Shown: positions 1 through 64,000 of the stretch, piece after piece
How the letters are laid out: the number at the start of each line of letters is the position of its first letter
Position numbering within the stretch: the first letter of the stretch is position 1
Virus record (IMG/VR): IMGVR_UViG_3300045988_171725
Span: 32,001-96,000 of that record
DNA: 64,000 nucleotides
DNA from: a virus
Strand: one strand, 5' to 3'
Position numbers and translations under genes: made by a program
Notes under the pieces: model-generated
What the model saw: the letters and a program-made list of their open reading frames with translations, nothing else
What the model was told of the DNA's origin: nothing
Databases searched by the model: none

Positions 1-162
1 GCGGATGAGAAAAACGAAACGGTAGTTGTGAGCAATGGTTCGCTGATGGGAACAGACACATATGCAAAGAATTTGAGATTAAGCAGCAAGGCGTCGCAAA
101 ATCTTATTATCGCGACCGACAATTCACCTTGCGAATGTATATATAGAATAATTTTGAATTAA
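1..162 (+). CDS. 3' end of an unidentified upstream gene (partial, runs off window start)
   Basis: Frame 1 is open from nt 1 to TAA at 160-162 (...NSPCECIYRIILN*). No start lies in the window, and it is too short for the supplied track. Confidence 0.3.
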   Translation, partial: ADEKNETVVVSNGSLMGTDTYAKNLRLSSKASQNLIIATDNSPCECIYRIILN

Positions 163-202
163 AAAAGTTGATAAAACGATTGGGACAGGGAGTCATGACC
201 TT

Positions 203-225
203 TTCCACAACTCCTTTTTGTGGAA
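203..225 (+). terminator. Hairpin downstream of the partial gene (possible terminator or 5' leader structure of the HEG)
   Basis: 8-bp stem TTCCACAA (203-210) / TTGTGGAA (218-225) with a 7-nt loop. T-rich sequence follows, but not immediately. Confidence 0.25.
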
Positions 226-272
226 TTACCAATCTTTTATAATATTTTGTTTTTTTTTAGAAGGAGCTAAAA

Positions 273-1444
273 ATGAGTAGTAAAAAAATAATATTACCAA
301 AGAGAACTTATATGATTTGTATATAATACAAGATAAAACTATTGAAGAATGTGCGGAATATTTTAATTGTAGCAAATCTGTTATAAGAAGAAGGATAGCA
401 CAATATAATATTAAATTAAAGGGGCATTCTTATACGAGAAGACATATAATACCAAAAGATAAGCTTTATAAATTTTTTATAAGAGAAAACCATTCGTTAA
501 AAGAAACCGCCAGCAAATTTGGGTGTTCTGGCGCGACAATATTACTAAGATGTAAAGAATATGGCATAAGAAAACTGGGAAATATAGTTGATAAAGATGA
601 ATTATATCAGTATTATATTGTAGAGAATCATACCAAGAAACAATGTAATCAATTTTTTAATTGTTATGTCGACCCGTATCTTCAAAAATATGGAATATTA
701 AAACCAAAAGATAAAATCAATGAGAATACGTGGCATGAAAAATACCATGTTGATGTTGATTGTTTATATGATTTATATATAGCTAAAAATCATACGGTTG
801 ATGAATGTGCGGAATTTTTTAAATGTCCAAAATCTAAAATAGAAATAACATTGCGAAAGAACAATATACACAAGGTTAATACTATTCCAATACCAAAAGA
901 TGAACTATATAATTATTACATAGAAGAAAATCATACAGCCTATGAAACGGCTGAATTTTTTAATACCACCGTTTCAAAGGTGTTTTATTGGGCAAATAAA
1001 GTTTATGGAATAAAGAAAGATGTCTATAAAGCAAATGAGTTAACGCAGAAGAAAATGCGTGAAAACAAAACTTTTAATAGTTCCAAACAAGAAGATTTAT
1101 TTTATGAATATTTAGTAGGCAAATATGGAAAAGATGATATAATCAGACAATACAAGGAAGAAAGATATCCGTTTAATTGTGATTTTTATATAAAATCGAA
1201 AGATATTTTTGTAGAGTTAAATCTTAATTGGACGCATGGCAGAGAACCATTTGATTTTACAAATCTAAATCATATACAAAAAGCTAAGATATTAGAGGAA
1301 AGATCGGTTTATTCTGATTTTTATAAGATTGCTTTAAATGTTTGGACTGAACGCGACCCGAACAAAATTAAAACAGCAAAATTGAATAATCTTAATTACG
1401 TTATGTATTATAACGTTAAAGATTTGTATGATGGCAGAGTGTAG
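273..1444 (+). CDS. Homing-endonuclease-like protein: five tandem HTH-like modules plus a PD-(D/E)XK-like C-terminal nuclease. The reading frame is broken by 1 nt near 297-302.
   Basis: The track ORF is 317-1444. A strong SD (AAGGAG, 260-265) serves ATG 273 in a different frame (MSSKKIILPK...), which joins the long ORF only after a 1-nt shift (...ENLYDLYIIQDK). There are five ~45-aa repeats of the pattern [IL]PK[DE]xLYxxYIxxN(H)xxxExAxxF. The C-terminus has FNCDFYI...VELNLNWTHG...WTERDPNK. It is paralogous to 11824-12945. Confidence 0.6.
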
Positions 1445-1461
1445 CTTTTGCCATTTTTTTA
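1431..1461 (+). terminator. Putative intrinsic terminator
   Basis: Stem ATGGCA (1431-1436) / TGCCAT (1449-1454) is followed by a T7 run. It overlaps the HEG stop codon. Confidence 0.4.
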
Positions 1462-1474
1462 TAAGGAGTAAAAG

Positions 1475-2341
1475 ATGATAAAACAAGTAAAAAAGGAAGT
1501 TGAAGAAGAAAATATAATAGACAGCGTGTTATCGTCTGAAACGAATGAAACCATAGATCCTACCGAAGGGTTGTCGGAAGAAGATTTAGCAAATAGGCGA
1601 GAAGTTTTGTCGATATTTCATTATGACCCATTTGAAAGAGAATGTTTATCAGATCGTAAAAAAATGTATAGAGATGTTACCATAATGGTCACACCAGATC
1701 TCTCAACTGATTTACCAAAACAAAGAGGATGTATTGATTTGGTTCGAAGTTATTTGAGAGCCGATAAAATTTCGGTAGCAATTCAAGAGCTCACGAAAGA
1801 TGCGGATACGATGATAAATAATGATAAAAAATTAAAAACCTTGCAGGATTTTCAAAAGACAACGAGCGACATAATCCAAAAAAACTTAAAAGATTTTGGA
1901 TTTAGTGAGCGTTATTCGTTAGCGAAAAGTAAGGGTGTCGGAACACTTTCTTATATAATGCGTGAAAGCGAGGAAGTCGACCGCGATGACGAGAAAATAA
2001 ACATTTACGACGTTGAAACAAGCAAAAGTATGCAGTTGGCAAGCGATATAAGCGCCGAATCGTTTTTTAAACAAATCGCGTTAAATGCGGGTGATTATAA
2101 GGATATCGTAACGAAACAGAAAAAGTTAATCAAAGAATTGACGGACGAAAACAAAAAACTTAAAGAAGAAAATCGGCTTATTTACGAACAGATAACCAAA
2201 GAAGAACTTTTGAAAGAACTTGCAAAGAAGCTCGAAGGGAAGGGTTTGGGGCGTAGAGAAATACAAGATATGGTTCTCGCAGAAATTCATTACGATGATA
2301 ATGAAATAAAAGAGATGAAGAAGCGAGGTAAAAATAAATGA
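1475..2341 (+). CDS. Hypothetical protein, possibly the small terminase subunit (by position only)
   Basis: SD AAGGAG precedes ATG 1475. The stop overlaps the terL start (ATGA). The protein is 288 aa, acidic and coiled-coil-rich. No motif was recognised. Confidence 0.35.
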   Translation: MIKQVKKEVEEENIIDSVLSSETNETIDPTEGLSEEDLANRREVLSIFHYDPFERECLSDRKKMYRDVTIMVTPDLSTDLPKQRGCIDLVRSYLRADKISVAIQELTKDADTMINNDKKLKTLQDFQKTTSDIIQKNLKDFGFSERYSLAKSKGVGTLSYIMRESEEVDRDDEKINIYDVETSKSMQLASDISAESFFKQIALNAGDYKDIVTKQKKLIKELTDENKKLKEENRLIYEQITKEELLKELAKKLEGKGLGRREIQDMVLAEIHYDDNEIKEMKKRGKNK

Positions 2342-4242
2342 TAAGTTTATATAGCCGAAAAACAGAAACCGACCTTACGATACGTAAAAAAGAGTCGATG
2401 GATAAATATGTCGATTTGATTCAATGGGGAAGAGAAAACCCGACGAAATTTATCGAAGAAATTTTCGGGATACAACTTATCGACTTTCAAAAAAACCTTA
2501 TTCTCGGAACATGGACTTCAAATCGTGCGGTTTGGTGTGCCGCTCGTAACAGCGGTAAATCATTCTTGGTAGCGATATATGCAATGCTTCGAGCGCTCCT
2601 TTTGCCGAATTGCACGATTTATATCGTTTCAAACTCGGCTGACCAAGCGCAAGCGACCTTTAACAAAATTTGTAAATTATGCCGTGGTGAAGAACAGTCG
2701 GTTCAGACGGACCCTTGTATGTTTTATAACGAGTTAGTCAAAAGCAACGCCAACACCGATGGTTTTATAAAGAAACAAGGTAACTATTCACTCACGCTTT
2801 TTAACGGTAGCACAATTCAAACACTCGCAGCGAACCCTGATACTGCTCGTGGTCGCCGTGCGAATGTAGTTATATTCGATGAGGCGGCATACGTTTCTGA
2901 TGTTATGTATCAAGCGTGTTTGCCTTTCATCAACCAAGACCCGAACTTCAAAACAGGAAAAGGTTTCAATTCGAAGGTTCATCCGAAGACCTTCAACAAC
3001 CAGATTATAATGTGTTCTTCGGCAGGAAGTGTTAATACCGAGTGTTATAGAGCTTATAGACAATGTATAATAAATTCGATTATTGGTTATCCAGGATATT
3101 ACGCCGCAGATATAAACTGCGAGATGACGCTTCACCCTTACATAAACGGCAAACCCGTTCCAGCGATAGCGAATAAGGCTGAAATGGAAATGATAAGAGA
3201 TACCGATATCCGAAAATATAACACGGAATTTATGAATTTGTGGACAGATATGGAATCGCCCGATTCACTTCTTCAACGTTCCGTAATAATTCGTAACGAG
3301 AAAAAATATTTACCCGAAACCGCGAGTACCGACAAAACGAAAAAATACGTTGTTTGTTGGGATCCCGCCGTTCAACACGATAACAGCATTGTTTTAGTCG
3401 GGGAAATATTCAGAGATGAAAAGGTCGGCTTAAAGGGCAGGTTGGTAAATTGCTTCAATCTTATTGAGCCAGCGAAACAAAACGGCGGTGATCGCCAACC
3501 GTTACGTATGCCAGACCAAATCACTTGGGTTCGTAAGTTTTTGCGCGATTACAATAACGCAGAGAACCACGAATACACAAACGTAACGCTTCGAATGGAT
3601 TCAGGTTCAGGTGCAGGCGGTAAAAGTATACCAGATTACTTAATGCCGTCTTATACAGATGAAAACGGCGTTAGACATGTCGGTGTTTATGATAGTAAAT
3701 TCAATCCAGATAACGATGGTACGGGGACTTCTTATCAAGATATGCACAGAGACAAATTCCCCGAAGCAGTAGATTGTTTACAGGCGGTAGAGCCGCGTAA
3801 ATACAGAACCGAGATGTTCGGCGCGTTAACTTCGATGATTGCGCAAGATTACATCGAGTTCCCGCCATCACTTCCCTCGCGTGGAGAAATTGAAAACGAA
3901 GACGGCTCGGTATACAAGTTGTCGTTAGAGGAAACCCGCGCGTTACTCGAATTTGACCTTTTGAAAGACGAAGCGGTAAGGATGCAACAAACGAAATTGA
4001 CGACGGGCGAAGTAAAATACGCAATGCCAAGCGGCAAAGATCACGACGATAGAGTTTATTGCCTTGCTCTTTTCGCCTCTTATTTGGCAAATATGCGCCA
4101 AGCCGAAAACCGTGCGTCTGAAAATAACAACACGAGTGAATTTGCCGATTATATAATGAGCCGTATTAGAGAAGGCGACGGCAAAAAGACTCAAAACCCG
4201 TTCGCGGGTAAAACGAACCCGTTCGCGGGTAAAAAGTGGTAA
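2338..4242 (+). CDS. terL: Terminase large subunit
   Basis: 634 aa. Walker A-like CAARNSGKS, Walker B-like VVIFDEAAY, and nuclease-half acidic motifs VVCWDPA and GKDHDDRVYCLAL. It sits upstream of the portal-sized ORF. Confidence 0.85.
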   Translation: MISLYSRKTETDLTIRKKESMDKYVDLIQWGRENPTKFIEEIFGIQLIDFQKNLILGTWTSNRAVWCAARNSGKSFLVAIYAMLRALLLPNCTIYIVSNSADQAQATFNKICKLCRGEEQSVQTDPCMFYNELVKSNANTDGFIKKQGNYSLTLFNGSTIQTLAANPDTARGRRANVVIFDEAAYVSDVMYQACLPFINQDPNFKTGKGFNSKVHPKTFNNQIIMCSSAGSVNTECYRAYRQCIINSIIGYPGYYAADINCEMTLHPYINGKPVPAIANKAEMEMIRDTDIRKYNTEFMNLWTDMESPDSLLQRSVIIRNEKKYLPETASTDKTKKYVVCWDPAVQHDNSIVLVGEIFRDEKVGLKGRLVNCFNLIEPAKQNGGDRQPLRMPDQITWVRKFLRDYNNAENHEYTNVTLRMDSGSGAGGKSIPDYLMPSYTDENGVRHVGVYDSKFNPDNDGTGTSYQDMHRDKFPEAVDCLQAVEPRKYRTEMFGALTSMIAQDYIEFPPSLPSRGEIENEDGSVYKLSLEETRALLEFDLLKDEAVRMQQTKLTTGEVKYAMPSGKDHDDRVYCLALFASYLANMRQAENRASENNNTSEFADYIMSRIREGDGKKTQNPFAGKTNPFAGKKW

Positions 4243-4255
4243 AAGGAAATAAAAG

Positions 4256-4672
4256 ATGATTGGAAAATTAGTAGTAGATTACGAAGAAGTAAGTTTGGGA
4301 GATTTGTTGGAGTTTTTAATTGATAAAGGTATAGAGTGTTGTGTTGATGGGGATAATATTTATACATATTTAGAAAATTACAAAGGGGTTCGGGAAAACT
4401 CTATAATAGTGAATAAGAAGAAAATACAAAATTATTTCTTCAAAGAATTAACCTCACCGCCGACTCGCACTCCGACAAATTATGTGCAAACTTGGCTTTT
4501 AGAGAAATTCAACGAACAAGAACGTCTTCGCTTCGAGGAACAACATCAAGCCGAATTAAAAAAGGCACAGGAGAATATCCAGAAGGCGATGGAAGAGTAT
4601 AAACAGTTATACACAAAATACGTAAATCAACAAAACAAGGAGGCGCAGTCCGATGGCGGATCAAACAACTAA
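4256..4672 (+). CDS. Hypothetical protein
   Basis: 138-aa ORF with an upstream purine-rich SD, packed between terL and the portal gene (20-nt overlap with the portal start). Confidence 0.5.
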   Translation: MIGKLVVDYEEVSLGDLLEFLIDKGIECCVDGDNIYTYLENYKGVRENSIIVNKKKIQNYFFKELTSPPTRTPTNYVQTWLLEKFNEQERLRFEEQHQAELKKAQENIQKAMEEYKQLYTKYVNQQNKEAQSDGGSNN

Positions 4673-6602
4673 AAAACGCGGAAGACCGCGCAAAATTGCA
4701 GTAGATGAAGATGAGAAGATTTTAACCGATAACGCGAGTGAAACGCTTATGATGGAACAGAAGAGCGCGGCGGGAACGAACGGGAAAGTAACCATTAATC
4801 AAGTGGCGGAGAGTTTATTCTCGTTGTACGGGAGTGTTCTTGGCACTTATAACGGGAAATGGGGGGAAAACAACATAAACCTTTACAACCCGTTTTTGCA
4901 GAACTCGCGATTGAAGATGATAAACGCGTCCCCAGTAACGGAGACGCCCGAAGAAATCGCGCAAGCGTTGAAAGACCCAGGGTCTCACGAAGAAGAGCTT
5001 AAATCGGTCTCGGCAGGGCTTTCTGCTCGGCAATACCTTTATTACAAGATATTGCGTGAAGCGTGCGATGTCCCGATGTACAAGAGTTACTTTTTACCCG
5101 AAACGCTCGAAGACGCGAGCGAATACACAAGTAAAAAATTCCGCGAGGAAGAAGCTTTTGTGGAAGAGTGGAAAGATAAACTCGACCCGCAGGCTTTGTT
5201 CAAAAGAATCGGGATGGAAGTCAAGAGAGAGGGAAAACCGTCTTATATATTCAGACAATGTATATATGAAGACGAGGGGAAAAAGCGCGTTAAATACGTA
5301 ACGTTCCAAAAACTCCCTGCCGCTTATACCAAACTCACAGGAATTGGCGAGCATGGTTACATTGCGAGTTTTAACCTTATGGTATTTATGAACCCCGCAT
5401 TTTCGCCGTTGCAATACCCCGAATTCATACGTAAGATTTGGGATAGCATTATTACTGGCAGAATCGTGTATCGCGACAATAAAGGTAATTATGCGGTAGA
5501 TGCCAACAAACTTGCGCAATTTACATACGACGACGAAGGACAGGAACGTAAAGGGACGATAGAAATCGCTAAACAGGCGGCTTCGACGGTTTATTTGTAT
5601 TGGGTGCAGTTGCCGCAAGACCTTTGCTTTACTTTTATGAGCGACGGTTCTAACGCATGGTCGGTTCCCGACACGATAAGCCTTTTCTCGGACCTTCAAG
5701 AATTAAGCGATTATTCAACACTTGCAGGCTTGATAGCGAGCAGCCCGTTGACGGCTGTTCTTACAGGTCAGGCAGAATTTATAGACGGAGCGCAGCCAGG
5801 TCAAGATCAGACTAAGATCAGACCGACGACGCTCAATGCGTTCCAGAACTTTTTTAATTCAATAGTTTCTGGAAACGTAAATGCTTTCTTTGGACCGTTC
5901 AAAGATATGAAATTACAGTCGTTGCCGAATATACCGAATAGCAGCGACATTAAAACGAAGGCGGTTCAAAACTTTATTTCCTCGGCAGGAGAGGGTGGTT
6001 TGATTGTTGCAACCGATAAACCGTCGGTAGCGATGATTAAAGGCGCACAAATGCTTGCCGAGTCTCAATACGATTATGTCACAAGACAAATCGAAACAGC
6101 CACAAACACTGTACTTGAAAAATGGTGCGGTTGTAAATATAAATGGAAGCTTAAACTTTGGGGCGGAATTTATACTTTTGACAGTCAAGTCAAGAACATG
6201 AAAGAGCTTGTGTCTTCGGGCGCAACGTTCGTCCTTCCAAAATTAGCTTCTGCTTATGACATGTCTCTCAGGCAGGTACGCGGAGTATCGAGCTATATTG
6301 ATGAGAACAAGTTGTATGATAAATTCAAGACATTAGGTTGGGCGCAGAGCATACAAAACGCACAGGCTCGTAGCAGCTCGACACAGGATTCTAATGGCGT
6401 TGGACGTACAGCATTGGACGATACCGATATAGAAAACGATTCCACGGCACAAAGCAGAGAGACGGGCGCTAACATCACCGAATTGAAGGAAGATTATGTC
6501 GCTCAACATATTTGCCCGTTGTGCGGGAGCGAAGATGTTGAAGACGGTCATTTCTTATGCTCGGAATGTGAAGAAAAGATGGAATTAGACGGGGAGGAAT
6601 AA
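4653..6602 (+). CDS. Portal protein (by size and position), with a C-terminal CxxC...CxxC zinc-ribbon-like tail
   Basis: 649 aa. SD AAGGAGG precedes ATG 4653. It lies immediately after terL and before the scaffold and capsid genes. The C-terminus reads HICPLCGSEDVEDGHFLCSECEEK. No portal motif was recognised with certainty. Confidence 0.6.
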   Translation: MADQTTKKRGRPRKIAVDEDEKILTDNASETLMMEQKSAAGTNGKVTINQVAESLFSLYGSVLGTYNGKWGENNINLYNPFLQNSRLKMINASPVTETPEEIAQALKDPGSHEEELKSVSAGLSARQYLYYKILREACDVPMYKSYFLPETLEDASEYTSKKFREEEAFVEEWKDKLDPQALFKRIGMEVKREGKPSYIFRQCIYEDEGKKRVKYVTFQKLPAAYTKLTGIGEHGYIASFNLMVFMNPAFSPLQYPEFIRKIWDSIITGRIVYRDNKGNYAVDANKLAQFTYDDEGQERKGTIEIAKQAASTVYLYWVQLPQDLCFTFMSDGSNAWSVPDTISLFSDLQELSDYSTLAGLIASSPLTAVLTGQAEFIDGAQPGQDQTKIRPTTLNAFQNFFNSIVSGNVNAFFGPFKDMKLQSLPNIPNSSDIKTKAVQNFISSAGEGGLIVATDKPSVAMIKGAQMLAESQYDYVTRQIETATNTVLEKWCGCKYKWKLKLWGGIYTFDSQVKNMKELVSSGATFVLPKLASAYDMSLRQVRGVSSYIDENKLYDKFKTLGWAQSIQNAQARSSSTQDSNGVGRTALDDTDIENDSTAQSRETGANITELKEDYVAQHICPLCGSEDVEDGHFLCSECEEKMELDGEE

Positions 6603-6606
6603 TTCA

Positions 6607-6798
6607 ATGGGAGAAAAATGTAATCATCGAATTAAATCGAAAAACACGACCTTGCACTTACTTGGTCGGTTATTTATGACGCACCCGAATGTCCGTCACG
6701 CCGTTTGTATGATTTGTGGAAAAGAGTTCAAGTTTGTCGAAGATGAAAATGGCGAACTTAAACCCTTTAAGAAGAACTGTGAGGAGGCAGAAAAATGA
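6607..6798 (+). CDS. Small zinc-ribbon-like protein
   Basis: 63 aa. SD GGGGAGGA precedes the start. It has Cys/His pairs (CNH...H...CMICGKEF). The stop overlaps the next start. Confidence 0.45.
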   Translation: MGEKCNHRIKSKNTTLHLLGRLFMTHPNVRHAVCMICGKEFKFVEDENGELKPFKKNCEEAEK

Positions 6799-7301
6799 AG
6801 ATTTCAGAAGCTTGTTACGAGCAATTGAACAATCTTATCAAAAAGAGTTTCGATTGCAATGCTCAAGCGGATAACTTCGCGTATAACATCGATTACACGC
6901 GCTATCCGAACATCGCAAATCTTTATCATCATGCGTTTGCCCACAAATTTCCTCAGCTTGCGGACGTCATAAGTGACCTTATGATACAGTTAAACGCAAG
7001 ACCAGTTAGAAAGGCAGTAAACGAGTATAAATCGGAATACCTCAGCCTTTATGACTTATTTGTCGATAATGACCGAATGATGGAGGAGTATAGACAAGAG
7101 GTGCGTAAAACTATCGATATCGCAGATCTTAACGACGATTATGAAGTTAGAATCGCGATGGAAGATTTTTTACTTAAACTTTTGCCTTATGTAAAACAGT
7201 CGGATATCTGGCGCACGAAGAGTGAGCAATATAAGGACGATCCGTCGCAATTTGATGTGCATTTTGCAGAATTAACTACGCTTATCCCACACACATTATA
7301 A
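6795..7301 (+). CDS. Hypothetical protein (helical)
   Basis: 168 aa, SD GAGGAGG, translationally coupled to the upstream ORF. Confidence 0.5.
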   Translation: MKISEACYEQLNNLIKKSFDCNAQADNFAYNIDYTRYPNIANLYHHAFAHKFPQLADVISDLMIQLNARPVRKAVNEYKSEYLSLYDLFVDNDRMMEEYRQEVRKTIDIADLNDDYEVRIAMEDFLLKLLPYVKQSDIWRTKSEQYKDDPSQFDVHFAELTTLIPHTL

Positions 7302-7336
7302 AATTAATTAACTTATAAAAAGGGGACTTTTAACAT

Positions 7337-8074
7337 ATGAAAGAAATTGTCGATTCAATTATTAAATATGGAAGTACCCCTGTACTGATAGCTGCGCTTG
7401 TGTTTATTATTATTTGGTTTGCCAGATGTTTTAAAGATGTAAGCGAAAAACAGCAAATAATAAGCCAGAAGTCCGAGGAACGGATTACCGAACTTTTTAA
7501 AATGATGAAAGAGGTCGGGGATAATACTAAACACACTCATCCTGGACCAGAAGAGGAAGAAAACAGACGCTGCAATGATTTGGTAATGAGTTTATTAAAT
7601 TGTTTGCGCGAAGAATCTGGCGCAAATCGTGTAAGTTGTTTTATATACCATAATGGGGGGTATAGCGTAACTGGAAGAAGTTTTCAGAAAATGTCGATGC
7701 TTTATGAAGTAGTTGACGGGAAAACAGTTTCGGTGATGAATTCTTTTCAAAATGTTCCTCGAACAATGTTTTTCACACTTACTCAAAAACTATCAGAACG
7801 GGGTTGTTACGATATCAGCAATATCGAGGACATAAAAGATGCCGATGCGATAACGTATCAAACCTTTTATGCAAGAGGGGCAAAGGCGGCATATTGCGGC
7901 GTAATCAAGGATAGCAGGAAAAATATACTTGGTTTTATCGTTGTTGAATATACTGCCGACAAATGTAATGATGAGAAAAAGACAAAAGACCTTATCAAAT
8001 ATAAGGTCAGCAAAATAAGCGCAGCATTGGAGGTAAATCCAGAAGCTCCGCTTAATCAAGGAGGGAAGAAATAA
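7337..8074 (+). CDS. Membrane-anchored hypothetical protein
   Basis: 245 aa, with an SD. One N-terminal hydrophobic helix (PVLIAALVFIIIWFA) is followed by a soluble domain. Confidence 0.5.
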   Translation: MKEIVDSIIKYGSTPVLIAALVFIIIWFARCFKDVSEKQQIISQKSEERITELFKMMKEVGDNTKHTHPGPEEEENRRCNDLVMSLLNCLREESGANRVSCFIYHNGGYSVTGRSFQKMSMLYEVVDGKTVSVMNSFQNVPRTMFFTLTQKLSERGCYDISNIEDIKDADAITYQTFYARGAKAAYCGVIKDSRKNILGFIVVEYTADKCNDEKKTKDLIKYKVSKISAALEVNPEAPLNQGGKK

Positions 8075-9918
8075 TGCTTAAGTGTTTTGAACTTGATTCT
8101 AACCAAATCAGAATTAGAGACATCTTAAACGACAAAAACTTCCTCGAAATAGAAATCTTTGCGATTTCTGATGCAAATCCTAACCGTAACAAAAGTCATT
8201 TTACGCTCGAGTCGATGCAAAAAGGTCTCGAGTCTTTTAACGATAAGCCGATACTCGGTTTTTTCAATAAACAAGGTGATTTTGAGTCTCATAACGGAAG
8301 AGTTGCTTACGATCCAGAAGAACAAGTGGACTATTGGGACAACTCTAACGGAGAACAAATTTTAGGTTTTATTCGCCAGACGGATAGGAAAGAAATCGTA
8401 GAGAGAGACGGTTTACACTGGATTTGCTGTACCGCAATGATATATACTCAATATAACTATAAACAAGTCAAAAAATTGCTCAAAGACCGTAAGAAAAAAG
8501 TTTCGGTCGAAATAGCGGTTTTAGACAGCGAGATGGTTGACGGAATTGAATATATCAAAGAATTTGACTTAAAGGGAATAACAATTCTCGGAAGCCGTAA
8601 CGGCATACAAGTCAAAGAAGGTATTGAAGGCGCAGGATTATCAATTCTCGAAGTTTTTGACGCGGCGAGATTCAGTGGACAAAAACAAACAATTATTCAA
8701 GCGTACTCTCAGTTAGAGGACGACGAGAAAAATAAGGAGGACGGAAATTTGGCTATGAAAGATTTTGGAAAAGCTCTTAAAGTCAACAAATCCAAAGAAG
8801 CCATGTCCGATACCAGTTGGGGCGACGTTGATAAAGCGGAGCTCAGAAAACGCATTGTCGAAGCGAGCAACTTTAAGGAAATCGCAGATGACGTGTTCCT
8901 CGACTTGAGAGAAGGCTGGGAAGAAGGGGAAGTTACGAAGCTCAAATATCCAGTAATGGAGATCAAAGGCGACGAACTGGTATATAACAGAGGGGCATTA
9001 GGCTCAGCGAAGGCTTACGCCGAGAAGAACGGCGAAGAAGAAGTCTTAAAGAAGTTAAAGGCTATTTACGGGCATTTAGATCTCGACTTCGAAGCGAAGT
9101 TCGATTGCGAATGCGACGAATTCTGTGACCTTTACGAAGACGACGTTCCGTGCAATGGCGATTGCGGCGACGATTGTGATGATCATGATGATTGCGACGA
9201 TTATTCGCTCGAAAAACACGCGGAAGGAGTGGTTGTCGAGGAAGCAAAGGGAGAACCTGTAGAAAAACCTGCTGTGGTTGTTGAAAAGGTTTATACCGAA
9301 GAGGCATTCAATGCGGCTTGCGACGAATTGAAGATGAAATGTAATGAAGCGGAAAGCAAATTTGCTGAAGTGGAAGGCAAATACTCGGAACTCGAAGCTA
9401 AATGTTGTGAATACGAAAACAAATGTGGCGAATACGAAGGTAAGTGCGCGGATTACGAAAAGAGATGCGCGGAGTATGAGAAGAAATGTGCAGAACTTGA
9501 AGAGAAGTGCGCGAACTACGAAGCAACCGCAGGAAAACTTAAACTCGAAATGGATGAATGTGTCGCGAAGATGCAGGACTACGAAGAGATTAAGAAAGCT
9601 CGTGACGAAATGGTTGAAAAATTCGCCGTTATGAGAGTCAACGAGCAAAAAGATTATATTTCCAATGTGTGCGCTAAAATGAAATTTACTGAAGAAGAGA
9701 TTAAGCCGATTGGTGAAAAATGCGAAAGAAGAGAATATGAAGATATCGACGCTATAGATAGAGATATTGCGTACTTATCTTTCCAAAAAACCAAAGCGAC
9801 GCTTTTCAGTGAAAAAACGGAAATGTTTAGTGTAAATATTGTGGAAGAACCAAAACAAAAATCTGGTCGCAAAGAAATGACTTTACGTGAGCGACTTAAA
9901 GATAATATTAAAAAATAA
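8074..9918 (+). CDS. Prohead protease/scaffold-type protein with an acidic Cys-rich segment and a Cys-containing heptad coiled coil
   Basis: 614 aa, SD AAGGAGGG, located between the portal and capsid genes. The N-terminal ~200 aa loosely resemble HK97-type prohead protease. The C-terminal half is E/K-rich coiled coil. Confidence 0.5.
   Translation: MLKCFELDSNQIRIRDILNDKNFLEIEIFAISDANPNRNKSHFTLESMQKGLESFNDKPILGFFNKQGDFESHNGRVAYDPEEQVDYWDNSNGEQILGFIRQTDRKEIVERDGLHWICCTAMIYTQYNYKQVKKLLKDRKKKVSVEIAVLDSEMVDGIEYIKEFDLKGITILGSRNGIQVKEGIEGAGLSILEVFDAARFSGQKQTIIQAYSQLEDDEKNKEDGNLAMKDFGKALKVNKSKEAMSDTSWGDVDKAELRKRIVEASNFKEIADDVFLDLREGWEEGEVTKLKYPVMEIKGDELVYNRGALGSAKAYAEKNGEEEVLKKLKAIYGHLDLDFEAKFDCECDEFCDLYEDDVPCNGDCGDDCDDHDDCDDYSLEKHAEGVVVEEAKGEPVEKPAVVVEKVYTEEAFNAACDELKMKCNEAESKFAEVEGKYSELEAKCCEYENKCGEYEGKCADYEKRCAEYEKKCAELEEKCANYEATAGKLKLEMDECVAKMQDYEEIKKARDEMVEKFAVMRVNEQKDYISNVCAKMKFTEEEIKPIGEKCERREYEDIDAIDRDIAYLSFQKTKATLFSEKTEMFSVNIVEEPKQKSGRKEMTLRERLKDNIKK
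9397..9522 (+). repeat. Six tandem 21-nt (7-codon) repeats inside the scaffold gene
   Basis: The repeats encode AKCCEYE NKCGEYE GKCADYE KRCAEYE KKCAELE EKCANYE. Confidence 0.9.
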
Positions 9919-9941
9919 GAAATAATTAAGGAGAAATTAAT

Positions 9942-10478
9942 ATGGCTACTTTTGCTAAAATTAAAATGGTATCGGAAAACGTAACCGCTTACGATATCAC
10001 TGGTAAGTTTGTTTCCAACGATCAGCTTGCCGAAGTAGAAGACGGCGCTCTTGTAGTTGTTGGCGACCTTAGAAGAAGCACGGTTTATGACAACAAAGAC
10101 ATGAACGTATTTGAAATCAAAGCACCCGCTAATGACACGGATGAAGTTGCTATAGTTGACCTTTCCGATGTTGGTAAGGGCGACGTAAGAGGTGACAAAT
10201 GGAGAGTTGGCATGAGACTTGATGGTCTCGTTGCTGATGCTGGTCAGCCTGTTAGAGTTAGAATTCTTAAACCTTATGACAGGTTCTGGCTTTCGGACGC
10301 TGGATTTGTTTTCGCTCCCGAAGTTGGCAAATTTGCTATTCCGACTGCTAATGATACGAAATTTACTCCGTCTGCAACTCAGGTTGAAGGTAAACTTAAT
10401 GTTAAGATCGAAATGGCTAAAGATTTCGTTCTTGGTCAGACGGTTGCTGGCAAGATGTATTACTGCCGTGTACTTTAA
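9942..10478 (+). CDS. Capsid-associated hypothetical protein (decoration or auxiliary, by position)
   Basis: 178 aa, SD AAGGAG, located between the scaffold and major capsid genes. Confidence 0.4.
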   Translation: MATFAKIKMVSENVTAYDITGKFVSNDQLAEVEDGALVVVGDLRRSTVYDNKDMNVFEIKAPANDTDEVAIVDLSDVGKGDVRGDKWRVGMRLDGLVADAGQPVRVRILKPYDRFWLSDAGFVFAPEVGKFAIPTANDTKFTPSATQVEGKLNVKIEMAKDFVLGQTVAGKMYYCRVL

Positions 10479-10502
10479 TTTTTAAGGGAGGAATAGAATA
10501 TT

Positions 10503-11597
10503 ATGTTAAAAATGTTTAATTATAAAAAGTCTGAAAACGCCCTTTTTAATGATGTTGTAGACGGTATCGTTGATTCCGCTCGTCAGCACATTGAAGGTGT
10601 ACAGAACAGAAAAGAATATGAAGAAATGCAGAGCGATGTTTGCGAAAACCTCGTTAAATATTGTGTAAGCGGCACTCGTTACGAAGACAGATTCGTTAAT
10701 GAAGGCATCGAAATCGTCAAGAGCCCCGCTGTTAACAGTAACAGAGATTTCAGAGAAAACTTCGACGCGGTTATCGCGCAGGTTATCAACGCGACTCTTC
10801 CGATGACGATGAGCTCGAGATTTGCTGACACGTTTATGGATTATAGGCAGATCGGTTTCGGCGATACTGCTCGTTTCATTATCGATTCGAATGAGTTATA
10901 TCAGGTTAATGAACTTGCAGAGGGTATTCATCGCGGAGCTCTTCAGCCCATTTATAACAACGAAATGGTTGTTAATCCTGAACCGATTGAAATAGCGGTT
11001 TCGATGGATTGGTATGACCTTGCTTCGAGAAGATTTGATATCGGCGTATGGGCTGCTAAAATTGCTCGTTCGTTTGAAAACTATATTCTTGCTAAGTCTA
11101 TTGCTGCGCTTACCGCTGCAACTGATGGTCTTGGTATTGGTTATGTTACTAATGGCGTTGATACGAAGAGCTTTGCTCACCTTGCTGAAAGAGTTTCTGC
11201 TGCGAATAACGGCGCTGCGGTTTATGGAGTCGGCGTTTTGAGCGCTCTTGCGCAGTGCGTACCTAATGTCGTCGGTTTGCAATATGGCCTTGGTGTTGAA
11301 GTTGCTAAGAAAGGTTTCCTTGATAAATATCTCGGAGTAAATTTAATAGCAATCGACCAAGCGATAGATGCCACCACTTTGAATTCGACTGGTAAACTTA
11401 TGATCCCTGATGATAAGATATATCTCATAGCCGCAAATTCGTATAAGTGCGTAAAAGTGGTCCAAGAAGGTACTGATATTTCACTTACCGATCTTCCTGA
11501 ATACACTTCCGACAGAACTTATGTTTTCTCGGTTAAACTTCGTATCGGTGTAGCTGCGGTATTGGGCTCCAAGCATGGCGTTATCAACCTCGGTTAA
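10503..11597 (+). CDS. Major capsid protein (by position and size)
   Basis: 364 aa, SD AGGGAGGA, downstream of the scaffold gene. Its composition resembles other highly expressed genes here. No diagnostic motif was recognised. Confidence 0.6.
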   Translation: MLKMFNYKKSENALFNDVVDGIVDSARQHIEGVQNRKEYEEMQSDVCENLVKYCVSGTRYEDRFVNEGIEIVKSPAVNSNRDFRENFDAVIAQVINATLPMTMSSRFADTFMDYRQIGFGDTARFIIDSNELYQVNELAEGIHRGALQPIYNNEMVVNPEPIEIAVSMDWYDLASRRFDIGVWAAKIARSFENYILAKSIAALTAATDGLGIGYVTNGVDTKSFAHLAERVSAANNGAAVYGVGVLSALAQCVPNVVGLQYGLGVEVAKKGFLDKYLGVNLIAIDQAIDATTLNSTGKLMIPDDKIYLIAANSYKCVKVVQEGTDISLTDLPEYTSDRTYVFSVKLRIGVAAVLGSKHGVINLG

Positions 11598-11616
11598 TTC
11601 GAGATTTAATAAGTTT

Positions 11617-11649
11617 TCTTATTCTTTTAACAAAATAAGAGAGTTTTTT
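11617..11649 (+). terminator. Weak AT-rich hairpin plus T-run after the capsid gene
   Basis: Stem TCTTATT (11617-11623) / AATAAGA (11634-11640), then GAG and T6. Confidence 0.3.
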
Positions 11650-11691
11650 AATTACGTTTCTCACAAAAACGTAATTTCCATTACAAAACGC

Positions 11692-11720
11692 TTGACAAAC
11701 GTTAAGTGATTTGTTATAAT
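11692..11720 (+). promoter_or_regulatory. Consensus sigma70-type promoter
   Basis: TTGACA (11692-11697), a 17-nt spacer, and TATAAT (11715-11720). It shares the flank AACGCTTGACAAA with the promoter at 56479. Confidence 0.7.
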
Positions 11721-11823
11721 AAACGTGTAAATTGCGGGACAGCAGGTTCGAAACTGTTTCCTTTTGACTCCTTACCGAGAGGATTACCGCTTTTTATATA
11801 TTTTTGTAAGGAGGATATTAAAA

Positions 11824-12945
11824 ATGCCAGCGAAGAAAAATTATAATGTCTCTAAAGAAGAATTATATGACTTATATATAATTCAAAATAAAATGGTTAG
11901 AGAGTTATCAGATTATTACAATATCCCTTTTGGCTCAATGGTAAAGATTATACGTAAATATGGATTGAAAAAAGGGAAAGAGGCTAATCAGGCGAATATT
12001 CAACGTGCTTTCGACGAAAAGGGTATCGGGAAGATGAACGCAGCTCACAAAAGAAATAAGGAATTTTTAGAAGAACACGGTTATTATCCACCACAAAAGC
12101 CAGAAGTAATCGAACGTAGAAAACAGACAAATATTAAAAAATTTGGGTGTGAAAATCCATTTGGGAACGATGAGATAAAAGAAAAAATTAAACACACAAT
12201 GCGTGAAAATTTTGGAACTGATTATGCTGGTTCGAGTGTGGAGTTACAAAATCGTTCTCAAAAGGTTATAATGGAGAAATATGGTGTATCTAATTATGGT
12301 GAACTTGCATTGTCGGAATTTACGAGAGACATTTTGTCATCAGCAGAAAAGTTAAGAAACTTCATTGTTAAAGGTGGATATAAAACAACGGAAATTGCGT
12401 CAAAAGCCATTGGTTGTGGACATTGCACTTTATGTAGACGATTGAATAAATTTGAATTATGGGATTTAATTGATAAATTTAGTTCACATTATGAAGAAGA
12501 AATTTCGAAATTCTTAGATAAATTAAACGTAAAACACTATAAGACCAAAACAAAAATATCTCCATATGAAATAGACGCTTATTGTCCTGATTATAACATT
12601 GGAATTGAATTTAATGGCGATTATTGGCACTCGACATTGCAAAAAGAAAAGGATTATCATTTGTTGAAATATAATCGTGCCAAAGATAAAGGTGTATTTA
12701 TATTTTATGTATATGAGTATGAGTGGGTTTCTAATAAACGTGTAGTTAAAGAACGTATTAAAAAATTATTTAACGGAGATTTTTGGTTTAATGGTGGAGA
12801 TTATATAATTGAAAATGGAAAAATCCCAGAGAATATTCTTATAGAAAATGGATATAAAATTATAGATGAATTACCACCTAAAAGTTATATTAGTGGACCA
12901 TATGAAATATATAATGCTGGATATAAGCATTGGTCCAAAAAATAA
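11824..12945 (+). CDS. Free-standing homing-endonuclease-like protein (HTH module + KYG repeats + PD-(D/E)XK-like core)
   Basis: SD TAAGGAGGA precedes ATG 11824; the track start at 11764 lacks an SD. The N-terminus SKEELYDLYIIQNK matches the 273-1444 protein. The repeats KKFGCENPF...EKYGVSNYG resemble those of the intron-1 ORF. The nuclease motif is YEIDAYCPDYNIGIEFNGDYWHS. The gene is AT-rich relative to its flanks. Confidence 0.7.
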   Translation: MPAKKNYNVSKEELYDLYIIQNKMVRELSDYYNIPFGSMVKIIRKYGLKKGKEANQANIQRAFDEKGIGKMNAAHKRNKEFLEEHGYYPPQKPEVIERRKQTNIKKFGCENPFGNDEIKEKIKHTMRENFGTDYAGSSVELQNRSQKVIMEKYGVSNYGELALSEFTRDILSSAEKLRNFIVKGGYKTTEIASKAIGCGHCTLCRRLNKFELWDLIDKFSSHYEEEISKFLDKLNVKHYKTKTKISPYEIDAYCPDYNIGIEFNGDYWHSTLQKEKDYHLLKYNRAKDKGVFIFYVYEYEWVSNKRVVKERIKKLFNGDFWFNGGDYIIENGKIPENILIENGYKIIDELPPKSYISGPYEIYNAGYKHWSKK

Positions 12946-12955
12946 AGAAATAATC

Positions 12956-12977
12956 ACGTCGCCTTGGCGGCGTTTTT
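12956..12977 (+). terminator. Intrinsic terminator
   Basis: 7-bp stem ACGTCGC / GCGGCGT (one G-U pair) with tetraloop CTTG, followed by TTTTGTT. Confidence 0.55.
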
Positions 12978-13012
12978 GTTATGAATAAAAGTAGTAAAAG
13001 GAGAGTTTAATT

Positions 13013-13702
13013 ATGGCTAACACAACAGTTAAAAAAGAAGAAATATCTGACGAAATCAAGATTGCAGAAAAAAAACAACCTGCAAAATCGAGCGATTTAG
13101 ATGCTAAAATGGCAAATCTTACAGATTTAATGGCGCAATTCATGCAGACGATGATGGTCACTCAGAGTAATCAGAATGGTAAATCTGATGGCGAAGTTCG
13201 GATTGTACATCTCGCGCAAATGGATCCTCAGCTCGGAACTACAATACATCTATCAAATCTTGTAATTGGGATGACTGAATTTGGTGAAGAAAGATCCCTT
13301 ACAATTCAGCAATTTGAGGAACTGTTAGCGAAACATAGAAGTTGGTTTACTAAAGGGCTTCTTTGTGTAGCTGCGGGGTACGAAGACGTTGCTAAAAAAT
13401 ATGGCGTTGCGACAATTAACGATTGCCCTATAGATAAAACGTTTATTAAAACACTTGGCGATGTCCCGATGGATAAGATAGAAGAGGTTTATACTAAACT
13501 TCCAGAATACGGTAAAGATAATTTGGTGAGTTATTGGCTTAGATGTGCTTATGACGGAGATATGCGCTTTAGAGATATTCGAAGAGTAAAAACGTTTAAC
13601 GATGCAACGGGTGGGAAACTTGAAAACTTACTTGTTGAACTTAATAGAAAACCGTCTTCGCAGCCAATCGGAAATGTAAGACCAAACATTGTAAGATACT
13701 AA
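13013..13702 (+). CDS. Hypothetical virion-module protein
   Basis: 229 aa, SD AAAGGAG. Confidence 0.5.
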   Translation: MANTTVKKEEISDEIKIAEKKQPAKSSDLDAKMANLTDLMAQFMQTMMVTQSNQNGKSDGEVRIVHLAQMDPQLGTTIHLSNLVIGMTEFGEERSLTIQQFEELLAKHRSWFTKGLLCVAAGYEDVAKKYGVATINDCPIDKTFIKTLGDVPMDKIEEVYTKLPEYGKDNLVSYWLRCAYDGDMRFRDIRRVKTFNDATGGKLENLLVELNRKPSSQPIGNVRPNIVRY

Positions 13703-13718
13703 TTCAACTAAACAAATA

Positions 13719-13752
13719 AAAGCCCCATTTCATTACACGATTTGGGGCTTTT
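13719..13752 (+). terminator. Intrinsic terminator
   Basis: Stem AAAGCCCCA / TGGGGCTTT with a 15-nt loop, in a T-rich then A-rich context. Confidence 0.6.
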
Positions 13753-13783
13753 AAAATAAAAAAAATAACGGAGGGGAACACCA

Positions 13784-14494
13784 ATGATTCAGTTCTCAGA
13801 TATTTACGAGCGGACGGTTAATCTTATTGATGACCCCGATATCAACAGAGCATATTTAACAAACACAATTGAATTTCAGAAAATAATGTACAATTTCCTC
13901 ATCAACGGTTTAAGTTACTTTTCCAACCCGATAAAAGTATCCGACGCGCTTGCACAGTACGACAAACCGACTGGCGAGACAGAAATCGGAAAGTGCGAAG
14001 CTGGAAAGCAGATTTACAATGTCACGATGGACATACCCAAAGACGCGGAGATTGTATTTTACATAGACACGCCGAATAAAAAAGGCGTGTTAATTAAACA
14101 CCAAACGGAAGCGACTTATGACGCGACCGCTAAAACCGTCGAGTTCGCGAACCCCGTGAACGATGGCGAACAATATGAAATCGAGTGGTATAAAGCAGGT
14201 GCATTTACGGCGGATTTTGTCGCCGCAGGGAAAGCAATTGGCGATTCGATGACAAAGCGTGTAACGGAAATACTCGCAAGAACAACGGTAATCGCGTGGG
14301 CAGAGAAAGAGCAAAATTTCTTGCTTGATATTCGTAATTTGCTCAATGACACCGACTTCAAACTTCATTCGCCCGCAAACTCATTGAAGACGAAAACCGA
14401 TTGGGTAAAGGATTTGCAGTTCGAGATTTATTCGTTGCAGAACAAACTCGATTGGGATTTGCGGAACAGGAGCGTGAGTTGGTATGGATACTAA
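13784..14494 (+). CDS. Hypothetical protein (head-tail joining region)
   Basis: 236 aa, SD GGAGGGG. Confidence 0.5.
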   Translation: MIQFSDIYERTVNLIDDPDINRAYLTNTIEFQKIMYNFLINGLSYFSNPIKVSDALAQYDKPTGETEIGKCEAGKQIYNVTMDIPKDAEIVFYIDTPNKKGVLIKHQTEATYDATAKTVEFANPVNDGEQYEIEWYKAGAFTADFVAAGKAIGDSMTKRVTEILARTTVIAWAEKEQNFLLDIRNLLNDTDFKLHSPANSLKTKTDWVKDLQFEIYSLQNKLDWDLRNRSVSWYGY

Positions 14495-14834
14495 TACGTT
14501 TGAAAACCGCATAATAATTTCCGACGCCGCGAAAAAGAAATTCCTTGAAAAACTTATCGGCAAGATGATAAAGATTTTGCATCTTGTTGAGGAGAGAGAA
14601 GAAACGGGAATAGACCCTCGTGATTTCATATACGGACAACTCGTCGAGTTAAACTCGGCTAACCAATTATTCGACAACGAATTGGTTGAAATAATCGTAA
14701 AACTCAATGTGGTTTATCGCGATTTCAACAAGGTCGAATTTAAAGCAATAAAAAAACAGATTTTCGAGATAAAGCGTAACATCAATTATCTTATCGATTC
14801 GATTGACGCTCGCGAGAAGGGGGCGGCGAAATGA
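14484..14834 (+). CDS. Hypothetical protein (head-tail joining region)
   Basis: 116 aa. It overlaps both neighbours, consistent with translational coupling. Confidence 0.45.
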   Translation: MDTNTFENRIIISDAAKKKFLEKLIGKMIKILHLVEEREETGIDPRDFIYGQLVELNSANQLFDNELVEIIVKLNVVYRDFNKVEFKAIKKQIFEIKRNINYLIDSIDAREKGAAK

Positions 14835-16135
14835 GCAAAGTAATAAACAGCGCGTTCACCCCGACTTCTTACGTTTACGATCTCGAAAACAATGTCGGCG
14901 CTAATAACGGAGAGCCTTACAAAACAATCTCACAAACGCCGAAGAATTATTCAAAATATAACTACTATTTGCACACGTTGCAGGACAAAATCGACGCCGA
15001 TTGGAAATATCGTCCTAACAGGGTTGACGTTGAAGAACAGGAAATCGAAGATTGGGGTACGGATAAATACACCCCGATTGAGGTTGTTATTCAGACGCTT
15101 AAAAACGACAAAGGCGAAAAACTCGCGGACGATTATAAAAAGCTCGTGTTCCGCGATATTCAACACAACAAACTTCTCGGAATGAAATATCGCTTTTCGT
15201 TTAACTTCGACCTCGAAGAAGACGACGTGGATAAGTTCTGCTGGCTTGCGACGAATATGAACGTGACAGACCCGATGAGCGCGGTCGCAATAACTCGTTG
15301 TAACGGTACGATCGCCTCGGTTTTCAAGAACGCGGACGGCTATAACGATGTTCATATCGAAGAGGTTATCGCAGGCACCGATTTGTCGGGAACTGGTTTC
15401 CATTTCAACGAGACGATTTTGACGCAAAAAGACAGCATTGTGATGATTGTTCAGGCGAACGATTACACGCGCGGTTATTACGTAAACCAACGTTTTATCG
15501 TCGGTTACGACACGGTATACAAAGTAACGAACATAGAGAACTACAACAGCCGAAGCACTTACAAAGCGAAAGACAACGGGTTAATCGTGTTATACGCGAC
15601 CGTTGATCAAAAGAGCGAGCAAGACATCTTCGACAAAGAGGTTTACGGGAAAGAGCACATTTATCTCGCGTATAACAAAGCGGAAGACCAAATCACGGTT
15701 ACGCCGCCTGACGTCAGCGAAGGTTACACGTTCAGATTCTATGAACCTGTTCCGATGCCGACCGAATTATACAGCGAGCCGATTACGTTCAAAGTCGGCT
15801 TATTCCAAGGCGACGCATTGGTTGAAGCACCCGTGAATATAAGCATAACGCTCGGTACGCTCGTTCCGTTCGCGGTTTACGACCCGAACACTTACGCGGG
15901 CTACGCGTTCCTTATTACGAAAGACGGCGAAGATTTCTACGTTGTCGATATGGCTGATTACGAGAAATACGTCGAAGTCGTTGACGACGACGATAAAGGC
16001 ACGTTTACGCTTCGCAGGTTGAAAGTTTACGCTCGCAAAGAACTCGTCGTTATGGCTTATATATCGGCAGAAAACAGCCCGACAGGCAAAGAGATGAAAC
16101 AATCGTTCGTTCTGAGCCTCCGTGGGCTTGAGTAA
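14831..16135 (+). CDS. Hypothetical structural protein
   Basis: 434 aa, SD GAAGGGGG, with an ATGA overlap with the upstream ORF. Confidence 0.5.
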   Translation: MSKVINSAFTPTSYVYDLENNVGANNGEPYKTISQTPKNYSKYNYYLHTLQDKIDADWKYRPNRVDVEEQEIEDWGTDKYTPIEVVIQTLKNDKGEKLADDYKKLVFRDIQHNKLLGMKYRFSFNFDLEEDDVDKFCWLATNMNVTDPMSAVAITRCNGTIASVFKNADGYNDVHIEEVIAGTDLSGTGFHFNETILTQKDSIVMIVQANDYTRGYYVNQRFIVGYDTVYKVTNIENYNSRSTYKAKDNGLIVLYATVDQKSEQDIFDKEVYGKEHIYLAYNKAEDQITVTPPDVSEGYTFRFYEPVPMPTELYSEPITFKVGLFQGDALVEAPVNISITLGTLVPFAVYDPNTYAGYAFLITKDGEDFYVVDMADYEKYVEVVDDDDKGTFTLRRLKVYARKELVVMAYISAENSPTGKEMKQSFVLSLRGLE

Positions 16136-16159
16136 AAGTGAGAAAAGGAGGAAACGCAC

Positions 16160-16834
16160 ATGGGGCTTCCTATGTATTTTGACGACAACGGGTATAATCG
16201 TTATAACGACCTTGACGGGTTGGAGTGGCGAATTATACACGCGTTAGTAAACAGCGACTCGAAATACGGCAAGTATTTGTGGAAGTTGCTGAAATATAAC
16301 ACACCTGATTGTCTTATGAACGATGAACTCAACAACAAAGAGAAGTATAAAATGGTTTATCGTGACAATGGTGACGCAGGCAATTATAACGTATTTTTAC
16401 TTCCGTTTATCGACGACGGTTGGACAAAGCAGGCTTCGAGGCTTGACGTTTACGTGAGCCGAATTGAACCGTTTGATCAAATTCGCTCGAAAGTCGATGT
16501 AACGCTCGAAATTATAGTTCACAACAAAATCAACAATGTTTACGGCGACGCGGATGACGAAGAAAACCCGCTGACGAACCTGACCGAAACCGACGAAGAT
16601 GGGAATATCTTAATTCCGACGAAGAGTCGCGCGACCACTATTTTGAAGTGCGTTTTGGCTATTTTGAACGGATTATACGTTGATGGTGTCGGCACGTTGC
16701 AGTGCAACCAATTGACAAGCCCGTATTGCGGGGTAAAAAGTTATGTTTGGAATAACCGTTCGTATTTTGGTTATTCGGTCACATTCTCGACAGTTATGGC
16801 GCAAGAAACGGTTAACCCTGATTGCGGCTGGTGA
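16160..16834 (+). CDS. Hypothetical protein (head-tail joining region)
   Basis: 224 aa, SD AAGGAGG. Confidence 0.5.
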   Translation: MGLPMYFDDNGYNRYNDLDGLEWRIIHALVNSDSKYGKYLWKLLKYNTPDCLMNDELNNKEKYKMVYRDNGDAGNYNVFLLPFIDDGWTKQASRLDVYVSRIEPFDQIRSKVDVTLEIIVHNKINNVYGDADDEENPLTNLTETDEDGNILIPTKSRATTILKCVLAILNGLYVDGVGTLQCNQLTSPYCGVKSYVWNNRSYFGYSVTFSTVMAQETVNPDCGW

Positions 16835-16847
16835 GGCGGTGATTTGA

Positions 16848-17849
16848 GTGAAAATTTATAATCCGAATTTACCGCAAAGCCTCGTTGATGAGCTTAATCG
16901 GCTTAATGCGACGTATTTTCAATTCGATGAACCTGTTCCATTCAAAGACGGTTTAATGTTATACCCGATAAACGTTCGGTATCACGATGAATTTTTAGCT
17001 GCGTCGGAGTGTTTGACTCTTAATAAAGACGATGTGGAAGGGAATGAGGAGAAAACTAACCTTGAATATCTTTTACTGAAGATGAGCGGGAAGGCAGACT
17101 CACAAGATGAAGATGGACCGCCGAAAGGCGCGTTAGAAAAAGCCGCCGAAGAGAAAAAGGCGAAGGAAGAACAGGCTCGAATTTCGCAGTATTTTATACG
17201 CATTTGCGAATTGGTTTTTCACGTGAAATATGGTATTCGTTGTGCGAAATGCGGAAAAGTTTACGATTATCAAGAGTTTTTAATAAAAGCACTCGATAAA
17301 GAACACCCATTCCATTGCGAATGTTATAAAGGCGAAAAAGATGAGGAAGAAGACTTCGATATAAACATAAAATATCGAATGAACCCCGAAACTAAAAAAT
17401 ACGAAATTTTGATTAACGGAATTACGATAACGTCGGAAGACTTCGATCGTTTGAGACAAATCGTGATGTACCAAAATTTGCCTGACTTTAAAGATGACAC
17501 TTGGGTTGACCCTGATATGAGAGCTGACCAAGCGGAGAAACAAAGGCTTTTGGCAAAGAAAAACAACGCTGGAACCGCGACACTCGAAAGAAAGATTGTT
17601 TGCGTTTCAGCGAAATCGTGTTATAAAATCGAAGACATTTACAAATTAACGATGAGAAAATTCTTAATTTTGTTATCTGCGATTGACGATGCGATGAATT
17701 ATGAATGCACGCGTATCGGTTTAATGACTGGTATGGTGAGTATGAAAGAACCAGTTGAACACTGGATTTATAAGAAAGAATCTGATGACTTGTACGGCGG
17801 AGAGGCAACGAGCCTGGATGATGTTCAAAAAAAAGTCGGTTCTGAATAA
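16848..17849 (+). CDS. Hypothetical protein
   Basis: 333 aa, GTG start preceded by a purine-rich tract, with an acidic/lysine-rich linker. Confidence 0.45.
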   Translation: MKIYNPNLPQSLVDELNRLNATYFQFDEPVPFKDGLMLYPINVRYHDEFLAASECLTLNKDDVEGNEEKTNLEYLLLKMSGKADSQDEDGPPKGALEKAAEEKKAKEEQARISQYFIRICELVFHVKYGIRCAKCGKVYDYQEFLIKALDKEHPFHCECYKGEKDEEEDFDINIKYRMNPETKKYEILINGITITSEDFDRLRQIVMYQNLPDFKDDTWVDPDMRADQAEKQRLLAKKNNAGTATLERKIVCVSAKSCYKIEDIYKLTMRKFLILLSAIDDAMNYECTRIGLMTGMVSMKEPVEHWIYKKESDDLYGGEATSLDDVQKKVGSE

Positions 17850-17953
17850 TTTACAAAAATTATGGCTTTAAAAACGTGGTTAATCCGCTGCGTTTTTTTA
17901 TTGCTTGATTTTAATATATATAAATTTATATAAATTAAAAAGGAGAAATTAAT

Positions 17954-18787
17954 ATGGCTAATTATATTCTTGGCGATGTCATGAAGGCCGAAGCTTTTGT
18001 CAGAGACGCTGAAGGAAAATTGAAGCATTATTTTAGTGCCAATACGATGACTGACAGCACTTTAAATATATCTGTTACTGCTGAAGAAGTTAGGGGCGGA
18101 TGGGGAAATCAGCTGCTTGGTAAAATATTCCACGACACTAATTTTGGTGTAAATCTTACTGAAGCTATGTGGTCTCTTGATTATCTTGCTGCTCAAATAG
18201 GCGAAGAAATCGGCAAAGGCGAAGGTAAAGATCTTAAAGCTGTTAGGGGCACGGTTGCAACTGGCACGCTTACTGTTACTATACCCGACGGGGATGAAAT
18301 AGTTCCCATGTTTGATAAGGCGGCAGGTTTTTGTGCCGCTGCCGACAATACTCTTATTGTTTGGGTTAAAGATTGTGACGACAAAATGTTTACGTATACT
18401 GCTGTTAAGGGTGGAGATACTAACACGTACACCTATACTCTTGTTGGAGATGTTAAACCTAAAGACGGGGCTGTTTGTGTAACGTACCCGACCAAAGTTA
18501 CTGATTGTGAACAACTCATTGTTTCGGCGGCTTATGCTCCGAAGGAGTTTAGTTTATTCCTTTATGGTAAGCTTTTTGCGGGTAATGGTTGTCAGAAATC
18601 TAGCAGCAAATACGCTGGTAAAATCACTATCGAAATTCCGAGATTCCAGCTCGACGGCACGGTCGATCTTACGATGAACCCGAGTTCTGCGGCTACTGTT
18701 TCGCTTAATGGTCAAGCTCTTGCTTCTGGCTGCAACTGCGATGGTGAACCTCAGTATGCTACTATTACAACTATCATAAATAAATAA
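17954..18787 (+). CDS. Major tail (tube) protein, siphovirus type
   Basis: 277 aa, SD AAAGGAG. The N-terminal pattern (...LNISVTAEEVRGGWGNQLLGKIFHDTNFGVNLTEAMWSLDYLAAQIG) resembles TP901/phi13-type major tail proteins as I recall them. A strong terminator follows shortly downstream. Confidence 0.65.
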   Translation: MANYILGDVMKAEAFVRDAEGKLKHYFSANTMTDSTLNISVTAEEVRGGWGNQLLGKIFHDTNFGVNLTEAMWSLDYLAAQIGEEIGKGEGKDLKAVRGTVATGTLTVTIPDGDEIVPMFDKAAGFCAAADNTLIVWVKDCDDKMFTYTAVKGGDTNTYTYTLVGDVKPKDGAVCVTYPTKVTDCEQLIVSAAYAPKEFSLFLYGKLFAGNGCQKSSSKYAGKITIEIPRFQLDGTVDLTMNPSSAATVSLNGQALASGCNCDGEPQYATITTIINK

Positions 18788-18969
18788 TGAATTGTAAATT
18801 TGCCACTGTGAAGGATATGAATCCTGTTAGATGCGAAATAAATAACGTTGGGAGATGCCCTTTTCAGTATTGGTGTACTGCCGATAGATGTTATAAATGT
18901 ATCGGTGACGCAATAAAATGTAAACATTATCAAGAAGCAGATAATTCTAAACAACTGAATAAAAAATAA
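18787..18969 (+). CDS. Small Cys-rich ORF (8 Cys in 60 aa), coding status uncertain
   Basis: The ATG overlaps the tail-protein stop (TAATG). There is no clear SD. It lies inside the transcript ahead of the terminator. Confidence 0.35.
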   Translation: MNCKFATVKDMNPVRCEINNVGRCPFQYWCTADRCYKCIGDAIKCKHYQEADNSKQLNKK

Positions 18970-18976
18970 ATAAATT

Positions 18977-19022
18977 AGAACCCGTTGAATGTGTTATGCG
19001 ATACGTTCGCGGGTTCTTTTTT
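18977..19022 (+). terminator. Intrinsic terminator
   Basis: Stem AGAACCCG (18977-18984) / CGGGTTCT (19010-19017), followed by a T-run. Confidence 0.75.
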
Positions 19023-19142
19023 ATCTATCGTGTAATAAAAGGAAAATTTTATTCAACGAAAATAGTAAAAAAATGAGATGAAAGATATAAAAAGAGGAAT
19101 AATAACACAAAAAAATTCTAAATATCACAAGGAGGGTTTATT

Positions 19143-20342
19143 ATGTTGTATTTAGACTATGCAAAGCCCGTTGATGGCGGTTATATACTTAATTTCTTCG
19201 CCGATAAAGTTGAGGATATGGGATCCATAACTGGCGGGAAAGAATTCATCACAAAGAACGGTACGAATTACGGCGTTCCCCTTAAAGGTTCGACGGTGGT
19301 AATAACTGCTCCTGACAAAGAGAAGAAGACGTTCGTTCTCGATGAAAACGGGGAATGGAACGAGGGCGGATTAGACCCGAACCAATTTTACACGAAGGAA
19401 GCTGCCGATGAAAAATTCATGGAAAAGGCAGGCGGCTCGATAACTGGCGATCTTACCGTTGGCGGTAATCTTGTTGTAAACGGAAAGACGACCACGGTTG
19501 AATCTGAGAACCTCGCCGTTAAAGATAAACTTATCGAGGTTGCGGCTGGAAACGCGGCGAAGCTTGCAACACCCGCTGGTCTCGTTGTCCCGAAATATGA
19601 TGGGACGAATTCTGGTGCGCTGGTATTTGACGGCGACGGAATTGCTTATGTCGGTGACGTTGTTTTGAACGCGAAAGGTGATATAGACGTTTCGCAGAGT
19701 GACCTTGCGGCGTTGGCGGTAAAGAAAGATATACCCACTGATTATCTTGTCGGTGGCGAGCAGACAGCCACTTCTGAAGACGATGGCGGAGCTAACGTAT
19801 TCACATTCACGAAAGCTGACGGAAAGACCGCGACATTTACAGTAAAGAACGGAACGAAAGGTTCGACTGGTGCCGCAGGCGCGAAGGGTGATAAGGGTGA
19901 CATTGGTCCTCAAGGACCCAAAGGCGCGACTGGTGCCGCCGCTGGTTTTGGGACACCCACCGCGACAGTTGATAACGCAACTGGTGTACCGAGTGTGACT
20001 ATAACTGCGAGTGGAGAAGACACTGCCAAGGTGTTTGCTTTTGCATTCAAAAATCTCAAAGGTGAAAAGGGAGAACAGGGTCCTGCAGGTCCTGCTGGAG
20101 CAGCGGGTGCAGCTGGACCGAAAGGAAACGCTGGTCCGCAGGGACCTATTGGTCCGACAGGCCCGAAAGGAGACCAGGGTGAGACTGGTCCCGCAGGTGC
20201 AGCTGGCGCGAAAGGCGCAACGGGCGCGCACGTTACAGCTATAACACTTACGAAGGATTCGACGGGCGCGATAACTGGCGGTACGGCTTCTTTGAGCGAT
20301 GGCACGAGCGTTTCCATAACGGTAACGGTTGCAGAGGCGTAA
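19143..20342 (+). CDS. Collagen-like tail fibre protein
   Basis: 399 aa, SD AAGGAGGG. It has two G-X-Y tracts ([30 protein letters not shown] and [56 protein letters not shown]). The N-terminal domain is paralogous to 49729-50544. Confidence 0.75.
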
Positions 20343-20417
20343 TGAATAATATAAGCGCGGCGATTTCTTTCATAAATTGAAGGCAATTGCCGCGCAAAAT
20401 AATAAAAGGAGATAACA

Positions 20418-20750
20418 ATGGATACCGAAAAAATCGTTTTATATATTTCTTTAGGAATTATTTGTCTTTGCTTGATCATAGCTTTAATTGTGAAAATTGT
20501 GAAGCTTTTCAAAATGCCCAAAGAAGAAAGAGAAAAGGTTATAAAGACTTATCTAAAAGGCGTAATCATGCTGGCGGAAGAGGAAATTGTTGGTACGAAA
20601 AGAGGTGAGGAACGCCTTGCGATGGTTGAAGAATATTTTAATAAAAATGCCCCACTGACGTATCGGATTATTTTGTTTCTTCTCGGGAAAGACAATTTAA
20701 AAAATTTAATTGAAGACGCCCTCGCCGAGATTAAGGAAGTGCTGCAATAA
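20418..20750 (+). CDS. Small membrane protein, LL-H-holin-like architecture
   Basis: 110 aa, SD AAAGGAG. One N-terminal TM helix ([23 protein letters not shown]) is followed by a helical, charged C-terminus. The family assignment is from memory only. Confidence 0.4.
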
Positions 20751-20807
20751 TACAGAAATTTTGTTGTAGAGGTATTTCCTTGAGGTGATGGTATATGGAG
20801 GAAAATA

Positions 20808-21890
20808 ATGGCGCAAAAATATAAAAGTATATGGACGGGTCCGCAAGTCGACGAGGCAGTCGGGAACGTCTCAAAAAAAATAGATAAAGACAGTTTGACT
20901 GGCAGTAACGGGATAACTATCAACAAAACCGATTCAACGATAGAGATAAGCGGAAAGGGATTGGTACAGAAGGTAGCAGAGACTGAAGCGGTGAAATTTT
21001 ATACAACTAGAATGGGAGAATCGGTTTGGCAAGCCTCTCAATTTCCAGTTCCATATGCCGCTGTACTTTTTGATGCTGAAGGAAGTCTTAGAGGGAATAT
21101 GGGAGCTAATCCTACAGCGAATACTCTTACAAACAGGAAATATGTAGATGACGCGATAGCGACAAGTAGCGCAACAGTCGACGGAACATCAATCGTCAAA
21201 GATACCGACGGAAAAATTCAGCTTAATCAGGAGTATATTGACTATCTCGACAACCAGCTTTATCAGCCACCCGCTATTTCGGTTTTCACCATGCTTGATG
21301 CGGCGGGTGCTGCGCTTCCCACGAGTAACGAGTTGGGCACGACTTTAAGCGCGGCGGCGTTTAATCACCAAGAAACGAACATCAAAAACATCCAGGGTGA
21401 TAACGTCGAGTTGCACATTAACAATGCGGCGGCTGCGACAATTTCAGCCGCGAAGAAAGACGTTGCAACAAAGGTGACTCTCACAACGGCGCAGAGCATA
21501 ACAAACAGTACCAAATTCACACTCAAAGGCACGAACACGAAGGGCGCGGCTTTGAGCAGGGATTATCAAGTCAACTTTTACAGATACGCATACACAGCGA
21601 CGACAGACGCGACAACCGCTCCGACAAGCGGCGCAACGCAACAAGCGGCGGTCAGCACTTTCGCGTCGAACGGCAGTACGTTCAACTATACCAAGGGCGG
21701 GTATATATACTTCTATACCGACAACACAGGCAAGAAGGTTCAGACGAACGTTTTAGGTCAGTGGGCGGATGTTGACACGACAGACATGGGCAAAGTTACG
21801 CTTACGCAGAATAACGGCGCAACGCACGAATATACGTGTTACAGAATCGGACCTTTCATTGAGACGGGTTCAGCTAAATATAGAGTCTAA
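20808..21890 (+). CDS. Tail fibre-type protein
   Basis: 360 aa, SD GGAGGA. The N-terminal motif KYKSIWTGPQVDEAV is shared with the collagen-like fibres (Y-x-S-x-x-T-G-x-x-[IV]-D-x-A-[IV]). The body is Ala/Thr-rich. Confidence 0.55.
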   Translation: MAQKYKSIWTGPQVDEAVGNVSKKIDKDSLTGSNGITINKTDSTIEISGKGLVQKVAETEAVKFYTTRMGESVWQASQFPVPYAAVLFDAEGSLRGNMGANPTANTLTNRKYVDDAIATSSATVDGTSIVKDTDGKIQLNQEYIDYLDNQLYQPPAISVFTMLDAAGAALPTSNELGTTLSAAAFNHQETNIKNIQGDNVELHINNAAAATISAAKKDVATKVTLTTAQSITNSTKFTLKGTNTKGAALSRDYQVNFYRYAYTATTDATTAPTSGATQQAAVSTFASNGSTFNYTKGGYIYFYTDNTGKKVQTNVLGQWADVDTTDMGKVTLTQNNGATHEYTCYRIGPFIETGSAKYRV

Positions 21891-21902
21891 GGAGGGTGAA
21901 TT

Positions 21903-23465
21903 ATGGCTTTAACGATAAATACAAACATTAAGAACGAGGCTAATGGCTACTCTTTAGATGCTTCACAAGTCAAGGGCGGATATGTGGTAGTCGCGGACGA
22001 AGCAGAAAGAAACGCAATCCCCGCCGCAACAAAAGTAAATGGAACGACGATTTACCAGGCGGATGTTGGAAAGGAATATAGATGGAATGGAAGCGAATGG
22101 CTCGAAAATACAGCTGCAGAAGATTACGCAAATAAAGTCGCTTTAACTGTTCCTATCTCTGAAACTGAAACAGTATTAGTTCCTGAAACAACACTTACTT
22201 TTGCTCTTGACGCAGAACATGATACAGGAATGTATGTAAGCGCGAAAAATGCTATTTCTTTTACTTTTAAAGAATTACAAAAATATAGAGTAACTTGGGA
22301 TGGTGTTGATTATATTGCTTATGGCAGATATTTTACTTGGGTTAGATTAGATGATAATGGCTCAATAAAAGCTTGGTATGATTGGCAACTTATAGGTAAT
22401 GGTAATAATGAATTAAATGCTTTTTTTAAGCAAGATAAAAATTTACCTTTTGCTATTACACGAGATAAATGGGAAAATGCTGGTGAATGGCTAGTTTATG
22501 CTGTTGATGGCAGTACTGCTAGTTCACACACATTAAAAATTGTTTCTTTATCAGGTGAATATAAAATAGCATATCCTGAAAATATTTATAATTATAATGA
22601 TAATCTAAGACAAAGTGGCGGATATAATAGTGCATACATTGGATTAAATATAATAAATTCTACTGTTAATTCTGCTTTTGCTGCTGGCGATGGAAACTGG
22701 ATAAGAAGAGGCCATTCTAATAATATATTAGGCAGCGGAAATATTTGTGATACTAATAATAGATATAATTTTTTGGCTGGCGCATTTAATAATGTTACTG
22801 GTTCTGCTAATTCAAAAGATTTAGCAAATATAATTTTAGGATATTCTAACAACAATATTTGTAAAAGTAATAATAAAACTAATGGAGCAAATGTTATTGC
22901 TGGACTTTTCAATAATCTTTTAGTGGATGGAGATTTTGTCTCCCAAGCAAATTTTATAAGCGGTCAAGGAAATACATTAAAAGCAACTAATAATAATATT
23001 ATTGGAAATGCTATATTAGGAAATTATAATACAGTAGATTCTCATGCTAGTACTTTTATTTCTGGATATAGAAATATTAGTGATAGAAATTATCAAGCTA
23101 TATTTGGAAAATATTCTGCTGCCGATTCAACTGCTTTATTAAAATTTGGTGCTGGAACAAGCAATACCGATAGAAAGAACATATTCGTTATTCATGACGA
23201 AGGACGTGTAACCGCATTAGGTGCACCAATAGATAATGATGATGTAACACGTAAAGGCGATTTTAAGACCATCAACGGTAATTCACTTCTCGGAAGCGGC
23301 GATCTTACAATCGCAGGTGGTGGGACCGAGGTTACTCCAAACCCGACTTTAAGTGGAAGTGAAGCGGCTCTTTCCGCTCTTCAAATAGGCGATACGAAGT
23401 ATCGGATAGAAGGCACTTTAACAACTCTTACGGTTGGCATTGATTCCTCGCTTTTAGGAGGTTGA
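21903..23465 (+). CDS. Tail fibre-type protein with Asn/Gly-rich YadA-head-like short repeats
   Basis: 520 aa, SD TAAGGAGGG. The N-terminus reads ...ADEAERNAIPAATKVNGTTIYQADVGKEYRWNGSEW. The central region has repeats such as GSGNICDTNNRYNFLAGAFNNVTGSANS...GYSNNNICKSNNKTNGANVIAGLFNN. Confidence 0.6.
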   Translation: MALTINTNIKNEANGYSLDASQVKGGYVVVADEAERNAIPAATKVNGTTIYQADVGKEYRWNGSEWLENTAAEDYANKVALTVPISETETVLVPETTLTFALDAEHDTGMYVSAKNAISFTFKELQKYRVTWDGVDYIAYGRYFTWVRLDDNGSIKAWYDWQLIGNGNNELNAFFKQDKNLPFAITRDKWENAGEWLVYAVDGSTASSHTLKIVSLSGEYKIAYPENIYNYNDNLRQSGGYNSAYIGLNIINSTVNSAFAAGDGNWIRRGHSNNILGSGNICDTNNRYNFLAGAFNNVTGSANSKDLANIILGYSNNNICKSNNKTNGANVIAGLFNNLLVDGDFVSQANFISGQGNTLKATNNNIIGNAILGNYNTVDSHASTFISGYRNISDRNYQAIFGKYSAADSTALLKFGAGTSNTDRKNIFVIHDEGRVTALGAPIDNDDVTRKGDFKTINGNSLLGSGDLTIAGGGTEVTPNPTLSGSEAALSALQIGDTKYRIEGTLTTLTVGIDSSLLGG

Positions 23466-23467
23466 TT

Positions 23468-24979
23468 ATGGCAATTAAAAGAGCGATAAAAGCGGGCAAT
23501 AAAAGTATAATTTCATTCAAGAAGGTAATTAAGGTTGGTGAGATTACACAGTTAGTTGCTAAAGATAATTTTTTATTTTCATCAGTAGTGACAAGTGGTG
23601 TGACTTTTACTAATAATGGCAATGGCTCAATTACTGCTGTTGGGACCACTACAGCCCTCATTGCAAGATTGATATTATCACATACTAAATTAGAACGATT
23701 AAAAAACGGGCATAAATATTTAATTTCAAGTGGTCAAGATGATAATACAAACAATTATGTGGCTATAAATTTTTATGATGATAATCAAAAAAATTTAGGA
23801 AGTTATTCAAGTTTTTCATCTCCAATTTTTACATTTGATGGGATATATTATGCTTCTAATATTGGCGGCATATATATATATGAAAGAATAACTGGCGCAG
23901 AAATAAATCGAACCTACATCCCCCAACTCTTCGACCTGACCGAGATGTTCGGCGCGGGACACGAGCCCGCCACCGTTGACGAGTTTAAGGCGAGGTTCCC
24001 TGAGGCGTATTACCCTTATCAAAGGGCGGTTTTGAACGTGTATAATAAGGTGGTCAGACCGTGCGTGAGAAAGGGAGAGGTTGTACAGTTAGTCAACCCA
24101 GTAGATTTTGGTTTTACAACACAGACTGTTAATGGTATTACTTTTACAAATAATAATGATGGAAGTGTAACTATAAACGGAACAGCAACTAGTGATGCAG
24201 CATATAGATTAATATTAAACAGAGACAAAATTATAAATGGATATGTATATTTATATGGTTCTGAACAAAATACTAATGATTATGGTGTTGCATGGGGAAC
24301 TAATTTGCCACAGAATTTAACTTTTAATACTGCTTCAATTAATAGTAATTATACTGTTATAGTTAAAAATGGGGCTACGGTAAATAACATAACTATTTTT
24401 CCGCAGATATATAATCTCACTGCCATGTACGGAGCAGGTAACGAGCCAAAAACTCTCGCTGATTTCAGGAAAGATTATCCAGAGAGTTATTATCCGTATA
24501 GCCCAATTCAGACGAAGAATTTGTTCGATATAAGGAAAGTTAGTGGGTTGATTAGTAGTCTATTTGGCAATCTTAATTATTATCTTACTAAAAATTTAAC
24601 TCAAAATTCTTTAAAAATTCGTTATGGTGGATACGGAATGGCAACGTTTTTAAAAGAACCATATATCTTGTCAGCAGGGACTTATACATTTAGTTGTAAT
24701 TGTGATTATGATGTTATTAACAACAGAGGCGGTGTTTCTTTGTTCGTTGGAAAGAAGGCAGCAGACGGGTCGAGAATAAACGAGATAGCTAGTGGTCCTT
24801 ACCGCCAGGTACATCGTTTAGTTTTAACTTTTACCCTGGCGGAAGAAACCGAAGTTTATTTATCTCTGCAAGGTGACGGCGGATCTGCTAATTATACCAA
24901 TCTAAACAACGTGTTTTTCAATATTCAACTCGAAAAAGGCTCAGTCGCCACAGATTACGTGCCGCATGACTACATTTAA
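23468..24979 (+). CDS. Tail fibre / receptor-binding-type protein with an internal domain duplication
   Basis: SD TAGGAGG precedes ATG 23468 (the track start 23462 is TTG). There are two ~170-aa repeats, each of the form xGxTFTNNxxGSxTxxGTxT...[IY]PQ[LI][FY][DN]LTxM[FY]GAGxEPxTxxxF[KR]xx[FY]PExYYPY. Confidence 0.6.
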   Translation: MAIKRAIKAGNKSIISFKKVIKVGEITQLVAKDNFLFSSVVTSGVTFTNNGNGSITAVGTTTALIARLILSHTKLERLKNGHKYLISSGQDDNTNNYVAINFYDDNQKNLGSYSSFSSPIFTFDGIYYASNIGGIYIYERITGAEINRTYIPQLFDLTEMFGAGHEPATVDEFKARFPEAYYPYQRAVLNVYNKVVRPCVRKGEVVQLVNPVDFGFTTQTVNGITFTNNNDGSVTINGTATSDAAYRLILNRDKIINGYVYLYGSEQNTNDYGVAWGTNLPQNLTFNTASINSNYTVIVKNGATVNNITIFPQIYNLTAMYGAGNEPKTLADFRKDYPESYYPYSPIQTKNLFDIRKVSGLISSLFGNLNYYLTKNLTQNSLKIRYGGYGMATFLKEPYILSAGTYTFSCNCDYDVINNRGGVSLFVGKKAADGSRINEIASGPYRQVHRLVLTFTLAEETEVYLSLQGDGGSANYTNLNNVFFNIQLEKGSVATDYVPHDYI

Positions 24980-24996
24980 AAGGAGGAAAAGGAGAA

Positions 24997-26289
24997 ATGG
25001 CAGTAAATTATACAGATGTCCAAAAGACAGAAAAATATATATCAAGAACTAACTTTGACGCCTTGGAAATGGCGGCAGTTCCCGAAGGGATGGAATTCAA
25101 TATCGTCGATCAGATTCACGAGAGTGATTTAGACAGTGACGTTTTACAGAAGCTTAACAACAACGCGAAGATAAATACAGCGAATACCTTTACAGCGGCA
25201 CAAACGTTTAAGAAGGATATCACGATCGAAGGGAATATCTTTCAGAACGGCAGCGCTTATGAGACACACGCGGAAAAGCTTTATACGAAGAATGACATGA
25301 TTTACACGCGCGATGGGGCGACCGCCGCGTTGGCAGATAACGCTTATACGGGAATTCAGGCAGTCAAGTATGACGGTACGAATGACGGGCAGTTGGTGTT
25401 CGGAAAAGATGGCGTCGCACGTGTTGGAGATGTCGGGAATACACAGCCTTTGGCGACGAGGGCGGAGGCAGGCGCGATTGTGGACAAGCACTTGCTTCAG
25501 TGGGACGCGGCTGGACAGACACTGGTTGACAGTGGAAAGAGCGTGAGTGATTTAGAGGGTGGCGGAGGAGATGTAACCGCCGCTGGCACTAATACTTTCA
25601 CGGGGAACAATACTTTTACTAACGGTATAACTGTGGCGGCAGATAGTATGGCTACTTCTGCTCATATCGTATATGGAAGCGATGGTATTAAAGTAAAGAA
25701 AGAAGGAACCCCTGTGGCTAGCCCAGAATTTTCTATTAAAATTCCTACTAATACACCAGGAACTTTTGCGGTAATAAATGCTGCAAGTAATACCCTCAAT
25801 ACTACTGGTTTAAATGTTTCAAGTTCTGCAATAATAGAAAATATGCTTCTTGGCGGTTTAACTTTTAAACCAACTGTCACATATTTTAGTGTAGGAAGTT
25901 TTAAAATCACGCTCCCTACAAAGACAAGTACTCTCGCCACAACAGACGATATAAGCTCTTTTGTTAAAAATAATGCTTCTACAAATTTTTCGGTTTATGA
26001 TGAAGTCAGCGGTGACAAATCTACACTTGGTTATAGCGGGCTAACATTAGAAGATCCTGTTGTTCATAATACTTGCACACTAAGTGCCGCTGGATTAGTA
26101 CACAGACAAATGAGTAATGATGGAGCAATAACAAACCATAATACTACCTTGGCATTTGAGAGTGCTGGTTTAACTACAACATTAACAGTTCCTAATAAAA
26201 CTGGTACTCTTGCTCTTACAGGTGATATTCCGATTAGTTCGGCAACTTTAAGCGACAACGACACAACCTTAACGCTTATTCTTAGATAA
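24997..26289 (+). CDS. Tail fibre protein
   Basis: 430 aa, SD AAGGAGGA. It has fibre-type motifs (NTANTFTAAQTF, GTNTFTGNNTFTNG). It shares KYDGTNxGxLVFxxDGxAxVGDV with 19143-20342. Confidence 0.65.
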   Translation: MAVNYTDVQKTEKYISRTNFDALEMAAVPEGMEFNIVDQIHESDLDSDVLQKLNNNAKINTANTFTAAQTFKKDITIEGNIFQNGSAYETHAEKLYTKNDMIYTRDGATAALADNAYTGIQAVKYDGTNDGQLVFGKDGVARVGDVGNTQPLATRAEAGAIVDKHLLQWDAAGQTLVDSGKSVSDLEGGGGDVTAAGTNTFTGNNTFTNGITVAADSMATSAHIVYGSDGIKVKKEGTPVASPEFSIKIPTNTPGTFAVINAASNTLNTTGLNVSSSAIIENMLLGGLTFKPTVTYFSVGSFKITLPTKTSTLATTDDISSFVKNNASTNFSVYDEVSGDKSTLGYSGLTLEDPVVHNTCTLSAAGLVHRQMSNDGAITNHNTTLAFESAGLTTTLTVPNKTGTLALTGDIPISSATLSDNDTTLTLILR

Positions 26290-26300
26290 GGAGGAACGGT

Positions 26301-27017
26301 ATGCCTTGGGTAATAGATAGTAAACTTAAAGTGGAAACGACGTTGCTTCAAAAAGTCGTGGTAAATGGGAAAGAGCTTTATAAAGTTGATTGCGTGGATA
26401 AAAACGGCGTAAAGCGCACGGTTTTTTACAAATATTGGGAACCCTCTGGTGGTGGCAGTGATAGCGAAACCAAACAAGCTGTGACAGCAGGAACTCTTGC
26501 CTTTGGGATAATTAACGAAGCGATAACCGATGAATTGTTAGAACATTTTAGTGTTCTTGAATTTAACACGGCAACACATGGCGATTTATCAAGTACATAC
26601 AATTTCAATCGAACAACTGCGGATGGCGGCGAAGAGGAAGTTGATGTTGCGCAAATGATACTTAATTACTTCTGTTGTATAATGCAGAAAGGTTATAGCA
26701 AGCTTGACGGAATTCAATCGGTATTAACTGAAGCTTGTGAAGACGGTTCTTTTAATCAAATCGTAGAACAATACGAATTGGGAACTAAAATAACCCAATG
26801 GATAAACACATGGATTCAGGAGCAAACTGACGCGGGGACTTATACCGAAGCCGCATATCAAGAATTCATTTCGGCAACAACGGAAGGTGGAGTCACTACG
26901 TTTAAAGATAGAATGAATAACGACGAGAGTTTCAAACAAGCAAGACAGGATTTCATGACGAATATTGCTGGTAAATTAGGGATTACCGTCGAGCAGTTAC
27001 AGAATGGAAATTGGTAA
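26301..27017 (+). CDS. Fibre-associated module (possible fibre tip or assembly domain), homologous to the C-terminal ~230 aa of 29862-31244
   Basis: 238 aa, SD TAAGGAGGA. The two align end to end, for example VDVAQMILNYFCCIMQKGY...IQSVL...GKLGITVEQLQNGNW* versus [19 protein letters not shown]...IQSVL...[15 protein letters not shown]. Confidence 0.45.
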   Translation: MPWVIDSKLKVETTLLQKVVVNGKELYKVDCVDKNGVKRTVFYKYWEPSGGGSDSETKQAVTAGTLAFGIINEAITDELLEHFSVLEFNTATHGDLSSTYNFNRTTADGGEEEVDVAQMILNYFCCIMQKGYSKLDGIQSVLTEACEDGSFNQIVEQYELGTKITQWINTWIQEQTDAGTYTEAAYQEFISATTEGGVTTFKDRMNNDESFKQARQDFMTNIAGKLGITVEQLQNGNW

Positions 27018-27053
27018 GGAAAACATAAAATAATATACTTTCGGAGGATTTAA

Positions 27054-27839
<786 letters not shown>

Positions 27840-27924
27840 ACTATTACAATTTAATGCGGCGGGAATTTCTCAATAAAAAAAAGAGATTTCTGCCGCAAAA
27901 AACAATCAAGGAGGGATTTGCCAT

Positions 27925-28932
27925 ATGGCAAGAACAACGGTATATAACGAAGATTTGTCAAAGGAGTGGCAGATCGCAAACCCGAAGAATCAGAAATTAC
28001 TCAGAGAATTTATTCGTTATTGCGTGGCGAACGATAAAAGCCCGCAAACTTGTAACCAATATGAGTCGCAACTCAAAATCTTCTTTTGCTGGAATTACAG
28101 GGAGAATGACGATAAATTTTTTGTTGACATAAAGAAGCGCGAGCTTGTGAACTTTTTCGGTTGGGGGCGGAGTATCGGTTGGAGCCCGTGCAGGCTCGCT
28201 TCTCTTCGCGCGGCGTTAAGTTCGTTCAGCAATTACATAGAACGAATACTTGATGAGGATTACCCGACATTCAGAAACCTTGTGAAGGTTCTTGAACCGA
28301 TTCACCTCGAAGCCGTCCGAGAAAAGACAATAATCGAGAAAGGCGATATAATGGCAGGGATTGAGCGGTTAGTTGCGCTTGGCGAATACCAATACGCGTG
28401 TTTCCTCTCACTTCTCTTTTCGTCTGGAATGAGGAAAGCGGAAGCCGCGCAGATGAAAGTCTCATACTTCACAACCGATAAGGTAATCGCGTTTAGGGGG
28501 CTCGCTTATATGACTCCGAAAATCAGGACGAAAGGACACGGGGCACGTGGTAAGCAGGTGCCGAGATACGTGTTCAAAGAAACGTTTGACAAATACTTCG
28601 AGCTATGGCTTAAAGAGCGCGAAAAGCTCGGAATCGAGATAGACGATTTATTCGTTATAAAAGGCACCGACGGGAAATACCACCCCGCGAAAGGACAGAA
28701 CTTTTCACATTGGGCGGTGAAAATCGGCGAGTTAATAGGCATAAATTCACTATATTGTCACAGTTTGAGACACGCGTTTACGACGTATTTGAAACGGCAG
28801 AACTTCCCGACCGACGTCGTTCAGAAAATCCAATCGTGGGGAAGCGCAGATATGGTGGCGAGATATGATGACAGAAGCGATAGCGAAGAGTTGGATAGCT
28901 TTTTTGAAAAAATGACCGAAAAGGAGAATTAA
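27925..28932 (+). CDS. Tyrosine recombinase / phage integrase family protein
   Basis: 335 aa, SD AAGGAGGG. It has a SAM-like N-domain and a catalytic-domain pattern: Arg in SSGMRKAEA, HSLRHAFTT (H-x-x-R), and Tyr in MVARYDDR. Confidence 0.85.
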   Translation: MARTTVYNEDLSKEWQIANPKNQKLLREFIRYCVANDKSPQTCNQYESQLKIFFCWNYRENDDKFFVDIKKRELVNFFGWGRSIGWSPCRLASLRAALSSFSNYIERILDEDYPTFRNLVKVLEPIHLEAVREKTIIEKGDIMAGIERLVALGEYQYACFLSLLFSSGMRKAEAAQMKVSYFTTDKVIAFRGLAYMTPKIRTKGHGARGKQVPRYVFKETFDKYFELWLKEREKLGIEIDDLFVIKGTDGKYHPAKGQNFSHWAVKIGELIGINSLYCHSLRHAFTTYLKRQNFPTDVVQKIQSWGSADMVARYDDRSDSEELDSFFEKMTEKEN

Positions 28933-28933
28933 A

Positions 28934-29689
28934 ATGAGTACAATACAAGACGGCACGAGAAGCGACGAAGCGAGAGCACGTGTAGAAGATAGAAACAATC
29001 TTGATGCTATAAATAAGATATATGTTGGAACTGGAGAGAGCATCACTGTAAATGGGCATACGGTTTGGCAGACGGAGGGAAAAAATATAATAAAGGCGAT
29101 AAACGATGCAGGAACAGTTGCAAATGCGACAAATGCGGCTTCCGCAACCAATGCTGACTATGCCGATAACGCAGGAAATGCGACAACGGCAGATCAAGCG
29201 ACAAATTTAACTTCGACGGGTAAAATTGGGGAATACGACACCAATCAAATAATTAATTTTAAAAATGGTTTTGTGCGTAATGCTGACTATGCCACTAACG
29301 CAGGTAATGCGACAACGGCAGATAACGCAGGGAAAACAGACTTAACGAATGGAAAATTTAAGGGTAATCTTCTCAATAAAGATATTTATATAGATTTTGA
29401 TGAAGGTAAGGACAATTATTATTATTTTTTCATGTGGGTACCTTATGAAGGGTTTAGACATGTTGTAGATTTAGGCATTGTATATTTTGATGGGGGGACT
29501 TATGACTCTTGGAGTGCAATTGCGACTTGTTATGGAGGAAATACCGCTTCTGATTTGACCCTTGACGAATATGTAATACGTATTGTTACATCTGGTATAG
29601 TTTCGGTCTGGAAAAAGGATAATACTACAGGGAAATGGGTTCAACAAAACACAGATAAAATTCAGTTATTTTACAAAAAAATCAGGTGA
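28934..29689 (+). CDS. Fibre-like protein with Ala/Asn-rich repeats
   Basis: 251 aa. The ATG lies 1 nt after the recombinase stop, with SD AAGGAG inside the recombinase 3' end. There is an internal ~44-nt direct repeat (29150-29193 and 29279-29322) encoding NADYAxNAGNATTAD. Confidence 0.5.
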   Translation: MSTIQDGTRSDEARARVEDRNNLDAINKIYVGTGESITVNGHTVWQTEGKNIIKAINDAGTVANATNAASATNADYADNAGNATTADQATNLTSTGKIGEYDTNQIINFKNGFVRNADYATNAGNATTADNAGKTDLTNGKFKGNLLNKDIYIDFDEGKDNYYYFFMWVPYEGFRHVVDLGIVYFDGGTYDSWSAIATCYGGNTASDLTLDEYVIRIVTSGIVSVWKKDNTTGKWVQQNTDKIQLFYKKIR

Positions 29690-29698
29690 GGCGAAGTT

Positions 29699-29845
29699 AT
29701 GGCTCAGAAATATAAAAGCATATGGGTATCATTGCAAGTCGATACTGCGGTTAGAGAAGCTTCTAATAAGATAGATAAGTCAGACATCGAGATTGCGAAT
29801 AGAGCGGCTTGGCAATCACCGCCGATAAAGGGCGCCTCATTATAA
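29699..29845 (+). pseudogene. Truncated fibre N-terminal adaptor fragment (48 codons)
   Basis: SD GGTGAGG precedes ATG 29699. MAQKYKSIWVSLQVDTAVREASNKIDK... parallels the first ~27 aa of 20808-21890 (MAQKYKSIWTGPQVDEAVGNVSKKIDK), then diverges and stops at 29843-29845. Confidence 0.45.
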
Positions 29846-29861
29846 ATAAGGAGATTAAGGT

Positions 29862-31244
29862 ATGATGAAAGATTATATATCGCAACATACAGGTTCGAGA
29901 ATAGATGATGCAATAGATAAAATTCCCTCCGCCAACCCTAATTCCGATAGTATTATTGTTGTAAATCAAACAGGTTTCAATAGCACTTATAAACCTTTAT
30001 CTGGGTTATTGCAAAAAACGGTCATAGATAGTGCTTTATCGAGTAAATCCACTAATCCTATAGAAAACAAGGTTGTTACTTTGGCTATAAACAACAAAAT
30101 TTCCAAACCTTTAAATACGGAGTTAGATGGTCAATTTCTCTATAACGCAGGCACTTATACTGTGTGGAAAACGATACCGCGTGGTTCTCAAGGGAAAAGT
30201 GCATATGAAATTTGGGAAGATAACGGTCATAGTGGAAGTCAACAAGATTTCCTGACCTCCCTTATTGGGCCTCCTGGACCTCAAGGAGATCGAGGGCAAC
30301 CTGGAAATGCTGGGGAAAAGGGTCCCACTGGGCTTCAAGGACCTCCTGGAAAAAACGGGGCAAACGGAGCGCCTGGAGCCAAAGGAGATACGGGTCCCAC
30401 TGGTATACAGGGACCTCCTGGGGAGGATGGTGTCAGTATAAAAGGACCGACGGGTCCTCAAGGTCCCCAAGGAGAACCTGGGGGTCCTGGACCTTCTGGC
30501 GAGATTGGGGATTCGGGGTTGCCAATAATGGAGATGGGATTTGAAGAAGGTAATCAAGATACGGAAACAGCTGACAAAATTATTGTAACGCTTTCCGATG
30601 GCACAAAAATTGGCATGACATTCAAAGTACCTGGAAATAGTCCAACGCAAGGGGGCGGTGGTGGTTCGGGCGGAAGTACAACCGATCCTATTACACCGCA
30701 AGAAGATACTGTAACGAAGCAGGAAGTTTTAGCGAGTGCTGGCGGGCTTGGCGTAATCAATAGTTCTATAAGCGACGAAGTAACTGAAAAATTTGACACT
30801 TTTGATCTTGGTTTGGCAAATTCGTTAGAAGGGTTTAATTTTGAGAGAGAGCTTCCAGAAGATGGAGCAGATGCAGAAAGGTTAGTAGACGTAGATCAAA
30901 TAGTTCAAAATTATCTCTGTTTTATTATAAAAAAAGGGTATGAAACAAGGCGCGAAAAAATACAATCTGTATTGGACGATATAATTTATGACGGAACGTT
31001 TGATAGTATTATTCAAAAATATGAAGTATGTACTAAGGTAACCGAATGGATAAATGCCTATATACAAGATCAGAAGTCAAAGGGGAGTTATTCCGAAGGA
31101 AAATTTCAATCTTTCCTTATAACGACATTAAGAGATTATATGAATGCTGATCAGGGTCTCTTGAAATCTCGTCAGGAAATTATGGAAGAGGTTTCTAACA
31201 GATTAGGGATAACATTGAAACGATTAAAATCGGGAGAATGGTGA
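29862..31244 (+). CDS. Collagen-like tail fibre protein fused to a 26301-type C-terminal module
   Basis: 460 aa, SD AAGGAG. It has the adaptor motif [18 protein letters not shown] and the G-X-Y tract [55 protein letters not shown]. The C-terminal 230 aa are homologous to 26301-27017. Confidence 0.75.
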
Positions 31245-31265
31245 TTAAGTAAGGTGAGGTGAATT

Positions 31266-32666
31266 ATGAATGATAATTTTGAATCGCAATTTACTGGTAA
31301 AAGAGTAGATTCTGCAATTAATAAAATTCCCGAAAATACTCCTAACCAAGATTGTGTAATTACAAATGATAAAGACGGCGCAAATTATAAGCCATTAAGT
31401 GATTTTGACGTCAGATTAGACGTTGATTCGACTTTATCCAGCACTTCCAAAAACCCCGTTCAAAATAAAGTGGTTACTGAGGCTTTAAACAGAAAATTGC
31501 AGCTCCCATTAAGTTCAACAACTGGATATTTAAGAAATAAAGGTTTTAATAATAACGAGTGGGTGCAAGTAACCTCTGGACCGACTGGAATTTCGGCTTA
31601 TCAAGATTGGATAGCTTCTGGAAATACAGGTACACAATCTGATTATTTATTATCCTTAATTGGCCCGCCTGGGGCAAAGGGGATAGTTGGGTTGAAAGGA
31701 GAGACAGGTAATATAGGGCTTATAGGGCCAACGGGAGATCCTGGGAAAAACGGTACAGATGGAAAACCTGGTGAAAAAGGAATGGTTGGACCGCAGGGAG
31801 ACCCTGGGCCCCAAGGGCAACCTGGAAAAAATAAAATCGGAACCATGGGCGCAACGGGTGTTGCAGGTAGTAAAGGAAAAGATGGACCACCAGGAGTAAA
31901 GGGGGCAAATGGTAAGACTATAAGGTCTTTTACTACGCATGTTGCATTAAATAGAACCACTAATAGATATGAATGGCTTCCAACAGAAACGTATGAACCG
32001 TATATAACGGTTTCTTATAGCGATGGGACTTCTCAGGATATATATATCGAGGAATATCAGGCGCCGTCGACTCCTACTTTCGCGGGTGGAATTTATTTTT
32101 CAACAGATAGGAGTAAATATCCGACGCCATCAAATTACGACTATATGATGTCATTGGAGGCAGCAGGAATATTACAAGACGGGAACCTTTTTATATCTGA
32201 TTCTGATCTCGATTCTTTCCAAAGCCTGATGAATTCAATGGCAACAGATTATAGAAGAGCGATTATATACCCACCAGAAGAAAGCAGTTTATTGACAGAC
32301 TGTCTTGGCGGCCCCGCATTTTCTAGCGTTTGGACGAATTTAGCAAATAACGAAAATAATGCCCTCATACTTGGGTTAAATATCAGTCAGGACATTTGTT
32401 ATTACGGAAGGATTGAAGAAAAGGCTCTTGAGGGTTTTCATCCTATGGAAGGGGTTTCAAATTATAATGTTTTGAAAGATATACCGATTTTATTTTTTGG
32501 ATTAAGAGAAGGATTGTCCGCTTCGATGTTCGAAACAATCAGGAAAACCCAGAAAGGTATAACGATTTTTGGAGGCTGGGCTTATAGCATGGTTGCTTCT
32601 AAAATTTATGGGAGCACGGATTATACGGCGCTGGTAACTTGGGATAAAACTCCGATTTCGATATAA
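31266..32666 (+). CDS. Collagen-like tail fibre protein
   Basis: 466 aa, SD AAGGTGAGGTG. It has the adaptor motif FESQFTGKRVDSAINKIP, the G-X-Y tract GPPGAKGIVGLKGETGNIGLIGPTGDPGKNGTDGKPGEKGMVGPQGDPGPQGQPGKN, and a unique C-terminal domain. Confidence 0.75.
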   Translation: MNDNFESQFTGKRVDSAINKIPENTPNQDCVITNDKDGANYKPLSDFDVRLDVDSTLSSTSKNPVQNKVVTEALNRKLQLPLSSTTGYLRNKGFNNNEWVQVTSGPTGISAYQDWIASGNTGTQSDYLLSLIGPPGAKGIVGLKGETGNIGLIGPTGDPGKNGTDGKPGEKGMVGPQGDPGPQGQPGKNKIGTMGATGVAGSKGKDGPPGVKGANGKTIRSFTTHVALNRTTNRYEWLPTETYEPYITVSYSDGTSQDIYIEEYQAPSTPTFAGGIYFSTDRSKYPTPSNYDYMMSLEAAGILQDGNLFISDSDLDSFQSLMNSMATDYRRAIIYPPEESSLLTDCLGGPAFSSVWTNLANNENNALILGLNISQDICYYGRIEEKALEGFHPMEGVSNYNVLKDIPILFFGLREGLSASMFETIRKTQKGITIFGGWAYSMVASKIYGSTDYTALVTWDKTPISI

Positions 32667-32692
32667 ATTATTTACAATAATGGAGGTACAAT

Positions 32693-33020
32693 ATGATTTC
32701 AGTAAAAACATTTTACGCTTATGGTAAAGAAAAGCCAATTACAGGCGAGAGTTCTGTTATTTTTTAACAATTCTGCGGAAACCTTCACTATGCAAGTTGA
32801 CGAACTAGCGGGTAGTGTTGAGTTATATGGTACCGCAGATTTCGATTCAAATATTTTTTACAAACTCACGGGCAATAGCTCGTCTTTTGAGTTAGTAAAC
32901 AAAATCACAACCGACGGGATTTATCACTTCTCAATCGAAGGCATTGCGAAAATCAAATTTGAGGTCGAAAACACCAATAAAGATTTGATTGTATTTTGCC
33001 GAATGACAAAGGGGGTATAA
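32693..33020 (+). CDS. Small beta-rich protein whose frame is broken at a T6 run (+1 shift, or 1-nt homopolymer error)
   Basis: SD GGAGG lies 6 nt before ATG 32693. That frame stops at TAA 32765-32767, right after T6 (32760-32765). The +1 frame continues to 33020 (track ORF 32721-33020), but its own ATG has no SD. Confidence 0.45.
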
Positions 33021-33024
33021 TCTT

Positions 33025-35271
33025 ATGACGGATAAATTAGCGAGAGATTTAGCGTTAAGTGCTTTAGACAAAGTGAATAAAACTGTCGAAGGCGTTCCGA
33101 AAGATTACGTCGACGAGCATTTGTCGAAGAAGGTAGATAAAATAGAAAGTTCGTCCGCAAACCCGCGCTTATACGGGGTTAGCGAGGCGGGGTCTCAAAC
33201 TAGTTATTTCGCCACTCAAACTGCCAACGCGTACACAATTCCGATGAGAGACGCGAGCGGCAGATTTCAAGTTGAAAGCGGGTTGGCTCCGAAACAAGCT
33301 GTAAATAAAGAGCAGCTCGATGCCGCATTAGATACGGTCGCGAAGTTGGCGGAGCCAAACACTTTTACGGAACAAAATACATTTACATCGGAAGTGAAAT
33401 TTTACGGAACCGTTGAACACACGTCCAACGTGAATATAACGAACGGTTTTCTGAAAATATTAAACGGTAACGACAAAGATTATGTTACGACATATAATGT
33501 TGATAACATTAAGGTTGAGGAAAATGGAAGCGAATACACGTTGGCATTTCCAACCCAATCTGGCACATTAGCGTTAATCGACGACATCGCTGCCAAAATA
33601 GACGAAAAAATCGGTTTCAAGCATTCCGAACTCAAAAACAATGACGTTTTTGATAACGGAGTTGTGCAAAAAGAGGACGTGTGGAAAACAGAGGATACAG
33701 ATGTTTCGTTAAATATTCGTCATTCAGACAATATAAATCAGTCTGAAATAACGGTTTCGAAGGCATTTGCAGAAATAGGCGTTCAGGAAGTAACTGATTT
33801 ATCGACTTCTTCTTCTCAAATAACGTGGGACGCTAACAGCATTAACATAACAAGTACGCGCGGAGCCGATACTCTCACGACGGTTATCGTAACCCCTGAC
33901 GGCGCGACGCTCAATGGTGATAAAATCGTGACCGAGAAAACGGTTAACGCGAAAGTTGCGCGTATTCCAGAAGGTGTCGAATTAACTGACCCCGAAGGCG
34001 CAATGCAGGGTAATTTGACGGCGGAGCAGCTGGAAAAGTTACAATTCAACAAAGCGAATTATATCCTTTTCGCAGGGAAGAAATATGATTTGCGGAATGA
34101 GCGTTCACAACAAGATTCGTTATCTTACGTTTACAACGATTATTTGAACAGTCGTTGTATTCAAGACGTTATAACGATCACGGTTTCGACTCGTTCGTGG
34201 GTACGCAACTCGTGCACGTTGGTAACAAACAAAGATTATGGAGATGGTACCGCTGGCGCGGTGTCGATAAAGAAAGACTTTTCTGGCGGGTTACAATTGG
34301 CGACGACAGATGGAGATTTAAGTATATATGGCGCGGTTGATGCGGATATAGCTGGCAGGAATTCCAAGCGCCCAATTACGCCTATAAACCTCAACAAAGC
34401 AGTTTTAGCGGCGTTGACCGACGCGAAAAAGGTTGAACCAACCGAGCAACAAAAAACCGATTTTAAGGCAGCATGGGGAATTATCGACGCTGTAAATATT
34501 CTCGACGCGGAAATGTCCGATGATAGCACTAATGCAGTTCAGAACAAGGTTATTAAAGCAGAATTAGATAATCGTGTTAGGTGCTCAACAAACGTCCAAA
34601 GCGGGCAAGTAAAGGTCTACTGCGCGACACAGAATAACCCAAACGATGTTTGTTTGGTTTCGAGTTCTGGAGTACAAAACTCGATTGCTCGATATACGTC
34701 GACGGGGCAGCTCGCTGTCGGGAGAGAGCCGAGCGGCGATATGGAAATCGCTAACAAAAAATTTGTGGAAGGAATTGTTCCGAAATATGGGGCGGAACTT
34801 CCAAACCCAACCAACGACGCATACAAAATCGGGTGCTCGTTTTTAAACACGACAACTGGCGGCTTATATGTTTTGGTTGCTTCTGGAAGCGCGAGTAATC
34901 GTTCTTGGCAGTTACAAACCACGATTGAAAAGCCGAAATGGAGAAACACGCTACCACACATAAATGACACGCAGGAAATCGACGCGACAAAGGTCTTATT
35001 TACGAAAGTCACGATTACGACGATCGATAGTACAAACTTTCCTGGAATGAGCGGAAAATCTGTAACAATCCAAGGGCTGAGTTCTGACGGGTTCGCGGCT
35101 GGCACGATTGTGTGTGACGAGACGACGGGCGGTATACAGTATAGCCTGTGTTTTATTGGCTCAATAACTTCGAGCAGGGCGTCTGGGGTTTTAATAAAAG
35201 GCTCTAACGCGGTCGCAGTTATAAGTGTTGATAATCCCGAAGTTTCTTTTGCTTACGAGTATTTGTGGTGA
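33025..35271 (+). CDS. Tail fibre protein (long)
   Basis: 748 aa, SD AAGGGGG. It has fibre-type motifs (KQAVNKEQLDAAL, EPNTFTEQNTFTSEV, IANKKFVEGIV). Confidence 0.7.
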   Translation: MTDKLARDLALSALDKVNKTVEGVPKDYVDEHLSKKVDKIESSSANPRLYGVSEAGSQTSYFATQTANAYTIPMRDASGRFQVESGLAPKQAVNKEQLDAALDTVAKLAEPNTFTEQNTFTSEVKFYGTVEHTSNVNITNGFLKILNGNDKDYVTTYNVDNIKVEENGSEYTLAFPTQSGTLALIDDIAAKIDEKIGFKHSELKNNDVFDNGVVQKEDVWKTEDTDVSLNIRHSDNINQSEITVSKAFAEIGVQEVTDLSTSSSQITWDANSINITSTRGADTLTTVIVTPDGATLNGDKIVTEKTVNAKVARIPEGVELTDPEGAMQGNLTAEQLEKLQFNKANYILFAGKKYDLRNERSQQDSLSYVYNDYLNSRCIQDVITITVSTRSWVRNSCTLVTNKDYGDGTAGAVSIKKDFSGGLQLATTDGDLSIYGAVDADIAGRNSKRPITPINLNKAVLAALTDAKKVEPTEQQKTDFKAAWGIIDAVNILDAEMSDDSTNAVQNKVIKAELDNRVRCSTNVQSGQVKVYCATQNNPNDVCLVSSSGVQNSIARYTSTGQLAVGREPSGDMEIANKKFVEGIVPKYGAELPNPTNDAYKIGCSFLNTTTGGLYVLVASGSASNRSWQLQTTIEKPKWRNTLPHINDTQEIDATKVLFTKVTITTIDSTNFPGMSGKSVTIQGLSSDGFAAGTIVCDETTGGIQYSLCFIGSITSSRASGVLIKGSNAVAVISVDNPEVSFAYEYLW

Positions 35272-35326
35272 GATAAAACCCTCGTTTTATTACAAGGAGA
35301 AATTTTAGGATATTTTTTAGGTAAAA

Positions 35327-35373
35327 TTAGAGACTTCGCTACGCGCGAGGTCTCTAATTTACTATATTTTTTT
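35327..35373 (+). terminator. Intrinsic terminator closing the fibre block
   Basis: 13-bp stem TTAGAGACTTCGC (35327-35339) / GCGAGGTCTCTAA (35345-35357) with one G-U pair and a 5-nt loop. It is followed by TTTACTATATTTTTTT. Confidence 0.6.
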
Positions 35374-35415
35374 GGAATTTGGGAAATAAAAAAACAACAA
35401 GGAGGCACGGAATTT

Positions 35416-35910
35416 ATGGATATAAAACAGACGTTGATACAGGCGTTGAAAAAAGATGTAAAAATAGACTTAGAACGGAAATTAGAAAAAGTGCGAATTC
35501 CGTGCATGAATTATTTGAAAGAAAACGCTCTAAGGATTTTTAAAGAGAAAATAACAGAAGTTTATAAAATAAACTCTGATAGAATACAAGTAATAGATTT
35601 ACCACTGTTTTTAAAAGCAGTAAAAATTATAGATAGAGGCTCATGGGGATTTACTATAAAAACAGAAGAAGACGAATTAGATTTTAAAACAAAATCAGGT
35701 GAGCCGATTTATCAATATACAGACGCTGGACGTTCTTATGTCGACGGGATGGGTAAAGAAGTTCATAATTTAGATGAATATTGGCATTCGCCGATAAATG
35801 GAAGACGTGAATATGAATATTATAAAAATGAAGCTATAAACGATATACAGGATTTTATAAATACTAAATTTATTTTATATGTTCAGAATAAATTAAACGG
35901 AGGTAAGTGA
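35416..35910 (+). CDS. Hypothetical protein in the position of a tail assembly chaperone
   Basis: 164 aa, SD AAGGAGG. It ends 1 nt before the tape-measure ATG. I saw no slippery site. Confidence 0.45.
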   Translation: MDIKQTLIQALKKDVKIDLERKLEKVRIPCMNYLKENALRIFKEKITEVYKINSDRIQVIDLPLFLKAVKIIDRGSWGFTIKTEEDELDFKTKSGEPIYQYTDAGRSYVDGMGKEVHNLDEYWHSPINGRREYEYYKNEAINDIQDFINTKFILYVQNKLNGGK

Positions 35911-35911
35911 T

Positions 35912-38900
35912 ATGGATTTTAATAAAAACATAGGTGATATAGTTTATCATAAAAATTTTGGAAAGGGAAAAGTTACTAAAATTGACAGAGATGGTGACAG
36001 TTTGTCGATTGAGGTTTCTTTTGAAGAAGCTGGAAAACGTAAATCTTCAGGATTAGGTGTTATACCAAAAACTGCGCAATTTAGAGGCGTTGATTTTCAA
36101 TCTTTTTTTTCAGATACAAAAGCCAAAACAAAATCTTTATCGGGAGAAATAAGTAAAAATCGTGTAGTTGATACAACGTCTTATAAAGGTTATAGTTTTG
36201 AAAAATTACCAGAAAGTGATTTAAAGGCAATTCAGGAAGCCGTGAGAACTGGCGTTATAAAAGGCGTAGAAGATTTAAAAAAAATGTTACCAGCGGGCAG
36301 AACTATACCTTTGGAATATTTAAAATTATTAGAGGGTAAAAGCCCGACTGGCGAAAGATTACATGAGTATCAGGAAAGTGGCAAAACCGCAGAATTATAT
36401 AAAGATATTTTTAAGGGTATAAAAACAATAAGTATAACGCAGGGTAGTAAAATTCTTTTTGGTGATGATTATGCGGACGAGAATCAACTTAATAAATATC
36501 AAGAAGAAATCAACAAAAAAATTGCCGAAGTTAATAAAAAAATAGAAAGTGCTGATATAAAAACAAGAGCGATTTTAAATGATCGAAAAGCAGAGTTAGA
36601 AGAATCTAATAGAGAGTTACAGCGGCAAAGAAAACAAGCAAAAGATCAATATTCTGCTAAAGGTGGCACAGTCTTTCATAGCTTTGTCGAGATGTTGGCA
36701 CTTAATAAACTCCCGAAACTTAAAGAGGCTCTTTATTCTGGGGATAAAGAGCTCGCAGAGAATTTAATCAGAAATTACTTTTCAAAAGGTGCCACCGCCC
36801 AAACTTTAATAAAAGATAGCTCGACTAATTTTTCGGAATCGGATTCTGAAATTTTAGATGAATTTTTAAGTAAAATTAAAGATTTTGTTAATGTTGGTGG
36901 CGGAAGCGGCAGCTTCGCAACTGGTTTACAAAATTATGTAAACTTTTTAAAAGATAATAACATCACTTTAACCGATGCTGTTGAAAAAAGTATTGGCTTT
37001 GTCACGAACATCAATGATGAGTTGGTTAAATTTGTCGGAACGGTAGATGCGCTGTTCAGCGGATATCTTTTAGATCTAAAAACTGGTTCTATGCACCCAA
37101 ATGCAATTGCTTGGCAAGTTAATATGGGCAATTTCATACAGACAATGCTTGGCGGAGAGCCTGCGAAACATTTAGGGGCTTTCAACCCTGGCATGTATGG
37201 TAAAAGGGCAGGATATTTACCAGTTGAACAAATACCGTTGGAAACAATGAAAAAACTTATTGTTCAGGCGGCTATGGGAGAAAGAACCGACATTGATTTA
37301 ACCAAGTATGTAAAAGGAAGCGTTAGCACAGGCGTTGTAAAAAGAAGAGGCGAAGAGAAACAAGCTACCTTTATTAATAGTAAAGAAATGTATACTGGTG
37401 GTTACGGAGCAGAAAAACCAGAGTTACAAAAAGACATAGACAAACTAAATCGCGAAGCTAAAGAATTAGTCGAAAGCATAAAAACACTAAAAGGCGACGA
37501 TCTTGAACATATTTTAAATCAGATATATAGCACTAAAGATTATTCGCAAGGCGGAATTGAAAGTAATAAGTTTTATCGTCATGGATATTTCTGGGATCTC
37601 GTTCGCAGTATGTTGCCGTATGATATTTCTACTGTTTTAAATTATGCGATGAACGAGGGTGCAGCAATCCCTGCTACTAAGGGCGTTGGAACAAAAACAT
37701 ATAGAATAGAACAAGGCGAAGACGAACCGATTGCTGAAATAGATGTTCCAACTGTTTTAGGTATAAGTTTAAAGCAGTGGGCAAAATTGGCCAACATACT
37801 GTCTGAACTTCCTGATGGCGCAAATAAGGTGAAAAGACTTGCCGAATTGTTTGAAAAAGAATTCAAAAGTTTTAGTGTAGATGAACAAAGAAAAGTATTA
37901 TCCTCGTTCGAAACATTAATGACTCGAGAAGAAAATTTTAATCCAGAATATATTAAATTAAAAAAGCAGCAGGAATTATTGCGTGCAAAAATTCAAAAGC
38001 CTGAATCCTTTGGTGATGTAAATGTAGAAGAACTTCAGAAGGAATTAGATAAAACAAATGAAATTGTTTCTGAAATGGAAAAGTCTGGCGAATTGAATTT
38101 TTATCAAAATTTTGAAACCGCTTGGACAGACGTTGCCGATGAAATATCATGGAATAACCGCGAACTTCTGCAAGAGAGTATGACGGATTTTAAATCTGTG
38201 AAAATAGCAAGTGAAGATGCGAGACGTGGCGATAGGGAATATATGCCAGATGTTTTCGACTTAGAAACCGATCAAGATGGGCAACGTTATTATTCTGCGA
38301 GTGAATTCGAGACAGACCCAATTAAAAGCGCGACAATGACGGCGAACAGATTAGGACGAATTTTAGATTATTCTGCAAGAATTGATAAAGCGATAGAGCC
38401 GATGGCGCAAGAAATGGGAGTTTCGGTGGTTGATTTGGCAAAAACATTATTGCGAGATTTTGCCGAACAGACTGGAAGTTCCGATTCGTTTAATCGTTAT
38501 ATTAGAAGTAAAGAGTTGGCGGAAGACTTTAAAAAGCAATTCCCAAGTTTCGAAGGCAAAATCACAAAAGATGTAAGTAATTGGATTTATGACCGTTTAG
38601 ATTCCACTATCAAAGAAGAGCGCGAAGCTTTACTTGGAGTGACTGAAAGTCAAGAAGCGGGCGAAGTCACAACTTATAAAATCGGACCAAGCGGGGAGAT
38701 GTTAGATAAACATGCAACAAAGCCTTATGCGTTATTGCAAAATATATTAGGTAGAAGACTTTATTCTACTCTTTATAAATCTACAGATTCTATTCCGATA
38801 GAAGTGCTCGATGATTTAATTAAAGGTAAATCTTTAGAGTTGACGGAAAGAGTGGGGGCGGATTTGCCAGCCTCGTCAGATCACTCGAAAGAAGCCGTAA

Positions 38901-41499
38901 AAAAACGCGAAGCGCAAATAAGAAAAATAGATGAAGAGGCTGAAGAGAGAGAGAAAAGTTGGGTTGAGCAGTTTTTAAATTACGACGAACTCTTACCCGA
39001 AGCTCAAGAGCTTTTACAAAACTATATCAACACTTATAAAGAATATAAGGCAGCCGAAAAAGAACTATCCTTTTATGGTGGCGAAAACACACCAGAACAA
39101 AAATTCGAGGAATCTGATTGGAGTTATAAAGAAAGGTTAAAAGATTGGGAAAAGGTAAAAAGAAACTTCGATGAAAAAAAGAAGCAGATGGAAGAGGTTA
39201 ATGAAAACATAAAAAAGACGTTCCCATCTGGTAGAGTCGAGGGTTATAGTTCTGAAAAAATGTCGGAATTCTTAAAAAGGCGCGCAGAAGAAGGCATTGA
39301 GCAACAAAGACAAAAAAATATCGGATATGCTGCATTGTATTCTTATAGGTTCTCTGATAAAAAGAAGGCCGAACTTACACCCGAAGAAATTAATGAATAT
39401 TTGGATTACTATTCTGAACAATTTGGAATGACCACCGATGAGTTGTTGAATCTTTATAGACAAGAAAATGTTTATATGGGATTCAACGACTTTTTAAAGA
39501 AAATTGCTCAAGGACAAGATAAACGCCTGGTTTATTTTTCACCAAAAAAAATTAAAGCAGCAACAATAAAAGGCGCAGCCGATGGTGTTACTCGGGGTGT
39601 TACTAATACGGTAGAAAATATAGATCAGAAAAGCGTTGAAGAGAATGTTGCTAAAGCCGTATCGGATTCCATAAATATTGGCGAGGTTGAACCCAAAGAA
39701 GCAAGGAAGATATTACGAGATCCTGAGACCAACACACCAATAAATTCTGACGGAACGATAAACGAAGAACAGTGGTTAAAAGAACTAGATGAGAGCTTAC
39801 AGCGTTATCCAGTAGAACTTGAAAATGAATATTTTAAAAGGTTATTCAAAGATTCGCCTGATGATTATGTCCGTTTTGAAAAAGAGGTTAAAAGAACGAA
39901 GAAAGATGGAAGAAGAAACAGAACAGATCTGCGTAAATTTTTCAAGAGTGGAAATTGTGGCGACTTTGACTACAAAGATCTTCAACACGATCTCTATAAC
40001 ATAGAAATGCGAGAGGAACTTCCAGACTATTTAAAAACAAAGGAAGAGATATCCGAAGAAGAACATGGTGTCGTAATCGAAGGTGAAAATAAGGATACAC
40101 AAAAAGAGCTCATTCAAACAACAAAAGAAGAAGTTCAAGTTAAAAAACAAGGAATCGAACAAGAAAAACAAATCCAAGAAGTTCTCGATGACAAAACAAA
40201 GGAAACCAAGAAAAATGTTGATGTCGTTGAAGAAACTGGACGAGTTGAAAAACAGAACCTTGAATTAGAAAAGCAAGTACAAGAAGCAAAAAAAAAGAAA
40301 GTTACTGCAGAAAAAGATGTCAACACCTCTTTGTCGTCCAAAACTTCGATGATACCCGATAATATTTTAAAGGTGCAAGCGACAAGTGCTGACATTTCAG
40401 ATTTATCTAGAACTAAAGCAACTTCGATTACAACTGATTACGAAGGTCACACAATTGGCAAAACTTATAAATATCTTAATGATAAGGTTTTTGCTGATTA
40501 TGGTTCTGGTGGTCTTCAGGCGTGGATCGAGAATGCTAAACAGATTGGTATTGATGCAGCTAAAGCCGAATTGATAGGGATTTTGACTAAAGTTCCATCG
40601 TATAAGAAATCATCTGGCGGTTTGAGTAAAGCTGGAAGAACTGCGTTTGATGAAATAATGACCGATGCTTTTGGCGCTTCATATCAACCGCAACAAGGAC
40701 TTGGAGCCATATTATCCGAAGTCCAAGGTATTCATAAAGATACGTCTTCGATAGATGCGAAGATGGATTATTTGTCTGGCGGCGGAGGTGGCGCCCCATC
40801 TAATAAAATGGAAGTTTCATCTGACGGTGGTGCTGGAGGCGGAGATGAAGGTGGTAAAAAACCACCGAAATCTGGCGGTAGAAAAGGCAAGAGCGATGAA
40901 GAGAAGGCACAAGCGGATACTGAAAAACGGCAGAAACAAGATATAAGGGAATATCAACAGTATATTAACAGAGTTATAAGCCTTGAATCTCAGATTGATA
41001 AGCTTCAAAGGCAAGCAACATTAAGCGGCGGTAAACACAAAGATGCTATTTATGGAACAATTGACGCGCTTAATGAAGAGCTTGGGGATCTCAATCGTAA
41101 TAACGACGCGCTCAAACAAAGGGTTGCGACCGAACAAGCAGCAACAAAAGAATCGATCGACGCAACAGCAGCTCTTAGGAAACAATCAAATGCGCAAAAG
41201 AATCTTGTAAGCGTAAAAGGCGCGACCTCTATCTGGGATATGATGGCGAACGATATTCGCCGTGCGACCATGCGTGTTGCAGACTTCGGAATTGCTGCGA
41301 AGATTTTGAACAAGATCCCGCAGGATATACAGAAGGTAATCCAGTATACGAAAGAATTGGACGCGGCGATGACGAATATTCGTGTCGTCACGGGTGCTAC
41401 GGCGGAAGAGGCTCAAACGCTCGCACAAGGATATACACAACTTGCAAAAGAATTGGGGATAACCACTGTCGAAGTTGCTAATTCGGCAAACGAGTGGGT
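35912..41499 (+). CDS. Tape measure protein, exon 1
   Basis: SD GGAGGT precedes ATG 35912. It is long and K/E-rich, with coiled-coil character. The last ~100 codons begin the conserved tape-measure core (...MTNIRVVTGATAEEAQTLAQGYTQLAKELGITTVEVANSANEWV). The exon end is set by P1 pairing (see findings). Confidence 0.75.
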
Positions 41500-42673
41500 T
41501 AACAAATGTCTGGCTCACTATAAACTCCTTTAATTGCTGGAACCCCCTTAGAGCCATATAACTACAACATAACGATGAAATAGGCGTAAGTGTGATAGTT
41601 AAAAATATATGGATTGGGAAATCAGCAGCCAAACCTCGAACAGAGGAAGGTTCAACGAATATGTTCCACGAGTGTGGATAATGGGGAGCTCTACATAGAG
41701 AAATCTATGCGAAAGATATATTCTGAACTTCTGAGGAAACTCAGAGAAAATTCTATAAAAGGAGGTGAAATATTTGTGATAATAGAAAGTGAAGTTAAAA
41801 TGGTTATAAATCAATATAATTTTGATTATTATAAAAATCTTGGTTACGATATTCAAAAATGTGGACAACGAATTTTTGTAAAAGTTTCTGATTTACCAAA
41901 AACATCTGGGACAAAAATCCATACGATATGTGAATATTGTGGAGAAATAGTAGAAAAATCATACCGAAGGTATATAGAATCTATCGAATGTGGGAAAAAC
42001 TGTTGTTCAAAATGTTTGAAATACAAAATTCCTGAAAATGCTTTAGAAAAATACGGATGTCGTTCTACTTTAAGAATTCCAGAAATTCATGAATCGGTAA
42101 CTAAAAATAATCTTAAGAAGTATGGTTGTGAAAACCCTCTTGAATCAGCAGAAATTAGGGCTAAAGGTGTTCAGACTATGCAGAGTCGTTATGGTTGTAG
42201 TTATACCCTTCAAAGTGATGAATTACGTGAAAAGTGTAATCGGACATTATATGAAAATGGGAACGATATAACTGCGACAAGCAGACAACAAAGATATTTG
42301 TGTGATTTATACAAAGGAGAATTGAATTATCCTATTTGGATTTATCACATAGACATTTTGTTGTCGGACAACATATGTTGCGAATATGATGGAAGCGGTC
42401 ACGATCTTAGTGTTAAATTAGGTAATGAAACAAGAGAAAACTTTATTAGAAAAGAAAATAAAAGAATAACCTTTTTAACAAACCACAATTATAAGTTATT
42501 TAAAATACTTTCTAACACAGATATTTTGCCTAGTGATGAGATACTTTTAAACATAAAGAAACGGGCTTTTGAAATATTAAAAGTCCGAAATTATATGTAT
42601 TATGAGTACAATTTAGACACAAATATAGAATCTTTTAAATGATAAACTAAATTTAAAAGTAACACAATTACAG
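41500..42673 (+). mobile_element. Group I intron 1 (ribozyme core 5' of its ORF)
   Basis: P1 pairs exon AGUGGGU (41493-41499) with GCUCACU (41513-41519), with a U-G pair at the splice site. P/Q/R/S-like elements are ATTGCTGGAA (41533-42), AAATCAGCAGCC (41619-30), GTTCAACGAATAT (41650-62) and AAGATATATTCTGAAC (41713-28). The last nucleotide is G (42673). Confidence 0.7.
41776..42642 (+). CDS. Intron-encoded homing-endonuclease-like protein (zinc ribbon + KYG repeats + PD-(D/E)XK-like core)
   Basis: SD AAGGAGGTG precedes GTG 41776 (alternative ATG 41800); the track start at 41614 would translate the ribozyme core. Motifs: CEYCGE...CCSKC; repeats EKYGCRSTL, KKYGCENPL and SRYGCSYTL; core HIDILLSDNICCEYDGSGHD. 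Confidence 0.7.
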   Translation: MIIESEVKMVINQYNFDYYKNLGYDIQKCGQRIFVKVSDLPKTSGTKIHTICEYCGEIVEKSYRRYIESIECGKNCCSKCLKYKIPENALEKYGCRSTLRIPEIHESVTKNNLKKYGCENPLESAEIRAKGVQTMQSRYGCSYTLQSDELREKCNRTLYENGNDITATSRQQRYLCDLYKGELNYPIWIYHIDILLSDNICCEYDGSGHDLSVKLGNETRENFIRKENKRITFLTNHNYKLFKILSNTDILPSDEILLNIKKRAFEILKVRNYMYYEYNLDTNIESFK

Positions 42674-43250
42674 ACAAGGTTACGCAGGGGAAGAAGCCAA
42701 TCAATTGATTGTCGCTTCCTCGAAACTCGCTAAACTCGGTATGATTTCGACCACTGAGGCAACTAAAGATTTGACGAGCGCGATAAAAGGCTTTAAACTT
42801 TCGACAGAAGACGCGATGTCGGTTGTCGATAAATTGACAAAAATAGACCAAGTGGCTGCAATTTCCGCAGGAAATTTAGCGGAAGGTCTCGCGCGAGTCT
42901 CCACTACCGCTCAACAAGCAGGGCTTTCGCTCGACGAAACCGCCGCAATGGTAACTACGATTACCGAAGTTACGCAGCGTGACGCAAGCACGGCGGGTGA
43001 GGCGCTCAGAACTCTTATTTCGAGATACTCTAACGTTAAAGCGGGCGTATTCACGGATATGAGCGATAGCGCCGAAGAGACTTCGGGTAATATTAACGAT
43101 ATCGAAAAAGTATTGGGTAAGTTAGGGATTAGAATTCGTACTTCTGGAACTGAAATGAGAAGTATCGAAGATGTCCTTGACGAATTGGCTGAAAAGTGGG
43201 ATACACTTGATGATGTAAGTCGTAATGCAGTTGCGAGTGCTTTTGCTGGT
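42674..43250 (+). CDS. Tape measure protein, exon 2
   Basis: It carries the conserved core QGYAGEEANQLIVASSKLAKLGMISTTEATKDLTSAIKGFKL...STAGEALRTLISRYSNVK...AVASAFAG. There is no SD or ATG of its own. Confidence 0.8.
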
Positions 43251-44688
43251 AGGATGACGTATGCCAGAAATTATGGAAACATAATTTGTTAAGCACTATA
43301 AATAAATAACAAGGAAGATTGCTATATCGGTGAAGTTCTGGGGACAGATAATACCGAGGAAAGATTAAATATTAATAGTGAATAAGTAAATAACAAGGAG
43401 GTGATTTTCATGAAATGGGAGCAGTGGCAGATAGATTATCTTAAAGAAAATTGGGATAAATATTTAGATAAAGATTTGATGAAATATTTGGGCGTTAGCC
43501 CAGATTGTTTCTATGCTAAAAAGCGAGAATTAGGGTGCCTCCGATTCAAATGGACAGAGGAAAAGATAGAATTGTTAAAGAAGTATTATCCGATCGCTTC
43601 TTGGGAAGAGCTATTTCAAATTTTAGGTTGTAATAAAAGATCTTCGATAACTTCTATGGCTCACTTAAATGGTATAAGCCGAGATGTTTATAATAACAAC
43701 AAATTATCAAACTCCGACAAAGAATTTGTCAAAAACAACCACATGAATATGTCTGTTCATGAAATGTCTGACGTTATTGGTAAAAGAGCTGAATATATAT
43801 CAAACTATGCACGTAATAATCATATAAGAGTTTATTTTGGGCACGAGATAAGACCGTGGGACGAAGAATTATTCATTGAATTATATCCAAAATATACAAA
43901 CAAATATTTACATGAAAAATATTTTCCGTATTTAAGTAGGGCACAATTGCGTTCGCAAGCTAAAAAATATGGATTGGTTAAAAATAAAGAGAAAAGTGTT
44001 AAATGGTTTGATAAAGAGCAACTTTTAGAAGATTTAGAAAAGGCTACAAGAGAGCTGGGAAGAGTCCCTTTGTTAATCGAGTTTCAATCGCTCGGCTTAC
44101 CAACTGAAGCGACATACAGAAGATATTTTGGGTCTGTAACGAAAGCATTTGAGCTTATAGGAATAAAAAGACCATGCTATGTTCATGGTCAATGCCATAA
44201 GTTAATGGTATATAGAGATAAAAATGATAATTTTTGTCTATCTATGTCGGAAGTAATTATAAGTAACATTCTAATAGATTTCGGCATAACATTTGAAAAA
44301 GAAGTCCCTTATAAAAATTTTGTTGACGACGAGGATATTGGCGAAAAGATTAGCGATTGGAAGATTGGTAATAAAATAATCGAATATTTTGGAATGGTAG
44401 ATTATAAAGATTATAATGATGGTATGAATTTAAAAATCGAAATTTGCAAAAGACACAATATTTCATTATTAGCATTATATCCTGAAGATCAAAAAGATAT
44501 CGATAAGATGAAACAAAAGATAAAAGAATTTATTAATATTTAAAATCCGTAGAGACTATACGCAGTCAACCGTATAAGGTTAAGATATAGTCCGACCTGC
44601 ACGTATAATCCAATTAAAAAGAAGGTGCAGAAATAGCCAGAAATGGTTATTCGCCTGTATTATTACAGGTATGAAAAGTAACAAAAAG
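43251..44688 (+). mobile_element. Group I intron 2
   Basis: P1 pairs exon CUGGU (43246-50) with GCCAG (43263-67), with a U-G pair at the splice site. The S element AAGATATAGTCC (44582-93) matches the classical consensus 12/12. P7 pairs GACTATA (44554-60) with TATAGTC (44586-92). The last nucleotide is G (44688). Confidence 0.8.
43410..44543 (+). CDS. Intron-encoded homing-endonuclease-like protein (Myb/HTH-like repeats, HE-associated repeat, PD-(D/E)XK-like C-terminus)
   Basis: SD AAGGAGGTG precedes ATG 43410. The segment LLEDLEKATRELGRVPLLIEFQSLGLPTEATYRRYFGSVTKAFELIGI resembles the 'homing endonuclease associated repeat'. The C-terminus reads SEVIISNILIDFGITFEKE...DWKIGNKIIEYFG. Confidence 0.7.
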   Translation: MKWEQWQIDYLKENWDKYLDKDLMKYLGVSPDCFYAKKRELGCLRFKWTEEKIELLKKYYPIASWEELFQILGCNKRSSITSMAHLNGISRDVYNNNKLSNSDKEFVKNNHMNMSVHEMSDVIGKRAEYISNYARNNHIRVYFGHEIRPWDEELFIELYPKYTNKYLHEKYFPYLSRAQLRSQAKKYGLVKNKEKSVKWFDKEQLLEDLEKATRELGRVPLLIEFQSLGLPTEATYRRYFGSVTKAFELIGIKRPCYVHGQCHKLMVYRDKNDNFCLSMSEVIISNILIDFGITFEKEVPYKNFVDDEDIGEKISDWKIGNKIIEYFGMVDYKDYNDGMNLKIEICKRHNISLLALYPEDQKDIDKMKQKIKEFINI

Positions 44689-47421
44689 GTACGTCAACGT
44701 GAATCATTCAATATATTATTAAGCAACTGGGATCGTGTAAAGGAACTCACTGAAGAATCCGCTAACGCCGCAGGAACTGCCGACGAGAAGTATTCCGCTT
44801 ATATGGACTCCATGGAGGCGGCGACGAAGCGGCTTCAAAACGCGTGGGAAGGATTTACTCAATCGCTTGAAACAAGCACGGTAATGAAATTCCTCACGAA
44901 TTCAGTCGCGCTTTTGGTCGAGAATGCCGACAAACTCAAATATATAATAACCGTGTTTGCAGCTGCGAGTTCAGCAAAAATTTTTGACTTCTTTACCAGC
45001 AAAGGCGAAACAGGCGGGTTTAAAGGTTTAATCGCCAACATCCCGTTTATAGGCAGAGGAACGAAAACTAACAATATACTCGAAAGTATTGACAAAAAAG
45101 TCGGAGATATTCGAGGAGAGGTTCAGAAAGACAAAAGTGGAATTACTAAAAATGGTAGTCTAATTAGTAAGATTGGGCAATACGCAGCCGATAAACGTAC
45201 TGTAGGAAAAGATCGTAAGTTTATAAAAGATTATGAAAGTGGTAAATTCGATTCTGTAACTGATCCATCAATACAAAACGCTTATTATAAAAGATATTTG
45301 GGTGCCAAACAAAATTTATCATCAGATGATAACGAAGCGTTAAAGCGTTTGCTGGATGCGAAAGCTGCGAGAATGACCGCATTCGCTCAAACAGCAGCCG
45401 TCTCTGGAATTGCTACCTTAGCAACTCAATTAATGACAACGAAGCAAGTTTCTGGTTACGGCCAAACCGTTGAAGAAACTGGTGGTGACAAAGCGTTAAG
45501 AACTGGGCTTGCCACTGCTGGCTCAGTAGCTGGTGCGGCAACCGCCCTTATCCCCGTTATAGGACCTATGATAGCTCCAATCGTTTCTTCTTTGGGCTCA
45601 ATTGCTGGCGAAGGTTTGGCTGGATTAATAGCTAAATGGGCTCATAAAGACGAGCTTCAAATGAAGCAGCGTGTTGCCGAAGCCAAAGAAAATCTTTCTG
45701 CACTTGGCGATATAAAAACCGCTATCGAAAATAACGAGGATTTATTGAACAAAGACTCCTATACATCTAAAGATTACGAAAAGTTAAAATTATACGCCGA
45801 TTCTTTAAGAGAAAAATTCGCTAATAATGAAGATTTAGCTAAATTGTTTTTAGCCGATGTTCATAATCTTGATATTGGAACATTTACGACAATTGAAGAC
45901 GTTCTCTCTCAAATTACTAAGGGGAATGTCGATATCAATAAGCAACTTAAGAGGCAATTAGAGCTCACGACTGCCAGATTAACGGTAGAGAGCACCCTCG
46001 GCAAACAGGAAGAAGATAGAAAAAAAATACAAGAATACGTTGGTAAAAAATATGAATCGGATCGATCTGGTGTAAAAGCAAATTATTTATTTAAAGATCC
46101 AAATGATACATATTATACACGTAGTAATTTATTGGATTTTTATACAAGAGAAGATATTGCTAACCTTCTAAACACTGCAACTTATACTACTAATGGTGTT
46201 ACCTATCAAGGCAAAACATATAGTGGACCTGAAAAAATAGACTATATTCAAATAAAAGGAAACGATATAGAAGAAGTTCTTCAAAATGCGCAAAAAATCC
46301 TTGAAGAGGTAAGAAAAGGTTATTCTGAAACAAATAAAAATCTTGTATCTGAATGGGAAACAATTGTAAATAATTTATCAAAACAATTAGATAACCAGAA
46401 AAAATTAAATGCAAAACTTTTATCTACCCAAGTTGATTATGCTTATTTAACGTCCGATATTTTAAACACTAAGTCTCGTGATGAAATACGTGATCTTGGT
46501 ATGGAAGGCGTTGTTAAGATAATTCGTGACGAACTAATTTCGCAAGGTGTTGGTGTGGTTGATGAGAATGGAGTAATTCATCAAGACGCTTATGATGCCA
46601 TCGTTAAAAAAATACGTTCCGACTCGACTTTGAGTGATTATATAACGAAAGATATTCGCTCGATTGGGGATCTTATTTCTAAAGACGATATACAAGGTAT
46701 TGAATCGTTTGCAAGAGCGTTTGGTTTAACAACCGAGGCGGCGAAAGAGCTTGGTAAGCAGTTCGGATATTTAACTCAATCAATGGGTTTGATGAACGTT
46801 CAAGAGACGACGGAATACTATGAGAAACTGAGTACGGTATTTTCAAATTTAAGTTCGAATGTCGCTTTGACCGCAGGACAGATCAACAGTCTTTTGACGA
46901 CCTCTGAACTCAAAGATTTGCTTCCGTATTTGATGAATCAAGACGACCCTGACGCTTTGATAAAGGAACTTTATAAGAGAATTTACGGCGGCGGGCAGGA
47001 TGTCCATATGGAGAACGCGCTTTATGACGCGACCATGGGAATGTCGACCGATAAATTCAGAGAATACTTGCAAAACAAAGGGTTAAAAGAATATGTTGCT
47101 GAAATCGACAAAGGCGGGTATACCACCTTATCTCAAATTAGAGATGCAGTTAAAGAATTTGATGAGACAGACCCGAGACGCCAAGAGTTTTTGGAATATC
47201 TTGAAACGATAAATTATACTTACTCCAAAGACTTAACAGCTTTAGAGAAGCCGTCTAAGTATATTAAATCTCAACTCGAAGAGCAAATAAATAATCTCCA
47301 AGAGCAAAAAGATGCTTTGTCTCAAATTAATGACGAGAGAGAAAAAGAACTCAATCTAATTAAAGCGAAACAAGCGCTCGAAGACGCTCGGAAAGAAAAG
47401 AGAAGGGTTTATAGACAGGGT
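44689..47421 (+). CDS. Tape measure protein, exon 3
   Basis: It starts VRQRESFNILLSNWDRVKELTEESANAAGTADEKYSAYMDSMEAATKRLQNAWE, continuing the core from exon 2. It contains a hydrophobic Gly/Ala segment (TAAVSGIATLA...GPMIAPIVSSLGSIAGEGLAGLI) and long coiled coil. Confidence 0.8.
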
Positions 47422-48660
47422 AAACAAATATGCCCTTAAGTAACTATATCGGTTAAAACCTAGAAGTAGGTAAGACCGAGGTAAGATAAATTTTAAAATG
47501 TTAATATGCAATAAAATATAAATAAATTAAAAAAGGAGGTGATGACATGGAAAATAATATTAAAGAAGATTTGATAGCGTTAACCAACGAACAGGCAAAG
47601 AAGATTAATGCTGAAATTATTGAAAGATTTACGGGGAAAGACGGTAAGGCAAAGTTAAAAATACGCTCTTTATCATATCCCGAAAAAGGAGTAAGGGTCG
47701 TTGATCGATATAATTTCTTGCACTCCACTGCCCAATATAGATATTTTAACGCCGTGACTTGTAAAAATGATTTATTGAGACATGAAGAAATAACATCTAG
47801 AATTGATATAATTGGAGATTATATCAACACTGCGACAAAAATTTTATGCAAATGTAAAATTTGTAGCAATGAATGGATGGTAACTCCAAACAAATTATTA
47901 CAAGGTCGTGGATGCCCTAAGTGTGCTTCACAAAAAGCACATCGGGCTTACTCTAAATCACATGAAGAATTTATAAATGAATTAAAAAACGTCAACCCTT
48001 CTATCATGATACTTGATGAATATTATAATAATCGCACTAAAATAAGATACAAGTGTAATATTTGTAATAAAGTATCTATGTCTACTCCTTGTAAATTATT
48101 AAACGGGGAGAGCGGGTGCCATTTTTGTAAAAGCTCGATCGGTGAACAGAAGATATTCTGTTTTTTATTTGCCCACAAAGTACCATTTGAGAGAGAAAAA
48201 TATTTTGAAGATTGTAAAGATAAAGGGAAATTACCTTTTGACTTTTATTTATCTGATTATAATATTTGTATTGAATTTCAAGGTGAACAACATTTCCGTC
48301 CAGTAGACTTTTCATATACTCCAACTGAGGAATCGAAAAATAAAGCCGTTGAAAAATTTAAAGGTATTCAGAAGCGTGATAAAATAAAAGCAGAATATTG
48401 TAAACAGAATGGAATACGTCTTTTAATTATTGATTATAAACAAATAAAAAATATAGAAAGCATATTAACAAAAGAATTAAATTTATCAACCGTAACGACT
48501 GCAGGATCTTTGTGGTAACATAAAGATTGAAGTTACTTCAATATGTTTTAGACATATTGTAATATACAGTCTGAACTCGTAATATAACGAAATGAAATAC
48601 GAGAGTAAGGATTAACGTCCTTGCCGCCACATTTATTGTGGTCATAAAAGTAACAGATTG
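47422..48660 (+). mobile_element. Group I intron 3
   Basis: P1 pairs exon AGGGU (47417-21) with GCCCU (47432-36), with a U-G pair at the splice site. It shares CTATATCGGT...ACCGAGG and the 3' motif AAAAGTAACA with intron 2. An S-like element AATATACAGTCTGAAC lies at 48561-76. The last nucleotide is G (48660). Confidence 0.7.
47547..48518 (+). CDS. Intron-encoded homing-endonuclease-like protein (two zinc ribbons + PD-(D/E)XK-like core)
   Basis: SD AAGGAGGTG precedes ATG 47547. Motifs: CKCKIC...CPKC and YKCNIC...CHFC; core LPFDFYLSDYNICIEFQGEQHF...KRDKIK. Confidence 0.75.
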   Translation: MENNIKEDLIALTNEQAKKINAEIIERFTGKDGKAKLKIRSLSYPEKGVRVVDRYNFLHSTAQYRYFNAVTCKNDLLRHEEITSRIDIIGDYINTATKILCKCKICSNEWMVTPNKLLQGRGCPKCASQKAHRAYSKSHEEFINELKNVNPSIMILDEYYNNRTKIRYKCNICNKVSMSTPCKLLNGESGCHFCKSSIGEQKIFCFLFAHKVPFEREKYFEDCKDKGKLPFDFYLSDYNICIEFQGEQHFRPVDFSYTPTEESKNKAVEKFKGIQKRDKIKAEYCKQNGIRLLIIDYKQIKNIESILTKELNLSTVTTAGSLW

Positions 48661-49638
48661 ATTGGCTTCGTTATGGAAAGCAATGAGGAAGCAATTGCCG
48701 AAGCGCAAAAAAATCTCGAAAACTTAAATACTCAAAAACGCCAAGAAAATCTTCAGACGCAGATCGACACGCTTCAGATGCAGAAAGACATTATCGAAGC
48801 TCTTCCAAATCAGGCTCAACTTGAACAAACCAAAAAGATTTGGGAATTGTGGGCAGCGGATAAGGGAACGAAAGGAAGTCTTGCTTCCGTAACCGAAGGC
48901 GTAACGATGTTGGCGGATGCTTATACAAATGCCACAAATCGGATGAATATGCGTGCTAAAACAGAAGGGGTTCTAAATACACCTGATGAAAAGAGCAGTA
49001 TGCAGACATCTGATGAAAATACTAACCCCGTTATCACCCTTAGTGAAACTCAAATAGAATATACCAAAGCCTTAGTTTCTAACGTGGATGATATTAGAAA
49101 TATCTTATTAGGGAAACATACTAAAAACTTCCAAAATATGTTGGATTTCGTGAACAAAAACAACATGTTACAAGGCGATTATGCACGGTGGGGAGAAATG
49201 TTCAGAGCTGCTGGTATATTAAACGAATGGAATTCTTTGTCTGACAAAGAGAAAGAAGCTATTAGAAGCCAAGCAAATACGAGAGCGGGTGGAGACATTT
49301 CCTTCCAAGGCGGTAAAGCTCTTATCAACGAACTTGGAACCGAAGCGGTCATCACACCTGGCGGCACGCTCACCGCGCTTCCTTCGAAGACGGGTATCGT
49401 CCCTGCGGACATAACCCGAAACGTTTGGGCGCTCGGGGAAGTTGCTCCGACGTTGGTCGCACAGCTCGGTTCGCTTACGCAAAAGACGCTTTCTGGCAAC
49501 GCTGGAAACACGACCTACGAAGAGGGTCAATACTTCGACAACTTTACGATGAACGTTTACCCCGCAAAAGGCGACGACTTGAGCAAGATCCTGGAGCAAG
49601 CACGTGCACAAATGCGGCTTACGCGTCATAATAATTAA
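48661..49638 (+). CDS. Tape measure protein, exon 4 (C-terminal part)
   Basis: It begins IGFVMESNEEAIAEAQ..., with no SD of its own. The C-terminal pattern GGKALINELGTEAVITPGGTLTALPSKTGIVPADIT is typical of tape-measure C-termini as I recall them. Confidence 0.75.
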   Translation: MGFVMESNEEAIAEAQKNLENLNTQKRQENLQTQIDTLQMQKDIIEALPNQAQLEQTKKIWELWAADKGTKGSLASVTEGVTMLADAYTNATNRMNMRAKTEGVLNTPDEKSSMQTSDENTNPVITLSETQIEYTKALVSNVDDIRNILLGKHTKNFQNMLDFVNKNNMLQGDYARWGEMFRAAGILNEWNSLSDKEKEAIRSQANTRAGGDISFQGGKALINELGTEAVITPGGTLTALPSKTGIVPADITRNVWALGEVAPTLVAQLGSLTQKTLSGNAGNTTYEEGQYFDNFTMNVYPAKGDDLSKILEQARAQMRLTRHNN

Positions 49639-49728
49639 CTTGGATTAAATAAAAGGGTAATTTTATTATACGAAAAACGGTCCAACGCGGGTTCGCCCTT
49701 TCCCGCGCGACCAAAACAAGGAGGAATT

Positions 49729-50544
49729 ATGCTATATTTAGATTACGCGAAACCTCTCGCAGACGGTAAATACATTCTCAGCTTCTTCGCTGACAGTGCG
49801 GCTGACTTAGAGAGTATTTCGCACGGACAAAAATTTGTAACGAAAAACGGGACTGATTACGGCGTTCCGCAGGCTGGAAGCACGGTAATCGTAACGTCCC
49901 CGAATTCTGGCAAAACGACTTACGTTATGGACGCGGAAGGCGTTTGGGTAGTCACGGAAGACATCTCGTATTCGGCGGTTGTGGCAAACCCGAGCGACGC
50001 GGCGACGGCGAAATTGGAGAAATTAAAGGTAAATGACACGACTTATGCGAACTGGACTGAAAGCGAGATAAAAGCGTTGGCAGGGAAAGGGGAAGATGGG
50101 GTTGGTGTTACTTCGTTTGAAACTGTCTCGTCTACCGTTGTTGGGGACAATACTAATACTACGGTTCGCGCTCATTACTCGAACAATACCACCGATGAAT
50201 TTGTTGTAACGGCAAAAAACGGAATATCAAAGTCACTTTACTTTCACAAAATTTACATTAGCGACGGTTGGGGGGATAATATAGTTAAAGCGTGTTTTAT
50301 AAATCATAGTGGTAATGAAGTTAGTAAAATTTCGGAAATTGACGCCATTAGTAATATATTATTTAATATTAGATTTCAGCCAGATAATTCAGCGAATACA
50401 GAGTATATAGGTAATTACCTTGATGTCGAAAATGACAAATTTTCAATTGGGTATTTTTTAAATTATCCATTTAGACTCCCTGTGACCAATAAAAAATTCG
50501 CTTTAGGTATTGGCTCAATTAGTGATGAGGTGACTGCCCTCTAA
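49729..50544 (+). CDS. Tail-tip protein with an N-terminal domain paralogous to fibre 19143-20342
   Basis: 271 aa, [32 protein letters not shown]...FVTKNGTDYGVPQAGSTVIVTSP parallels [21 protein letters not shown]...[23 protein letters not shown]. Confidence 0.5.
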   Translation: MLYLDYAKPLADGKYILSFFADSAADLESISHGQKFVTKNGTDYGVPQAGSTVIVTSPNSGKTTYVMDAEGVWVVTEDISYSAVVANPSDAATAKLEKLKVNDTTYANWTESEIKALAGKGEDGVGVTSFETVSSTVVGDNTNTTVRAHYSNNTTDEFVVTAKNGISKSLYFHKIYISDGWGDNIVKACFINHSGNEVSKISEIDAISNILFNIRFQPDNSANTEYIGNYLDVENDKFSIGYFLNYPFRLPVTNKKFALGIGSISDEVTAL

Positions 50545-50735
50545 TGTTAACTTTATTTTTATCAACTTTATTCGAAATTTAAGATTACTAAATGATATCT
50601 AAATATATTTAAAAACGGTTTTATCGCGTTTCCGTAAAAAAAACGCGTTACCATTACTTTGGGTGTGGCGGGTTGAGAAAACCTCCCGCCCGTTATACTC
50701 AAATATTAAAAAAATAAAAAAGAGGAGGAAAAATT

Positions 50736-53700
50736 ATGGCTATTTATAAACCGAGCAATTGCACACCGTTTTTGACGTGCCTGGATTTGACAAAAGCGCA
50801 GGATATAACTTGTGAGCTTAACACGTCCAACGAATTAGTTACGGGGTATAAAATTAAGATATTAGACAGTAACAATGACGTGATTTTCGAAGGGGCAAAG
50901 TTTGATCCGATAAATCCCGTTGGTTACGATAACAGCGGCTTGAACGGTTCGACGCTTGTGCTGCCTTTGATCGTCGAAGGGAAGGCGATTAACAATAACA
51001 CGATCGGCTATCAAAACGGGGGATATAACGTAAACGACCCGACTGGCACCAAATTCGATGCGACGCGTTTTTCTAACGGCTATATCAATCAACCGTATAA
51101 GTGGGAGATCGTCCTCGAACAAGGAAACACGACAGGCGTTAAAGCAGATAAATTTTATGATATGACTATCACACAAGGAAAAGTTCTCGGTTCGACGAGA
51201 AACCGCATTCAGAGTTATTTATCCGATAACATATATAAGGATTATTTCATTCAGTTAAACAATACTTCGAAGAGAGTGTTGATAAATAGCTATGATCATA
51301 CATACGGGTATTTATACCCGCAGGAAAACAAGTTTACCGATGAAGAGGTTGAAGCGGCGACTTTTTTCCAGATATACAAATTCAGCAACGACCCCGACGT
51401 GATTGCGGCAGGATCGCAAGTTGCATACGCCATCAGTCAATCGATGAACGATGTTGCAATTGGGAGAAAGAAGAGCACGGTGGCATGGGGTAGTAATTTG
51501 GTTTATCCGTATTATTTCGAGCAGGTTTTTGAAGGGTTGTCCCGTTCTTACACGGCGCAAAACGATATTCCAAATTCCGCGTTCGATTCTGAAATGAGCG
51601 GGTTTCTTGTTACTGGAACGAACGTTATGGTTAAAGGAGAAACAGACGCAAACGCTTTTAACGGAATTTTCACATTAAATTCGGTCTCTGAAAAGGAACG
51701 CGACGTCGAAGTTAATGGCGAGACAAAGACACTATACGATCTTACGCTTAAGTGGCTTAGAAGTACGCCTGGTGATACGTGGGCGAATTTAACTAACGCG
51801 GTGTTTTATGTTCAAAACGGAGCCGACCACGGTACAAGGTGGCAGGTAAATACCGACACGCAAACAGTTGGGACAATTAACCAGACGCCCGTTATTTTTA
51901 TCCGCGAGAAACCCGTGGAGATATATACTGACGCAAGCAAAGGGTACAGTTCCGACAAAACAAAAGGGCAAATTTTTAAAAATACAAACAGACAAGTTTA
52001 TATACGTCCTTTTATTGGAATAGAATCTGGAATGCGGTTTAGTTATTTAAAGAAAGGTGAAATTGCTTATAAAAATATAGATGATTTCACAATAGACACA
52101 GAGATGTGGCAATTGAGTGGGAATATCGGTGAAAAATTAAAACCAGATGAAACCCAATATAAAATTTCGTCTTATTTTAAGGGGAGCGATGAAAATCCGT
52201 TTTACGCTTACGCCGAACCAACGGTCTCAATATATTATGATGGAAATCTTTTACCGTCAGATTTACTTAAAAGAATGATTGTAAGCAGAAGAACTGCGAC
52301 TTTTCAGGGCGTTTTTGAACAAATTAATAATAAAACATGGATAAATTATCAATGGTTTATTAATGATTTGTCAGATGGGACGACCGAGCAATCGGATAAA
52401 TTTTACAGTGGTGATTTATCATACACGTTTCAGGGACTCCAAGATAAGCACATTTATCAAGTCGTGTTGGTTGTCGAAGATGAATTTGGCACAAGTCATA
52501 AAACTTATGGCAATATTGAAATAGAAATAGATTTTATTACTGGCACAACCGATTTGACGGTAGAATTGGATTGCCTTACTCAGTCTTATATAATAGACTT
52601 CAATAAGTTAGGTATCGTAATTCCTGATCCTAGTAGCCAAACGCTCAAATATCGTGTTTATAATTCAACAAATACAGGTAAAGAGAATTATACGGTTAAA
52701 GAAGCGGATGAACCCGTTTCAAATTATGAATATTTTAATGTTGAAAATTCATATGATTACGGATATACGATTGATTACCCTGAATCTCAATCGGGAAGAT
52801 ATTTATCTTTATCGGATATAAAAGATGTAAACAAAATGGAGGGGCGTGATTCTTTAATGAAATATGATAAACTTCAAATCATTGGAGAAGAAACAATTGC
52901 CTCTATCCCTTCCCCAACTGGAGATTCATGCACTATGAATTCACAACATAGATTGGGCGCAGGTTTTAATGGAGATATCATAAAATATGAAATAGACGTA
53001 GACGATTCGTTATTTGGTACTGCTAAAGCAATTATAAAAGTATATCTGCCTCCTGTTACGAGAATGGATTCAAACGGAGAAATTGTGGTTTATACTGATG
53101 ACAGTCTAACTTCGTATAGTCAATACGAGGTAAATAGTACCGATGTAATCGGAAGAAAAGATTACACAGTTATAAAAGCTCCGAATTCCGAGGAGTTATT
53201 CTTCGTTAAAGATATCGGCTCCATAGCAAATCGATATAGTATAATAGCCTTATATACTAAAAAATATTCGGAAAATGACGAAATATTACTTGCTTCGAAG
53301 ATTTTAAACTGGGATGAAGAACGTGGAGATGTTAAGATTGTTTCTGCTTGGGTGCCTCAAAATGAAGCAGCTAACGATAGTTATGACTATTTGGATACTG
53401 ATGCAGTTTATGATGTTCTCCCTGAAAATTCAAATTATCGCCATATTAGAGGTGAAGGGGCCTTGAATAGTAAAGGAAAAATCGGTTATGTTTTCAGCGA
53501 AAAAAAAGATAAAGAATATTCTTATTTTAACGATAAAAAAAGAGTTGTTGTAACGCAGGCAAACGGCGAGAAAATAAACGTATTAAATGGTGAGTATAAT
53601 TATTGGAATGATGCTTATTACGATGAAAATGGAAAAAAGAAATATCATTATTGGTTTGATAAAGGAAGCGAGGAAGGTATTTATGAACAAACTAATATCA

Positions 53701-53855
53701 ACAATTCTTCTGAACATACTGGGAGACAGTTTGTTAATGATAAAATTTGGACTTTAAATTTGGGGTTACGTAATTATAATACGACTTTGACCGCCGAAAC
53801 ATTTAATTCGCAAAATGATTTTATATTTAATTTATTTGAAGAGGAGGCGAAGTAA
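50736..53855 (+). CDS. Large tail-tip/baseplate protein, function not assignable
   Basis: 1039 aa, SD AGAGGAGGA, located downstream of the tape measure gene. Confidence 0.5.
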   Translation: MAIYKPSNCTPFLTCLDLTKAQDITCELNTSNELVTGYKIKILDSNNDVIFEGAKFDPINPVGYDNSGLNGSTLVLPLIVEGKAINNNTIGYQNGGYNVNDPTGTKFDATRFSNGYINQPYKWEIVLEQGNTTGVKADKFYDMTITQGKVLGSTRNRIQSYLSDNIYKDYFIQLNNTSKRVLINSYDHTYGYLYPQENKFTDEEVEAATFFQIYKFSNDPDVIAAGSQVAYAISQSMNDVAIGRKKSTVAWGSNLVYPYYFEQVFEGLSRSYTAQNDIPNSAFDSEMSGFLVTGTNVMVKGETDANAFNGIFTLNSVSEKERDVEVNGETKTLYDLTLKWLRSTPGDTWANLTNAVFYVQNGADHGTRWQVNTDTQTVGTINQTPVIFIREKPVEIYTDASKGYSSDKTKGQIFKNTNRQVYIRPFIGIESGMRFSYLKKGEIAYKNIDDFTIDTEMWQLSGNIGEKLKPDETQYKISSYFKGSDENPFYAYAEPTVSIYYDGNLLPSDLLKRMIVSRRTATFQGVFEQINNKTWINYQWFINDLSDGTTEQSDKFYSGDLSYTFQGLQDKHIYQVVLVVEDEFGTSHKTYGNIEIEIDFITGTTDLTVELDCLTQSYIIDFNKLGIVIPDPSSQTLKYRVYNSTNTGKENYTVKEADEPVSNYEYFNVENSYDYGYTIDYPESQSGRYLSLSDIKDVNKMEGRDSLMKYDKLQIIGEETIASIPSPTGDSCTMNSQHRLGAGFNGDIIKYEIDVDDSLFGTAKAIIKVYLPPVTRMDSNGEIVVYTDDSLTSYSQYEVNSTDVIGRKDYTVIKAPNSEELFFVKDIGSIANRYSIIALYTKKYSENDEILLASKILNWDEERGDVKIVSAWVPQNEAANDSYDYLDTDAVYDVLPENSNYRHIRGEGALNSKGKIGYVFSEKKDKEYSYFNDKKRVVVTQANGEKINVLNGEYNYWNDAYYDENGKKKYHYWFDKGSEEGIYEQTNINNSSEHTGRQFVNDKIWTLNLGLRNYNTTLTAETFNSQNDFIFNLFEEEAK

Positions 53856-53857
53856 TT

Positions 53858-54865
53858 GTGAATAAAATGAAAGTGTTAGTTTCGCCTTTTGATGAAACGA
53901 CTAAAAATACCAAACTTGGTCAAGATGTATTCTTTATAAATGTTTTAAACACCTTTGATGACAGTAAAGAAAAACCGATTAAAGTAACATATGAACAAAG
54001 AGATACAATTAGCACCGCGTTACTTCTTAATTACCAAGACTATGATAGCGAAGGATTCTTTTGTGATTATACTCAGGGTTATGCTCCGATTGCTAAAAGT
54101 GAAGAATCTATGGCTTCGATATATAAGCAAGAAGTATCGGTTGGAGATGATAAAGAGATTAAAGCTTTAACTCGTTTAAAACCCGTTAAAACCGATATAA
54201 ATAATTTTAAATTTAGGGATTTTAATATATCAAACCATAGATTATACCAATATGTTTTGTATCCAAGTAATGCTCGGCAAGGAGAGGAAATAGAGAAAGC
54301 CACTGTAATTCCAAATAAAACTAATTGGGGTGCTTGGAGTATTACTGAATTGCATCCTGTTGCTGGAAATAAAAAACAATTTACTGCGACCGCTGATGAT
54401 GTGTGGTTATTTAATCTCAATGTTGAAACAGGAGAGCAATCCCAAAATATATCTCGAAATGAACAGCAAACTTTAGGACAATTTAACAAATATTCTCAAG
54501 GGCGAACGAATTATATATCGGGCAGTGTTAGTTGTTTACTTGGAAGTGAAGTTATTCCCGCAAGTTACATTAAACAAAAAAATGGAATCATAAATTCTAA
54601 CGGTGGTTATACCGAAAGACGAATTTTCGACACAAAACCGACCTCTAATGAGCGGGTAGATATGTTATTAGCATGGAGAAAAGTGGTGTATTCCTCAAAC
54701 CCGAAATTGCTTAAAGACCGTGCGGGGCAATCATTTTTAGTGACTTTAAACAGCTCTTCTAATAAACCAATGGATGCGGTAGGAATTCAGCCAAACACCA
54801 TAAGTTTCAATTGGACACAAATTGGGACAACCGAGGATTTGCAGATAATAGATGATACTTTATAA
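53858..54865 (+). CDS. Tail-tip/baseplate protein (possibly distal-tail-like; weak)
   Basis: 335 aa. GTG 53858 lies 10 nt after GAGGAGG (alternative ATG 53867). It is tightly coupled to both neighbours. Confidence 0.45.
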   Translation: MNKMKVLVSPFDETTKNTKLGQDVFFINVLNTFDDSKEKPIKVTYEQRDTISTALLLNYQDYDSEGFFCDYTQGYAPIAKSEESMASIYKQEVSVGDDKEIKALTRLKPVKTDINNFKFRDFNISNHRLYQYVLYPSNARQGEEIEKATVIPNKTNWGAWSITELHPVAGNKKQFTATADDVWLFNLNVETGEQSQNISRNEQQTLGQFNKYSQGRTNYISGSVSCLLGSEVIPASYIKQKNGIINSNGGYTERRIFDTKPTSNERVDMLLAWRKVVYSSNPKLLKDRAGQSFLVTLNSSSNKPMDAVGIQPNTISFNWTQIGTTEDLQIIDDTL

Positions 54866-54876
54866 GGAGGCATTGA

Positions 54877-56118
54877 ATGAGCAGTTATAAAGTTAGAAGC
54901 GCAAGTGGAGATATTTTGTCGTATTACTCAACAGAGACTTCTCAAAATATCTCCATAGAATGTATAAAGCAAGAAATAGACAATACCCCCGTGATAAACC
55001 CAAAATTTCGGTTTCATATTCTTAATGAAGACGAGACAATTCGAGAAGATATCCCTGAAGAAGATATAATCATGGGCGGGACTTATAATGAAAATTATCA
55101 GAATGGGCAACGTCGAAGTATCTCAATTTCACTATTTAATTACACTGGGAAATATACACCTTCCATAAATGGGTTATGGGTCGGAGTCAAAATAAGCTTT
55201 GATATGGGTTTAGAAATAAACGGTGTTACTATTTGGTTTAAGAAAGGGATTTATGTTATTTCATCGATCTCCCCCTCTCATGAACCTGGCACGACAAATG
55301 TTAGCGTAGAATTGAGCGATAAATTTGCCGTTTTAGAAGGCGCAACGGGAACATTTGAGACCTCATATACTGTTCCAGTAGGCAATGACATTCAAGAAGT
55401 GATTCAGGATTTGCTTAATTTGCAAAGAGGAAACGGGCAGGTAATCGATCCGAAACCCATAATATATAACAGCAAGTTTAAGGGCGCAAAAATACAAGCC
55501 GAAATACCCAAACAAGCAGGAGACACCATAGGTTCGATAATAATAGACATAGCCACCCAACTTAACGCGGAAGTGTTTTACGATGTCGAAGGAAATCTCA
55601 CGTTTGTTCCGATAAACGATGTGACTGGTGATGAGGATAAACCCGTCATATACCATTTTTATGATGAAAACGGGGATATCTTCAATAATAATTTGTCATT
55701 TGATCTTAGCGGAGCGATTAACCGCGTTATAGTGATTGGTTCGACTGTTAATAGTAATGTCATTATAGCCACTTCCGTGAATGATAATGTCGGGTCGCCC
55801 TTATGTTACCAGCGAATTGGATATCGAACTGCAAGCCCAATAAACGACTCGAATATTACCACCGAAATTCTAGCGCAAGAACGTGCCGATTACGAGCTTC
55901 GTCAGCACTTGATACTTAAATCAAGTGCGAGCAATGGCGTTCGGTATAACCCGCTTCTATCGGTAAACAATTTAATCGGTGTAACAGATTCGTTTTATGG
56001 ATTTAATCAGGAGCGATTTTTGTTGCAAAGTATAAGTTGCCCGATTGATTATAGCGGTTCGATGAGTATAACAAGTGCAAATATACAGAATTTCGGATTT
56101 TTGACGACTCGGAGGTAA
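54877..56118 (+). CDS. Tail-tip/baseplate protein (hub-like by position; weak)
   Basis: 413 aa, SD TAAGGAGG. Confidence 0.45.
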   Translation: MSSYKVRSASGDILSYYSTETSQNISIECIKQEIDNTPVINPKFRFHILNEDETIREDIPEEDIIMGGTYNENYQNGQRRSISISLFNYTGKYTPSINGLWVGVKISFDMGLEINGVTIWFKKGIYVISSISPSHEPGTTNVSVELSDKFAVLEGATGTFETSYTVPVGNDIQEVIQDLLNLQRGNGQVIDPKPIIYNSKFKGAKIQAEIPKQAGDTIGSIIIDIATQLNAEVFYDVEGNLTFVPINDVTGDEDKPVIYHFYDENGDIFNNNLSFDLSGAINRVIVIGSTVNSNVIIATSVNDNVGSPLCYQRIGYRTASPINDSNITTEILAQERADYELRQHLILKSSASNGVRYNPLLSVNNLIGVTDSFYGFNQERFLLQSISCPIDYSGSMSITSANIQNFGFLTTRR

Positions 56119-56121
56119 GAT

Positions 56122-56385
56122 ATGGAAAACAATGCGGAACAACTTGTTTCTCTTATTCGAGAGTTAGTAAGAGAAGAACTTAATAAACGAGATAACACTT
56201 CGATCGGAATGGTGAAAAGTGTTAATAATGATAATACGGTGAATATTTGTTTATTTCCTGATTTTAATACTATAATATCTAATATAAAGAATTCTTCTAA
56301 ATATGAACTTAAAGAAAACGATATAGTAGTATTATATAAAATAAATAACCAAATAAATAATTCTTTTATAATTTCTAAATATTAA
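56122..56385 (+). CDS. Small baseplate-module protein
   Basis: 87 aa, SD GGAGGT. It is the last ORF before the strong terminator. Confidence 0.4.
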   Translation: MENNAEQLVSLIRELVREELNKRDNTSIGMVKSVNNDNTVNICLFPDFNTIISNIKNSSKYELKENDIVVLYKINNQINNSFIISKY

Positions 56386-56393
56386 TGATGATT

Positions 56394-56431
56394 AAGGATA
56401 TTAGATTTTCAAAGTCTAATATCCTTTTTTT
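56394..56431 (+). terminator. Strong intrinsic terminator ending the late operon
   Basis: 12-bp perfect stem AAGGATATTAGA (56394-56405) / TCTAATATCCTT (56415-56426), followed by a T-run. Confidence 0.8.
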
Positions 56432-56478
56432 ATCCATTTTTGTCCGAAAGATTTTTTTGAAAAATTTACATTAAACGC

Positions 56479-56507
56479 TTGACAAATGAATTTTGTTATG
56501 TTATAAT
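56479..56507 (+). promoter_or_regulatory. Consensus sigma70-type promoter (early region)
   Basis: TTGACA (56479-84), a 17-nt spacer, and TATAAT (56502-07). Confidence 0.75.
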
Positions 56508-56539
56508 GGCAGCGAAGAATAAATTTTGGAGGTTGTATT

Positions 56540-56857
56540 ATGGCAAAAGAAAAGCTTAACACAATGGCGGTAAAAGTGGAAGATATTTTAAGGAACAAAT
56601 CGAAAGCTCGCGACGACGATAACGTGTTATACGCGTATTTCTTGAACTCGCTCGGTGTTTCGGTTCGTAAGACGTCATTTTGGGAAATCACGCGCCGCGT
56701 GGTGAATGGTGATTTGCCGTCGATGGAAAGTGTGGGGCGTGTTCGCCGCAAAGTGCAGGAACTCAACCCCGAACTCGTCGGCACGGCAGAGAAGAGAAAG
56801 ATAAGATATAAGGCGATCGACGATTACAAAGAATTCGCTCGCCAAAAGGAGATTTGA
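56540..56857 (+). CDS. Early hypothetical protein
   Basis: 105 aa, SD GGAGGT. It is the first gene after the promoter. Confidence 0.55.
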   Translation: MAKEKLNTMAVKVEDILRNKSKARDDDNVLYAYFLNSLGVSVRKTSFWEITRRVVNGDLPSMESVGRVRRKVQELNPELVGTAEKRKIRYKAIDDYKEFARQKEI

Positions 56858-56858
56858 C

Positions 56859-57224
56859 ATGGAAGAAAAAGAGGTTTTCAAAGTTCCGCCGAAAGAGGTT
56901 CAACAGGCGGTCATCGACCGCGTTTTGATGCGGATAGAGGCGCGTCGTTCGAGTTTTACCCGCGAAGACGTAATCGGTTTCGCAAAAGAGGCGCAGATCC
57001 CGACCATATACGCAGAGGCAGTTAGCTCCGCTGTTATCGAGGATTTGGGCAGCAGAATTTTCTCGCGTTTGCTCGTAAACGGAATGCTCATTCCCGTAAA
57101 AGGCACCAACTATTACAGGAAAATCACCGAAGAAGAAATGCAAGCGGCAAAGAAGGCTTATTTGGCGGCGCAGGAAGAGACAACGCGGGAGGCACAAAAT
57201 GACGAAAAAATCGTACTTAACTAA
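56859..57224 (+). CDS. Early hypothetical protein
   Basis: 121 aa, SD AAAGGAG. Confidence 0.5.
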   Translation: MEEKEVFKVPPKEVQQAVIDRVLMRIEARRSSFTREDVIGFAKEAQIPTIYAEAVSSAVIEDLGSRIFSRLLVNGMLIPVKGTNYYRKITEEEMQAAKKAYLAAQEETTREAQNDEKIVLN

Positions 57225-57555
57225 AGAGCAGTTCGTAGAGTACGTCGGGCGGATAAAAGCGACGTGTGACAAAGACGATATGTTATCAGAGGCAATGGAG
57301 AAGGCATGTAACGATGATTGCCGAGTAATCGGCTTATACGGCGCTGAATGCTCCGCGATGGTTGATTTGCTCTCGCTCGCAATGGGGTCGGAAGTCGGGA
57401 CTTGCAGCGGGAATGAGATTGAGTATTTCATATACGACCTGAATTTCGGGAAAGATTACGCAGAAGGGTGTTTCACCGAAATGGACGGTACACCGATAGA
57501 TATTTCAACGGCAGAAAAGTTATACGACTATATTGCGTCGGAGGCAGAGAAATGA
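57199..57555 (+). CDS. Early hypothetical protein
   Basis: 118 aa, SD GGGAGG. It overlaps the upstream ORF by 26 nt. Confidence 0.5.
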   Translation: MTKKSYLTKEQFVEYVGRIKATCDKDDMLSEAMEKACNDDCRVIGLYGAECSAMVDLLSLAMGSEVGTCSGNEIEYFIYDLNFGKDYAEGCFTEMDGTPIDISTAEKLYDYIASEAEK

Positions 57556-57917
57556 TTACAATGTACGACACGCCCAAAAAGGTTAAACTCACCGATTTAT
57601 TCCCTGATTCGGGGCGCAAGTATTATATTCAAAAGTTCGAGTACGGTGATTTCGATAATTGGGTTACGGCGGTTATATACGAAACGAGCCTCGTTATAAA
57701 CGATTACTCGCTCAATTCAAAAGCGGTAAAAGACGGGAAATATTCCGCATATTTAGCGACGACTTTTATCCCGATCGACGAAGCTGAAAAAATGGGCGGC
57801 AATTTTATAAATAGCAATTGCAAGTTTGTCGGTTGCGGGAATGACCTGAAAATAAGTAAGTTAGAAAATTTGACCGATTTCGAAGTTACGGTAGACGGGG
57901 AATGGACGAGAGGCTGA
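57552..57917 (+). CDS. Early hypothetical protein
   Basis: SD GGAGG precedes ATG 57552, with an ATGA overlap with the upstream stop. The track start at 57468 lacks an SD. Confidence 0.5.
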   Translation: MITMYDTPKKVKLTDLFPDSGRKYYIQKFEYGDFDNWVTAVIYETSLVINDYSLNSKAVKDGKYSAYLATTFIPIDEAEKMGGNFINSNCKFVGCGNDLKISKLENLTDFEVTVDGEWTRG

Positions 57918-57918
57918 A

Positions 57919-58974
57919 ATGCTCAAAGACATAAAGGAAAAGCTCATAACCAACGCGGACGCGCTCATTGAATTACTCGAAGAATTCGGATTTGAAAAAA
58001 TTACTCCGCGAGTAAGCGAAATTCGGTGCGCCCGCGACGCAGATGGTGGCGGCAATAACATTCAGATTCGTCTCAATAATAACGACGGCGCGTATGTTAC
58101 CGATTACGCACGCGGAACGAAAGGCGAAGATATAATCGCTTATATAATGCGTGAGAAAGGCGTTGATTTCCGCACAGTCGTTGGGAAAATTCAGAAAATT
58201 CTCGGTTTATCGGACGATTGGGCGAAGCAAAAACAATTGCCGTTATTCGGCGAGTTTTACAATCAAATCGGGCGAAAGAACGCGGAAATCGAAGTGAAGA
58301 CTTATCCTGAAAGCGTGCTCGACCAATACGATATGACACCGAACGAACGCTGGATAAAAGACGGAATTACGATCGAGGCACAGCGGTTTTACAATGTTGG
58401 GTATGACCAATACGACCAAAGGATTATATTTCCTATTCGTAATGCGGAAACGGGCATGCTCATGGGAATTAAAAAAAGACGCAATTATTCAACGACTGAC
58501 GAGAGTGACCCGAAATATGTTTACGAAAAAGACTATGCTTGCTTAATGAGCCAAACGCTTTTCAATTATTCGGAAAGTTACGGCGATTTATACGGGAACG
58601 AAGTTTGGGTTGTCGAGTCGGAAAAAACTTGTATGGTCAGTTACGGGTTTGGCGTAAAAAACATCGTCGCTCTCGGTTCGCACTCGTTGTCGGAAAAACA
58701 GGCGCAGTTAATTTTACAGCTCAACCCGAAACGCGTGATTATGGCTCTCGACGAAGGGCTGGATTTCGAGGCGACCGAAACAAACCTCAAATTGTTAAAA
58801 TCGTTTTCGGCGTTACGCGATATCGAATTTTGGTATTGGGATACGACGCTCGACCCGACGATCAAAGGGACGAAGTGTGGTCCGTGCGACAATGGCGCGG
58901 AGTATTTCGAAAAGGTAAAAAACGAACAGTTGAAGAGGTGGGATTATGGCAAAAAGAAAGATGAAGAAATTTAA
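57919..58974 (+). CDS. DNA primase, Toprim-domain (DnaG-like)
   Basis: 351 aa. The Toprim pattern is VWVVESEKTCM (Glu) ... VIMALDEGLD (acidic cluster). An N-terminal helical region is typical of phage primases. Confidence 0.6.
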   Translation: MLKDIKEKLITNADALIELLEEFGFEKITPRVSEIRCARDADGGGNNIQIRLNNNDGAYVTDYARGTKGEDIIAYIMREKGVDFRTVVGKIQKILGLSDDWAKQKQLPLFGEFYNQIGRKNAEIEVKTYPESVLDQYDMTPNERWIKDGITIEAQRFYNVGYDQYDQRIIFPIRNAETGMLMGIKKRRNYSTTDESDPKYVYEKDYACLMSQTLFNYSESYGDLYGNEVWVVESEKTCMVSYGFGVKNIVALGSHSLSEKQAQLILQLNPKRVIMALDEGLDFEATETNLKLLKSFSALRDIEFWYWDTTLDPTIKGTKCGPCDNGAEYFEKVKNEQLKRWDYGKKKDEEI

Positions 58975-59380
58975 AGGTTTTCACAATTTATCGGCGGGGC
59001 TTTTTGGCTATCGCGGTTGGTATTGGTATAAAAACATCGGTGATTTATGGATTTTGATTAAGCGTGTGTTTTTTGTCTTGAATCACGGTTATGCTCCGCA
59101 AGCGTTATGGGAAACTGACGGTTGGTTTATCGGCGTTATGCGGGAGATTTTGACAGATTACCGTAATAATCGAGGTTTCGTCGGGTTCTTTGACCGCGAA
59201 ACAGAAACCGAAGAAGAAAACGAGAAAAAGACGAATGAATTGCTCGATTATATGATTGGTTTGCTCGATAAAATGGAGCTTGACTATATATGCGATGAAA
59301 AAACGATGAAAGAATCTGATAAGGCGAGAACGGAATTTTTTACGTTGTTTTGTAAATATTTTTATAATTTTTGTGATTAA
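58946..59380 (+). CDS. Early hypothetical protein
   Basis: 144 aa, SD GAGGTGGG. It overlaps the primase 3' end. Confidence 0.45.
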   Translation: MAKRKMKKFKGFHNLSAGLFGYRGWYWYKNIGDLWILIKRVFFVLNHGYAPQALWETDGWFIGVMREILTDYRNNRGFVGFFDRETETEEENEKKTNELLDYMIGLLDKMELDYICDEKTMKESDKARTEFFTLFCKYFYNFCD

Positions 59381-59403
59381 TTTTAAAATTGGAGAAGGGT
59401 GTT

Positions 59404-59718
59404 ATGAAGGTTTTGGAAAATAACAAAGAGACAAAGGAATATCTCAATTCTCTCCCGAAAGCTTATATCGCGGCTTGTTGGGCTGGTTGGGGCGTTCGTG
59501 ATTTCCCGTTCAGTGGTAAATACGAAGACAAAGAAAAAACTATTCCGCTCGTTTGGGATTATTTCGATTTCAACGGAGCCGCCGATGAATGGCATTTAAT
59601 TAGTATTTACGACACGACGACTGGATTTATTGCTGGTTGGTCTTTTAATGAGGCGATGTTAAAAGATTATGTTCGTCTTAAAAACGCAGAACGCGGGGAA
59701 GAGTGGAGAAATAAGTAA
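59404..59718 (+). CDS. Early hypothetical protein
   Basis: ATG 59404 follows GGAGAAGGG. Confidence 0.45.
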   Translation: MKVLENNKETKEYLNSLPKAYIAACWAGWGVRDFPFSGKYEDKEKTIPLVWDYFDFNGAADEWHLISIYDTTTGFIAGWSFNEAMLKDYVRLKNAERGEEWRNK

Positions 59719-59743
59719 AAGTAATTGTACAGAGGTGGTATAG

Positions 59744-60205
59744 ATGGATTGGTTCGAAATATGTATTATTGTTTTGTGCGTAGTTGTTGTTTTGATGTAT
59801 CTCGTATGTACAGTTGGTTTTTGCATACTTACTCGGCGTTATAAAAAGTTTTACGAAACGACGGAAGAAGGCAGGAAACTTTATTGCGCCTTATACACGA
59901 AAGACCGTTTGGGCAGTAAACATGATTGGCTTGTAAATCGAATGAGTGAATTGCGAGATAAGATAGACGAATTTGAAACCTATTTCCCCGAAGAGAGTCA
60001 CGAAAAAGCGTCTATACATGAAATGAAAGCTCGATATAAAGAATACTCTGATGAACTTTATCGCACGAAAGAAGCTATGACTGATTGGGGTGAACGAATT
60101 AACAAAATGGTCGCGGCGTTGCCAAAAAAGTATAGCGATATCTTGGAGTACAACTGGGCAAATGCAAAAGTAGAAGTTAAGGAGGAGGAAAGCATATGTT
60201 GGTAA
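59744..60205 (+). CDS. Early membrane protein (one N-terminal TM helix)
   Basis: 153 aa, SD AGAGGTGG. The TM helix is ICIIVLCVVVVLMYLVCTVGFCIL. Confidence 0.5.
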   Translation: MDWFEICIIVLCVVVVLMYLVCTVGFCILTRRYKKFYETTEEGRKLYCALYTKDRLGSKHDWLVNRMSELRDKIDEFETYFPEESHEKASIHEMKARYKEYSDELYRTKEAMTDWGERINKMVAALPKKYSDILEYNWANAKVEVKEEESICW

Positions 60206-60570
60206 AAGATTGGTTAAGCGTAGTTATTCCCGCGTCGAATATTAAGGTCATAGACGGGAATATCTCAGCATATGGAACAAAGGAAAGTCTAGAAGAAAAT
60301 TATGGGGATTTCGACTTGAAAAGAGTTGAGCAAGTAGATGACACAGATCTGTTGATTCTTTATGTTTCGACTAAATGCCCTCATTACAAAACCCGAACAG
60401 TCAAACACTATCTGAGCGAATACGAAAGGGGATATTACGCCGCATTATACGGCGGCACTCAATATGAGTGCATTGACGAAGAAGAATCTTATTGTTTCGG
60501 GACGAAGAACTGCGAAGTTTGCCATTGTGGTGGAGATAAAAGAAAGTGTGATTTTTATCCCGCTAAATAA
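60196..60570 (+). CDS. Early Cys-rich hypothetical protein
   Basis: 124 aa, SD AAGGAGGAGG. The C-terminus reads CEVCHCGGDKRKC. Confidence 0.5.
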   Translation: MLVKDWLSVVIPASNIKVIDGNISAYGTKESLEENYGDFDLKRVEQVDDTDLLILYVSTKCPHYKTRTVKHYLSEYERGYYAALYGGTQYECIDEEESYCFGTKNCEVCHCGGDKRKCDFYPAK

Positions 60571-60604
60571 AATCGGAATTTTATCAAAAACCTCGTTCAA
60601 ACAG

Positions 60605-60633
60605 TTGACAAACGGATTTCGGTGTGCTATAAT
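60605..60633 (+). promoter_or_regulatory. Consensus sigma70-type promoter
   Basis: TTGACA (60605-10), a 17-nt spacer, and TATAAT (60628-33). Confidence 0.7.
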
Positions 60634-60662
60634 AAAGCCACAGATTGAGTAAAGGAGTAAAT

Positions 60663-61367
60663 ATGAGAGAAGATTATACTTTTTACAATTGTTATTGTCA
60701 TGATAATGTTCCTATTGACTTTAAAGCTTATGTGCTAAATCAACTTAGAGATTTGGGTTATTTTAATTGGCTTAGAGATGAACCTAGATGGATTAAAGAA
60801 GAGGAAGATTTTTTAAATTCCACCCAAAGAATCCCTTACATAGAAAGGGAAATAAAACGAGACCAAAAAAGAATAAGAGAAGCCAAGGAATTTCTTAAAC
60901 AAATAAAAGAGCACCCTGATGAAGAGTATGGGAAATACGTGAAAGACGAAACCGAGAAATGGCAGGCGCAGTATAATACCAAAATTAACAACAAAACAGA
61001 TTATGCCACTGAGCGCATTAAATACCTGAAACGCCGTGCCGATGAGTTGCAGTCTTTTCTTAATAGTTGGGAGACGCCTGATGAATATTACAACGTGACT
61101 GAAACTTTGAATAATCAGCTTTTGACTGTAAGAAAAGAAGCCAAAGAGCAGCAAGAAGATAGAAAACTGTTTTATGACAACCTTGAAGACAAACCCGTTA
61201 TAGCGTCTGAGGAAGTTTATCTGGAAGATATTAAAGAACAGTGTGAAGACATTATAAAGAGAAGTCGGAATTGGATTTCTGATAATAAAAGAAATATCGA
61301 AAGAATGAAAAAGCAGGACGAGGCCACCCATAAATTATTTGAGTCTTTTAAACAGTTGGGTTTATAA
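60663..61367 (+). CDS. Early hypothetical protein (coiled-coil-rich)
   Basis: SD AAAGGAG precedes ATG 60663 (the track start at 60645 is TTG). Confidence 0.5.
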   Translation: MREDYTFYNCYCHDNVPIDFKAYVLNQLRDLGYFNWLRDEPRWIKEEEDFLNSTQRIPYIEREIKRDQKRIREAKEFLKQIKEHPDEEYGKYVKDETEKWQAQYNTKINNKTDYATERIKYLKRRADELQSFLNSWETPDEYYNVTETLNNQLLTVRKEAKEQQEDRKLFYDNLEDKPVIASEEVYLEDIKEQCEDIIKRSRNWISDNKRNIERMKKQDEATHKLFESFKQLGL

Positions 61368-61382
61368 TAAGAGGTGTTGGTT

Positions 61383-61616
61383 ATGAAAGTTAAAGAATTA
61401 TTTAAAGTTGTAGATACAAGATTTTTCTGTCCTGATATTACTATTGTTGACGACGCAAACTCAAGAAGTGTAAAAACATTTAAGTATCCACAGGATGGCA
61501 GAACTTATGTTGATGGAATGCTTAATCAATTTGAGGATAGAACAATTGTACAATATGGTGTTGATTTTGGTACTGATGAAAATGGAATTGACTACATTAT
61601 AATCGAGGTAGAATAA
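61383..61616 (+). CDS. Early hypothetical protein
   Basis: SD AGAGGTG precedes ATG 61383. Confidence 0.45.
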   Translation: MKVKELFKVVDTRFFCPDITIVDDANSRSVKTFKYPQDGRTYVDGMLNQFEDRTIVQYGVDFGTDENGIDYIIIEVE

Positions 61617-61617
61617 T

Positions 61618-61875
61618 ATGAAAATAAAAGATTTATTTGATAAAAATAAAGGTAAAGTTATTATAGAATATCATAATGGTATTAAACACGAGTTTAACAC
61701 TTATGAAGAATATGAAAAATATCTAAACGATTATTTTGGAGATAAAATAGTTAATTCTGTGCTTAATGAGAGTATAGAAAGTAGAATTTCAGAGGTTTAT
61801 AGTTTAGAATTTAATCTTAGAGATGATAAAGGTAGAATTTTTAACTATGAAGAATTCTTGTGGGAAGTGCAATAA
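61618..61875 (+). CDS. Early hypothetical protein
   Basis: 85 aa, SD GAGGTAG, tightly packed. Confidence 0.45.
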   Translation: MKIKDLFDKNKGKVIIEYHNGIKHEFNTYEEYEKYLNDYFGDKIVNSVLNESIESRISEVYSLEFNLRDDKGRIFNYEEFLWEVQ

Positions 61876-61876
61876 T

Positions 61877-62065
61877 ATGAATAAAGAAGAAATTTCTTGG
61901 GTTGTAGGTGAGGCTATTCATTTTGCTTATGAAGTTGGCTATTTAGATTGTGAGTTAAAAAGAGGCTATTCTAATTTTGATAAAATAGTAGAAAAAGTTT
62001 TAGAATATTTAGATAATGATTCTGAAAGAAATATATTAAAGAAACTTTTAGGTAAAGAGGTTTAA
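61877..62065 (+). CDS. Early hypothetical protein
   Basis: ATG 61877 lies 1 nt after the upstream stop. The track start at 61823 overlaps the previous gene. Confidence 0.4.
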   Translation: MNKEEISWVVGEAIHFAYEVGYLDCELKRGYSNFDKIVEKVLEYLDNDSERNILKKLLGKEV

Positions 62066-62068
62066 GTT

Positions 62069-62368
62069 ATGTTTGTAATAAGTATAAAGAGAATATTTGA
62101 TTGTTCAGGAAACAAATTAGAGAAACCAGAATATGAATATTTTAGTTATGATAAATATGCGGGTTCTTTTAGTATTGGCTATCCTACTTGGGATGATTTT
62201 TATCATGCTGAAACTTTTAAAACTGCTGAACAAGCTAAAAAGGTTTATATGGAAAATTTACATATTCTTTATTGCTGTTGGAAAGATTATGACAGGGACA
62301 GTGTAAGAATTTGTGAAGTTAAATTTAAGCCTGTAGAAAAATTGCCTTGGAAGGAAAATAAAGATTAA
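62069..62368 (+). CDS. Early hypothetical protein
   Basis: 99 aa, SD AAAGAGG. Confidence 0.45.
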   Translation: MFVISIKRIFDCSGNKLEKPEYEYFSYDKYAGSFSIGYPTWDDFYHAETFKTAEQAKKVYMENLHILYCCWKDYDRDSVRICEVKFKPVEKLPWKENKD

Positions 62369-62370
62369 TT

Positions 62371-62664
62371 ATGAAAGTTAAAACTTACCATATTGAAGTC
62401 AATTCCTTTAAGGAGGGAAAAGATTATTCTTTAGAGTAAACTGTAGAAGCAGTAGATATTTACGATGCCATGGAAGTAGTAGAAAATTATTGCTGTGACA
62501 ATCATGGAACTTGTGAAATTACTAGTGTGAAAAAAATAGATAAAAACACTTTTACATGTGAAGTTTGTAAAAGAAAATATCAGTGGGCTTTTCCATGCAC
62601 GCCTGATGACTGCGAGGAGAGGTTAAAAGATTTTTGTGAAGGAAAAGACGATAGGGTGGAGTGA
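62371..62664 (+). pseudogene. Small Cys-rich ORF interrupted by an in-frame TAA (62437-62439), or two separate mini-ORFs
   Basis: ATG 62371 (MKVKTYHIEVNSFKEGKDYSLE*) is in frame with track ORF 62470-62664. The ATG at 62470 has no SD. Confidence 0.35.
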
Positions 62665-62703
62665 TATGACTAATTTTAAAAAAAATAAAACAAGGAGAAG
62701 ATT

Positions 62704-63105
62704 ATGAAAAAGATTATTAAAATTATGTTGACTTTAATGATTGCTATAATGATGATTTTTGCTTCTGGCTGTAATCAAGCAGATACGATGAGATACAATA
62801 TTCAGAAGGAAGCGGACAAATTCAATGTCTATCGAAAGATTACATTTGTAAATCTATATACTGGTCAGCTTCTTTACAGTGCAGAAGGTTATTTTTCTGT
62901 ACAAACTACATATGACAACAATTATCAAGGACAACAAGAAATAGGTATCGTATTTAACGTTGCCAAGAACGAATATAAAATGGACTATTTCAGTATTGCC
63001 GAGAACGTATGCTATGTTATCGAGCAAGCAAAAAACACGACGGGAGATCCGTACCATTGGAAAATTGTTTGGTATATAGCAATTCCCGAAAACGTAGGTG
63101 GTTAA
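62704..63105 (+). CDS. Lipoprotein
   Basis: 133 aa, SD AAGGAGAAG. The signal peptide has a lipobox-like end (MLTLMIAIMMIFASG|C). Confidence 0.65.
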   Translation: MKKIIKIMLTLMIAIMMIFASGCNQADTMRYNIQKEADKFNVYRKITFVNLYTGQLLYSAEGYFSVQTTYDNNYQGQQEIGIVFNVAKNEYKMDYFSIAENVCYVIEQAKNTTGDPYHWKIVWYIAIPENVGG

Positions 63106-63125
63106 AAATAAGGAGAGAAACAATA

Positions 63126-63455
63126 ATGAAAATTTGGGTTGATGATGAAAGAGAAATGCCAAAAGACTATAGTTGCACCGCTTGTACAACCAGATGTGCT
63201 CTTTATTTTATCGAGAAAGCTTTTTATAATAAAGATGATGTAGAAATTTCTCTCGATCATGATGCTGGAAAATATGCCGATATGGGCGGTGATTATATTA
63301 AAATTTTAGAGAAATTGGAAGAGTTATCTTATGAATATCCAATGGTTAAAGATTATATCAAAAACAAAATGACCTTTCATCTTCACACAGCAAACCCAGT
63401 TGGAAGAGAGAACATGAGAAGAATTATTCAGAAAAATGGTTGGAAGGAAGTATGA
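63126..63455 (+). CDS. cREC-like (cyclic-phosphate-processing receiver-type) domain protein
   Basis: SD AAGGAGAG precedes ATG 63126 (the track start at 63009 lacks an SD). The pattern KIWVDDEREMP...ISLDHDAG...GGDYIKILEKL...FHLHTANPVGRENM matches my memory of this family. Confidence 0.5.
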   Translation: MKIWVDDEREMPKDYSCTACTTRCALYFIEKAFYNKDDVEISLDHDAGKYADMGGDYIKILEKLEELSYEYPMVKDYIKNKMTFHLHTANPVGRENMRRIIQKNGWKEV

Positions 63456-63559
63456 AAGATAGAGATAATTTAAAATAAGTATAAAAATATAGCGTCAACT
63501 AATTTTATACTATAATATATAATTAAATTATAAAAATTATTTGGAGGTGCCATTAAAAT

Positions 63560-64000
63560 ATGGTGGAATTTATTTTAGGTTTAATTGCTATTGCAATTGG
63601 TGTTATTGTTGGAACAGTTCTTAAGAGATACTCTATTGTGGAAACTGTAAATAACTCGGATAATGAAAGAGTTAAGGTTAAGACCAATCCTCTTAAGAAA
63701 TATGCAGTCATTCCTATTGCAGCTGGAATTGTTTTAGGGTGTATTGGTACATTCTGTGGTAGTGTTGTGTCGGTAACTACAGGTAATACTGGTGTTGTAT
63801 CTACTTTCGGTAAAGTTGAAAACTATACTCTTGAGTCAGGATTCCATTTTAAAGCTCCTTGGAATACTGTAACAGAGATGGATAATAGAGTTCAGAAGCA
63901 GACTATTGAAATGAAATGCTTTAGCTCTGATATTCAGGAAGTTAGTATGAAATATACTCTTAACTATCAAATTGATCGTGCTAATGCTCAGGAAATTTAT
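63560..64000 (+). CDS. SPFH/band-7 (prohibitin-like) membrane protein, partial (runs off window end)
   Basis: SD GGAGGTG precedes ATG 63560. N-terminal TM segments are followed by TGNTGVVSTFGKVENYTLESGFHFKAPWNTVTEMDNRVQK, typical of SPFH domains. Confidence 0.6.
   Translation, partial: MVEFILGLIAIAIGVIVGTVLKRYSIVETVNNSDNERVKVKTNPLKKYAVIPIAAGIVLGCIGTFCGSVVSVTTGNTGVVSTFGKVENYTLESGFHFKAPWNTVTEMDNRVQKQTIEMKCFSSDIQEVSMKYTLNYQIDRANAQEIY

Follow-up and report, generated by a model that had tools for sequence, protein, structure and literature searches.

The described arrangement closest to the locus considered here is that of Bacillus phage SPbeta, in which the genes run in the order yomU-youA-yomT-yomS-yomR-yomQ-yomP-yomO-yomN-yomM-...-yomI, and yomR, yomQ and yomP are described as encoding structural tail proteins (PMC6834076). 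In PBSX of Bacillus subtilis the order is xkdV-xkdW-xkdX-xepA-holin, so that a fibre cassette adjoins a gene for an XepA-type beta protein and a holin gene (PMC6834076).

The stretch of viral DNA analysed here (64,000 nt, hereafter the window) carries a 16-kb block at 19143-35271, whose ORFs all lie on the + strand with short gaps in the window ORF list, and which is bracketed by two strong, conserved terminator-like hairpins. All genes and hairpins given below with a start and an end are likewise on the + strand. The order in the window is a tail tube gene of the YomU family, the block, a gene for a 164-aa protein and a giant tape-measure gene. The preliminary description had given the same coordinates and layout (tube, terminator, block, terminator, an ORF in the chaperone position, tape measure), which our analysis confirmed, but it had called the genomic position unusual, and this does not hold, as SPbeta also has its yomR/yomQ/yomP fibre cassette between yomU and yomI. 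Nor is the block one insertion, as had been proposed; it is built around residents of the interval that are present also in relatives without the fibre array. Because fibre genes between tube and tape measure are usual in the SPbeta lineage, the locus is best seen as an enlarged case of a known arrangement and not as a new kind of system. We think it probable that the block is a tail-fibre locus, enlarged and evolving fast, in an SPbeta-like siphovirus of the gut, and that it encodes lineage-typical, exchangeable accessory receptor-binding fibres that turn over by ordinary recombination.

The left flank is formed by the gene for the tail tube protein (17954-18787). Its family assignment comes from a precomputed match to PF27173 (YomU_Tube) on a 277-aa product identical to that of this gene; a Pfam scan of the window proteins themselves gave no YomU_Tube match, and matches to tail tubes in the PDB (E 0.015) and, by BLASTP, to SPbeta YomU (E 7e-4) were weak. 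The protein is 87-88% identical in four close relatives, and a Cys-rich ORF of 60 aa 3' of the tube gene (18787-18969), which had no match in a family search, is conserved in all four (74-92% identical). On the right, the conserved 164-aa protein (35416-35910; 66-71% identical in relatives, no matches in family searches) is encoded directly 5' of the tape-measure gene. The latter is in four pieces totalling about 3300 aa, beginning with 35912-41506, and is colinear with the uninterrupted 3322-aa tape-measure protein of a relative (L013); positions 41-201 of PF10145 match the piece at 42705-43292 (E 1e-25), the family match being placed at 42672-43250 as well. Of the marks of an SPbeta-like tail module, the window has a YomU-family tube, a YomM-type recombinase in the interval and a giant PF10145 tape measure.

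Both terminators named in the preliminary description are real. The first (18977-19022), followed by T6, folds at -24.6 kcal/mol (z -6.6, over 18972-19030) and sits in DNA conserved among relatives up to about 19205, while the second (35324-35360), with 16-bp arms and a T-run 3 nt past the stem, folds at -25.2 kcal/mol (z -7.4, over 35318-35375), lies in DNA conserved in relatives and is unique within the window. A generic terminator scan of the region gave no enrichment (17 found vs 14.5 expected), so it is these two individual hairpins that support termination. They would probably lower transcription past the abundant tube gene and again ahead of the low-copy tape-measure gene.

Three genes of the block are also found in relatives without a fibre array. 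One encodes an Xer-like tyrosine recombinase (27925-28932; PF00589, E 2.6e-16), an orthologue of SPbeta YomM (29% identity, E 4e-18) in the same relative position as in SPbeta. The gene is found in all relatives and its active site is intact, with R170, K203, H279, R282, W305 and Y314 invariant among 27 orthologues, down to 45% identity. Another encodes a holin-like small membrane protein (20418-20750; PF09682, 24.3 bits vs a cut-off of 24.9), has an orthologue at 42% identity in L013, and is found before the recombinase gene in some relatives and after it in others. These two genes had been passed over among the accessory ORFs of the preliminary description. The third (32692-33020, hereafter 32721) encodes a small beta-rich protein, is always followed by a gene of the 33025 type, and has its start frameshifted by an extra T (T6 vs T5, 32757-32762). 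Its family alignment takes in an L013 gene with a weak precomputed XepA match, an indirect link, and its similarity to YomS is weak (BLASTP E 0.03; hhalign E 0.014 at 3% probability). By sequence comparison, the YomM-type recombinase and the holin-like gene are ancestral residents of the interval, and the small beta-rich protein may be another, of YomS/XepA-like kind.

Around these residents lie the fibre genes, of which ten had been claimed. Fibre identity is solid for the four collagen-type genes 19143, 27054, 29862 and 31266, and reasonably supported for 24997, 33025, 20808 and 28934, which show fibre-type modularity (a common N-terminus with a swapped C-terminus). Genes 21903 and 23462, which have no recognisable fibre feature, are unverified candidate fibres. 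The collagen tracts reported for the first four genes were recovered, with PF01391 matching 19143 (53.8 bits, E 1.7e-14), 31266 (45.3 bits, E 7e-12) and 29862 (36.9 bits) above the cut-off of 27.2, and, as a precomputed match, the product of 27054. The collagen-type genes match PHROG tail-fibre families at E 1e-17 to 1e-20, and thus combine G-X-Y repeats above the Pfam threshold with tail-fibre family matches, as collagen-like tail fibres do.

The N-termini of these proteins fall into recurring classes. Gene 19143 (19143-20342) begins with a 75-aa class-A adaptor, predicted at a pLDDT of about 90, which is joined to different C-termini in relatives and recurs in window gene 49729; a structural search with this domain found no analogue indicating a docking site. 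A class-B N-terminus is carried by 27054 (27054-27839; 46% identical to 29862 and 39% to 31266), by 31266 (31266-32666), which has a unique C-terminal domain, and by 29862 (29862-31244), where it is fused to a C-terminal domain homologous to the 238-aa product of 26301 (26301-27017; 38% over 189 aa, E 1e-42). The C-terminal domains are thus not all different, as had been stated. The product of 26301, which had no matches in family and PDB searches, is a candidate assembly or distal domain. Alignment placed the class-B motif, here short, in 20808 also (20808-21890), as previously noted; this fibre-type protein has an 83% orthologue in one relative (c172778) and no matches in PHROG, Pfam or NCBIfam family searches. 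The fifth proposed carrier of the motif, 29699 (29699-29845), retains only 48 codons of a gene of the 20808 type, as seen from its translation and from a DNA repeat (D13) with 20803-20834, and c172778 has a full-length 335-aa gene in its place. Among cluster representatives, 1392 have class-B motifs, often repeated many times in proteins as long as 2800 aa.

Gene 24997 (24997-26289; phrog_34297, E 3e-29) has an 80-aa segment in common with 19143 (42.5% identity, E 1e-10), in agreement with the earlier report of such a segment. Gene 28934 (28934-29689) is the post-recombinase gene, and by eye (unscored) the post-recombinase genes of 5/5 genomes have a common class-C N-terminal motif and different C-termini. 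The 748-aa fibre-type protein of 33025 (33025-35271), which with the preceding small gene forms a mobile cassette, has N-terminal matches to minor-tail PHROGs, and among its 91 homologues N-terminal matches are found joined to different C-termini, YadA-head and LRR_5 types among them. Its monomer model is poor (mean pLDDT 48.8), and the best fold matches, to the T4 gp34 fibre, are weak. The function of the modular protein of 21903 (21903-23465; no matches in family searches) is unverified; its aa 69-463 resemble an inserted low-GC domain (GC of 0.31 in the centre vs 0.45/0.49 at the ends), and the c172778 orthologue keeps only aa 1-68 and 464-520. The 505-aa protein of 23462 (23462-24979), with a 79% orthologue in c172778, matches only phrog_35108 (unknown function) and had no match in a PDB search. 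Its translation, read by eye, appears to contain an internal duplication. GC3 per gene ranges from 0.19 to 0.54, a mosaic composition.

The interval is hypervariable. Among four close relatives with conserved flanks (flanking DNA 80-90% identical), it measures 8.3, 10.8, 16.7 and 18.8 kb with different, mosaic gene sets, and N-terminal modules recur on different C-termini, which upholds the earlier proposal of an exchangeable, modular fibre repertoire. The order of cassettes around the recombinase differs among relatives, and certain genes are broken into pieces or survive as remnants. The 33025-type cassette, for example, precedes the recombinase in c175117, c013426 and L027 and follows it in the window, and the 748-aa gene is split or truncated in three relatives; together with the 29699 remnant and the frameshift at 32757-32762, these are signs of gene decay. 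Across the clade, tube and recombinase are between 1.1 kb and over 9 kb apart, and in more distant relatives the same slot is occupied by Mtd_N and LRR_5 proteins, Mtd_N domains being found only there.

We suggest that an ancestral interval held a small, maybe YomS/XepA-like protein, a holin-like protein, a YomM-type recombinase and a short pre-tape-measure protein, together with a side-fibre slot, and that in the window this slot accumulated about eight to ten fibre or adhesin genes. The collagen-type fibres would be expected to be trimeric. At least three interchangeable N-terminal anchor modules are combined with shafts, of collagen or another type, and with distal domains that are unrelated. 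They are class A ('MLYLDYAKP'), class B ('Y-x-S-x-x-TG-x-x-ID-x-AI', then an S-x-NP-[VI]-x-NK motif and a SAY-type pre-collagen motif) and class C ('IYVGTG...TEGKNI'). Common anchors may give different distal domains access to the same few docking sites on the tail, and one phage would therefore have several binding specificities, swappable between lineages. Turnover would proceed by ordinary recombination, homologous or illegitimate, with exchanges in the conserved flanks, in the shared sequence coding for N-termini and collagen, and at the edges of genes, and since decay is frequent, individual fibres are presumably dispensable. Cassettes that switch sides of an apparently active recombinase are less neatly explained by simple homologous exchange.

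An unlikely alternative is that the fibres sit along the very long shaft of the tail, or on the neck, and not at the tip, acting as general adhesins (e.g. for mucus or glycans) and not as specific receptor binders. The fibre genes do adjoin the tube gene and not the baseplate genes, and at the customary 0.15 nm or so of tail per tape-measure residue, a tape measure of about 3300 aa implies a tail of roughly 0.5 um, with much shaft surface. However, gene 49729, with its class-A N-domain, is the first after the tape-measure gene and lies beside the baseplate genes, a position that hints at docking near the tail tip, and the sequence holds no feature separating shaft from tip attachment.

We also find it improbable that most of the block is not virion-associated, being either cargo expressed to some other end (e.g. 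host-surface modification or exclusion of other phages), or largely decaying, non-functional genes. The decay seen in the block and in relatives fits this, as does the finding that the best NCBIfam matches of the collagen proteins, although far below cut-off, are bacterial collagen-like adhesins. Virion receptor-binding proteins, however, are usually recognised by the pattern found here, conserved N-terminal anchor modules with variable C-termini; the genes form a packed, same-strand run between those for the tube and the tape measure, inside a late structural operon; their best PHROG matches are phage tail-fibre families; and no signal peptides or cell-wall anchors were seen by eye in the translations. 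In SPbeta, moreover, the genes occupying this place are taken to encode tail proteins (PMC6834076).

Very doubtful is a role of the recombinase itself in excising, inserting or reordering fibre cassettes, as an integron- or shufflon-like means of active receptor-binding diversification. It lies within the block in every relative, on the same strand and packed among late genes, its catalytic residues are kept down to 45% identity, and the 32721+33025 cassette, the holin-like gene and class-A genes change sides of it between genomes with constant orientation; that two independent assemblies break at most 0.7 kb downstream of the gene is a weak hint. Against this, the same recombinase lies directly 5' of the giant tape-measure gene in Tsamsa, phiL47 and L013, which have no fibre array there. 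Cassette edges fall at a stop codon and a ribosome-binding site without a common core, and, orthologous gene starts aside, no 12- or 14-mer is common to four or more junctions, so that shuffling by the recombinase is unsupported. Intergenic gaps of mostly 10-85 nt leave no room for attC-like sites, and with no junction motif within the genome and only 21 bits against the TIGR02249 integron-integrase model (cut-off 265), an integron-like array was rejected. So was an invertible segment or shufflon: the inverted repeats in the block are unconvincing (16-32 nt, 75-94% complementarity) with none at cassette edges, and in the four relatives homologous cassettes are all on the + strand and none is inverted. 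A diversity-generating retroelement was dismissed, there being no direct repeat of more than 67 nt within the block and no reverse-transcriptase-like ORF seen by eye in the part of the window translations that was read.

Recombinase-switched fibre or pilus genes are known from Mu (Gin), P1 (Cin), the R64 shufflon (Rci) and integrons, and the window resembles these in having a site-specific recombinase gene in or beside alternative adhesin-coding segments. It differs in having no inverted repeats, repeated core sites or inverted segments, and its type of recombinase occurs also where there is no fibre array. Klebsiella phage PhiK64-1 and E. coli phage CBA120 carry several receptor-binding proteins, encoded in arrays after the baseplate genes, for which branched attachment has been shown experimentally. 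As there, the window has side-by-side genes for putative receptor-binding proteins with shared N-terminal anchors and unrelated distal domains, which could allow multivalent binding or a broadened host range; in contrast, its array precedes the tape-measure gene and has no recognised depolymerase domains. PBSX is a contractile tail-like particle with its fibre cassette 3' of the baseplate genes, and its likeness to the window lies in the small beta protein 5' of fibre 33025 and the holin-like gene in the block, although the XepA/YomS relationship of 32721 is weakly supported. The large siphoviruses of the Lactococcus 949 group (phiL47, with a tail of 480 nm; PMC3888941) and Bacillus phage Tsamsa likewise have a tyrosine recombinase gene in the structural operon, directly before the gene for a tape measure longer than 3000 aa, but their tube-to-recombinase interval holds only a few small genes and their fibre genes follow the tape-measure gene.

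SPbeta shares with the window the succession of tube, small proteins and fibre genes, tyrosine recombinase, short genes and giant tape measure, including a YomU-family tube and a YomM-homologous recombinase. Further structural Pfam families may be shared, via relatives of the window that carry YonD_N, YonB, YomX_C and YomU_Tube; the YonD, YonB, YomX and YomV family matches are on L013-L015 orthologues (35-60% identical) and not on the window proteins themselves. Similarity between the structural genes of SPbeta and the window is very low, and the source of the window is uncultured, probably from the human gut. No YomR orthologue is detectable in the window (33025 vs YomR, E 2.2), and therefore the two share the position and the kind of gene, and not the fibre genes themselves. 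In SPbeta the interval is about 8 kb long and includes a single XkdV-like fibre cassette, whereas the 16-kb block of the window contains about ten candidate fibre genes, placed both before and after the recombinase.

The block at 19143-35271 is most likely the side-fibre locus of its phage lineage, enlarged to about eight to ten genes. The arrangement given in the preliminary description is real; all sizeable open reading frames (ORFs) of the block lie on the plus strand and are separated by short intergenic gaps. To the left is the tail tube gene (17954-18787), for which a match to PF27173 (YomU_Tube) was precomputed on the identical 277-aa product of a source-type contig, and whose product has weak sequence matches to solved tail-tube proteins (E 0.015). 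To the right, a conserved gene of 164 aa (35416-35910) immediately precedes the tape-measure gene, one piece of which (42705-43292) matches positions 41-201 of PF10145 (E 1e-25). The proposed bracketing terminators hold up as two hairpins, at 18972-19030 (-24.6 kcal/mol, z -6.6, followed by T6) and 35318-35375 (-25.2 kcal/mol, z -7.4, with a T-run starting 3 nt past the stem), both of which fold far better than shuffled controls and lie within DNA conserved in relatives. A generic terminator scan of the region gave no enrichment (17 found, 14.5 expected), so it is these two individual hairpins that carry the case. An Rfam search of the window found no RNA family.

Four of the ten genes first counted as fibre-type are solid fibre genes (19143, 27054, 29862 and 31266, named here by window start); they have collagen tracts that match PF01391, and they match many tail-fibre PHROGs. 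Four more are reasonably supported as fibre-type. Gene 24997 shares a segment with 19143 (42.5% over 80 aa, E 1e-10), as reported earlier, and the short N-terminal motif ascribed to 20808 was seen in alignment A1. The N-terminus of 33025 matches minor-tail PHROGs, and in its family of 91 members the N-terminal 25-45% recurs joined to C-termini of other kinds, YadA-head and LRR_5 types among them. By eye (unscored), gene 28934 has an N-terminal motif common to the post-recombinase gene in all five genomes (the window and four relatives), with C-termini that differ. The count of ten falters at 21903 and 23462, for which family/PHROG and PDB searches returned no informative match. No usable match came from PDB sequence searches with 33025, 24997, 21903, 23462, 26301 and 32721, the last of these used both singly and as a profile. 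An AlphaFold2 model of 33025, built from a 40-sequence alignment, had a mean pLDDT of 48.8; its top Foldseek match in the PDB was the T4 gp34 fibre fold, which at E 1.7e-3 and a TM of ~0.1 is unusable as proof. A 48-codon remnant of a 20808-type gene lies at 29699-29845, where c172778, the closest IMG/VR relative, has a full-length gene. The C-terminal domains, described as all different, are so apart from one case, as 26301 (238 aa) is homologous to the C-terminal domain of 29862 (38% over 189 aa).

Three N-terminal anchor modules recur among the block proteins. Class A is a 75-aa domain starting 'MLYLDYAKP', present on 19143, on 49729 and on one or two block genes per relative. AlphaFold2 models it as a small beta domain (pLDDT about 90); no analogue was found in the PDB, only uncharacterised gut siphovirus proteins match it in BFVD, and a homologue search recovered only 15 sequences, mostly fragments. 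Class B, which contains two widespread fibre motifs, spans the N-terminal ~135 aa in 27054, 29862 and 31266, whereas 20808 has only the initial ~20 aa in common with them; residues 1-131 of 29862 retrieved 1392 cluster representatives, including many long proteins with up to 31 matched stretches. Class C is found at the start of the post-recombinase gene product. The class-A gene outside the block, 49729-50544, is the first past the tape-measure gene, a slot normally held by the distal tail protein; it shares the 75-aa domain with fibre 19143, has no family match, and may be a baseplate component or another fibre.

The interval was compared with that of four IMG/VR relatives, which have 87-88% identity to the window in the tube protein and about 80-90% in the flanking DNA. 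Homology ends at ~19205-19219 and resumes at ~35273-35319, and the distance from the tube-gene end to the 164-aa gene is 8.3, 10.8, 16.7 and 18.8 kb, against 16.6 kb in the window. In c172778 the stretch 19143-27017 is shared in mosaic form and different genes follow the recombinase; the other relatives have only short or low-identity pieces of the block in common, apart from the recombinase and 33025-type pieces. The cassette of 32721 and 33025 lies downstream of the recombinase in the window and c172778 and upstream of it in three other contigs (c175117, c013426, L027). The 748-aa gene (33025 in the window) occurs in split form in c172778 and c175117, and only its C-terminus is left in c181905. 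The 21903 protein has a central 395 aa (aa 69-463) that is absent from its c172778 orthologue, which retains both ends; within 21903-23465 the GC content is 0.31 in this extra domain and 0.45 and 0.49 in the ends, which looks like a recent domain insertion or deletion. Across the block, GC3 per gene ranges from 0.19 to 0.54. The tube-to-recombinase distance varies from 1.1 kb to >9 kb among the 27 loci where both genes were found. In relatives at 59-73% recombinase identity (L020, L022, L024), the slot holds LRR_5 proteins and proteins with Mtd_N, the major tropism determinant N-terminal domain, before tape-measure genes of 3170-3920 aa. Relatives carrying the same genes here with no variability were looked for, and the interval proved strongly variable, so the idea of an exchangeable repertoire survives. 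At a finer scale, the T6 run at 32757-32762 is T5 in c175117, and the extra T puts the ancestral start, at 32692, of the small gene preceding 33025 out of frame; a genuine frameshift, a slippery site and an error of assembly are all candidate causes.

The position of the block, at first thought unusual, departs from the lambda-type order and yet is typical of the SPbeta lineage. Megablast of 17000-36000 against GenBank phages found no relative, only a 49-nt collagen match. Metagenome contigs around homologues of the recombinase carry the Pfam families YonD_N, YonB, YomX_C, YomV_2nd and YomU_Tube and have 35-60% identity to the window's structural proteins, and because of these two features the window can be placed, on sequence grounds, in a branch of SPbeta-like large siphoviruses that is distant and for the most part uncultured. 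Related contigs span 124-147 kb; genome collections yielded a single match, a contig binned with a Bacteroidaceae MAG, which is too slight a basis for naming a host. The SPbeta record runs yomU (tube), youA, yomT, yomS (XepA-like), yomR (XkdV-like, 'minor tail protein'), yomQ ('tail fiber protein'), yomP, yomO, yomN, yomM (site-specific integrase), yomL, yomK, yomJ and yomI (tape measure). As yomR, yomQ and yomP form a cassette for structural tail proteins (PMC6834076), the layout of the family is one in which the tube-to-tape-measure interval holds fibre genes together with a tyrosine recombinase. The window's block also includes a holin-like gene (20418-20750; PF09682, 24.3 bits against a cut-off of 24.9). 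The recombinase and this gene are ancestral residents of the interval: the related locus L013 has both without large fibre genes, together with a small gene that is weakly XepA-like and, ahead of the tape measure, a short gene.

The tape-measure gene of the window is in four pieces, colinear with the uninterrupted 3322-aa protein of L013, and the junctions match that protein with no residue lost. Its three insertions of 1.17-1.44 kb (41507-42671, 43251-44688 and 47422-48660) each carry an ORF of homing-endonuclease type, at 41614-42642 (DUF7487), 43401-44543 (HNH_repeat) and 47547-48518 (CapR/treble-clef); the second insertion is missing in c172778. Rfam found no group I or II intron in the window, and nothing in the insertions even at E up to 1. 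Two free-standing candidate homing-endonuclease ORFs (317-1444 and 11764-12945) have repeated helix-turn-helix-like motifs by eye; one sits directly after the major capsid gene, and a homologue in relatives has about 30% identity.

How such a locus would work can be outlined. Conserved anchors may dock varied shafts and distal domains on a few common tail sites, which would give the phage more than one binding specificity and let lineages exchange them easily. Ordinary recombination probably drives turnover, acting at the conserved flanks, at gene boundaries and at stretches that code for shared N-termini or collagen, and genes are often lost. The hairpins, if they act as terminators, probably reduce transcription in two steps, one past the tube gene and one ahead of the tape-measure gene. 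That the fibres decorate the tail shaft rather than the tip is unlikely, and concerns only where on a virion they would be found. Slightly less probable still is that the block consists of cargo or decaying genes with no place in the virion; we infer that the fibres are incorporated.

The block also contains a tyrosine recombinase gene (27925-28932) overlooked in the preliminary description, which matches PF00589 (E 2.6e-16) and is orthologous to YomM (29% identity, E 4e-18). Its active-site residues R170, K203, H279, R282, W305 and Y314 do not vary among 27 orthologues with identities as low as 45%, and the enzyme is therefore probably active. Recombinases of this family occur in the late tail operon of SPbeta-like, Tsamsa-like, 949-like and many gut phages (391 IMG/VR contigs); in the window, SPbeta (yomM), Tsamsa, the Lactococcus 949 group and those contigs the gene lies just before the giant tape-measure gene. 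Nothing on the function of the family was found in the literature searched, YomM goes without mention in the SPbeta papers checked, and the phiL47 paper mentions neither 'integrase' nor 'recombinase'. An active enzyme might act on the fibre locus, and moving or exchanging same-orientation cassettes would amount to phage-borne, integron-like generation of receptor-binding diversity, a slim prospect. Shuffling of the cassettes by the recombinase was tested and no support was found: despite the invariant active site and cassettes that do change sides around the gene between genomes, it is very improbable, given that no 12- or 14-mer is common to at least four of 76 cassette junctions in five genomes (orthologous gene starts aside), that gaps of mostly 10-85 nt leave no room for sites, that boundaries coincide with the stop codon and ribosome-binding site and have no core sequence in common, that a repeat finder gave no convincing inverted repeats and relatives have no inverted cassettes, that no second copy of the palindrome at 35324-35360 was found, and that the recombinase is equally present in phages with no fibre array at this slot. 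Two contigs from independent assemblies (L103 and L019), one of 145 kb that matches the window in its recombinase and in the genes upstream of it and one of 62 kb binned with a Bacteroidaceae MAG, end at most 0.7 kb downstream of the recombinase gene, which may reflect strain heterogeneity at that point; by a rough count such ends are not significantly clustered among closer relatives (3 observed, 1.5-2 expected).

Reading the block as an enlarged side-fibre locus, the tube-to-tape-measure interval is a site of accumulation and turnover for the host-recognition genes of a large SPbeta-like clade; the clade is mostly uncultured, and human faecal or gut samples appear to be the source of most of its members. 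This aids annotation and host-range prediction, as receptor-binding proteins of the clade should be sought in this interval and not only after the tape-measure gene. The three anchor modules are candidate handles with which to engineer or classify fibres in the clade, and a tyrosine recombinase with a conserved catalytic site sits in the tail operon of many large siphoviruses.

Set against shufflon, integron and DGR-type systems, the block failed all of the defining tests; it is a real, variable fibre array, representing neither a new mechanism nor a truly anomalous position. Functionally, it is similar to multi-RBP phages, among them PhiK64-1 and CBA120. Tsamsa and Lactococcus phiL47 have the recombinase directly before tape-measure genes of >3000 aa. 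The closest known arrangement is the yomU-yomI interval of SPbeta, from which the window differs in that no YomR orthologue was found (the comparison with 33025 was negative) and the link of 32721 to YomS is only marginal, and with which it shares the layout, the tube family, the recombinase and the giant tape measure.

Follow-up and report, generated by a model that had tools for sequence, protein, structure and literature searches.

We found that one region of the window (the whole stretch of 64,000 nucleotides of viral DNA analysed here) is very probably a single tape-measure gene of about 3,290 codons, belonging to an uncultured phage of ~145 kb and interrupted by three mobile group I introns. 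The phage is an uncultured gut phage whose nearest cultured relatives are large siphoviruses of Firmicutes. None of these is close: when the locus was compared by megablast with 50,697 phage records, the sole match was a 107-nt piece of the intron-1 core.

A tape-measure reading frame in four probable exons

Four ORFs lie on the plus strand (35912-41533, 42705-43292, 44671-47439 and 48658-49638). Between them are three AT-rich inserts of 1.17-1.44 kb, with a single large ORF in each. The GC content is 30-31% in the inserts versus 37-46% in the exons. With the boundaries drawn as below, GGT precedes every insert and G is the last nucleotide of each, in agreement with the initial annotation, which placed all introns immediately after a GGU. 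The coordinates and arithmetic by which it had joined the four same-strand ORFs into one continuous 9,876-nt frame for 3,291 aa were also correct: the exons add up to 5588 + 577 + 2733 + 978 = 9876 nt, that is, 3291 codons plus the stop, with 0 internal stops.

35912-41499, plus strand: exon 1, open reading frame, 1,862 codons plus 2 nt
42674-43250, plus strand: exon 2, 577 nt, core of the PhageMin_Tail / TP901 tape-measure domain
44689-47421, plus strand: exon 3, 2,733 nt
48661-49638, plus strand: exon 4, 978 nt including the stop

The four-ORF arrangement is not due to chance, because homologues read through junctions 1-3. Among the 120 best homologues, 7 continue without an intron across junction 1, 92 across junction 2 (exon 3 continuous with exon 2) and 110 across junction 3 (exon 3 continuous with exon 4), compared with 85, 28, and 9, respectively, in which the site is occupied. 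As had been proposed for spliced exons, the intron-less homologues align straight across all three junctions. At junctions 2 and 3, the spliced protein has the same length as these homologues, and the junction 2 sequence SAFAG|VRQRESF is identical in them.

Exon 2 alone matched PF10145 (1e-25, 91 bits, profile positions 41-201), and the spliced product matched it in one stretch from position 2 to 201 of 201 with 103.8 bits (cut-off 33.2). The match of the spliced product to TIGR01760 also runs in one stretch across junctions 1 and 2 (118.4 bits, cut-off 28.8, positions 8-318 of 349). The spliced protein thus scores above the cut-offs for the TP901-family tail tape-measure domain (TIGR01760 / PF10145). 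In 222 phage records, an annotated tape-measure gene aligned as a single block to a 279-aa segment that covers the same two junctions.

The exon-1 product has a PcrA/UvrD-Tudor-like motif at its N-terminal end, along with a long stretch rich in K and E, a Gly-rich linker and the first part of the PhageMin_Tail domain. Its N-terminal part is kept in relatives (59% identity over residues 1-1262 in L010), and in the intron-less relative L009 the exon-1 region is fused to the tape-measure core in a gene for 2,636 aa, with the same neighbouring genes in the same order as around the tape-measure gene described here. Across distant relatives, conservation of the protein is highest in the last 117 residues (3175-3291), which are 63-95% identical, mostly >72%, even in homologues that are ~40% identical overall. 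The product of the exon-3 ORF is 100% identical to the database protein P0016, on record from a ~145-kb contig; an exact-protein look-up with the window's exon-3 ORF returned no contig on record. The large terminase gene (2338-4242) and weakly tail-like genes lie upstream of the tape-measure gene, and the genes flanking it had no informative family matches. The tail length of ~0.5 micrometre suggested for this phage is an extrapolation.

Ribozyme folds and endonuclease-like genes of the inserts

The initial annotation read the inserts as three ORF-bearing group I introns, and each is supported in its own way: intron 1 by a match to the Rfam model RF00028, intron 2 by an ORF-less twin in L010 together with its P1 and P10 pairings, and intron 3 by a covarying fold.

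41500-42673, plus strand: intron 1, group I, 1,174 nt by the canonical U...G rule (alternative 3′ end 42670 or 42671)
41493-41519, plus strand: P1 of intron 1, 41493-41501 pairing with the internal guide 41511-41519 (Rfam alignment)
41776-42642, plus strand: homing-endonuclease-like ORF of intron 1, 288 aa, GTG start, SD 41759-41767
43251-44688, plus strand: intron 2, group I, 1,438 nt, ending in AAAAAG
43246-43250 with 43263-43267: P1 of intron 2, CUGGU/GCCAG with a U.G wobble
43256-43262 with 44689-44695: P10 of intron 2, 7 bp, contiguous with P1
43365-43377 with 44531-44543: P6 of intron 2
44554-44560 with 44586-44592: P7 of intron 2
43410-44543, plus strand: ORF of intron 2, 377 aa, SD 43395-43403, in the P6 loop
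47422-48660, plus strand: intron 3, predicted group I, 1,239 nt, without P2
47417-47421 with 47432-47436: predicted P1 of intron 3
47439-47444 with 48532-48537: predicted P3 of intron 3
47485-47493 with 48479-48487: predicted P6 of intron 3
48497-48501 with 48567-48571: predicted P7 of intron 3
47547-48518, plus strand: endonuclease-like ORF of intron 3, 323 aa, SD 47533-47541

Intron 1 matched RF00028 with 51.7 bits (gathering score 50; E 1.6e-12; model positions 1-253, 41490-41746) when 331 nt were scanned alone. Its core shares 79% identity with an intron in the RNA polymerase beta gene of Serratia phage 2050HW; that intron itself scores 82.6 bits. P1 contains two wobbles (U41499.G41513 and U41500.G41512), and its pair G41498-C41514 is replaced by the compensatory C-G in L015, L048, L049, and L050. 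At the same site L015 carries an ORF-less copy of ~300 nt. The ORF of the window copy lies in the loop of a post-P9 hairpin (41747-41757 paired with 42624-42635), which the L015 copy retains while lacking the ORF body. The TTG at 41614, given in the ORF list as the start of the first insert ORF, was rejected as read-through of the ribozyme core.

Intron 2 shows the canonical helices P1-P9 in order, every one fully paired, with U.G at the 5′ site, a terminal G and a P10. In L010 there is a 303-nt copy that lacks the ORF but is otherwise near-identical; it matched RF00028 end-to-end (29.2 bits, E 9.3e-6; below the gathering score of 50). The window copy, scanned whole, gave no match because the 1.1-kb ORF sits in P6, with its last codons forming the 3′ strand of that helix. 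The same 377-aa ORF is found in L011-L013. A blastn search with the 3′ half of intron 2 found nothing.

The assignment of intron 3 to group I is supported by a hand-built structural alignment of five sequences with covariation. Its 11 predicted helices (P1, P3-P7, P7.1, P8, P9, P9.1, and P9.2) are fully paired and in canonical order, with U.G at the 5′ splice site and a terminal G. Five relatives have different yet complementary sequences in P3, P5, P6, P7, P7.1, P8, P9, P9.1, and P9.2, and complementary alternatives to the intron-3 helices were seen in L046, L039, L045 and intron 2; RNAalifold returned 53 pairs, 22 of them changed on both sides. The same ribozyme and the same splice-site rule applied to L046 and L047 give VYRAG|VGWTYE, which fits the intron-less consensus VYRAGVGWxxE in length and motif. 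Neither the whole intron nor its 3′ half alone matched RF00028, and a similarity search with the 3′ half found two Thomasclavelia phages only.

Rfam gave no match of any kind in the whole window at the gathering threshold and no group I match in 41300-48900 at E up to 10, because of speed filters and the 1-kb ORF insertions. An empty covariance-model scan had been put forward as grounds for dismissing the group I claim; the 7.6-kb scan was empty, and relying on it would have dismissed that claim wrongly. A routine scan of the window at the gathering threshold reports no intron, and intron-rich phage genes are systematically missed in this way; short sub-regions or ORF-deleted constructs are needed to detect them by Rfam.

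The predicted SD-served, endonuclease-like ORF was present in each insert: all three starts lie 7-9 nt downstream of AAGGAGGTG, and all three products carry signatures of the homing-endonuclease type. PHROG families of homing or HNH endonucleases match ORFs 1 and 3. ORF 1 matches PHROG 12131 ‘homing endonuclease’ (1e-37) and Pfam DUF7487 (8.8e-13). ORF 3 matches PHROG 559 ‘HNH endonuclease’ (3e-59), 9084 ‘homing endonuclease’ and 7140 ‘intron encoded nuclease’, as well as the Pfam CapR and DUF4379 treble-clef zinc fingers. The frame of ORF 3 opens in the P6 loop and extends across one strand each of P6 (3′) and P7 (5′). For ORF 2, which matches PHROG 22655, the signature is Pfam HNH_repeat only, a homing-endonuclease-associated repeat (9.5e-11). 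NCBIfam searches with the three ORFs gave no matches, and PDB sequence searches gave chance-level matches only. The family-level matches support all three as putative homing endonucleases.

Going by what is established for group I introns, the expected course of splicing, endonuclease action and homing would be as follows. Each transcribed intron would fold into a ribozyme, its internal guide pairing with the upstream exon end (P1) and presenting a U.G wobble at the cleavage site. Free guanosine would attack the 5′ cleavage site, and the released exon would attack the 3′ splice site aligned by P10, joining the exons in frame. A peripheral loop of each intron (that of P6 in introns 2 and 3, that of the post-P9 hairpin in intron 1) holds an endonuclease-like gene served by a separate ribosome-binding site. 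The encoded enzyme would presumably cleave alleles lacking the intron when relatives infect the same cell, whereupon repair would copy the intron in.

It is extremely unlikely that the inserts remain unspliced and that separate tape-measure polypeptides are made from a gene split by free-standing endonuclease genes. A free-standing endonuclease gene of the intron-1 ORF family does occur at 11764-12945, with promoter-like and terminator-like sequences of its own, and the ~90% occupancy of junction 1 in relatives makes a permanently split gene conceivable. However, ribozyme cores flank each insert, guide sequences co-vary with the exon, ORF-less inserts of ~300 nt, pointless as gene splits, persist at junctions 1 and 2, and a split would cut the PF10145 domain. 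The downstream exons are also poorly equipped for separate translation. The view that exons 2-4 have neither an SD nor a credible start holds for exons 2 and 4, which lack both ATG and SD, but not entirely for exon 3, which has an ATG at 44671; this ATG is inside the conserved intron tail and has no SD. The gene at 11764-12945 was itself rejected as a fourth intron, being intergenic with its own promoter-like and terminator-like signals. Inteins were ruled out, the inserts being out of frame, stop-containing and provided with their own SD, as were group II introns, there being no reverse-transcriptase ORF and group I core elements being present.

We also consider it very unlikely that one or more of the introns is splicing-defective and that the contig comes from a crippled phage genome or from a prophage in decay. 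Intron 3 gives some reason for doubt, as it has no P2, its P10 has only 2-3 bp in the window allele (versus 5 bp with wobbles in L046), and it escapes the Rfam model. Against this, all helices are intact, the endonuclease ORFs are full-length, the exons are stop-free, and several independent assemblies carry the same introns (L002, L014, and L048, and with compensatory changes L046 and L047). At the three sites we observed alleles without the intron, with an ORF-less intron or with a swapped endonuclease; together with the folds, the continuous frame and the restored domains, they point to three probably spliced introns.

The 3′ end of intron 1

The splice sites chosen in the initial annotation were confirmed to the codon at junctions 2 and 3. 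At junction 1 the choice fared less well: the canonical product is one residue shorter than all seven spanning homologues (7/7), which keep a conserved Arg that it deletes. The combination 41499/42673 is the sole in-frame U...G pair at this junction and has no P10 contiguous with P1; in the register with a P10 of 6-7 bp, the intron ends in A or C. The predicted ligated junction is GGGU|ACAAGG in the canonical case and GGGU|CAGACAAGG or GGGUU|AGACAAGG in the alternatives. The protein has 3,291 aa if junction 1 is canonical and 3,292 aa if its 3′ side lies 3 nt upstream.

There is an appreciable chance, short of even, that intron 1 has no terminal G and that the 3′ exon starts from C42671 (intron 41500-42670, with an A end) or, if the cut falls after U41500, from A42672 (with a C end), yielding NEW-V-R-QGY in a product of 3,292 aa. 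The motif W-x-R-Q-G-Y is present in 7/7 intron-less homologues spanning the junction, and guide nucleotides 41507-41512 (UGUCUG) can form Watson-Crick pairs throughout with 42671-42676 (CAGACA), a helix that is contiguous with P1 and has 6 bp in the window allele and 7 bp in alleles of the L015 type. Intron-less tape-measure alleles from two public collections read exactly GAGTGGCT[T/C]AGACAAGGTTA, the ligation products of the alternative junctions for L-type alleles, whereas pattern scans of viral and metagenome collections found the canonical product GAGTGG[CG]TACAAGG in 0 tape-measure alleles. The related intron of L020 has both a canonical G end and a contiguous 5-bp P10, and contiguity is therefore normal for the intron-1 family.

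Other observations favour the canonical end at G42673. [quoted passage not shown] The guanosine-binding G-C pair in P7 of intron 1 looks normal. The intron-1 tail ACAAUUACAG is similar to the 3′ exon at the L020-type site, which means that its CAG may have been inherited, with joining at a CAG microhomology, and need not be exon sequence. The nucleotides at the 3′ end are identical in 8/8 intron-bearing alleles, so that there is no comparative signal at this position. ACAAUUACAG was rejected as an intrinsic 3′ end of the intron-1 family, since it is exon sequence coding STITA in L020.

Pattern scans of the viral and metagenome collections for ligated junction-1 sequences returned intron-less alleles and no obvious cDNA, and a 94-aa query across the junction found four one-sided fragments only. 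A more elaborate scenario, which we regard as unlikely, is that the last nucleotide of intron 1 is A (or C), not G, that the intron apparently moved from a tape-measure site ‘RVANG|LSTITARL’ (as in L020) together with ~14 nt of its old 3′ exon, that it then re-tuned its guide to the new exons, and that this is the majority allele in ~90% of the tape-measure genes of the phage group. The exon evidence and the canonical G end are in conflict, and junction 1 could turn out to be one of the rare departures from the terminal-G rule.

Related systems and consequences for annotation

The td intron of phage T4 belongs to group IA2, lies in a gene of nucleotide metabolism, and has an endonuclease ORF with its own ribosome-binding site in the P6 loop. 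Introns 2 and 3 share this ORF position and the separate ribosome-binding site, and their P, Q, R, and S elements are recognisable; the host gene and the endonuclease family differ, and intron 3 departs further in lacking P2 and in having an ORF that overlaps P6 (3′ strand) and P7 (5′ strand). [quoted passage not shown] That case reportedly resembles ours in having three such introns in one phage protein gene and in a P7.1-type extension like that of intron 3, and differs in that its introns are short and without endonuclease ORFs and its host gene is not a tape-measure gene.

The assertion that no multi-intron tape-measure gene was known is wrong. Bacillus cereus-group prophages carry the group I introns TMP-IVS1, IVS2, and IVS3 in their tape-measure genes, up to two per gene (Tourasse & Kolsto 2008, PMC2504315); the claim of novelty was overstated, and the locus is an extreme example of a described element, not a new kind. 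Both systems have phage-type group I introns (IA1/IA2 in the prophages) at three distinct sites of a Firmicutes-phage tape-measure gene of >1,200 aa, related introns fitted to different sites via P1/P10, different introns at the same site, degenerate or missing endonuclease genes, and patchy presence among relatives. In the prophages the maximum reported is two introns per gene (IVS1 + IVS3a in E33L, IVS2 + IVS3a in KBAB4), whereas here a single gene has an intron at all three sites, every intron having an endonuclease ORF of full length, and the host gene, in an uncultured ~145 kb gut phage, is more than twice as long.

[quoted passage not shown] C9 has three group I introns, all with LAGLIDADG endonuclease genes (PMC1995217). 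It resembles the present locus in the number of introns in one gene and in the homing-endonuclease gene in each, but is an rRNA gene rather than a protein-coding late gene with three endonuclease types. Cluster J mycobacteriophages have group I introns in capsid and tail genes that are spliced in late expression (PMC3706429). These are likewise virion structural genes of large-genome siphoviruses, with the difference that there is one intron per gene and that the genes are minor-tail and capsid genes, not tape measure.

Gene callers make seven ORFs out of the tape-measure gene, and the pieces are labelled ‘hypothetical’ or as a short tape measure (P0016, P0031). As a result of this splitting, most database entries of the family begin at the first Met after junction 1, and statistics on tail length or protein families drawn from split entries are wrong. 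Public assemblies hold empty, occupied, ORF-less and endonuclease-swapped states at the three sites of one gene, and these tape-measure alleles form a compact natural data set for the cycle of invasion, decay and loss of homing introns.

Proposed exon structure and homologues across the junctions

The initial annotation had described the tape-measure gene as four ORFs interrupted by three inserts. We found all four ORFs on the + strand where it had placed them, and its exons join to 9,876 nt, a frame of 3,291 codons and a terminal stop that no internal stop interrupts.

Exons proposed in the initial annotation and long ORFs of the inserts
35912-41499, + strand, exon 1
41776-42642, + strand, ORF 1 in intron 1, GTG start served by an SD, 288 aa
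42674-43250, + strand, exon 2
43410-44543, + strand, ORF 2 in intron 2, SD-served start, 377 aa
44689-47421, + strand, exon 3
47547-48518, + strand, ORF 3 in intron 3, SD-served start, 323 aa
48661-49638, + strand, exon 4

The inserts (1,174, 1,438, and 1,239 nt, in order) have a GC content of 30-31%, compared with 37-46% in the exons; each is directly preceded by GGT, ends in G, and carries one long ORF with AAGGAGGTG upstream. A TTG at 41614, given as the start of ORF 1 in the ORF list, was rejected as read-through of the ribozyme core. ORF 1 matches DUF7487 and, at 1e-37, a PHROG 'homing endonuclease', and ORF 2 matches the homing-endonuclease-associated HNH_repeat. For ORF 3 the matches are to the zinc-finger families CapR/DUF4379 and, among PHROGs, to 'HNH endonuclease' (3e-59), 'homing endonuclease', and 'intron encoded nuclease'. 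Searches with these three putative endonucleases gave no NCBIfam matches and no PDB sequence relatives.

A further member of the ORF 1 family (393 aa, DUF7487 and REase_MTES_1575) is encoded at 11764-12945 (+), between two structural-region ORFs. Its flanks (11598-11763 and 12946-13012) hold a TTGACA...TATAAT promoter-like site upstream and a GC-hairpin/T-run downstream. We rejected a fourth intron here because of these promoter-like and terminator-like sequences of its own; it looks like a putative free-standing homing endonuclease gene.

The predicted spliced product reads ANEWV[R]QGYAGEE at junction 1, SAFAGVRQRE at junction 2, and VYRQGIGFVMES at junction 3. Of 443 relatives retrieved with its C-terminal 1,591 aa, the best 120 were mapped onto the spliced protein. 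As the initial annotation had expected, intron-less homologues align across all three junctions.

Behaviour at each junction of the best 120 of 443 relatives
Junction 1: 7 read through, 85 start at the first Met past the junction
Junction 2: 92 read through, 28 start just past the junction
Junction 3: 110 read through, 9 end just past the junction

At junction 2 the intron-less homologues are identical to the spliced SAFAG|VRQRESF, and at junction 3 the spliced VYRQG|IGFVMES equals the consensus VYRAGVGFxxES in length. One intron-less gene, encoding 2,636 aa, lies among the same neighbouring genes on a 136-kb Hadza gut contig (L009). Exon 2 alone matches positions 41-201 of the Pfam family PF10145 with 91 bits, and the spliced product matches positions 2-201 with 104 bits. 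The TIGR01760 profile (TP901-type tape measure) aligns without a break over both junction 1 and junction 2 of the spliced product, from position 8 to 318 of 349. In 222 phage records, an annotated tape-measure gene matches a 279-aa segment spanning the same two junctions as one uninterrupted alignment, among them Bacillus Basilisk-like and Tsamsa-like phages, Brevibacillus Sundance, and Lactococcus 949-group phages.

The tape-measure proteins of the relatives range from ~2.6 to 3.7 thousand residues, and in relatives, too, one ORF includes the ~1,750-aa N-terminal extension (59% identical in the related locus L010). Residues 7-43 (35930-36040) match the PcrA/UvrD Tudor domain PF21196 with 25.8 bits (cut-off 23.9), a match weakly repeated in L010 and in another relative, L048. 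In helicases this fold binds RNA polymerase, and it is odd in a tape-measure protein. The C-terminal 117 residues (49288-49638, exon 4) are 63-95% identical among homologues, mostly >72%, even where the remaining protein is only ~40% identical; presumably this part contacts the tail tip.

Ribozyme features of the three predicted introns

The initial annotation had proposed a covariance-model scan of the intron region as a check. The standard Rfam scan gave no match of any kind in the whole window, and a scan of 41300-48900 with E up to 10 gave none to a group I model. This silence is due to filters and insertions rather than to absence. When 41480-41810 was scanned alone, RF00028 aligned over its full model to 41490-41746 with 51.7 bits (gathering score 50; E 1.6e-12). 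A hairpin downstream of P9 (41747-41757 paired with 42624-42635) holds ORF 1, and the related locus L015 carries intron 1 at the same site (~9570-9880) in ~300 nt without the ORF body. A compensatory change in P1, with G41498 in the exon and C41514 in the guide here versus C and G in L015 and three other loci (L048, L049, L050), argues for continuing selection on splicing. The core motif of intron 1 occurs in 23 IMG/VR contigs, and the core shares 79% identity with an unannotated stretch in the Serratia jumbo phage 2050HW (L001), which separates two 'RNA polymerase beta subunit' CDSs and matches RF00028 with 82.6 bits. Such identity between a phage of a Gram-negative host and a Firmicutes-type gut phage implies that the ribozyme has spread widely by horizontal transfer. 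At 95899-97326 of the 2050HW record, this unannotated group I intron, with an endonuclease ORF, splits the gene for the RNA polymerase beta subunit.

Rfam gave no match to the window copy of intron 2, the core of which is split by the ORF. A 303-nt ORF-less copy in L010 (9716-10018), nearly identical outside the ORF, aligns end-to-end with RF00028 at 29.2 bits (E 9.3e-6), under the gathering score. The window copy has a P1 of CUGGU/GCCAG, including a splice-site U.G wobble; the adjoining guide GACGUAU (43256-43262) pairs over 7 nt with the start of exon 3, GUACGUC (44689-44695), and the last nucleotide is G. ORF 2 is located in the P6 loop, and its final codons form the 3' strand of P6. The ORF-less copies in L010 and L015 each keep the ORF-flanking hairpin and a few terminal codons; these forms of introns 1 and 2 are as expected for decay of the endonuclease gene.

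RF00028 matched neither the whole of intron 3 nor its 3' half in Rfam scans. Folded by hand, intron 3 has a P1 of AGGGU/GCCCU with a U.G wobble, lacks P2, and contains P3, P4, P5, P6, P7, P7.1, P8, P9, P9.1, and P9.2 in canonical order with every helix fully paired. Intron 2 and the related elements in L046, L039, and L045 have different yet complementary P3, P5, P6, P7, P7.1, P8, P9, P9.1, and P9.2, and P6 (9-18 bp) is wholly different in each. RNAalifold on a plain MAFFT alignment independently recovered P4, P5, P7, P7.1, P8, P9, and P9.1, with 22 of the 53 predicted pairs changed on both sides. On this structural model we take intron 3 to be a group I intron, although the curated family gave it no match. 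In L046 and L047 the intron-3 ribozyme carries a LAGLIDADG ORF, and splicing by the same rule would yield VYRAG|VGWTYE, with the length and motif of the intron-less VYRAGVGWxxE. By sequence comparison with the window, a putative endonuclease is swapped inside one intron. The two elements (L046 12813-13788, L047 8382-9357, corresponding to 47422-48660) also show compensatory changes in P5, P7.1, and P9, and in their P6 loop a 229-aa LAGLIDADG_2 ORF replaces the 323-aa CapR/DUF4379 putative nuclease.

We consider it very probable that three group I splicing events would restore a single gene; the interpretation in the initial annotation is supported, the exact junction 1 and its novelty claim excepted.

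The position of junction 1

The pair 41499/42673 is the sole in-frame choice obeying the U...G rule, and gives NEW-V-QGY. All 7 junction-1-spanning intron-less homologues and the intron-less loci L003, L005, L010, L011, and L013 read NEW-x-R-QGY; the splice sites initially chosen fit the homologues at junctions 2 and 3 but drop their Arg at junction 1. The Arg would be retained, by an in-frame AGA, if the 3' exon started at C42671 or, with a 5' cut after U41500, at A42672. The guide UGUCUG (41507-41512), contiguous with P1, is complementary to CAGACA (42671-42676), forming 6 bp in the window and one more, 7 bp, in L015-type alleles, whereas the canonical junction has no contiguous P10. Moreover, the exact sequence of intron-less tape-measure alleles from IMG/VR and from metagenomes is GAGTGGCT[T/C]AGACAAGGTTA, and pattern scans of these collections found the canonical ligation product in no tape-measure allele. 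Against this alternative, an intron 1 ending in this way would terminate in A or C, and its guanosine-binding pair in P7 looks normal; to our knowledge, the sole natural exception to the terminal-G rule is one Coxiella rRNA intron.

The CAG might also be inherited from an old exon rather than be exon sequence here. A related intron in L020, which belongs to a different tape-measure lineage, lies at RVANG|LSTITARL; it is canonical throughout, with the ends GGU|...AAAG| and a 5-bp contiguous P10, and is in frame relative to its intron-less relative L036. Its 3' exon starts with CUAAGUACAAUUACAG, which resembles the intron-1 tail AAAAG-UAACACAAUUACAG, suggesting that intron 1 moved from the L020 site carrying old exon sequence. 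We favour the canonical junction with its terminal G as the probable one, and hold the Arg-retaining junction to be a possible but less probable alternative. The predicted ligated RNA would be GGGU|ACAAGG for the canonical junction, and GGGU|CAGACAAGG or GGGUU|AGACAAGG for a non-G end. Shortly before their 3' ends all three introns contain AAAAGUAACA (42655-42673, 44674-44688, and 48646-48660), as do the elements in L039, L041, and L045; the terminal G follows after 5 nt in introns 2 and 3 and after 9 nt in intron 1.

Precedents and genomic setting

Twort orf142 is reportedly a multi-intron phage gene. Such genes are documented in the jumbo phages AR9 and MarsHill, spliced introns occur in cluster J tail and capsid genes (PMC3706429), and a cyanobacterial rRNA gene contains three endonuclease-bearing introns (PMC1995217). 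The initial annotation had named no earlier case of three introns in one tape-measure gene. For the tape-measure genes of Bacillus cereus-group prophages, Tourasse and Kolsto (2008; PMC2504315) had reported three group I intron sites (IVS1-3), with up to two introns per gene, adaptation to the site by way of P1/P10, single sites holding different introns, and copies that lack the endonuclease. In contrast to those genes, the present giant gene has three sites occupied simultaneously, each by an intron with a different type of putative endonuclease. Given these precedents, it is a new, unusually full case of a known phenomenon, multi-intron phage genes being already well documented.

The window encodes a large terminase (2338-4242), collagen-repeat proteins, and a tyrosine-recombinase-family gene amid structural genes. 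Megablast of the locus against 50,697 phage records found no close cultured relative; the best matches of the terminase and tape-measure proteins are large Firmicutes siphoviruses, and the product of the exon-3 ORF is on record from a ~145-kb contig. The tape-measure core also matches that of the Lactococcus 949 group, in which very long tails, about 0.5 micrometre, are known. The recombinase gene (27925-28932, +, phage-integrase family), in the structural/tail-fibre region, has the same place in L009, L010, L011, and L046 and adjoins variable collagen-repeat, LRR_5, YadA_head, or Mtd_N genes; its connection might be with variation of the tail fibres and not with lysogeny.

Group I introns are also present in other tape-measure lineages, and they appear to have targeted conserved motifs of the gene repeatedly. 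In L005 (4574-6342), whose tape-measure gene is 51% identical, junction 2 is occupied by a different intron, with a core like that of intron 1, and the group I intron of L020 lies at ~6150-7675. L036 has a group I intron at GLVAAG| (~9960-10480), and L045 (reverse strand, ~4164-4705 of the reverse complement) carries an intron-3-like element 12 nt 3' of junction 3 (GQGWV|WEADPD).

Follow-up and report, generated by a model that had tools for sequence, protein, structure and literature searches.

The tail tape-measure (TMP) gene of an uncultured human-gut phage is split by a mobile group I intron. The window, i.e. the whole 64,000-nucleotide stretch of DNA that was analysed (positions 32,001 to 96,000 of IMG/VR record IMGVR_UViG_3300045988_171725), carries it together with two further introns downstream in the same gene. 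The intron itself is routine, a gut-phage example of the way in which IA introns and homing endonucleases colonise conserved tape-measure regions, and it sits within the gene's conserved TP901-type core. Its unusual feature is the 3' end: the inserted piece ends in A, whereas nearly all group I introns end in G. Our preferred account combines a mobile IA intron, an EDxHD endonuclease and a 3' end that is not a G, and we give it, taken as a whole, a probability of about 0.6.

Removal of introns 1 to 3 restores a single TMP reading frame of 3,292 codons (35912-49638), which would encode some 360 kDa of protein, and the spliced exons are collinear with uninterrupted tape-measure proteins encoded by a single ORF. 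At the junctions the exons have no start signals of their own. Gene callers split tape-measure genes with introns into pieces, and here they give the exons as separate ORFs, the first of which, as called, runs 11 codons past the junction into the intron, down to a UAA stop at 41531-33. Across the junction, 187 phage records align. Base composition sets the cassette of the endonuclease gene (GC 0.26-0.35) apart from the exons (0.46-0.49).

That we deal with a functional group I intron with its 5' splice site after U41499 is close to certain. A sequence-only reading of this DNA had made the call and suggested running a covariance model; the call is borne out by the Rfam model, by compensatory changes and by the restored TMP frame. 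In a scan of a 1.6-kb stretch, RF00028 accepts the core at 41456-41746 with 53.1 bits (E 3e-12), the gathering cut-off being 50 bits. The window's own lineage scores near this cut-off (48.5-53.1 bits, the lower value in the ORF-less copy L002), and a sister lineage (L037) reaches 78.7 bits. Scans of the whole window, at gathering as well as E-value thresholds, gave no match to the intron because of speed filters, which short stretches pass; Rfam scans over long windows can thus overlook a ribozyme. Introns 2 and 3 had no Rfam match either, probably because their ORFs split their core.

Pairing across relatives speaks the same language. For P1, P4, P5, P6a, P7 and P10, 98.4% of the cells are paired in 14 distinct relatives, vs 31-45% when the partners are slid, and seven pairs have changed on both sides. 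More than 20 copies of the intron sit at the same TMP site in gut-phage contigs from several metagenomes; compensatory changes are seen in their P1 (two pairs), P3, P5, P6a, P7 and P8, and the core as such is conserved. Helices P3 to P9 follow in order, with the P3/P7 pseudoknot and the counterparts of the P, Q, R and S elements, which had been placed correctly at 41533-41542 (ATTGCTGGAA), 41620-41629 (AATCAGCAGC), 41650-41662 (GTTCAACGAATAT) and 41713-41724 (AAGATATATTCT). The other strings of that reading are also where it had put them: AGTGGGT at 41493-41499, GCTCACT at 41513-41519, CCTC/GAGG at 41634-37/41643-46 and the ORF at 41776-42642. The intron is of the phage IA type, with P1, P3-P9, P7.1 and P9.1, and without P2. 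An extra P7.1-type element between P7 and P3' is typical of subgroup IA; it is found here at that place, along with P9.1, and P9.2 is predicted and probably present.

Each helix has its own history (Table 1). The U41499-G41513 wobble proposed for P1 is invariant (14/14), and at two other pairs exon and guide have changed in step, from G-C to C-G. One position on, the wobble that U41500:41512 might make is a U-A in the sister lineage, and the 5' part of the guide could alternatively form a 2-bp extension of P1 with U41500 and A41501. P3 reads AUCCCUUG/CAGGGGAU in the sister lineage, fully paired with other bases. P4 forms as had been proposed; this helix is invariant, and all of its support comes from the covariance model. 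A C-G to U-A change marks P5, RNAalifold finding more compensated pairs distally, and P5a keeps its pairing as CCAUAUA/UAUAUGG here and UUGUAUAA/UUAUACAA in the sister lineage. The small hairpin noticed between Q and R is P6a, with two compensatory pairs. As to P7, the compensation that had been postulated is real: A41659-U41721 in nine sequences of the window's lineage is C-G in five of the sister lineage, and the other five pairs are invariant. In all relatives G41657-C41723 and the bulged C41656 are invariant too, the sequence expected of a guanosine site; by analogy with Tetrahymena G264-C311, we take G41657-C41723 to be the guanosine-binding site. P7.1 covaries between lineages, the sister having CACC/GGUG or CAUUC/GAAUG there, and P8 becomes AAUAAAAG-GAAA-CUUUUAUU, with a different stem and an identical tetraloop. 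Near the 3' end, the tail UAACACAAUUA is invariant (one C to U change excepted) downstream of three unrelated hairpins, and UU 42668-69 may form a P9.0 with AA 41726-27. Other pairings of the tail (CAAUUA/UAAUUG 41532-37, ACAC/GUGU 41592-95 and AACA/UGUU 41662-65) were discarded, as they show no covariation.

Table 1. Features of the interrupted TMP gene and of its first intron, in positions of the window.
Feature	Position	Strand	Remarks
TMP exon 1	35912-41499	+	ORF list; PF10145 and TIGR01760 matches on the spliced product
P1 5' strand (exon, AGUGGGU)	41493-41499	+	pairs with 41513-41519; 5' splice site after U41499
Inserted element	41500-42670	+	1,171 nt, group I ribozyme and endonuclease gene; first base U, last A
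Guide sequence, 5' part (UGUCUG)	41507-41512	+	candidate P10 with CAGACA 42671-42676
P1 3' strand, internal guide sequence (GCUCACU)	41513-41519	+	pairs with exon
P3 5' strand (CUCCUU)	41525-41530	+	with GGGGAG 41683-41688; pseudoknot with P7; Rfam alignment
P4 5' strand (UGCUGG, 'P')	41535-41540	+	with UCAGCA 41622-41627 ('Q')
P5 and extension	41543-41618	+	P5 41543-45/41616-18; P5a 41554-60/41606-12; distal hairpins; RNAalifold
P6 (CC/GG) and P6a	41629-41650	+	P6a CCUC 41634-37/GAGG 41643-46, loop GAACA
P7 5' strand (GAAUAU)	41657-41662	+	after bulged C41656; with AUAUUC 41718-41723
P7.1 hairpin (UCCAC GAGU GUGGA)	41665-41678	+	between P7 and P3'; insert relative to Rfam model
P8 (CAUAGA-GAAA-UCUAUG)	41694-41709	+	stem kept in sister lineage with other bases
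P9 (UUCUGAG-GAAA-CUCAGAG)	41729-41746	+	sister lineage UUUUAU-GAAA-AUAAAA
P9.1 5' strand (AUUCUAU)	41750-41756	+	with AUAGAAU 42625-42631; endonuclease gene in loop
Endonuclease-gene cassette	41757-42623	+	867 nt; absent in ORF-less copies L002, L009, L141
Predicted homing-endonuclease ORF	41776-42642	+	288 aa, GTG start; Shine-Dalgarno AGGAGGUG 41760-67
3' tail (UAACACAAUUA)	42660-42670	+	single-stranded, conserved; last inserted base A42670
Disputed CAG	42671-42673	+	Val third base and first two of Arg AGA (exon, preferred), or P9.0 and terminal G
TMP exon 2	42671-43250	+	start 42671 (preferred) or 42674 (sequence-only reading); end at 5' splice site of intron 2

The ORF had been seen to follow the core, as in introns that loop it out of the P9 region. 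The ORF-less natural copies specify that the loop is that of P9.1: compared directly with the window, L002, L009 and L141 miss exactly 41757-42623, the strands of P9.1 then being one base apart in a hairpin fold and the intron 304 nt long. L002 and L141 are ORF-less alleles of type A, and type B has one in L059. At the other end of the gene, the last codons of the ORF overlap the 3' strand of P9.1. Copy by copy, the same loop has this ORF, none or another one, so that the endonuclease gene is present or absent inside an otherwise identical intron. The gene product is predicted to be a homing endonuclease of the EDxHD (I-Bth0305I/Vsr-like) type, as suggested by matches, by a structural model and by sequence motifs. 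It matches Pfam DUF7487 (7e-13) and PHROG 12131, 'homing endonuclease' (2.5e-38), and combines a zinc finger with KYG helical repeats (DUF7487) and, at the C-terminus, an EDxHD/Vsr-like nuclease. Across 192 homologues, some of which are named 'very-short-patch-repair endonuclease' at source, C52, C77, C80, D193, E203 and H209 are invariant, and the start at GTG 41776 fits a conserved N-terminus. The catalytic motif is IEYDGxGHD, with D193, E203 and H209 invariant in 57 homologues and with E203, D205, H209 and D210 as the residues of the E-x-D...H-D signature. An AlphaFold2 model (pLDDT 95.5) has I-Bth0305I (3R3P) as its best PDB match in Foldseek, with probability 1.00, a weak E of 0.011 and a target TM-score of 0.57; Vsr itself (1VSR, 1CW0) is also in the list. 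A sequence search of the PDB with the ORF returned chance matches only, none of them to 3R3P.

Mobility is further illustrated by intron-minus alleles found in the same metagenome as intron-plus ones. The endonuclease would be translated from its own ribosome-binding site within the P9.1 loop; its expected targets are TMP alleles that lack the intron (TGG YTK AGA CAA GGT), and repair of the cut would then copy the intron in. A candidate intron-minus target is present in L157, around GAGTGGCTTAGACAAGGTTATG.

Where, then, does the intron end? Intron-minus alleles set the boundary of what was inserted. L157 is the intron-plus L073 minus [TAAC...AATTA], with identity at 40/40 nt upstream and 38/40 nt downstream, an exact insertion between TGGCT and TAGACAAGG. 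At this boundary the last inserted base is A42670; the next G, 42673, comes 3 nt downstream. Without the intron the alleles read TGG CTT AGA CAA, those of L004 and L006 reading TGG YTG AGA CAR, and the AGA is retained in L004, L006, L168, L186 and L189. The guide sequence fits this boundary. UGUCUG-GCUCACU forms 13 uninterrupted pairs with AGUGGGU plus CAGACA, so that P10 has 6 bp contiguous with P1 if exon 2 starts at 42671, vs 0 bp at 42674; runs of at least 6 bp with the 5' part of the guide occur at 0.7% of the window's positions. Within P10, the sister lineage has A-U for G41512-C42671, and GUCU (41508-11) is invariant in a loop the remainder of which varies. From the boundary of the insert at A42670 and the contiguous pairing of the guide we infer ligation of U41499 to C42671, and splicing at A42670|C42671 is, on this comparison of sequences, probable. 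Free guanosine, bound at the P7 pair G41657-C41723, would attack the 5' splice site after U41499; exon ligation would then link U41499 with C42671, an unusually strong P10 setting the position and A42670 replacing the usual terminal G. The ligated sequence would read ...GAGUGGGU|CAGACAAGG..., in the form GAGTGGGTCAGACAAGGTTA or GAGTGGCTTAGACAAGGTTA, and the product ...E W V R Q G Y..., in which the Arg is kept; trypsin would yield ...ANSANEWVR followed by QGYAGEEANQLIVASSK. More generally, the odds are slightly on the side of this intron family being a natural ribozyme that ligates after a terminal adenosine, its 3' site fixed by a P10 of 5-6 bp stacked directly on P1.

This proposal has its price. 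In model ribozymes, replacement of the terminal G severely impairs the second step. The guanosine pocket of P7 looks canonical in both lineages, with no sign of adaptation to adenosine, and G42673 is only 3 nt downstream of A42670, in frame. Furthermore, the 41512:42671 covariation is a single event between two lineages, and each of its changes would by itself be tolerated canonically, U.G to U-A as an extension of P1 and C-G to U.G in P9.0.

These observations are what sustains the 3' end chosen by the sequence-only reading, namely the same intron spliced from U41499 to G42673, with exon 2 from A42674 and a split Val codon (GU|A). The string ...AAAAGTAACACAATTACAG does end at that G, as it said, and the frame is kept; the cost is a conserved Arg, 3 nt removed beyond what the insertion had added, and a P10 that no longer adjoins P1. 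We see in this a possibility of lesser weight. It would be the sole junction to combine a terminal G with the frame, its G is directly preceded by a P9.0 of textbook form (CA 42671-72 with UG 41724-25), and the pocket of P7 is the canonical one. An origin can be imagined for it, an ancestral terminal G at 42670 having mutated to A and the ribozyme having slipped to the next in-frame G, which is likewise rather doubtful. The spliced product would be ...GAGUGGGU|ACAAGG..., in the form GAGTGGGTACAAGGTTA or GAGTGGCTACAAGGTTA, with a peptide ...ANSANEWVQGYAGEEANQLIVASSK. A protein of 3,292 residues may tolerate the loss of one, and homing would carry the deletion along: a homing endonuclease could be spreading a mildly harmful one-residue deletion. 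However, the position that would be deleted is filled in 13/13 uninterrupted homologues, and removal of the Arg lowers the scores of the family profiles by 8.1 bits (PF10145) and 10.5 bits (TIGR01760). An allele of the gene with TGGSTACAAGG was found in 0/50 pattern matches, and it would be a coincidence that 41512:42671 covaries and that GUCU is invariant.

Introns 2 and 3 provide a ruler of sorts: at the equivalent place they have UAACA, 4 nt and the final G, so that, counting from the shared UAACA start, their terminal G comes at 10 nt, and A42670 (11 nt) is closer to that distance than G42673 (14 nt). No copy with a G in place of A42670 turned up when looked for; the one sequence that seemed to qualify, L155 (TAACACAATTGCAGACAAGG), is a chance match within a coding sequence, and L153 is due to chance too. 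In the protein database, no spliced transcript or protein across the junction was found, all close matches being single exons. Two further junctions were set aside: with U41500|A42672 the terminal base would be a C or U that differs from lineage to lineage, and the sister lineage would have a U-A pair at its 5' splice site; A41502|A42674 would put an A at -1 and a K or E where R is mostly found.

Use of both 3' sites, 3 nt apart and both in frame, would produce TMP in two isoforms, only one of which has the Arg. The determinants are indeed shared out, P10 for 42671, terminal G and P9.0 for 42674; but in group I introns one site is normally dominant, and we deem this improbable. Finally, splicing might have been lost, in a decayed intron or a free-standing endonuclease gene that splits TMP into separately made pieces, an idea to which separately called exons and scores near the Rfam cut-off lend some colour, but which has next to no chance against a core that more than 20 contigs of several metagenomes preserve, compensatory changes included, exon changes followed by the guide sequence, a full ribozyme kept in ORF-less copies, and exons collinear with single-ORF proteins and devoid of start signals at their junctions.

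How does the intron compare with known ones? The phage IA2 introns (td, nrdB and sunY of T4, that of the SPO1 DNA polymerase gene, the triple introns of Twort orf142) share with it the R and S core consensus, P7.1 and an ORF looped out peripherally, and several related introns in one gene are common to them and to the gut-phage TMP gene. Unlike them, the present intron has no P2, only AUAA separating P1 from P3, one P7 pair is A-U and the insertion boundary is not a G. Closest in location are TMP-IVS1, -IVS2 and -IVS3, group I introns of tape-measure genes of Bacillus cereus-group prophages, up to three of which per gene were already described in 2008 (Tourasse and Kolsto, 2008, PMC2504315). 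The two systems have in common up to three IA-type introns per TMP gene, homing-endonuclease genes in some of them only, P1 and P10 fitted to each site and a presence/absence polymorphism among related phages. They differ in their hosts, uncultured human-gut phages here, with only about 30% identity in the TMP core, in the predicted EDxHD type of the endonuclease and in an insert that ends in A. The EDxHD prototype, I-Bth0305I, is encoded in the recA group I intron of Bacillus thuringiensis phage 0305phi8-36 (PMC3239194). Here too a phage group I intron has a Vsr-like endonuclease, predicted in our case and with 3R3P as its best structural match, but the host gene is TMP, not recA, and an N-terminal zinc finger and KYG repeats (DUF7487) replace the NUMOD/HTH of I-Bth0305I, with no sequence match between the two.

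For the missing G there is a precedent. The 23S rRNA intron of Coxiella burnetii reportedly ends in A. It is reportedly self-splicing and, as the title of its description puts it, 'lacks the canonical omegaG' (Raghavan et al., 2007, J Bacteriol 189:6572). It is a natural bacterial group I intron with no terminal G, a trait that the phage intron would probably share; unlike the phage protein gene considered here, the Coxiella host gene is an rRNA gene of an intracellular bacterium, the sequences are unrelated, and splicing is demonstrated there while it is deduced from sequence here. Were ligation after A42670 true, Coxiella would be joined by a second natural example, the first one from a protein-coding gene of a phage. 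Some 20 alleles, with or without the ORF, would make a small natural system for the second step in the absence of a terminal guanosine, the 304-nt version being convenient for biochemistry. Were G42673 the true end, we would have a selfish intron that takes one residue out of an essential structural protein whenever it homes.

A few minor observations complete the picture. A near-identity search of deposited phages gave a 107-nt match to the core, in unannotated DNA of Serratia and Pectobacterium jumbo phages, and detected no DNA similarity beyond it; the match is a related intron, located in the gene for RNA polymerase beta, whose P7 is canonical, and it is uninformative on the 3' end. A P-like motif at 11730 of the window belongs to no intron. 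Matches to a 16-mer of the tail were mostly due to chance, that of L023 sitting in an unrelated kinase-like gene; the same contig also carries a related intron of small size, which interrupts a cold-shock gene and ends in G as usual. As for the phage, the one match in a genome collection is a bin labelled Bacteroidaceae (L152); the phage's own terminase and TMP resemble their counterparts in Bacillus and Clostridioides phages.

As a kind of element, the group I intron that begins at 41500 (intron 1) is ordinary, with one anomaly, its 3' end. Its host gene, which codes for a very large tail tape-measure protein (TMP), has its 5' part in the ORF at 35912-41533. The peptide across the spliced junction aligns unbroken with 187 phage records annotated as TMP, and the spliced product matches PF10145 and TIGR01760. 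Two further insertions, each with an endonuclease-like ORF, interrupt the gene (see table), and removal of all three leaves a single ORF, 35912-49638, of 3,292 codons. When a 1.6-kb stretch was searched, the Rfam group I model RF00028 matched the + strand at 41456-41746 with 53.1 bits (E 3e-12; gathering score 50). No RF00028 match is returned when the whole 64-kb window is scanned with Rfam cmscan at either threshold, which is a filter effect; group I introns of this type can thus escape scans of long windows. The strings named in a sequence-only reading were all correctly located, and its P, Q, R and S elements are aligned by RF00028 to the P4, P4'/P6, P6'/P7 and P7' positions, the alignment adding P3, P8 and P9. 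A P7.1 hairpin between P7 and P3' places intron 1 among the IA-type phage introns; P2 is absent from it. The region stands out as rich in A and T (GC 0.26-0.35, against 0.46-0.49 in the flanking exon).

Introns of the TMP gene, lineages at the intron 1 site and base pairs changed on both sides among 14 distinct sequences (a slash marks a splice junction)
Feature	Position	Details
Intron 1, inserted element	41500-42670	final base A
Intron 1 ORF	41776-42642	
Intron 2	43251-44688	GGU/AGGAUG ... AAAAAG/GUACGU; same TMP gene
Intron 2 ORF	43401-44543	Pfam HNH_repeat; PHROG 22655
Intron 3	47422-48660	GGU/AAACAA ... ACAGAUUG/AUUGGC; same TMP gene
Intron 3 ORF	47547-48518	CapR/DUF4379; PHROG 559 'HNH endonuclease'
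Type A lineage		window, L001, L002, L005, L009, L133, L141, L142, L007/8, L152
Type B lineage		L037, L059, L073, L130, L131 and others
P1		two compensated pairs, G-C to C-G, tracking exon
P5		one compensated pair
P6a		two compensated pairs
P7	A41659-U41721	one compensated pair, to C-G
P10		one compensated pair

An intron is found at precisely this position of the TMP gene in more than 20 contigs, which form two lineages: type A, found in three different exon contexts, and type B, whose P7 is the textbook one (GACUAU/AUAGUC) and whose RF00028 score is 78.7 bits. From an alignment of 14 distinct sequences, RNAalifold recovers P1, P4, P5 with its extensions, P6a and P7; 98.4% of the cells in the named helices are paired, against 31-45% when partners are slid, and seven pairs in these helices have changed on both sides. 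One of them is a natural counterpart, among relatives, of the compensatory P7 that had been proposed. P3, P5a and P8 form in each lineage from different sequences, and the L8 and L9 loops are GAAA in both. The group I reading is thus borne out by the RF00028 score and the compensated helices, and the interpretation stands save for the exact 3' junction. RNAalifold also predicts a possible pairing of the invariant GGUUCA (41649-41654, P6'/J6/7) with UGAACU (41724-41729, J7/9), which would extend P7; neither strand varies, and the pairing would compete with P6 and P9.0. At the 5' end, the U41499.G41513 wobble is present in 14/14 sequences and the adjacent pair, U41500:41512, is U.G in type A and U-A in type B; the splice site therefore lies after U41499, as first proposed.

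The 3' junction had been placed after G42673, with a codon split as GU/A. This keeps the frame but yields EWV-QGY, short of a conserved residue: all 13 uninterrupted homologues examined (28-60% identity) have one residue more, usually Arg, in W-x-R-Q-G-Y, and the Arg-less TMP loses 8.1 bits with PF10145 and 10.5 bits with TIGR01760. Intron-minus alleles read TGG TTG AGA CAA (L004), TGG CTG AGA CAG (L006) or TGG CTT AGA CAA (L157, L168, L186 and L189). Intron-minus L157 and intron-plus L073, of type B, are identical at 40/40 nt upstream of the site and at 38/40 downstream, L073 being L157 with TAAC...AATTA placed between TGGCT and TAGACAAGG. The product sequence of the G42673 junction occurs in no TMP allele among 50 matches to a pattern with 0-4 bases between TGGST and ACARGG. 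The guide sequence UGUCUG-GCUCACU (41507-41519) pairs with AGUGGGU plus CAGACA over 13 contiguous positions, and a contiguous 6-bp P10 forms only for an exon-2 start at 42671, none at 42674; a run this long is found at 0.7% of window positions. The P10 pair G41512-C42671 is A-U in type B, remaining changes in the helix are wobbles, and GUCU (41508-11) is invariant while the remainder of the P1 loop varies. We conclude that A42670/C42671 is where the inserted element structurally ends, and we put the probability that the RNA is ligated there at about 0.6.

That the RNA slips to G42673 instead is rather doubtful, given the extra residue, the boundary in intron-minus alleles and the fit of P10, even though the P7 pocket shows no alteration, a P9.0 of CA 42671-72 with UG 41724-25 can form directly before G42673, and the covariation in P10 comes from one event. 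To be sure, the terminal G of group I introns is nearly universal and important to their mechanism. Introns 2 and 3 have canonical ends (U at -1, terminal G), exactly collinear with homologues, and share the 3' tail UAACA, 4 nt and G, with a distance of exactly 10 nt from the U of UAACA to the terminal G. In the tail of intron 1, UAACACAAUUA followed by CAG, A42670 overshoots the expected terminal position by one base and G42673 by four, which also counts against G42673. If A42670 is the true splice site, its non-G end would be a rare variant; a Coxiella intron, reported as one that 'lacks the canonical omegaG', offers a natural precedent. Use of both 3' sites is very improbable. A motif, AAAAGUAACA, lies near the 3' end of all three introns (42655-42664, 44674-44683 and 48646-48655); no pairing partner was found for it.

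Three relatives (L002, L009 and L141) have identical, natural 304-nt introns missing exactly 41757-42623, in which AUUCUAU and AUAGAAU form a P9.1 hairpin; the ORF of intron 1 therefore sits in the P9.1 loop, its last codons being the 3' strand of P9.1. The N-terminus of the L073 homologue, MIVETEVKMVIN, supports GTG 41776 as the probable start. Domain searches with the product gave Pfam DUF7487 and PHROG 12131 ('homing endonuclease', 2.5e-38), and C52, C77, C80, D193, E203 and H209 are invariant among 192 homologues. Its predicted fold (pLDDT 95.5) has as top structural match the I-Bth0305I catalytic domain (3R3P, probability 1.00, E 0.011), with Vsr next, and together with the motif IEYDGxGHD this assigns the product to the EDxHD family (PMC3239194); it would presumably act as an endonuclease. 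In L007 and L008 (IMGVR_UViG_3300045988_181905 and _175117, about 3590-4800), the P9.1 loop of a type-A ribozyme holds another ORF, of 398 aa, with HTH-like repeats, KYG repeats and the nuclease motif DVEYDGWYWHRD, its nuclease type as in the intron 1 ORF, preceded by a promoter-like TTGACA-17-TACAAT. L152 (about 3540-3640) is an ORF-less remnant retaining the flanks of this variant, and the pattern looks like turnover of endonuclease genes inside one intron.

Neither intron 2 nor intron 3 is detected by Rfam. In intron 2, an S-like AAGATATAGTCC follows the ORF, at about 44590, so that the ORF splits the ribozyme core; the junction AFAG/VRQRESF is collinear with homologues. A near relative, L001, is without intron 3 and reads ...RVYRAGIGFVME... 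uninterrupted. In Bacillus cereus-group prophages, TMP genes with up to three group I introns each, with or without homing-endonuclease genes and with P1/P10 adapted to each site, were described in 2008 (PMC2504315), and phage group I introns that encode EDxHD endonucleases were on record by 2011 (PMC3239194). Intron 1 is therefore of a kind already known; what is new is an example from uncultured gut phages without a close deposited relative. The window also encodes terminase, portal protein and tail fibres; among deposited phages it is closest to Basilisk-like phages of Bacillus and to 132-kb phages of Clostridioides (25-31% protein identity), and human-gut metagenomes yield near-identical contigs of 89-146 kb. 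The sole match in a species-genome collection, the 21.8-kb L152 (CAVKBM010000029.1), is binned as 'Bacteroidaceae bacterium', whereas the proteins of the phage in the window look like those of Bacillus and Clostridioides phages; L152 may be phage DNA placed in the wrong bin.

Related introns occur elsewhere. One, unannotated, splits an 'RNA polymerase beta subunit' gene in Serratia phage 2050HW (MF285618.1, about 95899-97300; L010, about 1916-3300) and is also present in Haymo and Pectobacterium vB_ParM-25, all three being jumbo phages; it has the canonical GACUA/UAGUC P7 and, unlike intron 1, carries its 'putative endonuclease' ORF upstream of P3. Another, a small ORF-less relative, lies in a cold-shock protein gene (L023, IMGVR_UViG_3300002094_000010, about 1047-1330; VKWF/.../NDRGYGF), and its ends, UGGUU/CAUUAUG ... 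AUGUUAG/UAAUGAC, include a normal terminal G.

Follow-up and report, generated by a model that had tools for sequence, protein, structure and literature searches.

A probable mobile group I intron interrupting the tape measure gene of an uncultured ~145-kb phage

Within the 64,000-nt stretch of viral DNA analyzed here (the window; record positions 32,001-96,000), positions 43251..44688 (1438 nt) very probably constitute a mobile group I intron that interrupts the gene for the tape measure protein (TMP) in a ~145-kb uncultured phage. All coordinates are positions in the window, and all features lie on the + strand. A first-pass annotation of the DNA had proposed a group I intron at this location, and every line of evidence supports that proposal: the exactness of the insertion, the presence of helices P1 to P10, covariation among relatives, the link to an ORF-less relative (L111) that is recognized by Rfam, and the predicted fold of the ORF product. 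From the sequence, we infer splicing of 43251..44688 and, likewise, catalysis, DNA cleavage and homing.

Insertion site and allelic variation

The segment 43251-44688 splits a TMP gene of ~3300 codons between GGU (Gly) and GUA (Val). It is the second of three TMP introns in the window (intron 2), and the four "genes" that gene callers place at 35.9-49.6 kb are one TMP of ~3300 residues. Five intron-less TMPs, from phages Perkons, VRE9_3, AM5, BUCT083 and Stahl, can be aligned across AFAG|VRQ with no gap, and the AG..Q motif is conserved among them. Joining 43250 to 44689 bore out the earlier claim that the GGU|GUA junction keeps the frame and yields AFAG|VRQRESF: the joined exons, GCU GGU|GUA CGU, encode ...AFAG-VRQRESF... 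within a conserved motif, AG-x-x-Q, that lies at the C-terminal edge of PF10145. The intron ends in AAAAGUAACAAAAAG at G44688, as had been annotated. Since DNA and protein comparisons define the boundaries to a precision of ±1 nt, the exact choice follows the rule that U occupies position -1 and G is the last intron nucleotide. An intein was ruled out, as the exon 2 frame stops at 43290-92 and the ORF starts independently, with a ribosome-binding site of its own.

Related genomes carry several states of this site. L125 is 97% identical to the window at the nucleotide level and retains introns 1 and 3, while exactly the 1438 nt of intron 2 are missing, such that window positions 43250 and 44689 are adjacent. 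L148 contains intron 2 and lacks intron 1; its endonuclease gene has a +1 frameshift, while the changes in its RNA core preserve pairing. In L129, a different, unclassified insertion without a match in Rfam occupies the same AFAG| site. Six other homologues (P0002, P0003, P0006, P0007, P0012 and P0014) lie at the same site of TMP genes that are 25-60% identical in aligned exon segments. Intron 2 also lies at the left edge of a mosaic block between the window and L125. The empty site of L125 reads GCGGGC|GTTCGC, where precise removal of the intron from the window would give GCTGGT|GTACGT; the 6 nt on each side of the junction thus contain four synonymous differences in all, a cluster that might be a co-conversion scar or a cleavage-resistant allele. 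The presence/absence polymorphism among 97%-identical genomes, together with the adjoining mosaic block, suggests recent movement as read from these sequence comparisons.

Window positions 41910-46043 are 100% identical to ENA scaffold BRIT16-1_SAMN02333917_56. Neither megablast of the region nor blastn of the ORF-deleted intron yielded a meaningful match among deposited phages, and the spliced TMP peptide found no relative in GTDB genome contigs. A search of metagenome and viral contigs for the ligated junction TTTGCTGGTGTACGTCAACG, as cDNA or a window-type empty allele, returned two matches, both in unrelated sequence, and the 5' splice-site string had no match in IMG/VR.

RNA core and splice-site pairings

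The 5' part of the intron contains strands of most core helices. A GAAA-capped hairpin, AAAUUAUG/CAUAAUUU, had been reported at 43268-87; it is present there and corresponds to P2 (43268..43287, 8 bp), which appears in the MFE fold (z = -4.0 together with P1) and has an equivalent of different sequence at the same place in homologues. The 5' strand of P3 (GAUUGC, 43317..43322) pairs with 44562-67, and five of these six pairs are compensatory in both of the alignments described below (A2 and A5). P4 (UCGGU 43327-31 with ACCGA 43353-57; 43327..43357) is supported by covariation and folding. It encloses P5, formed by UCUG 43337-40, a GGGA loop and CAGA 43345-48, with A-rich J4/5 and J5/4. When mapped via the Rfam alignment on L111, the P4/P5 strands are the classical P and Q elements. 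The hairpin CUAUAUCGGU...ACCGAGG, which had been described as common to introns 2 and 3, was found and does recur in intron 3.

P6 and P6a follow directly. The 5' strands, GG 43358-59 and UUAAAUAUUAAUA 43365-77 (43358..43377), are matched by 3' strands at 44531-43 (P6a) and CC 44547-48 (P6; 44531..44548), with the P6a strands being perfectly complementary over 13 bp and the assignment supported by covariation. Thus, rather than lying in an internal loop as first annotated, the ORF occupies the terminal loop of P6a above this perfect 13-bp stem (43365-77/44531-43), and its stop codon falls inside the stem. A perfect P6a stem of 10-20 bp surrounds the ORF in all seven TMP introns (7/7), with a different sequence in each.

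Downstream of the ORF, the region 44549..44567 corresponds to the classical R element and consists of J6/7 (GUAGA), the P7 5' strand (GACUA 44554-58, followed by UA) and the P3 3' strand (GCAGUC 44562-67). P8 (AACC-GUAUAA-GGUU, 44568..44581) directly adjoins P3', and all four of its pairs covary in A2. J8/7 (AAGAUA) and the P7 3' strand (UAGUC), at 44582..44593, form the classical S element and match the Rfam consensus; P3 and P7 make up the expected pseudoknot. The R-like string AGAGACUAUAC (44551-61) and its partner AAGAUAUAGUCC (44582-93) were both located where the first-pass annotation had put them, with GACUAUA/UAUAGUC complementary over 7 bp. The perfect 7-bp P7 that it described is present in this intron, but only the inner 5 bp (GACUA/UAGUC) are conserved and covarying in relatives, the two outer pairs being specific to the subfamily of intron 2. 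Similarly, its 12/12 match to the S element depends on the consensus chosen, while a match to 11/11 upper-case Rfam consensus positions stands.

The 3' hairpins CUGCAC/GUGCAG and CCUGUA-UUAU-UACAGG that had been listed are also present. In the MFE fold, the region 44597..44670 forms P9 (44597-602 with 44625-30), a GAAA-looped P9.1 (44632-39 with 44644-51) and P9.2 (44653-59 with 44664-70), with z = -5.4 for P9-P9.2. Both L148 substitutions in P9.1, 44638 C>U and 44647 U>C, keep its pairs. Helices additional to the earlier list are P3, P5, P6, P8, P9.1 and a 7-bp P10.

The splice sites are held by an internal guide sequence at 43256..43267, in which GACGUAU (43256-62) pairs with the 3' exon as P10 and GCCAG (43263-67) pairs with the 5' exon as P1. 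The earlier assignment of P1 was confirmed: the last five nucleotides of exon 2 (CUGGU, 43246..43250) pair with 43263-67 across a 12-nt loop, with a U43250·G43263 wobble at the 5' splice-site U. P10 comprises 7 bp between 43256-62 and the first seven nucleotides of exon 3 (GUACGUC, 44689..44695), as supported by sequence and covariation. In an alignment of seven TMP introns (A4), P1 is 100% paired with the U·G invariant in 7/7, exon base -4 covaries with the guide sequence through compensatory exon/guide changes, and compensatory changes affect five of the seven P10 pairs. P1 and P10 follow each host's exon sequence in A4, with the guide sequence changing in step with synonymous variation in the exons. 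The 3' tail, AUGAAAAGUAACAAAAAG (44671..44688), ends in G at 44688; GUAACA followed within 4-6 nt by G recurs at the 3' ends of relatives, and the last intron nucleotide is G in four of the five homologues checked, with L142 ending in A.

These pairings bear on the possibility that the insertion stays in the RNA as a gene in pieces, with TMP polypeptides assembling non-covalently and the group I-like core being a decayed relic. Such an arrangement would fit the separate ORFs predicted by gene callers, the in-frame ATG at 44671 that carries the exon 3 frame into the intron tail, and the precedent for endonuclease-split phage genes cited in PMC10448857. However, the exon 2 piece lacks both an ATG start and its own ribosome-binding site, the ATG at 44671 lies directly 3' of the P9.2 hairpin without a Shine-Dalgarno sequence, and P1 and P10 track host exon sequences. 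Moreover, all core helices are intact and covary among relatives at 25-60% protein identity, which argues for selection on the RNA. We therefore consider a permanently retained insertion very unlikely.

Covariation was assessed in two independently gathered sets of relatives. Alignment A2, the ORF-deleted intron 2 plus 12 introns from viral contigs, was 95.3% paired with 14 pairs changed on both sides, and 0/500 shuffles reached this; shifted registers were 28-46% paired, and the window intron forms 28/28 core pairs of this alignment. Because the members of A2 were selected by the window's own P7 and J8/7 strings, the P7 and J8/7 columns of A2 are uninformative. Alignment A5, seven TMP introns gathered via protein rather than RNA, was 97.1% paired with 12 compensatory pairs, two of them in P7. 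Across the two sets, compensatory changes were found in P1, P10, P3, P4, P5, P7 and P8.

The same analyses effectively refute a chance resemblance, in which a free-standing nuclease gene between two genes would be flanked by accidental hairpins and an S-like string. Hairpins are common in AT-rich regions such as this one, and there is no Rfam match at the gathering score. Nevertheless, the window contains the pattern GACTATA-N12-40-AAGATATAGTCC a single time, compared with 0/100 shuffles, covariation is higher than in any shuffle or shifted register, homologues carry the flanking ORFs as contiguous parts of one protein, and an ORF-less homologue is detected by Rfam at 85 bits.

Direct detection of the window intron by Rfam failed, and this counts against the group I reading even though the ORF accounts for it. 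Neither the whole window nor the 41-49.5 kb region produced a match to Intron_gpI (RF00028) at its curated gathering score of 50 bits; the 3' half of the intron alone gave a sole Intron_gpI match at 13.7 bits (E = 0.21), and the 5' half alone gave no Rfam match. We attribute this to the ORF, which fills the P6a loop with 1.15 kb of sequence and blocks full alignment. The ORF-less relative L111:2045-2280 scored 85.3 bits (E = 6e-20) against Intron_gpI and shares UAUAUCGGUG, ACCGAGGAAAGAUUA, AUCCGUAGAGACUAUACG and AAGAUAUAGUCCGA with the window intron.

Group I introns of phages usually belong to subgroup IA (IA1/IA2). By a criterion that reportedly goes back to Michel and Westhof, IA introns have two additional helices, P7.1 and P7.2, that separate P3' from P8. 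In the window intron, 0 nt separate P3' (44562-67) from P8 (from 44568), compared with ~40 nt in T4 td, and an assignment to subgroup IA2 was considered and set aside because P7.1/P7.2 are absent. Relatives found through identical J6/7-P7...J8/7 strings are inserted in phage tRNA genes. One viral contig contains a stretch of ~16 back-to-back introns.

The intron-encoded protein

The intron ORF (43410..44543, 377 aa) is a predicted homing endonuclease gene based on Pfam, homologues, an AF2 model and a fold match. A strong Shine-Dalgarno sequence, AAGGAGGUG (43395..43403), precedes the ATG at 43410 by 6 nt. A weak terminator-like hairpin within the ORF at 43486-43505, a possible terminator, counts against the intron reading. 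The product is organized into N-terminal helical repeats, a PF18780 "homing endonuclease associated repeat" at aa 201-253 (Pfam E = 9e-11), and a C-terminal Vsr-like nuclease domain at ~aa 270-377. The AF2 model (pLDDT 86.8) contains repeated helical modules, and the N-terminal repeats only weakly resemble helices of GcrA-like and D5-like regulators. The top PDB match in Foldseek was 3r3p_A, the catalytic domain of I-Bth0305I, with a probability of 1.00 and a whole-model E-value of 0.011; 3r3p superposed on the predicted C-terminal domain over ~100 columns with a target TM-score of 0.76 and an rmsd of 2.7 Å. As judged by this best match to the model, the product probably has a Vsr-like catalytic-domain fold. 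PDB sequence searches returned no nuclease match, whether the query was the ORF, its family profile or an ORF from intron 1 or intron 3.

We found 18 homologues of the ORF, and all contigs looked up place them within TMP genes. Identity is at least 90% in 148 cluster members and 31-53% across distant phages. In an alignment of 19 sequences (A3), C276, S278, E281, Y301, D316, W317, E325, G328, Y335 and K342 are invariant in the domain, and the nuclease domain has no invariant His. I-Bth0305I is an "EDxHD" homing endonuclease from Bacillus phage 0305phi8-36, where a group I intron in recA encodes it (PDB 3r3p; PMC3239194). Like the window protein, it is found in a phage group I intron and combines N-terminal repeated helical DNA-binding modules with a C-terminal Vsr-like domain, which in our case is predicted. 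The two proteins differ in that identity is ~20% with no sequence-level match, the N-terminal repeats of the window protein are unlike those of I-Bth0305I, and the conserved His and Asp of I-Bth0305I are missing in the window family, in which D...E...K is invariant instead. Since the window family has no invariant His, it departs from the EDxHD catalytic motif of I-Bth0305I, which makes nuclease activity uncertain. It is possible, though less likely than not, that the window endonuclease represents a His-less EDxHD branch in which D...E...K forms the active site and the helical DNA-binding repeats are new.

A ribozyme that splices while its protein has lost homing endonuclease activity, being instead a relic or a maturase/DNA-binding protein inherited only vertically, would account for the loss of the EDxHD His and Asp (with E281, D316, W317, E325 and K342 being the invariant residues), for the frameshifted L148 copy with an intact RNA core, and for the lack of a sequence-level match to any solved nuclease. 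In contrast, the ORF is intact and conserved both within the cluster and across distant phages at the identities given above, an invariant set of acidic and basic residues sits in a nuclease-like fold, and the presence/absence polymorphism and mosaic block suggest recent movement. On balance, we regard an inactive endonuclease as unlikely, and less improbable than an insertion that stays in the RNA.

Under the preferred reading of a mobile intron, the primary transcript would fold into a group I core made of a P4-P6 domain, with the ORF looped out of P6a, and a P3-P9 domain containing the P3/P7 pseudoknot. The guide sequence (43256-67) would hold the 5' exon via P1 (U43250·G43263) and the 3' exon via P10. 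An external guanosine would attack after U43250, and the released 5' exon would then attack after G44688, joining the exons as GCU GGU|GUA CGU. The ORF at 43410-44543 would be translated from its own ribosome-binding site into a modular endonuclease with helix-turn-helix-like repeats, the PF18780 repeat and the Vsr-like nuclease domain. In co-infection, this endonuclease would presumably cut intron-less TMP alleles near the insertion site, and repair would then copy the intron and flanking exon sequence (homing).

Relation to known phage introns

The T4 td intron with I-TevI is the archetypal phage group I intron and belongs to subgroup IA2. Like td, the window intron loops its ORF out of P6a; the J8/7-P7' strings are near-identical (GAGAUAUAGUCU in td and AAGAUAUAGUCC in the window intron), the start of P9 (CUGCA) is similar, and the 3' tails read ...AACAUAAUG in td and ...AACAAAAAG in the window intron. 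While P7.1 and P7.2 separate P3' from P8 in td, P8 comes directly after P3' in the window intron. The endonucleases also differ, being GIY-YIG in td and, by prediction, Vsr-like in the window, as do the host genes.

Closer parallels in terms of host gene are found in B. cereus-group prophages, where group I introns occupy three TMP sites, TMP-IVS1, TMP-IVS2 and TMP-IVS3 (Tourasse & Kolstø 2008, PMC2504315), and have been described as IA1 or IA2 (PMC2504315). Both systems involve the same kind of host gene, several introns per gene (three in the window), variable presence among related phages, different introns at one site (here, the L129 insertion at AFAG|), P1 and P10 adapted to the local exon, and endonuclease genes that are lost or decaying. 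In contrast with the B. cereus introns, the window intron lacks P7.1/P7.2 and has no detectable nucleotide similarity to any deposited phage, and its host is an uncultured ~145-kb phage from a human-associated (gut) metagenome rather than a B. cereus prophage.

The vibriophage ICP1 likewise has a TMP gene broken by an intron that carries an endonuclease gene, in this case an HNH endonuclease, and its splicing was shown by RNA-seq and RT-PCR (Barth et al. 2023, PMC10448857). ICP1 also has endonuclease genes at the borders of exchanged blocks, comparable to the block between the window and L125. The two loci differ in endonuclease class, and splicing at the window locus is predicted from sequence.

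Group I introns in phage TMP genes are thus already documented, and the window intron is one more example that leaves current understanding unchanged. We tentatively suggest, as a doubtful but possible extension, that the window intron belongs to a compact group I lineage without P7.1/P7.2 that has spread across very different targets, and that its endonuclease represents a His-less Vsr-like branch specialized for the TMP AG|xxQ site. As a divergent homing enzyme of the Vsr-like type, the endonuclease could be modestly interesting. For annotation, the consequence is that gene callers fragment one TMP into four "genes". Finally, the locus offers an unusually well-documented homing-intron life cycle, with occupied, empty-site and decayed-endonuclease alleles all present in public data.

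The interrupted tape measure protein gene

Positions 35912-49638 of the window are a single gene for a very large phage tape measure protein (TMP), split into four exon-sized ORFs by three insertions (introns 1, 2 and 3), each with an ORF of its own. Since no similar deposited phage or GTDB genome was found by nucleotide or close protein match, the source is an uncultured large phage; positions 41910-46043 are 100% identical to a 145 kb ENA scaffold (BRIT16-1_SAMN02333917_METAG-scaffold_56) whose name hints at a human-associated metagenome. The first-pass annotation had read intron 2 (43251-44688, 1438 nt) as a group I intron, and every string that it cited was found at its coordinates. As it had proposed, the reading frame runs on when 43250 is joined to 44689, giving AFAG|VRQRESF. 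The spliced exon 2/3 peptide matched PF10145 (E = 4.5e-25) and gave a single ungapped alignment over the junction with the intron-less TMPs of Perkons, VRE9_3, AM5, BUCT083 and Stahl, with the junction falling within a conserved AG-x-x-Q motif. Intron 2 is an insertion into a continuous gene.

An empty site was found in L125, an IMG/VR contig in which window positions 43250 and 44689 are directly adjacent. Identity between L125 and the window is 97% over 40797-43249 and again over 46351-48997, so L125 carries introns 1 and 3. Its empty site reads GCTTTTGCGGGC|GTTCGCCAACG, compared with GCTTTTGCTGGT|GTACGTCAACG in the window; GCG GGC|GTT CGC (L125:4337-4360) replaces GCT GGT|GTA CGT, which amounts to four synonymous differences, none more than 6 nt from the junction. 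The last exon base (-1) in L125 is C rather than the U required by the splice-site wobble. These differences would weaken P1 and P10, and they could be either a co-conversion mark or an endonuclease-resistant allele. While DNA comparison fixes the boundaries of intron 2 to ±1 nt, only 43251-44688 provides both U at -1 and G as the last intron base. In a second contig, L148, intron 2 is present at 94% identity and intron 1 is missing, which indicates that the three introns come and go independently.

An in-frame ATG within the 3' tail of intron 2 (44671-44688) leads ORF finders to stretch exon 3 upstream into a 922-aa "gene" starting MKSNKK, as called in the public ENA annotation; this gene exists in the annotation only because the intron went unrecognised. 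Intron 1 (about 41499-42674, ORF 41614-42642) is absent as a block from L148, where 41498 and 42675 lie 5 nt apart, and is present in contig L126 with most of its ORF (41757-42623) deleted. The intron 1 ORF has matches to DUF7487 and to a "homing endonuclease" family of PHROGs, and the string C-E-Y-D-G-S-G-H-D in its product has the look of a true EDxHD motif; Rfam recognised neither intron 1 nor its ORF-deleted L126 copy. Intron 3 (about 47440-48657, ORF 47547-48518), present in L125 and apparently missing from L126 by BLAST spacing, has CUAUAUCGGU...ACCGAGG (P4/P6) and the 3' tail AAAGUAACA in common with intron 2 and a 3' core unlike it. The intron 3 ORF matches phrog_559 (HNH endonuclease), CapR and a zinc-ribbon domain.

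The RNA core and its relatives

The structure assigned to intron 2 comprises P1 (43246-50 with 43263-67), P10 (43256-62 with 44689-95), P2 (43268-87), P3 (43317-22 with 44562-67), P4 (43327-31 with 43353-57), P5 (43337-40 with 43345-48), P6 (43358-59 with 44547-48), P6a (43365-77 with 44531-43), P7 (44554-58 with 44588-92), P8 (44568-81), P9 (44597-602 with 44625-30), P9.1 (44632-51), P9.2 (44653-70) and a terminal G at 44688. The pattern GACTATA-N12-40-AAGATATAGTCC occurs once in the 64 kb and in 0 of 100 dinucleotide-preserving shuffles, and local folds gave z scores of -4.0 for P1+P2, -2.1 for P4+P5 and -5.4 for P9+P9.1+P9.2. At gathering score, Rfam produced no match to intron 2 in the window. 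Searched alone, the 5' half matched nothing and the 3' half had a sole, weak Intron_gpI match (13.7 bits, E = 0.21; S element 11/11). We attribute the miss to the 1.15 kb ORF lying inside the P6a loop, and group I identity was argued through a chain of homology and covariation.

Scanning IMG/VR with a P7...S pattern recovered more than 119 loci (24 with a stricter pattern that added J6/7), several of them ORF-less and passing Rfam. The ORF-less contig segment L111:2045-2280 scored 85.3 bits (E = 6e-20), and L099, L068, L069 and L060 scored 60-75 bits. L111 shares UAUAUCGGUG, ACCGAGGAAAGAUUA, AUCCGUAGAGACUAUACG and AAGAUAUAGUCCGA with the window and matches the 3' half of intron 2 (nhmmer E = 1e-6), while its P3 and P8 differ in sequence in a compensatory manner. 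In a MAFFT alignment of ORF-deleted intron 2 with 12 pattern-found introns, the named structure was 95.3% paired and 14 pairs had both-sided changes, with P7 and parts of J6/7 and J8/7 uninformative because they had been used in selection. None of 500 shuffles reached the observed value, and shifted registers were 28-46% paired; the window sequence forms all 28 of the structure's pairs.

L114:2390-10000 (IMGVR_UViG_3300032053_000045, 73.8 kb) has at least 12 group I introns that are significant in Rfam, and 16 S-element motifs, in about 7.5 kb. Some of these introns nearly abut, the next one starting less than about 20 nt after the last, and one longer gap has coding-like composition; it is an exceptionally intron-dense phage sequence. 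Ten further IMG/VR contigs (L025, L038, L044, L071, L104, L134, L032, L110, L109 and L135) hold close relatives of the intron 2 core between tRNA-half-like flanks, several within phage tRNA arrays and some with zinc-ribbon ORFs. ARAGORN called no interrupted tRNAs on these ten, and the flanks suggest group I introns in phage tRNA genes.

The intron-encoded protein and its TMP homologues

The 377-aa ORF of intron 2 (43410-44543) is preceded by a strong Shine-Dalgarno sequence, AAGGAGGUG, at 43395-403, and its start Met is the same in homologues. The single Pfam match was PF18780 ("homing endonuclease associated repeat", aa 201-253, E = 9e-11), and PHROGs gave an unnamed family and, on the N-terminal repeats, a weak match resembling a regulator. 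An AlphaFold2 model built from a 19-sequence alignment (mean pLDDT 86.8) best matched the I-Bth0305I catalytic domain in the PDB (3r3p; probability 1.00, target TM-score 0.76, rmsd 2.7 Å, 20% identity), the remaining matches all being poor. I-Bth0305I, the prototype of the Vsr-like "EDxHD" homing endonucleases, is itself the product of a gene within a phage group I intron, and it carries repeated DNA-binding modules at its N terminus (PMC3239194). The intron 2 protein departs from the EDxHD family motif: E281, D316, W317, E325 and K342 are invariant across the 19 sequences, among which there is no invariant His. Judging from the model, the protein probably works like, and descends from, the I-Bth0305I fold, and we consider it quite likely an active homing endonuclease, its cleavage being deduced. 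Within the ORF, at 43486-43505 (+), is a hairpin that weakly resembles a terminator, with an 8-bp stem and a T-poor tail, and terminator-like sites number three in 1.7 kb, compared with 0.6 expected.

The ORF has 18 homologues. All six non-identical ones that were looked up (L137 and L139-L143) lie within a TMP gene directly after ...AG (GGU), with flanking TMP segments only 25-60% identical to those of the window. The seven TMP-intron cores were 97.1% paired with 12 compensatory pairs, two of them in P7 (C-G to G-C or G·U; U-A to C-G). Guide sequences follow each intron's own exons: P1 was 100% paired with the U·G invariant, the -4 exon base (a codon third position) was U, G or A and was matched in the guide by A, C or U, and P10 was compensatory in 5 of 7 pairs. 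A perfect stem of 10-20 bp, different in sequence each time, brackets the ORF in all seven introns and starts at the same position after GGAAAGA within 1 nt; in the window it is 13 bp long (43365-77 with 44531-43) and includes the ORF stop codon. This stem puts the ORF in the terminal loop of P6a, and not in an internal loop as initially annotated.

Three side cases were seen at related sites. In L137:2862-4646 (Logan SRR33880924_5259), a 15-nt micro-exon, ACACGTCAACGTGAG, encoding TRQRE, comes after the homologous TMP intron; next is a second, ORF-less insertion of about 330 nt, and then exon again. At about 3208 in L142 (Logan SRR27279352_26351), frame and a perfect 7-bp P10 put the 3' splice site after A (AAAATTTA|ATTAGGC), which would mean a terminal nucleotide other than G, another element further downstream or an error in assembly. 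L129:4340-6105 (IMGVR_UViG_3300028048_001801) has a different insertion, with a 441-aa HNH-type ORF, at the same AFAG| site; over its first 17 nt, guide sequence included, it is identical to the L143 intron, which belongs to a C. botulinum prophage, its core does not resemble that of intron 2, the base ahead of the inferred 3' exon is A rather than G, and Rfam found no match to it.

Signs of mobility, and comparison with known introns

The exact intron 2 protein is one of 148 sequences that cluster at >=90% identity and come from several public collections (JGI/IMG, ENA, Logan and NCBI). In L148, a 1-nt insertion near 43967 splits the ORF into 190 and 189 aa, and the eight substitutions in the RNA parts are all in loops or pairing-preserving; in P9.1, 44638 C>U retains a G·U pair and 44647 U>C changes G·U to G-C. 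Identity to L125 holds at 99-100% as far as 42700 and drops to 87-94% over the final 250 nt ahead of the site; it is then 81-93% just beyond the site, about 55% over 45138-45638 and 97% again at 46438, which places intron 2 at the left edge of a mosaic block. This block (43000-46430, about 55% also at 46038-46338) stands out against an otherwise 97-100% identical L125, and has the footprint expected of homing with co-conversion, or of recombination where an endonuclease cuts (compare PMC10448857).

Taken together, the insertion, the covariation and the ORF-less, Rfam-passing relative uphold the original group I reading, and on this comparative sequence evidence intron 2 is very probably a group I intron that functions, or did so until very recently. 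Compared directly, the T4 td intron and intron 2 both have their ORF in P6a, a near-identical J8/7-P7' and P9 start, and a similar 3' tail. In td, about 40 nt (P7.1/P7.2) separate P3' from P8, whereas in intron 2 P8 abuts P3'. P7.1/P7.2 between P3' and P8 mark subgroup IA, and by this criterion intron 2 would fall outside subgroup IA.

In prophages of the B. cereus group, group I introns occupy three TMP sites, with different introns at one site; their P1 and P10 are adapted to the exons, and endonuclease genes have been lost (PMC2504315). In vibriophage ICP1, RNA-seq showed the splicing of a TMP intron that carries an endonuclease gene, and TMP has been called "frequently interrupted" (PMC10448857). 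Two features of intron 2 are mildly unusual: P7.1/P7.2 are absent, and its Vsr-like endonuclease is His-less. Group I introns in TMP genes are already documented, and intron 2 adds another, in a clean, well documented and unsurprising case.
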